In this document: piece by piece, positions 1 to 35,359 of the stretch
How the letters are laid out: every line of letters starts with the position of its first letter
How positions within the stretch are numbered: the stretch's first letter is position 1
NCBI RefSeq assembly: GCF_003334305.1
Contig: NZ_QOWS01000034.1
Source: Escherichia coli
Lineage (GTDB): Bacteria; Pseudomonadota; Gammaproteobacteria; Enterobacterales; Enterobacteriaceae
Length of the DNA: 35,359 nt
Reading direction: 5' to 3' (one strand)
Position numbers and translations under genes: made by a program
Notes under the pieces: generated by a model
What the model was told of the DNA's origin: nothing
Database searches by the model: none
Seen by the model: only the letters and a program-made list of their open reading frames with translations

Positions 1-72
1 CAGAAGTGAAACGCCGTAGCGCCGATGGTAGTGTGGGGTCTCCCCATGCGAGAGTAGGGAACTGCCAGGCAT
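1..72 (+). rRNA. rrfH: 5S ribosomal RNA, 3' portion (5' end lies outside the window)
   Basis: Window opens inside the canonical enterobacterial 5S sequence (CAGAAGTGAAACGCCGTAGCGCCGATGGTAGTGTGGGGTCTCCCCATGCGAGAGTAGGGAACTGCCAGGCAT), recognised from memory. Symbol assigned from the rrnH-aspU-dkgB synteny. Confidence 0.85.
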
Positions 73-124
73 CAAATTAAGCAGTAAGCCGGTCATAAAA
101 CCGGTGGTTGTAAAAGAATTCGGT

Positions 125-201
125 GGAGCGGTAGTTCAGTCGGTTAGAATACCTGCCTGTCACGCAGGGGGTCGCGGGTTCGAGTCCCGTCCGTTCCGCC
201 A
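125..201 (+). tRNA. aspU: tRNA-Asp (GUC anticodon)
   Basis: 77-nt sequence GGAGCGGTAGTTCAGTCGGTTAGAATACCTGCCTGTCACGCAGGGGGTCGCGGGTTCGAGTCCCGTCCGTTCCGCCA, with a GTC anticodon in the CTGTCAC loop. Lies just 3' of the 5S rRNA as in an rrn operon distal tRNA. Confidence 0.95.
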
Positions 202-210
202 CTTATTAAG

Positions 211-241
211 AAGCCTCGAGTTAACGCTCGAGGTTTTTTTT
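211..241 (+). terminator. Rho-independent terminator after the rrn-distal tRNA
   Basis: Inverted repeat CCTCGAG-TTAACG-CTCGAGG followed by a run of 8 T. Confidence 0.65.
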
Positions 242-363
242 CGTCTGTATATCTATTATTGCCAGAATCGCAAAAATCCTCTGCATTTTACGCTCTTTTT
301 CCTCAACAGTCTGAAGCCCATAATCACCTCAGTTAACGAAAATAGCATTAAAAGAGGCATATT

Positions 364-1167
364 ATGGCTATCCCTGCATTTGGTTTAGGTACTTTCCGTC
401 TGAAAGACGACGTTGTTATTTCATCTGTGATAACGGCGCTTGAACTTGGTTATCGCGCAATTGATACCGCACAAATCTATGATAACGAAGCCGCAGTAGG
501 TCAGGCGATTGCAGAAAGTGGCGTGCCACGTCATGAACTCTACATCACCACTAAAATCTGGATTGAAAATCTCAGCAAAGACAAATTGATCCCAAGTCTG
601 AAAGAGAGCCTGCAAAAATTGCGTACCGATTATGTTGATCTGACGCTAATCCACTGGCCGTCACCAAACGATGAAGTCTCTGTTGAAGAGTTTATGCAGG
701 CGCTGCTGGAAGCCAAAAAACAAGGGCTGACGCGTGAGATCGGTATTTCCAACTTCACGATCCCGTTGATGGAAAAAGCGATTGCTGCTGTTGGTGCTGA
801 AAACATCGCTACTAACCAGATTGAACTCTCTCCTTATCTGCAAAACCGTAAAGTGGTTGCCTGGGCTAAACAGCACGGCATCCATATTACTTCCTATATG
901 ACGCTGGCGTATGGTAAGGCCCTGAAAGATGAGGTTATTGCTCGTATCGCAGCTAAACACAATGCGACTCCGGCACAAGTGATTCTGGCGTGGGCTATGG
1001 GGGAAGGTTACTCAGTAATTCCTTCTTCTACTAAACGTAAAAACCTGGAAAGTAATCTTAAGGCACAAAATTTACAGCTTGATGCCGAAGATAAAAAAGC
1101 GATCGCCGCACTGGATTGCAACGACCGCCTGGTTAGCCCGGAAGGTCTGGCTCCTGAATGGGATTAA
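364..1167 (+). CDS. dkgB: 2,5-diketo-D-gluconate reductase B (aldo-keto reductase family)
   Basis: 267-aa ORF with an aldo-keto reductase-like N-terminus ([22 protein letters not shown]). Position immediately after rrfH/aspU matches the K-12 order. Confidence 0.88.
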
Positions 1168-2078
1168 GCCTCTCTGACAGCTCCTCCGGGAGCTGTTTTT
1201 ACATGCTCGCTAAGGAAATCGATAAAAGCCCGGATGCGCGTACTTACCGCACGGTCGCTGTAATAGACGGCACTGAATGGCATTTCCACTGGCAACACTT
1301 TATCTGCCATTAACTCCACCAATTCTCCGCGAGCGATTTCTTTGTCGATCATGTAGTCGGACAAACACGCAATCCCGTTGCCACTCAGGCAAAGCTGTTT
1401 TAGTGTTTCCCCACTATTGGATGACAAACCGTACTTCACCTCATGTAATTGTCCATCACTACAGGCTATCGGCCAGGTATTGAGGGAAGCGGGTTCAGTG
1501 AATCCCAGGCAAACATGTTGCTTTAAATCGTCGATCGTTTCTGGCTTCCCGTAGCGGGAAATATAATCGGGGGAGGCGATAATTTTTCGATAACTATTAA
1601 ATAACGGCCTGGCACGTAAGCTGGAATCCGTTAACGTACCGGCGCGTATCGCGACATCAACTTTTCTTTCGATCAAATTAATAATCGTTTCGGAGGAGAC
1701 TAGCGACAAAGTGACTTCCGGATAGCGTTCACGGAAAGGCTTAATCAACGGCATCAGAAAGTGCAGCACCACTGGAGTTGCGGCATCGATGCGCAACAGT
1801 CCACGCGGTGTATTACGCGTCTCCATAATTTCTGATTCTGCCGCTGCCATCTCCTGCAAAATTGACTGTACGCGACGAAAATAACGCTCGCCTTCTTCCG
1901 TCAGGCTAAGTTGTCGCGTGGTCCGATTAAGCAGGCTAACGCCAAGTTTCATCTCCAGCTTTTTCACTGCCCGGCTTACCGCTGAGTTTGCTTGCCCTAA
2001 TTGTTCCGCTGCCCGGCTAAAGCTGCCGCTTTCGACGACCGAAACAAAAATGGCGAGTTCTTCCGACGTGGCTTTCAT
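1164..2078 (-). CDS. yafC: LysR-family transcriptional regulator
   Basis: 304-aa ORF. N-terminal helix-turn-helix typical of LysR regulators ([35 protein letters not shown]), divergent from the downstream gene. Synteny with K-12 yafC. Confidence 0.85.
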
Positions 2079-2267
2079 TTTTGCTCCTGTTGCAAAATAG
2101 AAGAGATATTTTGAATTTATTTGTCATTAAACCATCAGGATGCGTGATATGTCATCCGATTTAATGTTCTCAACAATGAGCAAAATTCTGACCGGTGTAA
2201 GCACTTGCTTACATAACAATATACAATTGCTCGTTGAAAGAGTGAGCTAAAATCCCTATAACAGTAG

Positions 2268-3119
<852 letters not shown>

Positions 3120-3196
3120 GGTATGTCAGGTCTGCCACAGGGCAGACCAAAGTTTGGCGCTGCCCTTTTATACTCAAATAACAAAAGGACAGCGCA

Positions 3197-3967
3197 ATGA
3201 CAACACAATCCCACCATGACCACGTAGAAAAGCAGTTTAGCTCGCAGGCCAGTGAGTATTTAACCAGTACCGTACATGCATCCGGGCGAGATTTACAGCG
3301 CCTGGCGGTGCGTCTGGCTGATTATCCTGATACAAGTGTACTTGATATGGGCTGCGGAGCAGGGCATGCCAGCTTTGTCGCTGCGCAGAACGTGAGCGCG
3401 GTGGTGGCGTATGACTTATCTGCCCAAATGCTGGATGTCGTGGCACAAGCTGCCGAAGCCCGGCAACTGAAAAATATCACCACCCGCCAGGGTTATGCCG
3501 AAAGTCTGCCATTTGCCGATAACGCATTTGATATTGTTATCAGCCGTTATTCTGCCCATCACTGGCATGATGTTGGTGCAGCACTGCGAGAAGTGAATAG
3601 GATATTGAAACCTGGCGGTAGGATGATTGTGATGGACGTAATGTCTCCGGGTCATCCAGTGCGCGACATCTGGTTACAGACGGTAGAAGCATTACGCGAT
3701 ACCTCTCACGTACGAAACTACGCCAGCGGTGAGTGGTTGAGGTTAATCAATGAAGCCAATCTGATAGTTGATAATTTAATTACAGATAAGTTACCGCTGG
3801 AATTTTCTTCATGGGTCGCGAGAATGCGTACGCCAGAAGCGTTAGTAGACGCTATTCGCATTTACCAACAGAGCGCATCGACAGAGGTGAGAACGTATTT
3901 TGCCTTGCAGAATGATGGCTCTTTCACCAGTGATATCATCATGGTAGAAGCACATAAAGCAGCATAA
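3197..3967 (+). CDS. yafE: SAM-dependent methyltransferase
   Basis: 256-aa ORF with a class I methyltransferase motif I (VLDMGCGAGH) and a downstream acidic motif. Synteny. Confidence 0.82.
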   Translation: MTTQSHHDHVEKQFSSQASEYLTSTVHASGRDLQRLAVRLADYPDTSVLDMGCGAGHASFVAAQNVSAVVAYDLSAQMLDVVAQAAEARQLKNITTRQGYAESLPFADNAFDIVISRYSAHHWHDVGAALREVNRILKPGGRMIVMDVMSPGHPVRDIWLQTVEALRDTSHVRNYASGEWLRLINEANLIVDNLITDKLPLEFSSWVARMRTPEALVDAIRIYQQSASTEVRTYFALQNDGSFTSDIIMVEAHKAA

Positions 3968-3970
3968 ATA

Positions 3971-4004
3971 AAAAAGGCACCGGGGGAATCGGTGCCTTTT
4001 TATT
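3971..4004. terminator. Bidirectional Rho-independent terminator between convergent yafE and mltD
   Basis: A-run, GGCACCG-GGGGAATC-CGGTGCC hairpin, then T-run. Sits between the yafE stop and the mltD stop. Confidence 0.65.
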
Positions 4005-4014
4005 ATCTGGTTTG

Positions 4015-5373
4015 TCAGGAATCTGGCATGTTGTTGTTTTTCACAAACAACGTCAGCTTATCGCCTGGTTGCAGATTCGCAGTGTCGCTGTTCCAGCGCA
4101 TCACATCTTTGATGTTCACGCCGTGGCGTTTAGCAATGCTTGAAAGCGAATCGCCTTTGCGCACACGATACGTAATGCTATCGCTGTTGTTTGCCAGTCG
4201 CTGTGCGCTACTGCCTGCACCAATCGTCAAACTTTGGCCTGGCTTCAGCTTAGATCCGCGCAGTTTGTTCCACTGCTGCAAATCTTTGGTGCTTACGCCG
4301 AGACGTGAAGCGATACTTGAAAGCGTGTCGCCAGAGCGTACGGTGTAAACACGGCTGTTAAGCGGCGTATTGTCGGCAACCAGCGTCGACTGTACAGCAG
4401 CAATTTCGCCTGAAGCGAGAGATTCACGCAGTTGATCTGCATGCTTCTTTGGCACCATCACGTATTGCGGACCACTTGCGCCCAGCGTGGAGCCTTTCAC
4501 GCCAGCGTTGAATGTCTTCAGCTTGCTGACGGAAATCCCCGCCATATCTGCAACCTTCGCCATTTCAACCGGGCTGCTCAGGTGCACACGCGCCAGAGCA
4601 CGGCTTTCATCGGTCGTTGGCAGACGTACGCCATAACGCTTGCTGTTTTTGAGAATATCACTCAATGCCAGCATTTTAGGCACGTACTGCTTCGTTTCCT
4701 GCGGCAACGGTAACGACCAGAAGTCCGTGGATTTCCCACGCGCTTTGTTCGTTTTAATTGCCTTCATGACCCGACCTTCGCCGCTGTTATAAGCCGCTAC
4801 GGTCAGAAGCCAGTCGCCGTCAAACATCTTGTTCAGACGCTGCATCATGTTCAGCGCGGCAGTTGTTGAAGCAACAACATCGCGACGCGCGTCATAATTG
4901 CGGGTCTGTTTCAAACCATAATTGCGCCCCGTGCTCGGAATGATCTGCCAGATGCCTGCGGCATTGGCGCCAGACGTTGCGTGAGGATCAAAAGCGCTCT
5001 CCACTATGGGTAGTAGTACCAGTTCCATAGGCATGTTACGTTTTTTAACTTGCCCGGCTATCCAGTACATATACGGCTCTGCCCGTAAAGTTACATCGTG
5101 GAGATAGCTCTTATTGCGTAAATATTTCTGTTTCTGTTCGCGAATCCGGTCATTTTCCGGAATTCCCATCTTTAGCTCGTCGCCAATGAAAGCCCACAAG
5201 TCACCATCTGGCGCGATAGACGTCCCATCGTCCATCCATCGTGCCTGACTTGTAAACTTTGCTGCTTCCCCTTGACCAGCTGCAGAAAGGCTCTGTGCGT
5301 GCTGTTGAACGTTGCCGGTACTCTGGCAACCCACGAGCAGGACAGAGGCGAGTAATATCGCTTTTGCCTTCAT
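4015..5373 (-). CDS. mltD: Membrane-bound lytic murein transglycosylase D (lipoprotein with LysM repeats)
   Basis: 452-aa ORF. N-terminal lipoprotein signal (LLASVLLVGCQS), and two C-terminal repeats of the LysM-like pattern (YTVRSGDTLSSIASRLGV and YRVRKGDSLSSIAKRHGV). Synteny. Confidence 0.88.
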   Translation of the reverse strand: MKAKAILLASVLLVGCQSTGNVQQHAQSLSAAGQGEAAKFTSQARWMDDGTSIAPDGDLWAFIGDELKMGIPENDRIREQKQKYLRNKSYLHDVTLRAEPYMYWIAGQVKKRNMPMELVLLPIVESAFDPHATSGANAAGIWQIIPSTGRNYGLKQTRNYDARRDVVASTTAALNMMQRLNKMFDGDWLLTVAAYNSGEGRVMKAIKTNKARGKSTDFWSLPLPQETKQYVPKMLALSDILKNSKRYGVRLPTTDESRALARVHLSSPVEMAKVADMAGISVSKLKTFNAGVKGSTLGASGPQYVMVPKKHADQLRESLASGEIAAVQSTLVADNTPLNSRVYTVRSGDTLSSIASRLGVSTKDLQQWNKLRGSKLKPGQSLTIGAGSSAQRLANNSDSITYRVRKGDSLSSIAKRHGVNIKDVMRWNSDTANLQPGDKLTLFVKNNNMPDS

Positions 5374-5444
5374 GTGTGTGTCAATAGTTGCTTAAAAGAC
5401 GACCGATCATAACGGCGAACGGAGCCGATGACAAGAAAGTTTTA

Positions 5445-6203
<759 letters not shown>

Positions 6204-6233
6204 TTACCTCTTAGTGTGAAACGGAAGGTTGTG

Positions 6234-6956
6234 ATGAAACCGGCAAGAGTCCCTCAAACTGTCGTGGCTCCTGATCGCTGGGGCGATTTGCCCTGGGGAG
6301 AGCTTTATCGCAAGGCGCTGGAGCGCCAGCTCAACCCGTGGTTCACTAAAATGTATGGTTTTCATCTGCTTAAGATTGGCAATTTAAGCGCAGAAATCAA
6401 TTGCGAAGCGTGCGCGGTTTCTCATCAAGTGAATGTTTCTGCGCAAGGAATGCCCGTCCAGGTGCAGGCGGATCCACTTCATCTTCCTTTTGCCGATAAA
6501 TCCGTTGATGTTTGTCTACTGGCACATACATTGCCGTGGTGCACCGATCCGCATCGTTTATTGCGTGAAACCGATCGGGTATTGATTGATGATGGCTGGC
6601 TGGTGATTAGTGGCTTCAATCCCATTAGTTTAATGGGATTACGCAAACTTGTGCCGGTATTGCGAAAAACCTCGCCCTATAACAGCCGGATGTTTACTCT
6701 GATGCGGCAACTGGACTGGCTCTCTTTGTTGAATTTTGAAGTGCTGCACGCCAGCCGTTTCCACGTTCTCCCGTGGAACAAACACGGAGGAAAACTATTG
6801 AATGCGCATATTCCTGCGCTTGGTTGCTTACAACTTATTGTTGCCCGGAAACGGACTATTCCTTTAACGCTAAACCCGATGAAACAGAGTAAAAACAAGC
6901 CACGAATTCGCCAGGCGGTTGGAGCCACCCGGCAATGTCGTAAACCACAAGCTTAA
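6234..6956 (+). CDS. yafS: SAM-dependent methyltransferase-like protein
   Basis: ORF track starts at a GTG at 6216. The ATG at 6234 (MKPARVP...) is the more plausible start. Synteny with K-12 yafS between gloB and rnhA. Confidence 0.75.
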
Positions 6957-7420
6957 ACTTCGACTTGGTAGCCCGTATCTTCCAGTGTGGGATTCATTGC
7001 CGCAGCACGAGCCAGTTCATCACAGCGTTCGTTTTCCGGGTGTCCGGCATGGCCTTTAACCCATTCCCATTTGATTTGATGTTGCCCTAGGGCAGCATCA
7101 AGACGTTGCCAGAGATCGACATTTTTTACTGGTTTTTTGTCTGCGGTTTTCCAGCCACGTTTTTTCCAGTTATGGATCCACTGGGTGATACCCTGGCGGA
7201 CATACTGGCTGTCGGTACTCAAAATGACTTCGCAATGTTCTTTTAACGCCTCCAGCGCGACAATAGCGGCCATCAACTCCATACGGTTGTTGGTGGTGCG
7301 GGTGTAGCCTGCGCTAAAGGTTTTCTCGCGTCCGCGATAGCGTAAAATAGCGCCGTAACCCCCAGGTCCTGGATTGCCCAGACACGAACCATCGGTGAAA
7401 ATTTCTACCTGTTTAAGCAT
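6953..7420 (-). CDS. rnhA: Ribonuclease HI
   Basis: 155-aa product starting [23 protein letters not shown] (RNase H fold with catalytic DxE...D). Track ORF is N-terminally over-extended; start trimmed to the ATG at 7418..7420. Divergent from dnaQ. Confidence 0.9.
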
Positions 7421-7484
7421 CTCTGGTAGACTTCCTGTAATTGAATCGAACTGTAAAACGATAAGTCTGACATAAATGACCGCT

Positions 7485-8216
7485 ATGAGCACTGCAATTA
7501 CACGCCAGATCGTTCTCGATACCGAAACCACCGGTATGAACCAGATTGGTGCGCACTATGAAGGCCACAAGATCATTGAGATTGGTGCCGTTGAAGTGGT
7601 GAACCGTCGCCTGACGGGCAATAACTTCCATGTTTATCTCAAACCCGATCGGCTGGTGGATCCGGAAGCCTTTGGCGTACATGGTATTGCCGATGAATTT
7701 TTGCTCGATAAGCCCACGTTTGCCGAAGTAGCCGATGAGTTCATGGACTATATCCGCGGCGCGGAGTTGGTGATCCATAACGCAGCGTTCGATATCGGCT
7801 TTATGGACTACGAGTTTTCGTTGCTTAAGCGCGATATTCCGAAGACCAATACCTTCTGTAAGGTCACCGATAGCCTTGCGGTGGCGAGGAAAATGTTTCC
7901 TGGTAAGCGCAACAGCCTCGATGCGTTATGTGCCCGCTACGAAATAGATAACAGTAAACGAACGCTACACGGGGCATTACTCGATGCACAGATCCTTGCG
8001 GAAGTTTATCTGGCGATGACCGGTGGTCAAACGTCGATGGCTTTTGCGATGGAAGGAGAGACACAGCAGCAACAAGGTGAAGCAACAATTCAGCGCATTG
8101 TACGTCAGGCAAGTAAGTTACGCGTTGTTTTTGCGACAGATGAAGAGCTTGCAGCTCATGAAGCCCGTCTTGATCTGGTGGAGAAGAAGGGCGGAAGCTG
8201 CCTCTGGCGGGCATAA
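7485..8216 (+). CDS. dnaQ: DNA polymerase III epsilon subunit (3'-5' proofreading exonuclease)
   Basis: DEDDh exonuclease motifs ([14 protein letters not shown]). Start placed at the second in-frame ATG (MSTAITRQ); the ATG at 7476 is an alternative. Classic divergent rnhA-dnaQ arrangement. Confidence 0.9.
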
Positions 8217-8291
8217 ATACCTGTAAAAGGCGCTAAAAATAGCGGCTTGGGCGATTTTTGCAGCAAACGATTCAAAAGATGAGAAAAACCG

Positions 8292-8320
8292 TTGACGAAG
8301 GGTGAGGCAATCCGTAATAT
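8292..8320 (+). promoter_or_regulatory. Putative sigma70 promoter for tRNA-Asp (aspV)
   Basis: TTGACG (-35), 17-nt spacer, TAATAT (-10), then a GC-rich discriminator (TCGCCTCG) as in stringently controlled stable-RNA promoters, about 28 nt upstream of the tRNA. Confidence 0.45.
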
Positions 8321-8348
8321 TCGCCTCGTTCCCAACGGAACACAACGC

Positions 8349-8425
8349 GGAGCGGTAGTTCAGTCGGTTAGAATACCTGCCTGTCACGCAGGGGGTCGCG
8401 GGTTCGAGTCCCGTCCGTTCCGCCA
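8349..8425 (+). tRNA. aspV: tRNA-Asp (GUC anticodon)
   Basis: Sequence identical to the tRNA-Asp at 125..201. Stand-alone tRNA downstream of dnaQ, as for aspV in K-12. Confidence 0.95.
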
Positions 8426-8453
8426 AATTCACTCATGAAAATGAGTTCAGAGA

Positions 8454-8488
8454 ACCGCAAGATTTTTAATTTTGCGGTTTTTTTTGCA
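8454..8488 (+). terminator. Rho-independent terminator after aspV
   Basis: ACCGCAA-GATTTTTAATTT-TGCGGT hairpin followed by a run of about 9 T. Confidence 0.6.
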
Positions 8489-8755
8489 TTTAAATCCCGC
8501 TATTTCTTCGGTCTATGGTTTTGTTATGCTGTAAATGTGTTAATCACATATGGTAGACCATATCATTAATATTTAATCATACTATCGAATCATTCAATTT
8601 AAATATATTTGAATGTTATGATTTTCATTTTTCTATTGATTTAATGAATTTATATATACTGTTATTTTTGTTTGTTCTGATTCAAGTGGAGTATATAATT
8701 AAAAATCGTTAGCTAAACATTACCATGATTATGACAGGCGAGGGAGTGTCCAATT

Positions 8756-9541
8756 ATGAATTCAAAAAAGCTTTGTTGCATATGTGTGTTATTCTCGCTG
8801 CTTGCAGGATGTGCCTCTGAATCTTCTATTGATGAAAAGAAGAAAAAAGCTCAAGTCACACAAAGTAATATTAATAAAAACACTCCCCAGCAACTGACAG
8901 ACAAAGATTTATTCGGTAATGAAACCACTCTGGCCGTATCCGAAGAGGATATTCAAGCTGCGCTTGATGGAGATGAGTTCCGCGTTCCCCTTAATTCTCC
9001 TGTAATACTTGTTCAATCCGGCAACCGCGCACCGGAAACCATTATGCAGGAGGAGATGCGAAAATATTATACTGTTTCCACATTCTCTGGTATCCCGGAC
9101 AGGCAAAAGCCTCTGACTTGTAACAAAAACAAAGATAAAAATGAGAACGAGGATGTTGCCAGTGCTGAGAATATGAACTGGATGCAGGCACTGCGTTTTG
9201 TGGCTGCAAAAGGACATCAGAAAGCGATTATTGTTTACCAGGATACATTGCAGACAGGAAAATATGACTCTGCGCTGAAATCAACAGTATGGTCCGACTA
9301 TAAAAATGAAAAACTCACCGACGCTATCTCCCTGCGCTACCTGGTACGTTTCACGCTGGTGGATGTGGCAACAGGTGAGTGGGCTACCTGGTCGCCGGTG
9401 AATTATGAATATAAAGTGCTTCCACCATTGCCCGACAAGAATGAAGCCAGTACGACTGATATGACAGAGCAGCAAATCATGCAACTTAAGCAAAAGACCT
9501 ATAAAGCGATGGTAAAAGATTTGGTTAACCGCTATCAATAA
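8756..9541 (+). CDS. yafT: Uncharacterised lipoprotein (YafT-like)
   Basis: 261-aa ORF with a lipobox (LLAGCAS). Same size and position as K-12 yafT just after aspV. AT-rich. Confidence 0.7.
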
Positions 9542-9677
9542 TAAATTATATCTGCCGCCAGGAATTTCTGGCGGCAATAATACAAAATTCTTTGCATAAG
9601 AAATTTTTCTTGACAAAGACAGTGCAAGAAAGGACATGGAATCCGGAGTTAAAAACTGTTTGTTTTAGAATATTTAA

Positions 9678-10157
9678 TTATTTAACTGCTGAATCTTCCT
9701 TGCGAGAAATATATTCATTATTACATTTCATGCCATTTTTAATATAGATTGCTCCTGGGAAAATCCCCGTATTATTACCGCAGGGGTGATAATTAGCATT
9801 GACATATCCTGTGACAAAAGGAGCTATTAAAGGTGCTATTACGATAGCTATTAGTAAAAATATAAGAGTTAGCTGTATTGTTATGTCTGTGGCGAAATTG
9901 ACTACCTTCGTTTTTTTGATTAAGAATGATTTTATTATCGTAAGTAAAATTACATGAACATTTAAAAAGGAAAACGACATGAAACCAAAGCACAGAATCA
10001 ACATTCTCCAATCATAAAATATTTCCGTGGAGCATTTTATTATTGAATATAGAGGTTTAACTCCGGTAAAAAACAAAGAAGCATTGAATGCAGGGAAAAA
10101 TAATATGGCCATAAAAAACATCGAAAGAAACTCTTTTAATTTAACATGTAAACGCAT
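9678..10157 (-). CDS. ykfM: Small multi-pass inner-membrane protein (YkfM-like); candidate immunity protein
   Basis: 159-aa ORF with about three strongly hydrophobic segments. Starts 9 bp after the stop of the upstream glycine-zipper protein. Very AT-rich. Same size as K-12 ykfM. Confidence 0.6.
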   Translation of the reverse strand: MRLHVKLKEFLSMFFMAILFFPAFNASLFFTGVKPLYSIIKCSTEIFYDWRMLILCFGFMSFSFLNVHVILLTIIKSFLIKKTKVVNFATDITIQLTLIFLLIAIVIAPLIAPFVTGYVNANYHPCGNNTGIFPGAIYIKNGMKCNNEYISRKEDSAVK

Positions 10158-10166
10158 GGTTAATCC

Positions 10167-11096
10167 TCATATCACGGGTGGAGTGTTAAGAACATACATA
10201 AATGGAGTCATGTTTTCCCTTTTCCATTTATCAAGTTCCTGTTGCCGTTTTAGTCCATCTCTAATTGCATATTTTAATTTTTCTGATAAATGGCATTGAG
10301 CATCGATTTCATTTAAAACAACTGTACACACTATCCCTGTCAGTAAAATTGCTCCTCCGACAAGAATTACTGGAAAGCCAAAGCTAACACAGGCAAAAGA
10401 AGCCAGGCTTCCAATAGCGGTTGCAACACCACCGGCTATAACTGCTTTGGCCACATCCATTGAAAAATCGCCAAGAAAATTAACCAGATCTCGCTCTGAA
10501 CTCATAATAAATTCTATGGTTCTCCAGGCTACTGAAAACCAGATACAGAACTTAACTCCTTTTATTGATTCAGATAAAGCTCCTCGCCAGCCAATAGCGA
10601 GTTCCAGAACTTGAGGCGCTCGTGAAGAGAAAATATATTTACCGAGCTTTTCTAAAAGCCAGGGGCTGGATGTTGTGATTTTTATATATTTCTCTCCAAG
10701 TATTTCAAAGTAACTTGCTTTTGTATACTTTAAGGCATTAAGGTTAAATATAATTTTCCCATTGTCATCAAACTCAGTCATTAATTTACTCGCGTTAACT
10801 AACCAGGCGAGTGTATCTTTTATACCTGAAGGATGTGTAGTGATAAAATGAATGTAATCAAATGATGTTATTGGGCTGAGTATTTTTTTTGCAACATCAA
10901 GTGTCAAGAGAATAACATGATGAGTGTTCTGATGCCTTAACTCATCAATGAGTGGGACGTCGTTAAGATAAGGGTGCTGAGGTACTAGCTGGTTTATCGG
11001 CTGAGCCCCCCGAAGAATGTCACCCACATAATCAGCCCACTGTGCATTCTGTGTGTTGTTGTTATTCCTTAAACCAGCCATTTTATCTCTCCGCAA
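10167..11096 (-). CDS. Hypothetical protein with C-terminal glycine-zipper hydrophobic region; candidate Hcp-associated membrane-active T6SS effector
   Basis: 309-aa ORF (start may be the ATG at 11081, MAGLRNNN). Soluble N-terminal part followed by AVIAGGVATAIGSLASFACVSFGFPVILVGGAILLTGIVCTVV. Begins 28 bp after the hcp-like gene and is followed 9 bp later by the membrane protein. Confidence 0.5.
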   Translation of the reverse strand: MRRDKMAGLRNNNNTQNAQWADYVGDILRGAQPINQLVPQHPYLNDVPLIDELRHQNTHHVILLTLDVAKKILSPITSFDYIHFITTHPSGIKDTLAWLVNASKLMTEFDDNGKIIFNLNALKYTKASYFEILGEKYIKITTSSPWLLEKLGKYIFSSRAPQVLELAIGWRGALSESIKGVKFCIWFSVAWRTIEFIMSSERDLVNFLGDFSMDVAKAVIAGGVATAIGSLASFACVSFGFPVILVGGAILLTGIVCTVVLNEIDAQCHLSEKLKYAIRDGLKRQQELDKWKRENMTPFMYVLNTPPVI

Positions 11097-11124
11097 TAGT
11101 AATTTATTATGTTATTACAGTAAG

Positions 11125-11607
11125 TTACTGTACACGATCCTGCCATTTACTCATTGCATTCGTACCGGCTAACGTATGCTCCCAGGAAATATCTTCATAA
11201 ATAAAGGCAATTCTCTCCTGTGGTTCCAGTTCTTTTTCCAGGACAGCATGCGGTGTGACAAAATCAATACTTGATATTCGGGCTTTTGACAGATTTATTT
11301 TATAATAAGGCTGGTAAATACCCGCTTTACTGGTTCGGTAGAGTATAAATTCACATATTGCCATTTTTTCATTGTCACTAAGTGCTTTTGCCAGCAATGG
11401 TGAGGATTTATCAACCGGTTTGGTGATAATTAATTCATGATGATTGACATTTTGACTTCTTGAGATGGAATGCATTAACGCATAAACCATGATCTGATCT
11501 TTATGTTCTGGCTGCGCTTTGTTTCCGACAGAATCAAGCGTTGAGCAACCTGCTGAAATTAGCCCTTGTGTCTCTCCACTCAAAGATAAATAACTTATAT
11601 TTGCCAT
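11125..11607 (-). CDS. Hcp-family protein (second, orphan hcp outside the hcp-vgrG operon)
   Basis: 160-aa ORF. Shares several spaced motifs with the Hcp at 31693..32211: Y-S-GxTQG-I-AG, DSVGN, KPxDKSSPLL versus KPFIF...AVPLM, WEH near the C-terminus. Confidence 0.7.
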   Translation of the reverse strand: MANISYLSLSGETQGLISAGCSTLDSVGNKAQPEHKDQIMVYALMHSISRSQNVNHHELIITKPVDKSSPLLAKALSDNEKMAICEFILYRTSKAGIYQPYYKINLSKARISSIDFVTPHAVLEKELEPQERIAFIYEDISWEHTLAGTNAMSKWQDRVQ

Positions 11608-11630
11608 GATAATCTCCTTTAATTAAATAA

Positions 11631-12983
11631 TTATTTTTCGGCCGTGGTACCGGTTGCCGCCTCTGGCATGACGTTATTCTTCAGCAGCAGCCAGCGGCTT
11701 AACACGCCTTCGAGTCGCTCATTAATTTGTTTTTCCAGCGCATCTGTATTCTGCTTCTGCGCACGGGCATCATGGTACTGCGTCAACAGAGACTCAACGG
11801 GTGTTTCCTGCCCCAGTCCCCGCTCCGCCTGCCAGATGACATTTTTGATATAGGAAAGGGTTAGTCCCTCTTTCTCGCGCTGCATCACTAGATCTGCAAA
11901 AGCATGTAAGTCCTGGCGGGTCTGCAACCAGCCACGCAACTGCGGGCTACTCTGTGCGCGGGTTTTGAGTGCCTCATTCCATTGTGTCGAGGCCTGTTGC
12001 TGTTGCAGGCTTTCCGGCCAGCGACTGTCGGCAACACGCATCATCTGCATCCCGGTTTCCAGCGGCTGTACCGGGGAGGTATCAAGAAGTTGTTGCAGCC
12101 TGCGCTCATAGTTTTCGAGTTCAGGTGAGGCCATCCACACCGTTGCTGCGCCCTGAGCGGTGTCGTTAACCTGTAACAGTTGCTGCTGCACCGGATAGAC
12201 CTGCCACCACCACAATGCTGAGGCGACAGCCACTGAACAGGCGATCCCTGCGATAAACCCTCTTACCGTACTGCCTTGATTTATCACACTGGCCTGTGGG
12301 GGATTCTCTGTCAGACTGCGAACTTCCACTTTCATCTCAGGCAGGCCGGGCAGGGGAGGCACTACCGCTTCTGGTGTGGAAGATGCCTGTGTTTCCGGGG
12401 CATAAATCAGCGTTCTGACCGTGGTCTGTGCGGCGTTCTCAGTGTTACTCTTCAGCTGGGGTCCAAGCCGTTTACGCGTGTTCTGCATAAAATAGAGCAG
12501 ATTCTCCACGCGCGGAACGCGCTTCAGTTCCACCTGCTGGAGCTTATCGCAGATAAGCTGCAATGCCCGCTCTGTGCGGTAGATCAGTGGTAGGTCGGAT
12601 TCCGCAAAGGAGATTTGCTGACGCAGAATATTGCCGGTTCGGGAGTTAAACCAGTCCAGCATTTCAGTACGCGCCGGGCCGCCCTGCGGCCAGAACTTAT
12701 CCCAGTCGTGGCTTACCATTGCCGCCAGCAGTTCCGCACCTTCGCAGAATCCCGCCAGTCCCTGTGTCCGTGTCCGGGCAAGCGTATAGTAGGTGGCGGT
12801 GTGTAAATCCACACCGTTGGCTTTAAAAATCGCCAGCGCCAGCGACTCCACCAGTTTCCAGTTCAGCTCAGGCTGTGACGGGTGGCTGGCTTTGTTTATT
12901 TCCTCGCGGATGGCGCTGAATTCCGGCAGCCCGCGCGGGTCACTGCCGGTAACGATAGTTTGTGTCAGTACGTTACTATTCAT
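11631..12983 (-). CDS. T6SS accessory membrane protein with ImpA_N-like N-terminal domain (VasL-like)
   Basis: N-terminal region resembles the ImpA-N/TssA family. Central hydrophobic segment (FIAGIACSVAVASALWWW). Start trimmed to the ATG at 12981..12983, which has a GGAGG ribosome-binding site and sits 10 bp after the tssM stop; the track ORF over-extends into tssM. Confidence 0.55.
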   Translation of the reverse strand: MNSNVLTQTIVTGSDPRGLPEFSAIREEINKASHPSQPELNWKLVESLALAIFKANGVDLHTATYYTLARTRTQGLAGFCEGAELLAAMVSHDWDKFWPQGGPARTEMLDWFNSRTGNILRQQISFAESDLPLIYRTERALQLICDKLQQVELKRVPRVENLLYFMQNTRKRLGPQLKSNTENAAQTTVRTLIYAPETQASSTPEAVVPPLPGLPEMKVEVRSLTENPPQASVINQGSTVRGFIAGIACSVAVASALWWWQVYPVQQQLLQVNDTAQGAATVWMASPELENYERRLQQLLDTSPVQPLETGMQMMRVADSRWPESLQQQQASTQWNEALKTRAQSSPQLRGWLQTRQDLHAFADLVMQREKEGLTLSYIKNVIWQAERGLGQETPVESLLTQYHDARAQKQNTDALEKQINERLEGVLSRWLLLKNNVMPEAATGTTAEK

Positions 12984-12993
12984 CCCTGCCTCC

Positions 12994-15900
12994 TCAGTAC
13001 AGTGTGTCTGACAGACCAAACTGGCTGAACAACCCACCGCTGAACGGGTTATCTTCCGTGTCGGTATGCACACGGTAGGTCATCGCGCCACCGTCCACGC
13101 TAAAGCGCACGGTAAAGTTGCCATCCTGTACTCCGGTCAGTTGTCCGGCCCCGAACAGGCGGAACTGCGCCCACGGCCCGCTGAAGCTGATACTGCGCGG
13201 CGCGTTGCCGCTGGTGCCGATGAGCGTCAGCTTACTTTCGTTGCCTTCGCGCATGTTGTTAGGCCAGACCAGATGGGCGGTATAGTTACGGCCCTGGCTG
13301 TAATCGACTAACTGACCGTCAAGGTTCAGTACACTGCGGCGTTTATTGCCTGAAAGCGATACCGTTTCCACGGCAAAGGATGTTCCCAGACCGTTCTGTT
13401 TGCTGAAGAAGATGTCACGGATTTTCTGCGCAGTTTCCAGTTGCGCAATAATATCTTCGCGAATAATGACGTTGTTATCGCCATCCTCCAGACTCAGGTC
13501 ATTATCGATAAACAGCTTCAGGTTCTGCTGGTAGAAGGTATCCAGTATGCCATCCGGTTTAAAGAAGCGTTCGAAGGCATCCAGTGAGGCATCCTGTGCA
13601 GAACGCGGATTAAACGGATAGTTATTTGCCAGTTGCTCGTTAAACGGTTTCACCACGCTGTCGCGCCAGTCCACTTCCATATAATGAACAGCCTCCACCA
13701 TCACCACATGCCAGGCCTGGTCAGCCAGCCTGCCAACCCAGCGGTTGAGCGGAGCAGGCAGCGTTTTTGCCATCTGGCGGGTGGCGAATATCGGATCGCT
13801 GCTGTTCTGATCAAGCCGTAACTGCACGGCTTTCAGCGCCGATTTCCCTGGTACAGGCGCGTTCTGGATTGCCAGCAGGTAGCGGTGCAACTCGGTGAGT
13901 TGCTGATACACGGCCTGCATCGTGCTTTCTTTGTCTTTCTGTACTGCCAGGGTACTGTTTTCCGGGGCGAATTCATGCCCGAGGCGGGTGAGTAACTGGT
14001 AATCCGGCTCTGCCAGGGCTTCCTCCCGTTCTTTGGCAGAGAGTTTTTCAGAAAAGACGCCTGGCTGTGTGTTGTCACGCAGCACGGTCAGCGCCCGCTG
14101 CAAAGGCTGGTCGCCGCTGATAACCTGCTCCAGCGCCCCGGTCAGTTGTCCGATGGACTCAAAATTGCGGATATTCAGATTGTCCATCCCAGCCCGCCAG
14201 GTGGCGGTGTAGTCGCTGATATACTGCTCGGTCAACTGGTGCTGGATTTCCGCACGGTCGGCGTCACTGTATTTCACATTGCGGGTGAGGTTAAGTACCC
14301 AGGAATCCATCGCTGTCAGTTCAACCAGTTCATCGCGCTGTTTTACAAAATAGCTTTGCAGGCCGTAGCGGGTGATAAACTGTGGAACAACCAGTTTGTT
14401 GTCATCGGCAGATGTAAACACCTGGTCAAAGGTTGGCCCTACCTGGTCACGCAGATTGAGGTCGGCAGGAAGAACGCCCAGCGCCCGCGTTTTCAGGCTC
14501 TGGTAAACCCGCTGGTAGACAGGCAGTTTGCTCAGTTCTTTCTGTGCTGATACCACGGGCTTGTCATATGGCGTCCAGCGGCTGATGGCGTCACCGTCGC
14601 CCGCCTGACGCTCTGCATGCCAGTCAGTATGAGCCAGCGCGTAGTCAAGATGGGACATCAGTTGTGCCTGGATATCGCGCTGGCCGTGGAATTTTTCGCT
14701 CCAGCGTTTTGCCATATACTGCTTCACCACCTCATTGTTACGTCCGCTTTTGTCCTCCAGCATTCGCATTACGCGCAGCACCGCGAGTTTTTCTTCACTC
14801 TCCGGCGGCGCGGCGTTCATCGCTTTGACCAGCCCGTTAAACAGCGAGGGCAGGTAACGTTGCTCCAGCAGTTGCAGATAGGTCTGTTCCACATAAGGCC
14901 CGATACGTCGTCCCTGGTACAGTCCCATATCGGCCAGACGGCTGCGGTCGCCCCAGTCGCCATAGGCCAGTGTGGCATCGCGTACCGGGTTCAGGAGCGG
15001 CAGTTGCAGGTTGCCAAAGTCATCTTCCCCCTGCGGAGGCGGCACGTCCATAAAGGCTTTGGCCTGCTTAAGCACGGTGATGCCGGACTGATAGTTACCG
15101 TTGTAATAGTGATGCCAGCCGGTGATGAGCAGCAGTGCTGCCACGCCGCCTGTGGCAGAGAAAACCGTCAGGCGGCGACGGGAACGTATCAGCCAGGCGC
15201 GGCTCTCTGTTGCCAGATTAGGCTCTGCGAGTAATGCCTGCGGGAACAGGCTGCGGGTGAAATAAGGCGCGGTGTCCACCAGGGGCCAGGACGCCAGTGG
15301 GTTATTGCCCAGCCGGTACTGGCGGGCGGCAGACTGGGTGAATATATCATCCATCTGCCCACGCTGAAGCGAAGAGGTGAGATAGACACCACGCAGCATA
15401 ACGTTCATATTTTCGCCATCAAGCAGACCCTCAAGCAGTGACACCAGCGGTTCACGGCTTCCCTGCATCTGGCGGGAAAAACTGAATAAAGACGCGCGGG
15501 TGTGAGTCTGAGCGACCATCAGATCCGGCAACGCCAGATTCATTCGATCCACCCATGTCTGCCAGAAAGCATTCAACTCTGTTCGCCAGTCATCATTTTC
15601 ATGGGCACGGCGGGTGAACGTGACGCCCAGAATCGCATCGCGATCCTGTCTGTTGAGTGACTGGAACAGGGCGGCAAAACCCTGTAATAAATCAAGCCGG
15701 GTCAGTACCACGTAAACCGGTAACTGGCAGTGAAGATGCTGGCGTATATCCTGTAAGCGGCTGCGCAGCGTCTGTAACAGATGCTCGCGGCGGCGTTTGT
15801 CTGCGGTCAGCAGATCGGGTAAATCGAGTGTCAGAATAATCCCGTTCAGCGGCTGGCGCGCGCGCTTTTCTTTCAGCCAGCCGAGGGCATGTTCCCACAG

Positions 15901-16518
15901 ACGGCGATGCAGGATATCCGCATCAGCGGGAGCGCAGAGTGTGCCGTCGATATCAAAGATCACCGCCTGTTTACCGACATGGGGCGTGAGGTACAGGCGT
16001 TGTTCTGCGCCGCGTGCGCCCTCCGGGGCATAAATAATGTCGGACGGAAACCCCTCGCGCAGCAGTGTCGTTTTGCCACTGCCCGCCGGGCCGATGACCA
16101 TATACCACGGCAACTGCCACAGGAAACGGCGGTTGTCGAGATGGCGTTGCAGGCGCAGCAGCCAGCGGTCGAGGTAACGCTGCTGGGCGTTCAGTTCCAC
16201 ACTGAGCGGATCAATGGCTTCCTCGCGCTGTTGTTTTTGCTGTTTTTCAAGCTGTTGCAGGCGCTTCATTACCCGGACGGTAAGCCACACCAGGGCAATA
16301 ATCCCCCACGCCGCCGTTGCCAGCCAGCGGTTCGCCAGTGGTTTGAGCCACTGCTCTTCATACAGCGTCCACGTCGGGCCTTTCCACCAGATCCAAACCA
16401 GCAGGAAAATCCACGCCAGTATCAGCAGCCAGAATGCAGAGACTTTAAATCGGGGCATCGCCGGGCGCAGGGCTGATTTGAGTCCGCTGAATAGTCGGGG
16501 TGTTGGTAATCTGAACAC
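12994..16518 (-). CDS. tssM: T6SS membrane complex protein TssM (IcmF family)
   Basis: 1174-aa ORF with N-terminal transmembrane segments, a Walker A P-loop (GPAGSGKTTLL) and a long periplasmic C-terminal region. Position and size typical of IcmF/TssM. Confidence 0.9.
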   Translation of the reverse strand: MFRLPTPRLFSGLKSALRPAMPRFKVSAFWLLILAWIFLLVWIWWKGPTWTLYEEQWLKPLANRWLATAAWGIIALVWLTVRVMKRLQQLEKQQKQQREEAIDPLSVELNAQQRYLDRWLLRLQRHLDNRRFLWQLPWYMVIGPAGSGKTTLLREGFPSDIIYAPEGARGAEQRLYLTPHVGKQAVIFDIDGTLCAPADADILHRRLWEHALGWLKEKRARQPLNGIILTLDLPDLLTADKRRREHLLQTLRSRLQDIRQHLHCQLPVYVVLTRLDLLQGFAALFQSLNRQDRDAILGVTFTRRAHENDDWRTELNAFWQTWVDRMNLALPDLMVAQTHTRASLFSFSRQMQGSREPLVSLLEGLLDGENMNVMLRGVYLTSSLQRGQMDDIFTQSAARQYRLGNNPLASWPLVDTAPYFTRSLFPQALLAEPNLATESRAWLIRSRRRLTVFSATGGVAALLLITGWHHYYNGNYQSGITVLKQAKAFMDVPPPQGEDDFGNLQLPLLNPVRDATLAYGDWGDRSRLADMGLYQGRRIGPYVEQTYLQLLEQRYLPSLFNGLVKAMNAAPPESEEKLAVLRVMRMLEDKSGRNNEVVKQYMAKRWSEKFHGQRDIQAQLMSHLDYALAHTDWHAERQAGDGDAISRWTPYDKPVVSAQKELSKLPVYQRVYQSLKTRALGVLPADLNLRDQVGPTFDQVFTSADDNKLVVPQFITRYGLQSYFVKQRDELVELTAMDSWVLNLTRNVKYSDADRAEIQHQLTEQYISDYTATWRAGMDNLNIRNFESIGQLTGALEQVISGDQPLQRALTVLRDNTQPGVFSEKLSAKEREEALAEPDYQLLTRLGHEFAPENSTLAVQKDKESTMQAVYQQLTELHRYLLAIQNAPVPGKSALKAVQLRLDQNSSDPIFATRQMAKTLPAPLNRWVGRLADQAWHVVMVEAVHYMEVDWRDSVVKPFNEQLANNYPFNPRSAQDASLDAFERFFKPDGILDTFYQQNLKLFIDNDLSLEDGDNNVIIREDIIAQLETAQKIRDIFFSKQNGLGTSFAVETVSLSGNKRRSVLNLDGQLVDYSQGRNYTAHLVWPNNMREGNESKLTLIGTSGNAPRSISFSGPWAQFRLFGAGQLTGVQDGNFTVRFSVDGGAMTYRVHTDTEDNPFSGGLFSQFGLSDTLY

Positions 16519-16536
16519 AAAAACTCCTGTTCTCTT

Positions 16537-17952
16537 TTATTGTTCTGCCGTGAATTTTTGTTCTAGCTGCTCAAGCAGGGACGGCTCCCAGTCTGCCACC
16601 ATCATCTGCAATCCCATCCTGAACAACATCCTGTACTGCTGTTGCGCAAGCTGTACCAGCCCCGCCTCTTCCATAAGCTGCGCGCCAAAATACTGCCGGT
16701 GGAACTGGTCGCGGGGTTCACCGGCGGGTAACGTATCCAGATACCGTAAGGCGGCTTCCAGCCCCTGCTCATCAAAACACAACCGCGCAGCCTGAATATC
16801 TTCATTACTCACCTGTATGACTGGCGCGGACTGGTTACCTGGCTGATTTGCAAGCCATTGCTTCGTTTTTTCAGAAACAAACGGTGTGTGGTCGTTAAAC
16901 AGAAGATCAGCGAGCGCGGGCAGACGGCCAAGAAAGGAAACGACTTCATCGCGGATGGCATCGGCTACAGCGGTATAACCAAGACGGTGCGCCGTCTGTG
17001 CAGAAATGTAGTGACCGTCCAGCCAGTAGGGTGCCAGCAGTACGCTTTTTTCCACCTGCTGCCACAGCTCCATATCCGCGCTGGCAAGCCGGGACTGGTA
17101 ATCCGCCACCATATCGGCAGAGACCGCAGCCAGTGGAGTACGTCTATCGCTTTCCGCCTGGGGCGTACTGGTGATGGTTAGCCACAGGGCATGGCGACGC
17201 AGGCGATAGCCCTGCGGCGATTCCGGTTGGCGCTCGCATAAAATGGCCGCCACTTTTAACAGTGTGTCGCGCCAGGTTTTGTCGTCGTGACTGTCGATGG
17301 CGATCTGTGGAGTCGGAGTACTGGTATGCGTCACGCCGCTTTCAGACGTGGCGATCGTCTGTGGTGAACTACTGGAGGCCGCCGGAGTGGGGGCTGGAGC
17401 CGGTGCCGCACGATTAAACGCACGCTGGTAAAGGGCAAAAAGATCATCAGTAGCCTGTGCTAGTTCCGGGGCATTATGTGACTGCCAGCATTGCGCCAGT
17501 TTCGCCAGTTCACCTAGCAGCGCATCGCGCTGCGCTGTGGCGGCGTTCTGTGAAAAAGCGTCAATACCTGTTTCGAAGCGTTTAATAACCTGGCTGGCAA
17601 AGCGTTTTTTATGTGCCATATTCTGCGGCGCGGCTACCGCCCAGTAATGCTCCACATACAGCGCCAGCAGGCGCAAGGCCAGGAGCGGATCACCGGCATG
17701 TTGCAGGGTTCTCAGCAGATGCGCCAGCAGGCGAAAATCCTTACTCTCCGAAGCCAGAAGGACCAGTCCCCGGTGCTGGAGTTCAGGGATATCCAGCTGG
17801 CTGTGCGCCAGCGATCCCAGTTTGACAATCCCACCGTCGATATACTCCCAGTCCGGGTTGTCGTCCTTCAGCGCCGATGCCAGTTTCTCTTCCGGCAGGT
17901 TTTCCAGCAGGTGCGATACCCAGACATTCGGATCGCGTAAGTCCATTGCCAT
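16537..17952 (-). CDS. tssA: T6SS protein TssA (ImpA family)
   Basis: About 470-aa product. Size, soluble character and position next to tssM fit TssA. Start placed at the ATG at 17950..17952, just after the stop of the upstream gene; the ATG at 17946 is an alternative. Confidence 0.7.
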   Translation of the reverse strand: MAMDLRDPNVWVSHLLENLPEEKLASALKDDNPDWEYIDGGIVKLGSLAHSQLDIPELQHRGLVLLASESKDFRLLAHLLRTLQHAGDPLLALRLLALYVEHYWAVAAPQNMAHKKRFASQVIKRFETGIDAFSQNAATAQRDALLGELAKLAQCWQSHNAPELAQATDDLFALYQRAFNRAAPAPAPTPAASSSSPQTIATSESGVTHTSTPTPQIAIDSHDDKTWRDTLLKVAAILCERQPESPQGYRLRRHALWLTITSTPQAESDRRTPLAAVSADMVADYQSRLASADMELWQQVEKSVLLAPYWLDGHYISAQTAHRLGYTAVADAIRDEVVSFLGRLPALADLLFNDHTPFVSEKTKQWLANQPGNQSAPVIQVSNEDIQAARLCFDEQGLEAALRYLDTLPAGEPRDQFHRQYFGAQLMEEAGLVQLAQQQYRMLFRMGLQMMVADWEPSLLEQLEQKFTAEQ

Positions 17953-17956
17953 ATTT

Positions 17957-18700
17957 TTATTCTCCCGCCCAGTGGCAGGCATCGCGCAGGGGAGCAATCG
18001 CCCTTGCCAGCCCGTCAATGTTAAAGGTCAGCTTTCCGGCGGCGTTGTCTGCGCCGGTATCCACCATCAGCGTTTTTGCGCCGAACAGTTGCTTAATTTC
18101 ATCAATCCCGGACAGCCCCCGGCTGGATTCCAGCAGAGTGCCGTTCTCGCGCACAAACCAGTGGCTGCGCAATGCCCGGCTGTCGGCATTCAGGGTGACG
18201 GCGATATCATGAACATCCAGAGGGTGCATCAGCGCCACCTGCATCCGGGTGATATTGTCCACGCAACTGAACATCAGCACCGGGCGCGGCGGAACATGGC
18301 CGATAGCCGGGGTGGTTATCACCACCGTCGGGCGTTCCCCCGGCACCTGCGTCACCAGCAGCTCTGTGGTGTTGCCCTGGCGGCGTTTTTCCTGCTCCGT
18401 AGCGCGGGTCCAGGCTTCGCCCACAAAGCTGGCTTTGACCAGTGCCCCGTTAAATCCTGACGGGGACAGTGGTGCCAGCAGGCGGTCGTAACAGTCAAGC
18501 CGCTCCAGCGCCGCCGTCTCCTGCCGACAGGACTGCATGGCATGTAACGTGGCAGTCGCATCCGGCGGGGTCGCAGTGGCGACGGCTACCTCCACACCGG
18601 CCAGTGACGATGTTTCTGCGGGCGCGGCACTGGCGGGTAAGCCCGCCACCAGGCCTGCGATAAACCATCCTGTCTGCCGGAAAACGCGCAACCTGCTCAT
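17957..18700 (-). CDS. T6SS-associated exported protein (VasI/TagO-like)
   Basis: 247-aa ORF with an N-terminal signal-peptide-like segment (GWFIAGLVAGLPASAAPA). Start overlaps the clpV stop by 4 bp. Family assignment is from memory and tentative. Confidence 0.5.
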   Translation of the reverse strand: MSRLRVFRQTGWFIAGLVAGLPASAAPAETSSLAGVEVAVATATPPDATATLHAMQSCRQETAALERLDCYDRLLAPLSPSGFNGALVKASFVGEAWTRATEQEKRRQGNTTELLVTQVPGERPTVVITTPAIGHVPPRPVLMFSCVDNITRMQVALMHPLDVHDIAVTLNADSRALRSHWFVRENGTLLESSRGLSGIDEIKQLFGAKTLMVDTGADNAAGKLTFNIDGLARAIAPLRDACHWAGE

Positions 18701-21456
18701 AAATCCGTTTCATCCTCTGTGACAGACTCGTCGTCCAGAGCATCTTCCACGTCTGCCGTGAACGCGCCGTCTGCCGCCGACAGGCGGATGCGGGCAATCG
18801 CCGTGTTGGCCGCCATTTTCTGCAACAGCAGCAGCGAGAGCGGGGGCAGCATGTCGCCGTCAATGACGGACTCCAGCATCCTTGCGCCGTTTTCCGCGCG
18901 GGTGACGCGGCTCATGATCTCGTCCGTCACTTCCGACTCAATAATCACGTCCGCATCAAAGCGGCTGCGCAGCACGTTATCCAGGCGGGCCAGTTTCCCG
19001 TCGATAATGGTGGTGAGCGTCTCTTTCGACAGAGGCAGGTACGGCACCACTTCCATACGCGCCAGCAGGGCTGGTTTAAAGAAGTCCGCCAGCACCGGAT
19101 ACAGCACTTCCTGCATGGTTTCCGGGTCATCCGCGTGTTCAACAATCACCTGGTAACCAAGGTTGGAGGTGAGGAAGAAAACGATATTCTTACAGTCAAT
19201 CAGTCGGCCTTCGCCGTCTGCCATCTCGCCCTTGTCGAACGCCTGGTAGAACAGGTTGAGGACATCCGGGTGCGCTTTTTCCACTTCATCAAGCAGCACC
19301 ACCGAGTACGGTTTCTGGCGAATCGCTTCGGTCAGTACGCCGCCTTCGCCATAGCCGACATAGCCCGGAGGGGAGCCAATCAGCCGCGAGACGGTGTGTT
19401 TTTCCTGGAACTCGGACATATTGATGGTGGTCAGGTACTGGCGACCGCCGTAGAGCAGTTCTGCCAGTTGCAGGACGGTTTCGGTTTTACCCACGCCGCT
19501 GGGACCGGCCAGCAGAAACGCGCCGAGTGGGCGTCCCGGACGACGCAGGTCGGCGCGTGCAGTCAGCAGGTGTTTATGCAGGCTGGCAATCGCCAGGTCC
19601 TGGCCTTTGATGGTGTCACCCAGCCATACCGGCAGGTCGGTGATGACCGACATCTCATTCTGTGACAGGCGGTTAAGCGGTACGCCGGTCCATTCGGCAA
19701 TCACCGCCGCAATCTGTTTTTTATCGACGTGCGGGGAGACCAGCAACCGGTCGTTATGCAGGGCGTCCAGTTCGGCAGTGAGCTGTGCCAGTCGCTGCAC
19801 CGGGGAAACTGTTTCTGCGGTCTCTTCCGGCTGTTCGCTGCCAGCTTCATCAGCCAGTTTAGCACCGGTATTATCCTGTTCTGACTCTGGCTGCGTATCC
19901 TCCACGGTATCTGCGTCCGGCAACGGCGCCGCATCGTCCTCTGCCACGCCCAGTAACTGCTGGCGCAGCGCAATAATCTCCCGGACCAGCGTCTGCTGCT
20001 GGTGCCAGGCCGCTTCCAGTTCATCCAGCGCCGTCAGCGTTTCATCATACTGCACCAGCACCTCGGTCATCCGTGATGTGTCGGTACGCAGTCCGATGCG
20101 AAGCTCGCGCTCAAGCTGGCGAATTTCCGCCTCCTGCTGGTGGCTCAGAGTGGTCAGCGCCGAGATTTGCTTCGGCGGCGACGACAGGTTGATGGCCACA
20201 CGGGCGCAGGCGGTATCCAGCACATCAATCGCTTTGTCCGGTAACTGACGCCCGGAGAGATAACGCTCGCTTAATGTCGCAGCGGCCTGCAAGGCGTCAT
20301 CATCAATCAGCACGCCGTGAGACTGTTCATAGACCGCCGACAGACCGCGCAGAATAATGGTGGCTTCGGCAGCGTTGGGTTCGCTGACCTTCACCAACTG
20401 GAAGCGGCGCGACAGGGCGGCATCTTTTTCGAAGTATTTTTTGTACTCGCTCCAGGTGGTGGCGGCGATGGTTTTCAGCTCGCCGCGCGCCAGCGCCGGT
20501 TTGAGCAGGTTGGAGATATCCAGCCCGCCCTGCTGGTTGCCCGCGCCAATCAGGGTATGTGCTTCGTCGATAAACAGAATGACCGGCACCGGGGAGGAAA
20601 TGACCTCCGCCATCAGCCCTTTGAAACGTTTTTCGAATTCACCCTTCACCGACGCTCCGGCCTGCAATGCGCCCAAGTCAAGGGTCATGATATCGGTGTT
20701 TTTCAGCTTGTCCGGCACATGGCCTGCCACGATGCGCAGCGCCAGCCCTTCGATTAAGGCGCTTTTACCCACGCCTGCTTCGCCCACCACCACCGGGTTG
20801 TTCTTGCGGCGGCGGCAGAGAATGTCGATCATCAGGTCGATTTCGTGGTCGCGGCACAGTACCGGGTCAAGCCTGCCGTTACGGGCGTCTGCGGTCATGT
20901 TTTTGGCGTAGCGGGCAAGCAGGGTGTCAGCAGCGTCCGTCAGTGTGCCTGCGCCTTTACCGTCTGCATCCGGCACGACTGATTCCGCCGACTCCTGTGT
21001 CCATTGCACAAAGTCCTGTTGCAGACGGTCACGGTTAATGCCGGTCAACAGCCGGGCGGCAGCAGGCGGTATATAACGCAGCGGCGAATGCAGCAGGGCC
21101 AGCAGCAACACGCCGCCACGCAATTCGCTGTGCTGCATCTCAGCCGACGCCAGCAGCCAGCCCTCTTTCAGCCACTCAACCAGCATCGGGGAAAATGCCG
21201 GGTAGCTGTCCGCAGAACGGGCAGTTGTGTAGTTCTCCACCGTCAGCGCCTGGCGCAACTCTTCCATGCCAATATCGCCCTGGCGGGTAATAACCCGCAG
21301 GTCACTGCGTGGCATGGCGAGCATCTGAATAAGCACATGGCTGACGGTAATTTCCGCTGCCTGCTGGCTCATACATTCAGAGGCGGCCATCTCCAGCGCC
21401 TGGCGGGAGAACAGGTTAAGCCGTTTTACCAGCGTGGGAAGATCAATCTGGATCAT
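18697..21456 (-). CDS. clpV: T6SS AAA+ ATPase ClpV (TssH)
   Basis: Two AAA+ modules with Walker A motifs (GEAGVGKSA and GPSGVGKTE) and a ClpB-like middle region. Start trimmed to the ATG at 21454..21456 (MIQIDLPTLV), which has an AAGGA ribosome-binding site; the track ORF is over-extended. Confidence 0.9.
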   Translation of the reverse strand: MIQIDLPTLVKRLNLFSRQALEMAASECMSQQAAEITVSHVLIQMLAMPRSDLRVITRQGDIGMEELRQALTVENYTTARSADSYPAFSPMLVEWLKEGWLLASAEMQHSELRGGVLLLALLHSPLRYIPPAAARLLTGINRDRLQQDFVQWTQESAESVVPDADGKGAGTLTDAADTLLARYAKNMTADARNGRLDPVLCRDHEIDLMIDILCRRRKNNPVVVGEAGVGKSALIEGLALRIVAGHVPDKLKNTDIMTLDLGALQAGASVKGEFEKRFKGLMAEVISSPVPVILFIDEAHTLIGAGNQQGGLDISNLLKPALARGELKTIAATTWSEYKKYFEKDAALSRRFQLVKVSEPNAAEATIILRGLSAVYEQSHGVLIDDDALQAAATLSERYLSGRQLPDKAIDVLDTACARVAINLSSPPKQISALTTLSHQQEAEIRQLERELRIGLRTDTSRMTEVLVQYDETLTALDELEAAWHQQQTLVREIIALRQQLLGVAEDDAAPLPDADTVEDTQPESEQDNTGAKLADEAGSEQPEETAETVSPVQRLAQLTAELDALHNDRLLVSPHVDKKQIAAVIAEWTGVPLNRLSQNEMSVITDLPVWLGDTIKGQDLAIASLHKHLLTARADLRRPGRPLGAFLLAGPSGVGKTETVLQLAELLYGGRQYLTTINMSEFQEKHTVSRLIGSPPGYVGYGEGGVLTEAIRQKPYSVVLLDEVEKAHPDVLNLFYQAFDKGEMADGEGRLIDCKNIVFFLTSNLGYQVIVEHADDPETMQEVLYPVLADFFKPALLARMEVVPYLPLSKETLTTIIDGKLARLDNVLRSRFDADVIIESEVTDEIMSRVTRAENGARMLESVIDGDMLPPLSLLLLQKMAANTAIARIRLSAADGAFTADVEDALDDESVTEDETDL

Positions 21457-21464
21457 AAACGTCC

Positions 21465-35359: not shown

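Follow-up and report, generated by a model that had tools for sequence, protein, structure and literature searches.

A T6SS island linked to the tRNA gene aspV is known from several E. coli strains, as PAI I of LF82, Ec042-0210-0226 of EAEC 042 and the Z0250-Z0267 cluster of O157:H7. In the accessible text on LF82 its island is described as one unit of 35 kb with 50.1% GC, and throughout the available portions of the LF82, EAEC 042 and O157:H7 papers the island is presented as a unit, with the terminal hcp-effector-immunity slot and its alleles left undissected. In a different genus, the Salmonella T6SS islands SPI-19, SPI-20 and SPI-21 have an uneven G+C content (Blondel et al., 2009, BMC Genomics 10:354, PMC2907695). 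In low-GC regions, where the content falls to 34.5% in SPI-19 and to about 42% in SPI-20, Hcp-like and unknown proteins are encoded by genes that had no assigned function in 2009, compared with 55–60% in the core. SPI-20 is located close to aspV and lacks obvious direct repeats (PMC2907695). The Tme effectors and their Tmi immunity partners (Fridman et al., 2020, Nat Commun 11:1085, PMC7046647) are defined by a C-terminal domain with a nearly invariant DxxK followed by a TM helix flanked by another D, and by a multi-TM, DUF1240-like gene directly downstream. The members that have been characterised, Tme1 and Tme2, come from Vibrio parahaemolyticus, whereas the E. coli member is known here from sequence.

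The window, that is, the whole stretch of 35,359 nt of E. coli DNA analysed here, carries the aspV-linked island: aspV lies downstream of dnaQ, the core set is full, and the RefSeq annotation of a 99.7% identical strain lists tssA-M, tagH, vasI, vasL, two hcp, vgrG and Rhs. With the LF82, EAEC 042 and O157:H7 islands the window shares the locus, two hcp genes, tssA together with the TssA-like vasL, tagH (FHA), tssH, vgrG and Rhs. We read the AT-rich block beside aspV, with a probability of about 0.8, as the distal accessory end of this island, composed of yafT and an exchangeable hcp-tme-ykfM cassette. Low-GC, Hcp-linked patches in T6SS islands and the Tme protein found here have already been published, and the mosaic is thus of a known kind.

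The initial annotation had noted by eye an AT-rich segment between the upstream genes and the T6SS core, and this was borne out quantitatively. GC content was 36.9% over positions 8426–11620, compared with 48.5% over 1–8348 (Mann-Whitney on non-overlapping 200-nt windows, p = 6e-7) and 55.6% over 11621–31000 (p = 1e-9). When the whole window was segmented by maximum-likelihood binary splitting, blind to the coordinates of that annotation, the strongest split fell at 11638/11639 (2dlnL 306) and the second at 8424/8425 (2dlnL 135), the highest value over 20 shuffles being 13. The left change point is the 3' end of tRNA-Asp aspV, and the right one falls at the hcp/vasL junction, between the start of hcp (11607) and the stop side of vasL (from 11631). 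GC3 was 0.29–0.32 in ykfM, tme and hcp, 0.43 in yafT, 0.36–0.56 in the upstream genes and 0.53–0.72 in the T6SS core. Synonymous codon usage resolved three classes, with the AT-rich genes differing from housekeeping genes (chi2 = 146, df 41, p = 9e-14) and from the T6SS core (p = 2e-63), and the core differing from housekeeping genes (p = 4e-44). The lack of any discontinuity in GC and codon usage, named beforehand as the outcome that would overturn the mosaic, was therefore not observed. Since yafT, at 42.7% GC, has a codon usage nearest to that of housekeeping genes, the extreme class consists only of ykfM, tme, hcp and the intergenic DNA. The GC-normalised dinucleotide signature of the block, which is only 3.2 kb long, scored 96 against housekeeping DNA (null maximum 87.5) and 72.1 against the core (null maximum 72.4). 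At this length the signature did not separate the blocks convincingly, and a distinct genome signature is not claimed. Low GC is also seen in gloB, a genuine housekeeping gene (40%, GC3 0.36), so composition is by itself weak evidence for foreign origin.

At its tRNA end, the block follows the tRNA-Asp (GTC) gene aspV (8349..8425, plus strand), identified by ARAGORN and Rfam RF00005 and coinciding with the segmentation. The intergenic DNA from aspV to yafT (8426..8755) is very AT-rich (27.6% GC) and contains a hairpin and T-run (8449..8483, plus strand), a terminator-like site that is probably the aspV terminator. Islands shared homology in this spacer when they sat at one tRNA type but not across different tRNAs, and the patch 8500–8750 was only 64–82% identical to O157:H7. 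Then follows yafT (8756..9541, plus strand), encoding a lipoprotein with the lipobox LLAGC and showing near-native codon usage. YafT gave nothing significant in a Pfam scan, nothing meaningful in a PDB sequence search and no PADLOC match, and PF25851 YafT is recorded on its Salmonella homologue. Between ykfM and yafT, which converge, a GC-rich hairpin (9552..9577, minus strand), also a terminator-like site, likely marks the end of the minus-strand T6SS transcript. An Rfam scan of the window returned the two tRNAs and nothing else.

The protein that the initial annotation called a glycine-zipper protein is Tme, and yafU of K-12 is the remnant of its 3' end. The gene, tme (10167..11081, minus strand), encodes 304 aa differing at one residue from WP_000908052.1, which is tabulated as a Tme with the domain at 122-277 and E = 3.7e-36 (Fridman et al., 2020, Suppl. 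Data 5, PMC7046647). The domain is recognisable in the motif D209-V-A-K212, a hydrophobic segment spanning 213-261 and D260. Across 25 diverse homologues, aligned here, K212 and D260 were invariant, D209 was at least 90% conserved, and the TM helix was conserved as well. By table entry and motif, the 304-aa protein belongs to the Tme T6SS effector family and is predicted to be membrane-disrupting. As in described Tme/Tmi pairs, the DxxK/TM/D domain is accompanied by a multi-TM, DUF1240-like gene directly downstream; here, hcp also stands directly upstream, an arrangement seen in E. coli, Salmonella and Buttiauxella, and in Rahnella an hcp is adjacent. Among distant homologues, two (P0075 and P0114) carried PAAR above the NCBIfam cut-off and one (P0076) the N-terminal region of the VPA1263 effector (MIX-type). 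A Pfam scan of Tme yielded no significant result and a PDB sequence search nothing meaningful; Pfam on the long homologues P0076 and P0126 added nothing, and PADLOC gave no matches. A literature search returned no report on secretion, toxicity or YkfM neutralisation of the E. coli Tme.

Downstream of tme, after a gap of 9 nt, lies ykfM (9678..10157, minus strand), encoding 159 aa with 3-4 TM segments, a predicted Tmi (DUF1240-like) immunity protein on homology and position. It is YkfM that is tabulated downstream of Tme in the published list (Fridman et al., 2020, Suppl. Data 5, PMC7046647). Scanned directly against Pfam, YkfM had no match and did not reach the DUF1240 model; the family link comes only through the Salmonella protein at the same position, which is 51% identical (E = 5e-48) and carries PF06836 DUF1240. 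Similarity to a Rahnella DUF1240 protein was weak (24% identity), with the common motif YHxC...G.F.G.Y.K...C. YkfM therefore has the position directly downstream of Tme, the number of TM helices within the range of 3-6 and, via its Salmonella homologue, the DUF1240 relationship of a Tmi, and is predicted to protect against the cognate Tme. A literature search on ykfM and yafU returned only unrelated acronyms.

The terminal hcp (11125..11607, minus strand; TIGR03344, 203 bits), a tssD paralogue of 160 aa and 38.5% GC, had been termed an orphan. It instead directly follows vasL in the T6SS gene string, starting 23 nt past it with an AGGAG ribosome-binding site ahead. The TssA-like vasL (11631..12983, minus strand) is the first GC-rich core gene; the right GC change point falls at its 3' end, and its last ~23 codons are inside the exchanged segment described below. 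The gap between hcp and tme is 43 nt, and the string vasL-hcp-tme-ykfM has short gaps and ribosome-binding sites throughout. A scan for terminator-like sites found none between vasL and ykfM and the hairpin after ykfM, while a promoter scan was at chance level, with 12 sites where 11.4 were expected. This spacing suggests that hcp-tme-ykfM may be co-transcribed with the T6SS core. NCBIfam models matched the two Hcp proteins and VasL and nothing else; the core Hcp is encoded at 31693–32211. In amino-acid sequence the terminal Hcp shared 54% identity with its O157:H7 counterpart and 74% with the Salmonella allele linked to Tme; tme thus lies directly downstream of a dedicated hcp whose allele covaries with the cargo. 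Earlier treated as cargo apart from the T6SS, the predicted effector and immunity protein would be a functional part of it.

Comparison among E. coli strains revealed an exchangeable cassette at about 9400..11700, running from the 3' end of yafT through ykfM, tme and hcp into the last vasL codons. Identity profiles and blastn showed that the window and O157:H7 are ~100% identical over 8750–9400 (yafT) and again from ~11700 onward (vasL/tssM), whereas between these flanks homology is lost, the sequences being unrelated or 55–70% identical. VasL and TssM are 99% identical between the two. The O157:H7 cargo in this slot is also AT-rich (34.6% GC), and its proteins had chance-level matches only in NCBIfam. 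In B2-type strains the slot is empty, hcp has 51% GC and the core is a deep allele with 74% nucleotide identity. The gene yafT and the aspV-yafT spacer remain in place in both O157:H7 and B2-type strains, and the segment 8426–11620 is accordingly not present or absent as one unit. K-12 has ykfM, the yafU fragment and an ISAs1 scar. The possibility that K-12 carries a stand-alone islet was rejected; its truncated tme abuts the ISAs1 fragment, indicating a deletion remnant. Among 5426 complete E. coli genomes, the complete Tme cassette was found in 2565, the O157-type cargo in 364 and an empty slot in 579, placing the predicted Tme toxin in ~47% of sequenced E. coli. Core-lineage counts in the same genomes agreed with this census (2919 at ≥95% identity, 577 at 60–80%). 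These comparisons support different histories for cassette and core, as read from their sequences.

The arrangement of yafT beside hcp-vasL-tssM-tssA was found in about ten genera, in which the island sits beside tRNA-Asp, tRNA-Phe or tRNA-Ser at those loci with a tRNA close by. One Salmonella island (locus L005) has the gene order and GC mosaic of the window, and from its gene order and aspV location we infer that it is SPI-20. A low-GC end beside a high-GC core was also present in most other genera, and its recurrence there and in Salmonella makes it a property of the island family and not the outcome of what happened at aspV in E. coli. In all, 17 of the 22 yafT loci that were informative had yafT adjoining hcp-vasL-tssM; yafT also occurs without a nearby T6SS in 3-4 species, so the linkage is strong, not absolute. 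By this gene neighbourhood yafT is the conserved terminal gene of the T6SS island family and moves with the core to different tRNA sites, and its GC stays at 38–45% wherever the island sits. Slot length and hcp GC were negatively correlated across loci that are phylogenetically non-independent (Spearman rho = -0.81). In Buttiauxella brennerae tssM and vasL are separated by an hcp-tme-tmi unit, and Rahnella has a Tme-Tmi pair by an orphan hcp away from any T6SS.

The initial annotation had taken the mosaic to mean at least two independent acquisitions at the tRNA, the AT-rich block being a separate islet at aspV, independent of the core. We consider this very improbable. The part that stands is the difference in history between cassette and core, evident in the O157:H7 swap and the empty B2-type slot, and the part that does not is separate insertion at the tRNA. 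No integrase was found among ORFs of at least 30 aa in 8200–13100 (yafT, ykfM, tme, hcp and short overlapping frames), and a search of the whole window for the 28-nt tRNA-Asp 3' end, allowing up to 3 mismatches, matched nothing beyond the two tRNA genes; by contrast, another strain does carry a genuine integrase-bearing island at aspV. The hcp gene is contiguous with vasL. Comparison of aspV loci did show that the cargo varies among E. coli, yet the limits of the replaced segment are set by yafT and vasL and not by the tRNA. The proposal that yafT is separate tRNA cargo is countered by the same T6SS family lying beside it in about ten genera, and its co-occurrence with the core at tRNA-Phe and tRNA-Ser largely refutes the islet. 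Since yafT accompanies the core at those sites, the cargo lies within a single island. With cargo swapping inside the island and a mosaic shared across genera, the number of acquisitions at the hotspot cannot be counted from composition alone.

The opposite account, a single acquisition of an island with a built-in low-GC end, attributes the AT-richness to intrinsic constraints (membrane-protein amino acids, H-NS-dependent regulation, relaxed selection). It agrees with a mosaic conserved in Salmonella and many genera at different sites, with the steady GC of yafT, and with the low GC of gloB as a resident gene. As an explanation of the block it is nevertheless unlikely, since the shift extends to GC3 and synonymous codon usage, beyond amino-acid content, and since in E. 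coli unrelated cargoes occupy the interval between near-identical flanks. Protein divergence between the Hcp alleles is 46%, as against ~1% for the adjacent core proteins, and empty slots exist. For the cassette, the O157:H7 comparison refutes such an origin; for yafT and the intergenic DNA it is viable.

Under the preferred reading, an accessory end with an exchangeable cassette, the dedicated Hcp allele would carry or chaperone Tme, and the T6SS would inject it into neighbouring bacteria. There the C-terminal DxxK/TM-helix/D domain might enter the inner membrane and dissipate the membrane potential, while YkfM in the inner membrane of the producer would neutralise the toxin. The classical cargo of the Hcp lumen is small, and Tme, at 304 aa (an estimated ~34 kDa), exceeds it, which makes loading through Hcp uncertain. 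On this reading the slot is anchored by the 3' ends of yafT and vasL, and the cassette, Hcp allele included, is swapped as a unit by homologous recombination between these conserved flanks inside the island. Its alternative states in E. coli are another AT-rich cargo (O157:H7), an empty slot (B2-type) or deletion remnants (K-12). Low GC is typical of circulating cargo and linked Hcp alleles in any host or at any tRNA site, which explains why the shift in GC falls where the recombination breakpoint lies.

In polymorphic toxins, such as the C-termini of VgrG, Rhs and CdiA, a lower-GC toxin-immunity unit is swapped via conserved upstream sequence, and immunity genes outlast the lost toxin. The cassette differs from these toxin tips in that the carrier, Hcp, is encoded by a small gene of its own that is replaced in full along with the cargo, and in that the anchors are yafT and vasL. 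It resembles them in the K-12 ykfM beside the yafU fragment, which recalls an orphan immunity gene. We put at about even odds the fuller proposition that Hcp, effector and immunity protein form one allelic unit between the yafT and vasL anchors, implying allele-specific Hcp-cargo matching, and that K-12 has kept ykfM as an orphan immunity gene beside the toxin stump yafU, this gene guarding strains that lack the T6SS against Tme.

The general understanding of T6SS islands is unchanged by these results. The GC step beside the tRNA could be misread as a second insertion, and here it marks the internal effector-cassette slot of a single island. Three E. coli genes with poor annotation gain a coherent interpretation: ykfM is predicted to encode a Tmi immunity protein, yafU is read as what is left of a tme gene, and yafT is the lipoprotein gene at the island end. 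In addition, the census provides a simple typing scheme for the aspV T6SS over the 5426 genomes.

The AT-rich block at 8426–11620 is the accessory end of a single island, composed of a conserved lipoprotein gene (yafT) and an exchangeable Hcp-effector-immunity cassette anchored in yafT and vasL. The 500-nt GC profile showed a trough of 0.32–0.45 at ~8250–11750, with ~0.49 upstream and 0.55–0.63 downstream, and GC by segment was 0.485 (1–8348), 0.369 (8426–11620) and 0.556 (11621–31000). Maximum-likelihood segmentation, run blind to the coordinates of the initial annotation, placed the strongest change points at 11638/11639 (2dlnL 306) and then at 8424/8425 (2dlnL 135), against a maximum of 13 in shuffled sequence. 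The left change point is the final base of tRNA-Asp aspV (8349–8425), while the right one falls at the vasL/hcp junction (23-nt gap). Synonymous codon usage separated the AT-rich genes from the housekeeping genes (p = 9e-14) and from the T6SS core (p = 2e-63), as well as the core from the housekeeping genes (p = 4e-44), and GC3 agreed with this separation. The compositional mosaic claimed in the initial annotation was thus accurate in its coordinates and description. The GC-normalised dinucleotide signature did not decisively separate the blocks at such short length. The codon usage of yafT (42.7% GC) was nearest that of the housekeeping genes, so that the extreme class consists of ykfM, tme, hcp and the spacers.

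The window is E. coli DNA, its 8200–12200 segment matching strain STEC17-190 at 100% identity and an O103:H2 strain at 99.7%. In the RefSeq annotation of a near-identical strain, dnaQ, aspV and yafT (plus strand) were followed on the minus strand by ykfM, a gene for a 304-aa hypothetical protein (tme, 10167–11081), hcp and vasL, onward through tssM, tssA, vasI and tssH to tssB, and then by a second hcp, vgrG and Rhs. The terminal hcp begins 23 nt past the vasL stop with an AGGAG site ahead, tme begins 43 nt after hcp (GGAGAG site), and ykfM 9 nt after tme. A terminator-like hairpin after ykfM (9552–9577, minus strand) was the sole such site found on that strand. Based on these short gaps, ribosome-binding sites and the single hairpin, hcp, tme and ykfM seem to form the end of the T6SS gene string, and hcp is not the orphan it had been taken for. 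Elsewhere in the string, a 74-aa ORF between tssB and tssC (30237–30461; hypothetical in RefSeq) weakly resembled the N-terminal part of a TssC model (TIGR03355 positions 43–82, E = 5e-4), and may derive from the 5' part of tssC by splitting or duplication. The tssH (ClpV) gene, annotated as frameshifted in the O103:H2 strain (L001, 18727–21482), had an intact frame in the window (18697–21570).

The 304-aa protein had no match in Pfam or NCBIfam. Tme is a family of membrane-disrupting T6SS effectors with the motif DxxK / TM helix / D, whose Tmi immunity proteins are DUF1240 or DUF1240-like (Fridman et al. 2020, PMC7046647). WP_000908052.1, which differs from the window protein by one residue, is listed as Tme (domain 122–277, E = 3.7e-36), with Hcp upstream and a YkfM-type 159-aa, 3-TM protein downstream (PMC7046647, Supplementary Data 5); the effector family and a near-identical protein are already catalogued in that study. 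A full HMMER run against 1.84 billion representative proteins returned 144 relatives, the distant ones aligning at query ~120–280, near the C-terminal end of variable-length proteins, some with an N-terminal PAAR domain (above the curated cut-off) or a VPA1263 effector N-terminal region. Aligning 25 diverse members showed K212 and D260 to be invariant and D209 nearly so. YkfM was 51% identical to the positional DUF1240 protein of Salmonella. If Tme of E. coli works like the tested Vibrio members Tme1 and Tme2, the T6SS would deliver it into competitors, probably partnered by the dedicated Hcp allele; Tme would then depolarise the target inner membrane, and YkfM would shield the producer cell. 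Tme is large for a cargo of the Hcp lumen.

Within E. coli, the cassette was exchanged between conserved anchors. The window and O157:H7 were ~100% identical over yafT (8750–9400) and from ~11700 through vasL and tssM, whereas ~9400–11700 had no homology or merely 55–70% identity. In O157:H7, the slot carried ORFs of 73 and 198 aa and a gene for a DUF1311 protein, and this cargo was just as AT-rich (34.6% GC). The terminal Hcp of O157:H7 was only 54% identical to that of the window, compared to 99% for VasL and TssM. The right recombination breakpoint (~11700) and the GC change point (11638) lay within ~60 nt of each other. Cargo of the O157:H7 type (L003, 13833–15181) was also found in Citrobacter youngae (L029, 6560–9717) at 39–49% identity, including DUF1311/LprI-like proteins, and is probably another effector-immunity set. 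B2-type strains had 340 bp separating aspV-yafT from hcp-vasL; the slot lacked cargo, and hcp had 51% GC. The aspV-yafT spacer at 8500–8750, 64–82% identical to O157:H7 between ~100% flanks and 96–100% identical to B2-type strains, forms a micro-mosaic inside the AT-rich block.

Across 5426 complete E. coli genomes, the Tme cassette was complete in 2565 and partial in about 525, the O157-type cassette occurred in 364 and the empty B2-type slot in 579. The T6SS core was present at ≥95% identity in 2919 genomes and at 60–80% identity in 577, so that cassette and core counts were consistent (2565 + 364 ~ 2919; 579 ~ 577).

Besides yafT and ykfM, K-12-like genomes retained the last 357 nt of tme (its 3' part, yafU), joined to an ISAs1 fragment beside yafV. 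Reading this arrangement as a stand-alone islet was rejected, since the truncated, fused tme marks a deletion remnant; the intact ykfM and toxin stump fit the pattern of a retained orphan immunity gene. Another strain had an IS1-mediated deletion spanning yafT to tssC. The K-12-like genomes (L002, L011) also lacked ~196 bp at the yafD-yafE junction (3163–3360), and their yafE was shorter or annotated as partial.

Scanning a YafT alignment against one genome per species returned 23 loci. In 17, belonging to Escherichia, Pseudocitrobacter, Citrobacter, Lelliottia, Buttiauxella, Enterobacter, Phytobacter and Superficieibacter, yafT was convergent with hcp-vasL-tssM-tssA of the same T6SS family, and the nearby tRNA, where present, was tRNA-Asp, tRNA-Phe or tRNA-Ser(GGA). 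In Atlantibacter, yafT lay beside tRNA-Asn, with the vgrG-hcp-tssB-tssC end of a related cluster ~5 kb away; three of the other five loci had no nearby T6SS, one was at a contig end and one had no usable match. This linkage implies that yafT is the island's terminal gene rather than part of the E. coli backbone. Homology across the tRNA-yafT spacer was confined to islands at the same tRNA type. In tRNA-Ser(GGA) islands, this spacer had ~180-nt direct repeats common to different genera (L022, 9194–10000; L023, 9609–10000; L025, 6930–7549), which may be att-related. Across loci, GC was 38–45% for yafT (one exception), 50–61% for the core and 36% to 56% for the terminal hcp, being lowest for hcp in cargo-bearing slots (slot length vs. 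hcp GC, Spearman rho -0.81 over 21 phylogenetically non-independent loci). One Salmonella enterica genome, ordered tssH-vasI-tssA-tssM-vasL-hcp-(Tme homologue)-DUF1240-...-DUF1240-yafT-dnaQ, repeated the entire GC mosaic of the window (core 0.555–0.60, hcp 0.395, tme 0.378, DUF1240 genes 0.26–0.31, yafT 0.426). In Buttiauxella brennerae, hcp-tme-DUF1240-DUF1240 (L021, 10923–15304) took another position in this island family, between tssM and vasL rather than beyond vasL, showing that hcp plus cargo is the mobile unit. In Rahnella bruchi, a Tme homologue and a DUF1240 gene were found beside an orphan hcp, distant from any T6SS core.

The initial annotation ascribed the mosaic to at least two acquisitions at a tRNA hotspot. 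A difference in history between cargo and core was upheld by the O157:H7 cargo swap between ~100% flanks and by the empty B2-type slot. Grouping yafT with the cargo was not supported, as it accompanies the T6SS core at several tRNA sites. Insertion at the tRNA also found no support, with no integrase among the ORFs of the AT-rich block and no second copy of the tRNA 3' end in the window; an integrase-bearing second element at aspV in another strain looked markedly different. Nor can GC contrast alone count acquisitions. The window-type core was about as distant from the B2-type core as from those of other genera (VasL 72–76%, TssM 78–86% identity), the B2-type core being a deep allele (74% nucleotide identity) beside a 96% identical housekeeping flank. 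TssA (16537–17949) was only 81% identical to that of O157:H7, compared to 99% for VasL and TssM and 94% for VasI, which makes tssA a further recombination patch within the core. Recombinational replacement therefore spans the whole island, not the AT-rich end alone.

The AT-rich block is real, well explained and already known in kind. A T6SS island at aspV was described for LF82, EAEC 042 and O157:H7. SPI-19, SPI-20 and SPI-21 were reported to have uneven G+C, their low-GC parts encoding Hcp-like and unknown proteins, and SPI-20 is aspV-linked (PMC2907695). The additions made here are incremental: exact breakpoints matching the GC step, the slot-allele census, evidence that yafT goes with the island at different tRNA sites, and an interpretation of ykfM and yafU in K-12.

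Compositional shifts were also seen outside the block. The housekeeping gene gloB (5445–6200) had 40.2% GC, a GC3 of 0.357 and codon usage nearest the AT-rich class, which cautions against equating low GC with foreign origin; its product was 77% identical to that of Salmonella, compared to 85–94% for the neighboring genes. A second deep AT trough (31000–31700, GC 0.31–0.32) falls in the 696 bp separating the divergent genes tssB (minus) and core hcp (plus), a stretch that presumably regulates the T6SS operons. Within the core, GC stepped from 0.579 (vasL-tssH) to 0.526 (tssL-vgrG) at 21407/21408, near the tssH/tssL junction (2dlnL 48), and downstream of vgrG it jumped to 66.7% where the Rhs gene begins (34640–35359; 2dlnL 55).

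Follow-up and report, generated by a model that had tools for sequence, protein, structure and literature searches.

A probable Tme/Tmi effector-immunity module with a linked Hcp at the aspV-linked T6SS locus of Escherichia coli

Background

The closest described systems are Tme1/Tmi1 and Tme2/Tmi2 of Vibrio. Secretion of both toxins depends on the T6SS, and in the periplasm they are toxic; they dissipate the membrane potential and permeabilise the membrane, and only the cognate Tmi protein blocks these effects (PMC7046647). Other members of the family are fused to PAAR, VgrG or MIX, and Fridman et al. describe Tme as distinct from Tse4 and VasX (PMC7046647). The N-terminal 55-60 residues of Tme1 constitute the RIX domain, which is confined to Vibrionaceae and Moritellaceae.

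Here we discuss three E. coli genes whose products are, by sequence comparison, identical to WP_001284199.1, WP_000908057.1 and WP_001236649.1. Fridman et al. 2020 (PMC7046647) have the same trio in their Supplementary Data 5: an Hcp encoded 43 bp upstream of a Tme protein, which is followed after 9 bp by a protein with three transmembrane helices (TMHs). We consider it highly probable that the trio represents the published Tme/Tmi effector-immunity family in E. coli, where it closes the aspV-linked T6SS on the 3' side. The original prediction had read the genes as a membrane toxin, a multi-pass immunity protein and a linked Hcp, and the published table supports that reading; it had not recognised the toxin as one of a characterised toxin family, but the protein was already listed as a Tme. 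The family has been known since 2020, together with its disruption of membranes and its DUF1240-type immunity proteins, and because this exact toxin and its neighbours appear in the 2020 table, the trio is mostly ordinary. We found no experiments on the E. coli pair in the literature searched, and three papers on E. coli T6SSs (EHEC 2017, EHEC 2020 and ETEC 2023) do not list it.

The locus

The window, that is, the whole stretch of E. coli DNA analysed (35,359 nucleotides), contains a complete aspV-linked T6SS cluster (E. coli 'T6SS-2', group i1) with the trio at its 3' end. The relevant features are as follows.

8349-8425, aspV, which adjoins the yafT boundary
8756..9541, plus strand, yafT lipoprotein gene, which flanks the module and forms a conserved boundary beside aspV
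9552..9577, minus strand, terminator-like GC-rich hairpin in the gap where ykfM and yafT converge, a pattern match only
9678..10157, minus strand, ykfM, 159 aa, 18.1 kDa, pI 9.5 (WP_001236649.1), predicted Tmi (DUF1240-like)
10167..11081, minus strand, tme homologue, 304 aa, 34.0 kDa (WP_000908057.1), predicted T6SS membrane-disrupting cargo effector
11125..11607, minus strand, second Hcp (TssD), 160 aa, 18.0 kDa (WP_001284199.1), matching TIGR03344

An ORF check recovered all three minus-strand genes exactly where they had been predicted, between aspV/yafT and the T6SS core, and the spacing of 9 bp between the toxin gene and ykfM was measured again at the same value. The first gene had been called an orphan Hcp. 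It is instead the last gene of the core cluster, in the same orientation and 23 bp past a VasL/TagA-like gene. That it encodes a second Hcp-family protein is clear: TIGR03344 (TssD/Hcp) matches residues 1-157 with E 2e-60 and 203.4 bits, far above the curated cut-off of 58.9 bits. The main Hcp of the cluster, encoded at 31693-32211, shares only 29-30% identity with it.

The trio had been described as different in composition from the core, and so it is. The GC content is 0.385 for hcp, 0.388 for the toxin gene and 0.308 for ykfM, as against 0.559 for the T6SS core, and with values so far below those of the core the trio was probably gained as cargo, separately from the secretion machinery. A scan for promoters and terminators across the locus gave nothing better than shuffled sequences, except for the one hairpin past ykfM, which a consensus scan resolves into a 10-bp stem with 7 GC pairs.

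The effector gene

The longest open reading frame of the toxin gene has 309 codons and begins at a TTG at 11096. RefSeq starts the gene (915 nt) at the ATG at 11081, which has GGAG 7 nt on its 5' side. The protein is therefore 304 aa long rather than the 309 aa first proposed, which can be reached only via the upstream TTG, and the gap between hcp and the toxin gene is 43 bp instead of 28 bp. Four parts of the gene will concern us.

10947..11081, minus strand, codons 1-45, conserved N-terminal motif W..Y.G.ILRG.QPINQLVPQHPYL, candidate delivery/loading region
10251..10718, minus strand, Tme toxin domain, residues 122-277 (E 3.15e-36 in the published table, PMC7046647)
10446..10457, minus strand, DxxK motif D209-V-A-K212, signature of the Tme domain
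10302..10445, minus strand, hydrophobic helical hairpin, residues ~213-258, interrupted at G-F-P 235-237; the conserved D260 comes next

Scans of the protein against Pfam, NCBIfam and PADLOC returned no match. A profile search with the toxin family collected 700 representatives at E<1e-3, mostly aligned at profile positions ~120-280, as is true of most of the distant matches. Tme1 (WP_015297525.1) was not found among these matches; the sole match of 310 aa is a protein from a Desulfamplus MAG. D209 and K212 do not vary among nine homologues; in a set of 116 diverse ones both, and D260 as well, are conserved to at least 90%. Judged by the published table, the motif and our own profile, the 304-aa protein can be assigned to the Tme family as a predicted member. 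The T6SS association that characterises the family is present in the form of the Hcp gene 43 bp upstream and of relatives with PAAR or VPA1263-type N-termini.

The hairpin reaches Kyte-Doolittle window values of up to 2.7, and Phobius, in the published table, places one TMH at 234-256. The AlphaFold model shows the C-terminal domain as four long helices (pLDDT 83-96), including helices 199-234 and 238-263 in the same pLDDT range, and gives the N-terminal half low confidence; overall pLDDT was 46 with an alignment of 9 sequences and 77.9 with one of 116. Sequence and fold comparison with the PDB found no solved structure resembling the toxin domain. The C-terminus had been called a glycine-zipper-rich hydrophobic stretch. 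The hydrophobic stretch is indeed there, at ~213-258. It holds a small-xxx-small ladder (A216/A220/G224/S228), and the [GAS]xxx[GAS] pattern at 213-228 is conserved in part among homologues; tandem GxxxG or GxxxGxxxG, the defining feature of a glycine zipper, is absent from the protein, as is any canonical GxxxG from the stretch. The phrase is therefore only loosely correct. As alternatives to the Tme assignment we tried other pore-forming toxin folds (colicin pore domain, ClyA, VasX, Tse4 and Ssp6) and rejected them, as neither sequence nor fold was similar.

The N-terminus is conserved in a different manner. Y18, G20, L23, G25, N30, P34, H36 and Y38 are invariant across homologues down to 35% overall identity. 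Codons 1-45 are also the only part of the toxin gene that matches a second effector module of Salmonella (77% at the DNA level). Since this 130-nt N-terminal coding region is all that the second Salmonella type shares with E. coli, there is one Tme type at the locus in complete E. coli genomes. By analogy with the RIX domain of Tme1, the N-terminal 45 residues may be regarded as a candidate delivery region. A word-index search, an insensitive method, with the N-terminal 68 residues revealed no fusions to other toxin domains; the matches were all fragments of the E. coli protein itself.

The immunity gene

The 159-aa product of ykfM was predicted to be a multi-pass membrane protein, and two lines of evidence bear this out: hydropathy gives three hydrophobic segments, and the Phobius topology in the published table is i12-32o52-75i96-119o. 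Together with the gap of 9 bp, this is the position and topology of a Tmi protein. The predicted periplasmic C-terminal tail carries conserved Y123, C126, Y138 and C145. Pfam gives no direct match to YkfM even at E<=10, and scans against NCBIfam and PADLOC were of no help either. Homologues of 51-66% identity do match PF06836 (DUF1240), so YkfM is 'DUF1240-like' by transitivity; in an alignment of 10 YkfM sequences, one member matches PF06836 at E<=0.001 and four at E<=0.1.

In RefSeq the toxin is still a 'hypothetical protein', and the immunity protein goes by the name 'protein YkfM'. In a laboratory E. coli background (wild type DM4100), a ykfM::Tn5 mutant has been described that dies more readily under nalidixic acid, mitomycin C and peroxide; these stress-lethality phenotypes have no relation to T6SS.

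Related loci and the question of delivery

We compared nine related loci. In all nine a DUF1240 or DUF1240-like gene follows the effector, and three of them have extra or duplicated immunity genes. Locus L003 has a second DUF1240 gene behind a degraded second copy of the effector; tandem immunity arrays have three copies at L013 and two at L014. In Salmonella a second immunity gene has been kept behind a frameshifted effector copy. As in the E. coli locus, yafT flanks the module at L003 and at L010. Some homologues are stand-alone pairs far from T6SS genes, and distant Tme homologues have an N-terminal PAAR domain (E 1e-40) or the N-terminus of a VPA1263-type T6SS effector.

An Hcp of 159-160 aa is encoded within 1 kb of the effector in 6 of the 9 loci. 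The E. coli 160-aa Hcp is 52-74% identical to the Hcps beside Tme homologues in Salmonella, Rahnella and three other contigs. This Hcp subclass accompanies Tme even where there are no T6SS core genes nearby, as at three of the six Hcp-linked loci, where none occur in the sequence examined (for one of them a contig of 2.7 kb). From such gene linkage, Hcp-dependent delivery of the E. coli Tme homologue may be proposed.

Suppose instead that the genes are a Tme/Tmi pair whose effector is loaded through a VgrG/PAAR spike or an unidentified adaptor, the 160-aa Hcp being an alternative tube subunit or having a separate role. We think this rather unlikely, and it is not without arguments. Fusions to PAAR, VgrG or MIX occur elsewhere in the family, and the N-terminal RIX tag used by Tme1 is not a known Hcp interaction. 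In three of the nine related loci there is no Hcp within 5 kb. The size of the effector also speaks for this reading: at 34.0 kDa it exceeds the usual limit for cargo of the Hcp lumen, about 25 kDa (Silverman et al. 2013). Against this, a distinct subclass of Hcp, with 52-74% identity compared to 30% for the main Hcp, sits beside this Tme subfamily at six of nine loci, including the three without core genes in the sequence at hand, and the module has no adaptor gene (DUF4123, DUF1795 or DUF2169) in its gene content.

The following course of events can be proposed. The Tme homologue would be made in the cytoplasm of the attacker and loaded on the T6SS tube or spike; its conserved N-terminal region would serve this loading, with the neighbouring 160-aa Hcp as the most likely dedicated carrier. 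After firing into a neighbouring Gram-negative cell it would act from the periplasmic side, as is known for Tme1 and Tme2, and its C-terminal Tme domain (DxxK, hairpin and Asp) would, as in those toxins, insert in the inner membrane. The membrane would then become depolarised and permeable without lysis of the cell, again as known for the Vibrio proteins. YkfM, an inner-membrane protein with three TMHs and a Cys-containing periplasmic tail, would be the cognate Tmi and might shield sister cells in an allele-specific way, as Tmi1 and Tmi2 do. In K-12-like strains, IS-mediated deletions have probably removed the T6SS along with the greater part of the toxin gene, and ykfM was kept.

Distribution and the K-12 remnant

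Among complete E. coli genomes, of which 5426 were considered, 2544 (about 47%) have the intact trio. The original prediction took K-12 to lack the T6SS and to have yafT and ykfM, and this is the case. Its toxin gene is truncated as follows.

10523..10523, minus strand, K-12 breakpoint; codons 187-304 are kept (window 10167-10523), then an ISAs1 transposase fragment follows

The K-12 remnant thus consists of the last 118 codons, cut by ISAs1 and 100% identical to the C-terminus of the toxin. The IS truncation point in tme is a different one in each of K-12, ET979 and ST12468, and ykfM is untouched in all three. The K-12 allele of ykfM has three differences (V67I, A121T and E148G). We infer that T6SS-less strains such as K-12 keep ykfM as an orphan immunity gene; the idea, which the original prediction had raised, is consistent with the presence of ykfM beside the 118-codon remnant.

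A broader proposal, which we put forward tentatively, has three parts: that K-12 ykfM is a functional orphan immunity gene ('yafU' being the 3' remnant of the toxin gene), that the 159-160-aa Hcp subclass is a dedicated carrier of this Tme subfamily, and that this Hcp recognises the 45-residue tag. In the searched literature, ykfM as an orphan immunity gene, the Tme-linked Hcp subclass and the conserved 45-residue N-terminus are all unreported. If the proposal is true, standard laboratory prey are pre-immunised against an effector of ~47% of sequenced E. coli, and T6SS competition assays in E. coli would for this reason have overlooked the effector. The 45-residue motif would also join RIX, MIX and FIX as a comparable delivery tag, new and specific to Hcp.

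One might object that in E. coli the module survives as a silent relic, AT-rich, repressed by H-NS and carried along with its island, and that it has no present role in competition. We regard this as quite improbable. The GC content of 31-39%, as against 56% in the core, agrees with it, as do the strong repression of the EHEC aspV T6SS by H-NS under laboratory conditions and the case of ETEC TW10722, which has the trio and yet shows no T6SS-dependent inhibition of MG1655. But the MG1655 prey in that assay carries ykfM, so the absence of inhibition is uninformative. Moreover, about 2600 genomes carry all three ORFs in intact form with identities of 99% or more, and the ribosome-binding sites are preserved. 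Another idea, that the 304-aa protein serves the T6SS as a membrane-anchored accessory or structural part and that YkfM is a housekeeping membrane protein modulating stress lethality, is hardly credible. In its favour are the position of the gene inside a T6SS operon and the increased killing of the ykfM::Tn5 mutant by nalidixic acid, mitomycin C and peroxide. Against it, homologous pairs stand alone at a distance from T6SS genes; homologues share a conserved N-terminus beyond which they are polymorphic, and duplicated immunity genes come after them; PAAR fusions of the same domain occur; and the validated members of the family are toxins.

Comparison with known systems

The Tme/Tmi assignment can now be set against what has been described elsewhere. 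Tme1/Tmi1 and Tme2/Tmi2 of V. parahaemolyticus (PMC7046647) have the same C-terminal Tme domain with DxxK, a TM helix and the flanking Asp, and are likewise T6SS-associated, lack a signal peptide and are followed by a DUF1240-like immunity gene with multiple TMHs. The E. coli protein differs from them at its N-terminus, which is unrelated to RIX and has its own conserved motif of 45 residues instead, and in its location: tme lies in the main T6SS cluster, with the gene of a dedicated Hcp directly before it, and Tme1 by contrast is encoded as an orphan effector.

VasX of V. cholerae, Ssp4/Ssp6 of Serratia and Tke5 of P. putida have the same expected outcome, loss of membrane potential. They belong to different families, are delivered by VgrG or MIX, and show no Pfam or PDB sequence or fold match to the E. 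coli protein. Tse4 of P. aeruginosa is a pore-forming effector with a glycine zipper, and its Hcp-dependent loading is established. Tse4/Tsi4 resembles the E. coli pair in being membrane-depolarising T6SS cargo that acts from the periplasm and is paired with a membrane immunity protein. Compared to Tse4, the E. coli toxin is larger (34 kDa) and has no GxxxGxxxG, and sequence similarity between the two was not detected; loading by Hcp, established for Tse4, is proposed for the E. coli Tme homologue. The linkage of an Hcp subclass to an N-terminal motif offers a testable handle on how a membrane toxin of 34 kDa might be loaded.

Orphan immunity genes are known from the T6SS auxiliary clusters of V. 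cholerae, the acquired immunity islands of Bacteroidales and the orphan modules of CDI and Rhs systems. Like these orphan immunity genes of polymorphic toxins, ykfM is kept in T6SS-less E. coli next to a decayed remnant of the toxin gene, with putative protection. The value of the trio lies in annotation and in the design of experiments: K-12 derivatives are the usual prey strains and carry the immunity gene, so that competition assays against K-12 may be blind to the Tme effector.

Locus layout and gene structure

The window is a segment of the E. coli chromosome in which dnaQ, aspV and yafT are followed by a complete minus-strand T6SS cluster, including TssM, TssA, VasI, TssL, TssJ, TssE and TssBC. 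Three tightly packed minus-strand genes were predicted between aspV and the T6SS core, and they are present at 9678-11607.

Features of the aspV region and the T6SS cluster
8349-8425: tRNA-Asp (GTC) aspV, island insertion site
8756-9541, plus: yafT, between aspV and the T6SS cluster
9678-10157, minus: ykfM, 159 aa, aspV-proximal end of the T6SS cluster
10167-11081, minus: 304-aa protein (tme homologue), ATG start at 11081
11125-11607, minus: 160-aa Hcp (TIGR03344 match, E 2e-60)
31693-32211: main hcp, divergent from the minus-strand T6SS cluster
32421-34562: vgrG, beside main hcp

The first gene does encode a second Hcp-family protein, about 29-30% identical to the main Hcp. It had been called an orphan, which it is not: its start lies 23 bp beyond a VasL/TagA-like gene, so it is the final gene of the cluster. 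The length of 309 aa proposed for the middle protein holds for the ORF from a TTG start; RefSeq uses the ATG at 11081, with GGAG 7 nt ahead, giving 304 aa. With this start the gap between Hcp and Tme is 43 bp and not the 28 bp proposed, while that of 9 bp between Tme and YkfM stands. The genes are AT-rich, as claimed (GC 0.385 for hcp, 0.388 for the 304-aa gene and 0.308 for ykfM, compared to 0.559 in the T6SS core). yafT also adjoins the module in two related loci (L003 from Salmonella enterica, GCA_027232745.1, and L010) and is thus a conserved island boundary; its RefSeq name varies by genome ('aminopeptidase', 'lipoprotein YafT', 'lipoprotein', 'hypothetical protein').

Several other features of the region can be mentioned. 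A further tRNA-Asp(GTC) gene, at 125-201, is 8 kb away from aspV (8349-8425); it is probably aspU, located where an rRNA operon ends. The VasL/TagA-like gene, read as a 480-aa ORF from GTG (11631-13073), extends 80 nt into the 3' end of tssM (12994-16518); the RefSeq length of 450 aa is consistent with an internal ATG start (M31, MNSNVL...). A sharp AT-rich trough (GC 0.32) at 31001-31500, between tssB (30496-30996, minus) and main hcp (31693, plus), is probably the regulatory, H-NS-bound region of the cluster. H-NS repression of the EHEC aspV T6SS has been published.

Identity of the trio

Pfam, NCBIfam and PADLOC scans returned nothing for the 304-aa protein or YkfM. For the former, close homologues were few in a word-indexed search: Salmonella enterica (62%), Rahnella (39%) and a number of metagenomic sequences. 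It was the Salmonella locus that led to its identification. The order VasL-Hcp-effector there is as in the window. Behind the effector come, in turn, a 149-aa protein with a DUF1240 annotation and 51% identity to YkfM, another copy of the effector that is frameshifted and has a DUF1240 gene of its own, and yafT. In the literature searched, DUF1240 is mentioned by Fridman et al. 2020 (PMC7046647) alone. They defined Tme as a family of membrane-disrupting type VI effectors, in whose C-terminal domain a nearly invariant DxxK precedes a predicted TM helix with a flanking Asp; the Tmi immunity proteins have 3-6 TM helices and are DUF1240 or DUF1240-like. Their Supplementary Data 5 lists an E. coli Tme, WP_000908057.1 (304 aa, domain 122-277, E 3.15e-36), with a 160-aa Hcp, WP_001284199.1, upstream (43 bp away) and a 159-aa protein with three TM helices, WP_001236649.1, downstream (9 bp away). 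The three proteins of the window match these accessions exactly; hence this very trio is already catalogued.

The effector-immunity reading of the original prediction is thereby supported, as is its third gene as a multi-pass membrane protein. The middle protein, for which it recognized no characterized toxin family, is a listed member of one, and the implied novelty is not there. The pair is known at the level of a family catalogue; in E. coli it has gone unstudied and is easily overlooked. The points that go beyond the catalogue are modest ones that can be tested, namely possible orphan immunity in K-12, a putative dedicated subclass of Hcp, and the motif at the N-terminus.

Family membership can also be seen in the sequence. 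A profile built from nine homologues had 700 matches at E<1e-3 among 1.84 billion representatives; most of the distant ones cover profile positions about 120-280, the published domain. In a 116-sequence alignment G129, G164, G175, D209, K212 and D260 are at least 90% conserved (two more flagged columns, S138 and L143 in the window protein, are excluded), which recovers DxxK and the flanking Asp; the stretch 213-258 between K212 and D260 is hydrophobic. At the N-terminus, longer homologues have PAAR domains (E about 1e-40) or the corresponding part of the VPA1263-type T6SS effector, matching the published architectures (PMC7046647). AlphaFold with a deep alignment gives four long C-terminal helices (165-193, 199-234, 238-263 and 265-290; pLDDT 83-96), with weaker confidence in the N-terminal half. 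The PDB holds no sequence resembling the 304-aa protein, and fold matches are generic helical bundles only. A 295-aa eukprot protein (P0008), joining an Hcp Pfam domain to a segment 90% identical to E. coli Tme, most probably reflects contamination from E. coli and the merging of gene models.

YkfM as predicted immunity protein

YkfM itself has no Pfam match; it is DUF1240-like by transitivity, since homologues at 51-66% identity match PF06836. In its tail past the third TM helix, Y123, C126, Y138 and C145 are invariant among 10 homologues, the most distant of which has 16% identity. The published topology would place this tail in the periplasm, where the toxin arrives. The sole reported ykfM phenotype is that of a Tn5 mutant with altered killing by nalidixic acid, mitomycin C, peroxide and SDS, and the literature searched contains no paper connecting ykfM with T6SS.

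Three tandem DUF1240 genes directly follow the Tme homologue in one related locus (L013:5860-7140) and two in another (L014:5957-6775), which suggests accumulation of immunity genes. The second Salmonella effector (L003:9523-11010), of a different subtype, lies behind the first Hcp-Tme-Tmi set; a frameshift splits it into ORFs 9523-10095 and 10052-10534, and its own DUF1240 gene (10555-11010) is intact, as in the orphan modules that polymorphic toxins typically show. This effector type does not occur in complete E. coli genomes, where only the shared N-terminal 130 nt match.

Distribution and the K-12 remnant

Among 5426 complete E. coli genomes, 2544 have the whole triad (counted at >=80% coverage), 2998 have ykfM and 2562 have full-length tme. 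Across E. coli genomes, variation is greater in the immunity gene (ykfM, with >=99% identity in 1413 genomes and 95-99% in 1657) than in the toxin gene (tme, 2602 and 390 genomes, respectively).

K-12 keeps yafT and ykfM, as predicted, the latter with three substitutions relative to the window. Its tme remnant, presumably the pseudogene 'yafU', is the last 118 codons (residues 187-304), identical to the window, and adjoins an ISAs1 transposase fragment, then yafV. In two natural isolates, ET979 and ST12468, IS1 has truncated tme at other points, leaving 684 nt and 43 nt, and ykfM is intact in both. The pattern in the three strains fits retention of an orphan immunity gene, as originally proposed. 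Since they have a common ykfM allele and an ISAs1 element beside yafV, they may descend from one deletion lineage. In STEC17-190 (NZ_CP075649.1, 4040344-4043001) the match is in two pieces with ~457 extra bases and two annotated Hcp CDSs, which suggests that the hcp/tme junction has undergone a duplication or an insertion.

Earlier E. coli T6SS papers passed the effector by. In the EHEC KatN paper z0248 appears only as an Hcp, an EHEC in-silico effector survey discusses hcp1 and not the gene after it, and an ETEC study (PMC10761095) explicitly found 'no cargo effectors'. A strain of the latter study, TW10722, is in the Tme table (PMC7046647). The ETEC competition assays used MG1655 as prey. 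Because MG1655 carries ykfM, any contribution of a Tme homologue would be masked in T6SS assays on this prey if YkfM is protective.

Mechanism and loading

The Vibrio parahaemolyticus effectors Tme1 and Tme2 are secreted in a T6SS-dependent manner, are toxic only upon periplasmic targeting, and cause loss of membrane potential and propidium iodide uptake without lysis; only the cognate Tmi rescues (PMC7046647). By homology, the E. coli protein would be T6SS-secreted, act in the periplasm and depolarize in the same way, with YkfM as its cognate immunity protein. Its loading onto the T6SS machine is likewise putative.

Nine loci with homologues sharing the N-terminal motif were compared. Six have a 159-160-aa Hcp within 1 kb, and in three of these six (L004 from Rahnella; L012, a 2.7-kb contig only; and L013) no T6SS core genes were seen. 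The linked Hcps are 52-74% identical to the 160-aa Hcp of the window, compared to 30% for the main Hcp. The size of the E. coli Tme (34 kDa), the three of nine loci in which no Hcp was seen, and a search with the N-terminus alone, which found no fusions with other toxins, argue against classical lumen loading or leave it open.

Among effector subtypes whose identity otherwise drops to 35%, the 45 N-terminal residues (W..Y.G.ILRG.QPINQLVPQHPYL) stay conserved, and the codons for these residues are the only part of tme matching the second Salmonella module at the DNA level. This conserved N-terminus recalls the N-terminal RIX tag of Tme1, which is necessary and sufficient for Tme1 secretion.

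What the first reader, a model, noticed from the sequence alone, without database searches (positions are those of the whole stretch)
11631..17952. Two ImpA_N-type proteins flank tssM: a canonical TssA and a membrane-anchored VasL-like paralogue
The cluster encodes a soluble TssA-like protein (16537..17952) and a second protein (11631..12983) with a similar N-terminal domain but a central hydrophobic segment and a Gln/Ala-rich C-terminal half. Membrane-anchored ImpA_N proteins are poorly characterised. Their role here, for example in anchoring or positioning the sheath/baseplate, is not evident from sequence.
Basis: inference. Interest (0 to 1): 0.4.

Follow-up and report, generated by a model that had tools for sequence, protein, structure and literature searches.

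The report
Ordinary TssA plus TagA sheath-stopper pair

Summary
The window is an E. coli chromosome carrying the aspV-linked type VI secretion island, which has the same gene order as Vibrio cholerae VCA0107-0121. 16537..17952(-) encodes a class-A TssA (ImpA_N + VasJ). It scores 496 bits on NCBIfam TIGR03362 against a cut-off of 230, and matches the solved V. cholerae TssA chain at E 4e-63. 11631..12983(-) encodes ImpA_N (3e-19), one hydrophobic helix (aa 242-262) and a VasL domain (4.8e-23). It aligns end to end with the experimentally characterised EAEC TagA (27% identity, E 3e-47).

This architecture is the published TagA/TsmA class. TagA sits at the inner membrane, captures the TssA-capped distal end of the sheath, stops polymerisation and holds the sheath extended.

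The gene is near full length in 2708 of 5426 complete E. coli genomes, where RefSeq names it "VasL domain-containing protein".

Two caveats apply. The two N-terminal domains are related only at profile level (pairwise BLASTP E 0.98). The C-terminal half is Gln/Leu/Glu-rich, not Ala-rich.

Whether the VasL domain is cytoplasmic or periplasmic remains open. Novelty: already known. Interest: low.

The parts
11631..12983 (-). tagA (VasL-domain / TsmA-class gene), 450 aa. The ATG at 12983 is preceded by a GAGGAGG ribosome-binding site and lies 10 nt after the tssM stop codon.
   Evidence: ORF. RefSeq 'VasL domain-containing protein' WP_001087754.1. Pfam ImpA_N + VasL. 27% identity end to end with EAEC TagA, E 3e-47. 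Upstream sequence.
12645..12950 (-). ImpA_N domain of TagA (aa 12-113). The confidently folded helical N-terminal domain extends to about aa 175.
   Evidence: Pfam PF06812 E 3e-19. TIGR03362 positions 14-210, E 1.1e-23. PDB sequence hit to the N-terminus of the 532-aa chain 6rju; EAEC 042 TssA is also 532 aa, so identity of the two is inferred (E 1.9e-06). AlphaFold2 pLDDT >90 over aa 11-170, and the best Foldseek PDB hit is 6hs5, a TssA N-terminal domain.
12198..12260 (-). Single hydrophobic membrane-anchor segment of TagA (aa ~242-262), preceded by a disordered Pro/Thr/Ser-rich linker (aa ~178-236).
   Evidence: Kyte-Doolittle maximum 1.69. A peak at the same alignment position occurs in 47 of 48 full-length homologues, with more Lys/Arg on the N-terminal flank. 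AlphaFold2 helix 239-274.
11682..12110 (-). VasL domain of TagA (aa 292-434), all-helical.
   Evidence: Pfam PF12486 E 4.8e-23, model positions 1-146 of 147. AlphaFold2 helices 276-444. No significant PDB fold match for this part.
12994..16428 (-). tssM (the longest ORF extends to a GTG at 16518).
   Evidence: NCBIfam TIGR03348, 945 bits against a cut-off of 388. RefSeq call.
16537..17952 (-). tssA, 471 aa, class A / TsaC type (ImpA_N aa 28-112 = 17617..17871; VasJ C-terminal domain aa 223-466 = 16555..17286).
   Evidence: TIGR03362, 496 bits against a cut-off of 230, matched end to end. Pfam ImpA_N 4.3e-05 + T6SS_VasJ 1.6e-72. PDB sequence hits 6g7b 2e-84 and 6riu ('Type VI secretion system protein TssA') 4e-63.
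17957..18700 (-). vasI, the accessory gene immediately upstream of tssA.
   Evidence: TIGR03360, 263 bits against a cut-off of 124.
11125..11607 (-). hcp copy immediately downstream of tagA, the last T6SS gene of the operon.
   Evidence: TIGR03344, 203 bits. RefSeq.

Best explanation
The region encodes the TssA-TssM-TagA module of the aspV-linked, V. cholerae-like type VI secretion system of E. coli. TssA (ImpA_N + VasJ, class A/TsaC) is the soluble cap. By homology it primes baseplate and tail assembly, and rides the distal end of the growing Hcp tube and TssBC sheath. The 11631..12983 product is TagA (class B/TsmA). Its cytoplasmic ImpA_N domain is tethered through a ~60-residue flexible linker to one hydrophobic helix in the inner membrane, followed by a helical VasL domain. 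[quoted passage not shown] Loss of TagA is expected to reduce efficiency rather than abolish secretion. Shown here: domain architectures, homology to the characterised proteins, synteny and conservation. Inferred from the homologues: the mechanism, the TagA-TssA contact and the accessory (non-essential) status.
For: Architecture is ImpA_N + hydrophobic segment + VasL, and ImpA_N + VasJ for TssA. The VasL-like protein aligns end to end with the intact 455-aa TagA ORF of EAEC 042 in the Sci-1 region (27% identity, E 3e-47), with the hydrophobic segments aligned. TssA matches solved TssA chains at E 2e-84 (6g7b) and 4e-63 (6riu). The gene order tssB-tssC-tssE-F-G-tagH-tssJ-K-L-tssH-vasI-tssA-tssM-vasL follows the V. 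cholerae vas cluster. Published numbering places TssA at VCA0119 and TagA at VCA0121; the full VCA0107-0121 order is from my own knowledge. The operon is tight, with 4-23 nt gaps around tagA and tssA. The architecture and the position of the hydrophobic segment are conserved in 47 of 48 diverse full-length homologues of 23-76% identity. Sampled members come from Pantoea, Morganella, Providencia, Pragia and Moellerella. Across 1.84 billion representatives there are 341 hits at E<=1e-10. [quoted passage not shown] The same aspV cluster is reported functional in EHEC EDL933 (PMC5363993).
Against: No experiment on this particular orthologue was found. It is only 27% identical to EAEC TagA, and the characterised TagA proteins are only 19.3% identical to each other, so details may differ. 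TagA phenotypes already differ between species: killing drops to about 12% in EAEC but is essentially unchanged in V. cholerae. The hydrophobic segment of this orthologue is only marginally hydrophobic (Kyte-Doolittle 1.69) and its topology is unresolved. The cluster is H-NS-silenced in vitro in EHEC, so activity in this strain is unknown.
Confidence: 0.85

Rival explanations
1. The protein is a true single-pass inner-membrane protein (N-terminus in, C-terminus out). Its VasL domain then works in the periplasm, for example by contacting the TssJLM membrane complex or the cell wall, so the 'stopper' would be a trans-membrane device rather than a cytosolic protein stuck to the membrane.
For: There is one hydrophobic segment of ~21 residues at a conserved position, with Kyte-Doolittle 1.4-2.6 in homologues. 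Lys/Arg are enriched on the N-terminal flank (about 2.9 against 1.3 per 15 residues, my count), which by the positive-inside rule predicts N-in/C-out. AlphaFold2 gives one continuous helix, aa 239-274. TssM takes part in sheath termination together with TagA.
Against: From memory of Santin et al. 2018 (Nat Microbiol; not readable here), EAEC TagA was described as a cytosolic protein tightly associated with the membrane. C-terminal mNeonGreen fusions of V. cholerae TagA fluoresce and behave like the untagged protein. No topology predictor or experiment was available here.
Confidence: 0.1
2. The second ImpA_N protein is a redundant or alternative TssA-type initiator (TsaB-like baseplate factor) rather than a terminator.
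For: It shares ImpA_N and about 200 N-terminal positions with the TssA model. V. cholerae TagA is occasionally seen briefly at initiation sites and binds TssK.
Against: It lacks a VasJ or other ring-forming C-terminal domain. It scores 84 bits on TIGR03362, far below the cut-off of 230. It carries the VasL domain and membrane segment that define class B. Overproduced TagA inhibits assembly rather than promoting it.
Confidence: 0.03
3. It is an ImpA_N-fused membrane-targeting effector, like the ImpA-Tme fusions noted by Fridman et al.
For: ImpA_N can be fused to toxin domains (PMC7046647). The protein has a hydrophobic segment and sits next to an hcp gene.
Against: The C-terminal domain is VasL, not a Tme or other toxin domain. 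No adjacent immunity gene belongs to it. Its position next to tssM is fixed in both E. coli versions of the cluster examined. It aligns end to end with a structural TagA.
Confidence: 0.02

Closest known systems
TagA of the EAEC Sci-1 T6SS (EC042_4550; Santin et al. 2018)
   Same: Same length (455 vs 450 aa) and same order of ImpA_N, linker, single hydrophobic segment and VasL domain. Alignable end to end at E 3e-47. Partnered with a VasJ-type TssA and with TssM.
   Different: Only 27% identical. In EAEC the gene lies about 8.8 kb downstream of tssA, beyond the core Sci-1 genes, whereas here it directly follows tssM. The clusters have different gene orders. EAEC 042 carries both types: its aspV-cluster copy is 75% identical to the window's protein.
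TagA/VasL of Vibrio cholerae (VCA0121; class B / TsmA, Schneider et al. 2019; Stietz et al. 2020)
   Same: Same gene position (vasI-tssA-tssM-vasL) and the same Pfam VasL family, matched over the full model. The partner TssA matches the solved chain 6riu at E 4e-63. By gene order this is the closest functional model.
   Different: The E. coli cluster lacks vasH and has an extra hcp after the gene.
TssA class A / TsaC (A. hydrophila, V. cholerae and EAEC TssA)
   Same: The window's TssA has ImpA_N + VasJ, scores above the NCBIfam equivalog cut-off, and matches PDB 6g7b/6g7c and 6riu.
   Different: It is more distant from EAEC Sci-1 TssA: 23% identity over the C-terminal part only, E 1e-11.

Membership tests
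TagA / TsmA (class B ImpA_N proteins) | N-terminal ImpA_N domain (PF06812) | tested here: met
   E 3e-19, aa 12-113. The predicted fold matches the TssA N-terminal domain structure 6hs5 best.
TagA / TsmA (class B ImpA_N proteins) | Hydrophobic membrane-association segment after the ImpA_N region | tested here: met
   aa 242-262, Kyte-Doolittle 1.69. Conserved in position in 47 of 48 homologues. This is sequence-level evidence only.
TagA / TsmA (class B ImpA_N proteins) | C-terminal VasL domain (PF12486) | tested here: met
   E 4.8e-23, model positions 1-146 of 147.
TagA / TsmA (class B ImpA_N proteins) | Sequence homology to an experimentally characterised TagA | tested here: met
   27% identity over the whole length, E 3e-47, against EAEC 042 TagA.
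TagA / TsmA (class B ImpA_N proteins) | Encoded with a T6SS that has a VasJ-type (long) TssA | tested here: met
   tssA-tssM-tagA are contiguous within a complete T6SS cluster.
TagA / TsmA (class B ImpA_N proteins) | Membrane localisation, binding to TssA, and stopping and holding of the extended sheath | not testable with these tools
   Known only for the EAEC and V. cholerae proteins.
TssA class A / TsaC | Score above the curated NCBIfam TssA equivalog cut-off | tested here: met
   TIGR03362, 496.3 bits against 230.1, model positions 1-475 of 476.
TssA class A / TsaC | ImpA_N plus C-terminal VasJ domain (PF16989) | tested here: met
   4.3e-05 and 1.6e-72.
TssA class A / TsaC | Dodecameric C-terminal ring and localisation at the distal sheath end | not testable with these tools
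   Inferred from the solved relatives 6g7c and 6riu and from PMC6745524.
TssA (applied to the 11631..12983 product) | Score above the NCBIfam TssA equivalog cut-off | tested here: not met
   84.1 bits against 230.1 for TIGR03362, covering only model positions 14-210; 39.6 against 160.85 for TIGR03363. It shares the N-terminal domain but is not a TssA.

The most novel reading that the evidence does not exclude
The conserved single hydrophobic helix, with its positive-inside bias, is a genuine transmembrane span. The VasL domain would then sit in the periplasm, and sheath termination by TagA would involve a periplasmic contact (the TssM/TssJ periplasmic parts or peptidoglycan) rather than a purely cytoplasmic clamp. 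The published models of the class would then need revising.
Probability: 0.1. Interest if true: 0.4.

Novelty: already known. Interest (0 to 1): 0.08.

Why it matters
It matters little beyond correct annotation. The gene should be read as tagA (tsmA), the accessory stop-and-hold factor of the T6SS tail, not as an uncharacterised ImpA_N protein. The aspV-linked orthologue, present in about half of complete E. coli genomes, has apparently not been tested directly. It is only 27% identical to the EAEC Sci-1 TagA, so its quantitative contribution to firing and the topology of its VasL domain remain modest open questions.

Tried and rejected
- Direct BLASTP of the two window proteins found no significant similarity (E 0.98). 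'Paralogue' cannot be shown pairwise.
- hhalign of a 48-sequence TagA profile against the single TssA sequence aligned the expected regions but was not significant (E 0.29). I ran no further search on a TssA profile, because both proteins already match the same N-terminal part of TIGR03362.
- Foldseek against the PDB found no significant relative of the VasL domain. It returned only the TssA N-terminal domain (6hs5, E 1.2e-03, probability 1.00) and generic helical-repeat hits.
- The primary TagA paper (Santin et al. 2018) is not held in the library. Statements about cytosolic topology rest on memory and on secondary citations.
- The V. cholerae TagA sequence could not be fetched for a direct identity figure. 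The full-length Pfam VasL match and the gene order stand in for it.
- I could not settle which of the E. coli names T6SS-1, T6SS-2 or T6SS-3 applies to the aspV cluster, so I left it unnamed.
- PADLOC, Pfam and NCBIfam searches on the 304-aa protein downstream of hcp found nothing.

Full report
**Where the window comes from.** The 7.1-kb stretch around the finding is 100% identical to the chromosome of E. coli strain A7. It matches 3528 of 5426 complete E. coli genomes, 2752 of them over at least 80% of its length. The RefSeq annotation of that genome and ARAGORN place the region next to the aspV tRNA-Asp gene (window 8349..8425).

On the minus strand the annotated gene order is tssB, a small ORF, tssC, tssE, tssF, tssG, tagH, tssJ, tssK, tssL/dotU, tssH, vasI, tssA, tssM, a 'VasL domain-containing protein', then hcp. 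On the plus strand follow hcp, vgrG and an rhs gene. This is the order of the V. cholerae vas cluster without vasH. Published numbering gives TssA = VCA0119 and TagA = VCA0121; the rest of that order is from my own knowledge. The same aspV-linked island has been described, and reported functional, in EHEC EDL933 (PMC5363993).

**Checking the observation.** Both ORFs are present at the stated coordinates, and the chosen start codons agree with RefSeq. tagA starts at an ATG 10 nt after the tssM stop and is preceded by GAGGAGG. tssA starts 4 nt after the end of vasI.
- The 11631..12983 product has ImpA_N (aa 12-113, E 3e-19) and VasL (aa 292-434, E 4.8e-23, full model).
- Its only hydrophobic stretch is aa ~242-262, with a Kyte-Doolittle maximum of 1.69.
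- The 16537..17952 product has ImpA_N (E 4.3e-05) and T6SS_VasJ (E 1.6e-72).
- That product passes the NCBIfam TssA equivalog, 496 bits against a cut-off of 230, and has no hydrophobic window of 1.6 or more.

Two details need correcting. First, the N-terminal domains are not detectably similar pairwise. BLASTP gives E 0.98, and a TagA family profile against the TssA sequence gives E 0.29. Their relationship is visible only through shared profiles. Both hit ImpA_N, and residues 11-214 of the VasL-like protein match positions 14-210 of the same TssA model that the true TssA matches end to end (E 1.1e-23). The VasL-like N-terminus also hits the N-terminus of the 532-aa chain 6rju at E 1.9e-06; EAEC 042 TssA is also 532 aa, so I take them to be the same protein. 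Second, the C-terminal half is Gln-rich (11.7%) but not unusually Ala-rich (8.8%).

**What it is.** The intact 455-aa ORF in the Sci-1 region of EAEC 042 is the TagA characterised by Santin et al. It aligns with the window's protein over the full length (27% identity, E 3e-47), with the hydrophobic segments in register.

A search of 1.84 billion cluster representatives found 847 relatives at E<=0.001 and 341 at E<=1e-10. I aligned 46 full-length representatives (23-76% identical) with the query and EAEC TagA. Of these 48 sequences, 47 have a hydrophobic peak at the same alignment position. The N-terminal domain carries invariant residues (G13, P16, G57, L60, G78, W98, P99, R105). Named members of sampled clusters come from Pantoea, Morganella, Providencia, Pragia, Moellerella and Utexia. 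Close relatives (73-100% identity) occur in E. albertii, Salmonella, Citrobacter and Enterobacter, all with PF06812 + PF12486.

An AlphaFold2 model (mean pLDDT 83) shows four parts:
- a confident helical N-terminal domain, aa 11-175;
- a disordered linker, aa 178-236;
- one long helix, aa 239-274, containing the hydrophobic segment;
- a helical VasL domain.

Its best PDB fold match is the TssA N-terminal domain of Burkholderia (6hs5, E 1.2e-03, probability 1.00). Nothing significant matches the VasL part.

The window's TssA matches solved TssA chains at E 2e-84 (6g7b), 8e-64 (6g7c) and 4e-63 (6riu). It belongs to the class A / TsaC group.

**How it most likely works.** The literature divides ImpA_N proteins into three classes (PMC6745524; PMC7545191):
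- class B (TagA/TsmA, hydrophobic region and usually VasL), a membrane anchor that terminates polymerisation;
- class C (TsaB), a baseplate factor.

TagA interacts with TssA, localises to the cell periphery at the distal end of fully extended sheaths, and holds them. Its deletion gives over-long, bent or detaching sheaths and lower efficiency. Its overproduction blocks assembly by retaining TssA at the membrane. TssM also takes part in termination.

By homology and gene order, the window's tssA-tssM-tagA module should work the same way. The architecture, homology, synteny and conservation are shown here. The interactions and phenotype are inferred.

**What remains open.** One question is the topology of the VasL domain. 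Across the family, Lys/Arg are enriched on the N-terminal flank of the hydrophobic helix (about 2.9 against 1.3 per 15 residues, counted). For a true transmembrane span this would put VasL in the periplasm. My recollection is that the EAEC work describes TagA as cytosolic and tightly membrane-associated, but the paper could not be read here. I give the periplasmic reading about 10%.

**Novelty.** The family, its architecture and its role are published. RefSeq already annotates this gene, and it is present at 80% or more of its length in 2708 of 5426 complete E. coli genomes, 2463 of them at 99% identity or higher. EAEC 042 itself carries both TagA types: the Sci-1 copy, and an aspV-cluster copy 75% identical to this one. 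The finding is correct but already known.

**Noticed in passing.** The most interesting side observation concerns the 304-aa protein downstream of hcp. It has no family match and two C-terminal hydrophobic helices, and it is followed by the three-helix membrane protein YkfM. K-12 homology to the window stops inside this gene, so the K-12 'yafU' pseudogene is its 3' remnant. Other items are listed in the notes field.

Noticed in passing
window 9678..11096 (-): 304/309-aa ORF 10167..11081/11096 and ykfM 9678..10157: Directly downstream of the orphan hcp lies a 304-aa protein with no Pfam, NCBIfam or PADLOC match and two C-terminal hydrophobic helices (aa 214-232 and 238-256). It is followed by YkfM (159 aa, three hydrophobic helices), in a low-GC stretch (0.37-0.38). 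This could be an Hcp-linked membrane-targeting effector with its immunity protein. K-12 MG1655 homology to the window (95.9%) ends at 10523, inside this gene. The K-12 pseudogene yafU (b0218) is therefore its 3' remnant, and K-12 keeps ykfM as a leftover of the lost T6SS island. No paper in the library links ykfM and T6SS.
   Followed up: partly
L002 34071..35438 (EAEC 042, NC_017626.1 4884070..4885437): The experimentally studied EAEC tagA is an intact 455-aa ORF. The current RefSeq annotation nevertheless splits it into three partial pseudogene features (an ImpA_N fragment, a 'POTRA' fragment and a VasL fragment). This looks like an annotation artefact.
   Followed up: partly
protein database hits P0001, P0003, P0008 (TssF + VasL + ImpA_N, 576-629 aa), P0105 and P0107 (Hcp + VasL + ImpA_N, 618 aa), P0032 (VasL only, 362 aa, 83 contigs): Some E. 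coli gene calls fuse this TagA to TssF or Hcp domains, or start it downstream of ImpA_N. These are probably rearranged, frameshifted or mis-called genes rather than real fusions.
   Followed up: no
window 30237..30461 (-): A 74-aa hypothetical ORF is annotated between tssB and tssC (WP_000123970.1 in strain A7). It is absent from the EAEC 042 version of the cluster.
   Followed up: no
window 30997..31692: A ~700-bp AT-rich (GC about 0.39) divergent intergenic region lies between tssB (-) and hcp-vgrG-rhs (+). It is a likely regulatory region. The EHEC version of this cluster is reported to be silenced by H-NS.
   Followed up: no
window 16428..16518 (-): The tssM start is ambiguous. The longest ORF starts at a GTG at 16518 (1174 aa). 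RefSeq starts 30 codons later at 16428 (1144 aa), and the NCBIfam model alignment begins at residue 32 of the long form.
   Followed up: no
L004 (EAEC 042, aspV region) compared with window 9600..35359: E. coli carries at least two diverged versions of the aspV T6SS cluster; 549 records match the 7.1-kb query at only 60-80% identity. The EAEC 042 version has a TagA 75% identical to the window's, lacks the 304-aa gene and ykfM after hcp, and has a different cargo region after vgrG.
   Followed up: partly
window 125..201 and 8349..8425: There are two identical-anticodon tRNA-Asp(GTC) genes. One is at the end of an rrn operon at the window start. The other is aspV, at the border of the T6SS island.
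   Followed up: yes

What the first reader, a model, noticed from the sequence alone, without database searches (positions are those of the whole stretch)
17957..18700. Exported Ala/Thr-rich protein of unknown role encoded between tssA and clpV
This 247-aa protein has a signal-peptide-like N-terminus and an Ala/Thr/Pro-rich linker (VEVAVATATPPDATAT), and its start overlaps the clpV stop. That implies an envelope-located component co-expressed with the cytoplasmic machinery. Proteins of this kind in T6SS loci have no well-defined function.
Basis: inference. Interest (0 to 1): 0.33.

Follow-up and report, generated by a model that had tools for sequence, protein, structure and literature searches.

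The report
Known T6SS accessory protein VasI (TagO)
This gene is an ordinary copy of vasI (also called tagO), a named and already annotated exported accessory protein of the Vibrio-cholerae-type type VI secretion system, found in about half of complete E. coli genomes; its molecular role is still unsolved.

Summary
A 247-aa ORF lies at 17957-18700 (-) between clpV/tssH and tssA. Its ATG overlaps the clpV stop (ATGA), it has a Sec-type signal-like N-terminus, and an Ala/Thr/Pro spacer follows. It is not an uncharacterised oddity. It scores 262.7 bits against the NCBIfam equivalog TIGR03360 "VasI" (cut-off 124.2) and 7.5e-54 against Pfam PF11319. It is 100% identical to RefSeq-annotated vasI of E. 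coli O104:H4, and 2837 of 5426 complete E. coli genomes hold a match. The locus is E. coli T6SS-2, next to tRNA-Asp.

In 78 diverse homologues the family hallmarks are a signal-like N-terminus, four invariant cysteines and a conserved C-terminal domain. The A/T/P spacer is lineage-specific.

Published V. cholerae data show VasI is dispensable for Hcp/VgrG secretion but needed for killing. It is present at about 1000 copies per cell, like TssJ/L/M, and is not depleted as secreted parts are.

My best reading is a non-secreted periplasmic partner of the envelope complex. Already known; low interest.

The parts
17957..18700 (-). vasI (tagO) coding sequence, 247 aa plus stop
   Evidence: ORF. TIGR03360 VasI equivalog, 262.7 bits against a cut-off of 124.2, residues 54-244. 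Pfam PF11319 VasI, 7.5e-54, residues 58-244. 100% identical to RefSeq vasI WP_000088873.1.
18626..18700 (-). Residues 1-25: predicted Sec (type I) signal peptide, MSRLRVFRQTGWFIAGLVAGLPASA, with probable cleavage after ASA
   Evidence: Three Arg, a hydrophobic core and an AXA motif. A comparable segment is present in 72-77 of 78 homologues. Heuristic only; SignalP was not available.
18536..18625 (-). Residues 26-55: low-complexity Ala/Thr/Pro spacer (contains VEVAVATATPPDATAT at 18548-18595)
   Evidence: 30% Ala, 17% Thr, 10% Pro. AlphaFold2 pLDDT is 53-61 over residues 1-40, rising to 78 for 41-50; the first helix starts at residue 48. Spacer length in the family is 6-38 residues, and the E. 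coli spacer is the longest seen. dN/dS is 0.4-0.7, from few changes.
18377..18535 (-). Residues 56-108: helical N-domain with the invariant motif C58-x11-C70 (C..ERLxCYD), R67 and D72, followed by a variable loop (82-88)
   Evidence: C58, R67, C70 and D72 are invariant in 78/78, and the C-C spacing is 11 in 77/78. Helices at 48-58, 64-75 and 95-105; pLDDT is below 50 for residues 82-88.
17960..18376 (-). Residues 109-247: conserved beta-sandwich domain (IalB-like fold) with invariant C146, W181, G195, C242 and W244
18697..18700 (-). ATGA overlap of the clpV/tssH stop and the vasI start (translational coupling)
   Evidence: Sequence. The same 4-nt overlap with the upstream gene occurs in other E. 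coli alleles and in distant loci L002 and L007.
18697..21456 (-). clpV/tssH, the upstream gene of the same operon
   Evidence: RefSeq annotation of the identical locus; ORF.
16537..17952 (-). tssA (ImpA_N + VasJ type), the downstream gene, starting 4 nt after the vasI stop
   Evidence: RefSeq annotation. vasI lies directly upstream of an ImpA_N+T6SS_VasJ gene in three of the four distant loci examined (not L009).

Best explanation
The ORF is the E. coli T6SS-2 copy of vasI (synonyms tagO, aec28, VC_A0118 family).

Shown:
- It meets the curated family models.
- It is translationally coupled to clpV upstream and abuts tssA downstream, in the conserved order tssJ-tssK-tssL-clpV-(vasH)-vasI-tssA-tssM-vasL.
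- It is under purifying selection.

Inferred from sequence and model: the protein is made with a cleavable Sec signal peptide and acts outside the cytoplasm, as a soluble periplasmic protein tethered by nothing but a flexible, lineage-specific Ala/Thr/Pro spacer. The mature part is a short helical hairpin, probably stapled by C58-C70, packed on an IalB/MotY-N-like beta-sandwich. C146-C242 probably ties the C-terminus to that sandwich.

Inferred from published work on the V. cholerae orthologue: it is not itself fired out. It stays in the cell at roughly the copy number of TssJ/TssL/TssM. It is not needed to expel Hcp/VgrG into the medium, but it is needed for firing to be productive against amoebae and, in part, bacteria.

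Most likely mechanism (about 0.35 on its own): VasI docks on the periplasmic part of the TssJ-TssM envelope complex, or between that complex and the cell wall or outer membrane. There it stabilises or positions the complex so that the spike crosses the producer's envelope with enough force or correct geometry to penetrate a target. Identity as VasI is about 0.98; extracytoplasmic location is about 0.85.
For: Family identity: TIGR03360 at 262.7 bits against a cut-off of 124.2; PF11319 at 7.5e-54; 100% identical to annotated vasI, and a match in 2837/5426 complete E. coli genomes; AFDB neighbours are all named TagO, VasI, Aec28 or VC_A0118 family.

Export: the n/h/c-region anatomy; signal-like N-termini in 72-77 of 78 homologues; four Cys invariant in 78/78; lipobox-like variants in a few members; earlier predictions of export for VCA0118.

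Operon and synteny: the ATGA overlap; the same gene order and overlap in distant loci.

Not secreted, and stoichiometric with the membrane complex: V. cholerae VasI is at about 1000-1200 copies per cell, against TssJ about 1500, TssL about 1100-1300 and TssM about 2100. It falls by less than 15% 90 min after a translation block, whereas Hcp and the VgrGs decline.

Phenotype: delta-VCA0118 secretes Hcp and VgrG-1 normally, yet is avirulent to Dictyostelium and attenuated in killing E. coli.

The loci that carry vasI have a short, DotU-only TssL and no annotated peptidoglycan-binding accessory gene.
Against: - No localisation, interaction or deletion data exist for the E. coli protein.
- SignalP could not be run.
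- The disulfide pairing and the fold are predictions.
- Fold similarity to IalB carries no functional information, because IalB's own mechanism is unknown.
- The identity of chain 8z5n_A as MotY is my inference from its length and description.
- The V. cholerae data concern a distant orthologue, and complementation there was only partial and not shown. An effect on the coupled downstream tssA is therefore not fully excluded.
- No contact with TssJ or TssM has been shown by anyone, and the tools here give no inter-chain prediction.
- E. coli T6SS-2 is reported as partly degenerate in some lineages.
Confidence: 0.55

Rival explanations
1. VasI is a T6SS-delivered effector, or a surface adhesin, that acts on the target cell. 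This was the original suggestion for VCA0118.
For: delta-VCA0118 keeps Hcp/VgrG-1 secretion but loses amoeba killing, and shows reduced actin cross-linking and reduced E. coli killing. The authors proposed an effector or adhesin.
Against: - T6SS cargo is loaded in the cytoplasm and normally lacks a Sec signal, whereas VasI has one across the family, plus four invariant Cys.
- The gene sits inside the structural operon, between clpV/vasH and tssA, not next to vgrG, PAAR, adaptor or immunity genes.
- No toxin or enzyme domain was found.
- Cellular VasI is not depleted after a translation block, unlike Hcp and the VgrGs.
- The C-terminal domain is under strong purifying selection (dN/dS 0.05), with no sign of an arms race.
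Confidence: 0.08
2. VasI is the cell-wall or outer-membrane anchoring or remodelling factor of this T6SS subtype. On this reading it stands in for the peptidoglycan-binding modules (TagL, TagN, TagP, TssL-OmpA) that these loci lack. This is a more specific version of the main explanation.
For: - TssL in the VasI-containing loci is short and DotU-only, and no OmpA/PG-binding gene is annotated in the locus.
- The second-best fold match is a chain of the Vibrio flagellar LPHT ring, probably MotY, whose N-domain builds a periplasmic ring next to the P ring.
- An IalB-domain protein (RgsG) is a periplasmic partner of cell-wall growth and Tol-Pal machinery in Sinorhizobium.
Against: - VasI has no recognisable PG-binding domain (OmpA, LysM, SPOR).
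- In MotY the PG-binding part is the C-domain, not the N-domain that VasI resembles (established knowledge; one search separates the two domains).
- The co-occurrence rests on only four loci.
- Hcp secretion is normal without VasI, whereas loss of PG anchoring abolishes function in the EAEC Sci-1 system (my recollection of the TagL work, not checked here).
Confidence: 0.15
3. VasI is a periplasmic protective, chaperone or sensing factor. Examples would be shielding the producer's envelope from its own firing or from periplasm-acting effectors, or relaying an envelope signal. It would not be a structural partner of TssJLM.
For: It has a periplasmic location, a binding-type beta-sandwich with no catalytic motif, and an accessory distribution restricted to one T6SS subtype. 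The killing defect without a secretion defect could reflect reduced fitness or a reduced firing rate on surfaces.
Against: - Immunity proteins travel with their effector genes and vary between strains. VasI keeps a fixed position in the structural operon across distant taxa, whatever effector genes follow.
- Its copy number tracks the membrane complex.
- No sensor or signalling domain is present.
Confidence: 0.12
4. The N-terminal 55 residues are not translated (true start at Met55), so there is no signal peptide and the protein is cytoplasmic.
For: The Shine-Dalgarno match before ATG 18700 is weak (GAGGA, 12 nt upstream). Residues 1-55 are the least conserved part.
Against: - The ATGA overlap with the upstream stop is conserved in distant loci.
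- The reading frame over residues 1-55 is open, indel-free and conservatively substituted in all E. coli alleles compared.
- Almost all homologues have a hydrophobic N-terminus before the first invariant Cys.
- Four invariant Cys fit an oxidising compartment.
- RefSeq uses the same start.
Confidence: 0.02

Closest known systems
VasI / VCA0118 of Vibrio cholerae (TIGR03360, PF11319; synonyms TagO, Aec28, EvfG, XmtE)
   Same: Same curated family, above the equivalog cut-off. Same operon position, directly upstream of a VasJ-type tssA. Same signal-like N-terminus, four invariant Cys and C-terminal domain.
   Different: In E. coli the gene follows clpV directly, because the sigma-54 activator vasH that lies between them in Vibrio-like loci is absent. 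The E. coli protein carries an unusually long Ala/Thr/Pro spacer. No phenotype has been measured for the E. coli copy.
IalB (invasion-associated locus B) of Bartonella, PDB 3dtd, Pfam IalB
   Different: No detectable sequence relationship: 9-13% identity, no Pfam IalB hit, and no PDB hit even with the family profile. IalB has no T6SS context and lacks the N-terminal Cys-x11-Cys helical hairpin.
MotY N-terminal domain in the T ring of the Vibrio polar flagellar motor (PDB 8z5n)
   Different: That chain A is MotY is my inference. MotY also has a C-terminal OmpA-like domain, which VasI lacks. There is no sequence similarity, and no evidence that VasI oligomerises.
Other T6SS envelope accessory proteins (TagL, TagN, TagP, and the TssJ lipoprotein)
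   Same: Extracytoplasmic proteins encoded in T6SS clusters that act on or around the TssJLM complex.
   Different: VasI has no OmpA/PG-binding domain and, in E. coli, no lipobox. It is dispensable for Hcp release in V. cholerae, unlike TssJ.

Membership tests
VasI / TagO (NCBIfam TIGR03360, Pfam PF11319) | Full-length match to the curated family HMM above its trusted cut-off | tested here: met
   TIGR03360 at 262.7 bits against a cut-off of 124.2, profile positions 1-187 of 187. PF11319 at 7.5e-54, positions 2-184 of 184.
VasI / TagO (NCBIfam TIGR03360, Pfam PF11319) | Four invariant cysteines, including the C-x11-C motif (C..RLxC[FY]D), plus the invariant R, D, W, G and W positions | tested here: met
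   C58, R67, C70, D72, C146, W181, G195, C242 and W244 are invariant in the 78-sequence alignment, and the query has all of them.
VasI / TagO (NCBIfam TIGR03360, Pfam PF11319) | N-terminal export signal | tested here: met
   Heuristic n/h/c-region analysis of the query and of 78 homologues. SignalP was not available, so this falls short of a dedicated predictor or an experiment.
VasI / TagO (NCBIfam TIGR03360, Pfam PF11319) | Encoded inside a T6SS structural operon, after clpV or vasH and directly before a VasJ-type tssA and tssM | tested here: met
   Window and RefSeq annotation. Distant loci L002, L007 and L008 show the same order. L009 is a partial exception: vasI follows the activator but is followed by PAAR.
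VasI / TagO (NCBIfam TIGR03360, Pfam PF11319) | Phenotype of the type member: dispensable for Hcp/VgrG secretion but required for full killing | not testable with these tools
   Known only for V. cholerae VCA0118.
IalB family (Pfam IalB; PDB 3dtd) | Sequence match to the IalB profile | tested here: not met
   The Pfam scan returned only VasI at E<=10. phmmer and the family profile against PDB sequences found nothing at E<=1 and E<=10 respectively.
IalB family (Pfam IalB; PDB 3dtd) | IalB-type beta-sandwich fold | tested here: met
T6SS cargo effector | No Sec signal; gene linked to vgrG, PAAR, hcp, an adaptor or an immunity gene; toxic or enzymatic domain | tested here: not met
   A signal-like N-terminus is present. 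The gene lies between clpV and tssA. No enzymatic domain was found.
Bacterial lipoprotein (TssJ-like anchoring) | Lipobox [LVI][ASTVI][GAS]C at the end of the signal peptide | tested here: not met
   There is no Cys before residue 58 in the query. A few distant homologues (for example P0135 and P0147) do have a lipobox.

The most novel reading that the evidence does not exclude
VasI, through its IalB/MotY-N-like beta-sandwich, assembles into a periplasmic collar around the TssJ-TssM channel of Vibrio-type T6SSs. This would be analogous to the MotY T ring around the flagellar P ring. The collar would decide whether a firing event merely sheds Hcp into the medium or delivers the spike with enough force and alignment to breach a target cell. 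That would explain the long-standing 'secretes but does not kill' phenotype of delta-VCA0118, and would assign a first function to the IalB fold.
Probability: 0.15. Interest if true: 0.5.

Novelty: already known. Interest (0 to 1): 0.12.

Why it matters
For genome annotation it does not matter: the gene is already correctly named in RefSeq and is common. The residual value is that VasI/TagO is one of the few conserved T6SS-cluster proteins still without a mechanism. It also has a curious published phenotype, in which secretion is intact but killing is lost. The features assembled here are export, two probable disulfides, an IalB/MotY-N-like sandwich, a copy number like the membrane complex, and strong purifying selection on the sandwich with a free-running spacer. 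Together they argue against the original 'effector' idea, and they point to concrete periplasmic interaction experiments with TssJ/TssM.

Tried and rejected
1. Sequence search of all PDB chains with the protein, and with the 78-sequence family profile, found no hit even at E<=1 and E<=10 respectively. Only fold comparison was informative.

2. Literature searches for VasI, VCA0118, DUF3121 and TagO found genome descriptions, one systematic mutagenesis, one proteomics data set and an early in-silico study. None was a mechanistic study. The first search was polluted by word-start matches such as the author name Vasil.

3. A PADLOC scan of several neighbours failed on a coordinate error. I did not repeat it because it is irrelevant to the question.

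4. I considered a fused-chain AlphaFold run of VasI with TssJ or the TssM C-terminal domain. I rejected it because the tool reports no inter-chain error or contact output, so an interface could not be judged.

5. I considered a genome-wide locus scan to quantify co-occurrence with PG-binding modules. I did not run it, because the cost was not justified for a known family. Four distant loci were inspected instead.

6. Rfam found nothing in or near the gene, only the two tRNA-Asp genes.

7. The long antisense ORF 17822-18460 (+) was set aside as a shadow of a GC-rich gene. The selection pattern and the homologues support the minus-strand frame.

Full report
**What is in the sequence**

The window carries a 247-codon ORF at 17957-18700 on the minus strand. 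Its ATG (18700-18698) overlaps the TGA of the upstream 919-aa clpV/tssH gene in the sequence ATGA. Its stop is followed 4 nt later by the ATG of tssA (MAMDLRD..., 17952), with a GGAG inside the 3' end of the ORF.

The N-terminus is MSRLRVFRQTGWFIAGLVAGLPASA|APAE. It has three arginines, a 12-13-residue hydrophobic core and an Ala-Ser-Ala motif, which is the anatomy of a Sec type I signal peptide. No cysteine that could make a lipobox is present.

The protein as a whole is only moderately Ala-rich (13.8%), and it lies in the most GC-rich kilobase of the window (62.4%).

The one correction is that 'Ala/Thr-rich' describes a spacer, not the protein.

**What it is**

The protein matches the NCBIfam equivalog TIGR03360, 'type VI secretion system-associated protein VasI'. 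The match covers the whole profile at 262.7 bits, against a curated cut-off of 124.2. It also matches Pfam PF11319 (VasI, EvfG, VC_A0118) at 7.5e-54.

The DNA is 100% identical to genes annotated vasI in many RefSeq E. coli genomes, including O104:H4. A match is present in 2837 of 5426 complete E. coli genomes.

The annotated O104:H4 locus shows this gene order: Rhs, VgrG, Hcp / tssB, a small ORF, tssC, tssE, tssF, tssG, tagH, tssJ, tssK, tssL(DotU), tssH, vasI, tssA, tssM, a VasL-domain protein, Hcp. The locus ends next to yafT and tRNA-Asp.

The O157:H7 locus, which the literature calls E. coli T6SS-2, is the same locus at 94% identity.

AlphaFold-database neighbours of the model are all named TagO, VasI, Aec28, XmtE or 'VC_A0118 family', so these are synonyms for one family. 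The gene is therefore already known and already annotated.

**Family anatomy**

A full scan of 1.84 billion representative proteins found 313 clusters at E<=1e-3. In an alignment of 78 full-length members that are 23-94% identical to the query:

- C58, R67, C70, D72, C146, W181, G195, C242 and W244 are invariant.
- The first two cysteines are spaced by exactly 11 residues in 77 of 78 members.
- 72 of 78 members have a strongly hydrophobic N-terminal segment (77 at a laxer threshold), and 66 have a positively charged n-region.
- A few members carry a lipobox instead.
- The stretch between the signal-like segment and the first invariant Cys varies from 6 to 38 residues. The E. coli spacer is the longest seen.

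Within E. coli, substitutions concentrate in residues 1-108, while residues 109-247 are almost invariant. dN/dS is about 0.2 overall, 0.05 in the C-terminal domain and 0.4-1.0 in the signal peptide and spacer, the last from few changes.

The hallmarks of the family are the export signal, the four cysteines and the C-terminal domain.

**Structure**

AlphaFold2 on the 78-sequence alignment gave a mean pLDDT of 85.2.

- Residues 1-47 have no predicted secondary structure. pLDDT is 53-61 over 1-40 and 78 for 41-50.
- Helices lie at 48-58, 64-75 and 95-105, with a low-confidence loop at 82-88.
- A nine-stranded beta-sandwich spans 115-227, followed by short C-terminal helices, at pLDDT 89-98.

The positions of the cysteines suggest a C58-C70 staple across the helical hairpin and a C146-C242 link between a core strand and the C-terminus.

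There is no sequence-level relationship. Pfam reports only VasI, and neither the protein nor the family profile hits any PDB sequence.

The 270-residue 8z5n chain is most likely MotY. That is my inference from its length and description. According to the paper describing that structure, the MotY N-domain packs head-to-tail in the periplasmic T ring and wedges against the P ring.

IalB's own mechanism is unknown. An IalB-domain protein in Sinorhizobium is a periplasmic partner of the polar-growth and Tol-Pal machinery.

**Context elsewhere**

Four distant homologues (about 30-35% identical) were traced to their contigs.

- Three lie in the order tssJ-tssK-tssL(DotU only)-clpV-vasH-vasI-tssA(ImpA_N+VasJ)-tssM-(VasL)-PAAR/VgrG, or on a fragment of that order. 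There too, the vasI start overlaps the stop of the upstream gene.
- The fourth is a rearranged locus in which vasI still follows the sigma-54 activator.

An early phyletic-profile study likewise found that VCA0118, VCA0119 (VasJ-type TssA), VCA0121 (VasL) and VCA0122 are confined to the same subset of T6SS-positive organisms.

The E. coli locus differs in having no vasH, so vasI is coupled directly to clpV.

**What is known experimentally (V. cholerae orthologue)**

An in-frame delta-VCA0118 mutant expresses and secretes Hcp and VgrG-1 at wild-type levels. [quoted passage not shown] The authors suggested an effector or adhesin, and noted that complementation was partial.

Targeted proteomics measured about 1000-1200 VasI copies per cell, the same range as TssJ, TssL and TssM.

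A 2019 review states that TagO's function is unknown. I found no later functional study in the held library.

**Most likely mechanism and rivals**

The following points speak against a fired effector:

- a Sec signal, which T6SS cargo lacks;
- invariant cysteines;
- a fixed place in the structural operon rather than near vgrG, PAAR or immunity genes;
- strong purifying selection on the folded domain;
- a copy number like the membrane complex;
- no depletion during firing.

They speak for a resident periplasmic accessory component.

My best reading is that VasI binds the periplasmic part of the TssJ-TssM complex or its surroundings, and makes firing productive. This would work through stabilisation, positioning or easing passage through the wall and outer membrane, without being required for tube expulsion as such. 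I put about 0.35 on that specific mechanism, about 0.85 on an extracytoplasmic location and about 0.98 on the family assignment.

A narrower variant is that VasI replaces the peptidoglycan-anchoring modules that these loci lack. That is possible, but it is unsupported by any PG-binding signature.

A protective or sensing role in the periplasm cannot be excluded.

A downstream start at Met55 is very unlikely.

**Verdict**

This is a correct observation of an ordinary, already annotated gene.

Novelty: already known. Interest: low. The only forward-looking element is the structural lead (an IalB/MotY-N-like sandwich plus a disulfide-stapled hairpin), which makes the open question of VasI function testable by periplasmic interaction experiments.

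Noticed in passing
window 16537-17952 (-), tssA: tssA is far more divergent between E. coli strains than its neighbours. Against strain SC480 (L006), tssL is 100% and tssM 98.9% identical in protein, but tssA is only 87.2% (87.6% nt). Against strain N64 (L004), tssA is 74.9% and tssM 77.9%. This suggests a recombination mosaic or fast evolution centred on tssA and the 5' half of vasI.
   Followed up: partly
L005 4487-9469 (E. coli O157:H7 PNUSAE145590): In O157:H7 both tssA and tssM are annotated as frameshifted pseudogenes, while vasI, clpV and tssL are intact. This fits the published idea that EHEC T6SS-2 is degenerating.
   Followed up: no
window 30237-30461 (-): A 74-aa ORF lies between tssB and tssC. 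It is annotated only as 'hypothetical protein' in RefSeq (WP_000123970.1 in O104:H4), and its role is unknown.
   Followed up: no
window 125-201 and 8349-8425 (+); 8001-12000: There are two identical tRNA-Asp(GTC) genes, and the T6SS island ends next to the second one. GC content is 51-62% across the T6SS genes and drops to 37-44% in the 9-12 kb stretch that holds ykfM, a hypothetical gene and the second hcp. This pattern is typical of a horizontally acquired island with a separately acquired tail.
   Followed up: partly
window 18697-21456 / 17957-18700; loci L007 8463-10004, L008 8463-10001: The E. coli locus has no sigma-54 activator gene (vasH) between clpV and vasI, whereas distant VasI loci do. 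Regulation of E. coli T6SS-2 must therefore differ from that of the Vibrio-type parent system.
   Followed up: no
window 12994-16518 (-), tssM: The mechanical ORF starts at GTG 16518 (1174 aa). The RefSeq tssM of the O104:H4 locus is 3435 nt, which maps to a start at window 16428, and in this window that codon reads CTG. The true tssM start is uncertain.
   Followed up: no
window 17822-18460 (+): A 212-aa ORF lies antisense to vasI, among several long antisense ORFs across clpV and tssM. It is most likely a shadow ORF of GC-rich coding DNA, since the selection pattern and the homologues support the minus-strand frame.
   Followed up: partly
proteins P0135, P0147 (distant VasI homologues); hit H29 NZ_LR134082.1: Some VasI homologues carry a classical lipobox (LSAC, LSGC) and so are probably lipid-anchored. 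Annotation names are inconsistent, with the same family appearing as 'TagO' or 'VasI'. In strain NCTC9038 the match covers only clpV-vasI and is followed by VasL and Rhs genes, which suggests a deletion of tssA-tssM.
   Followed up: no
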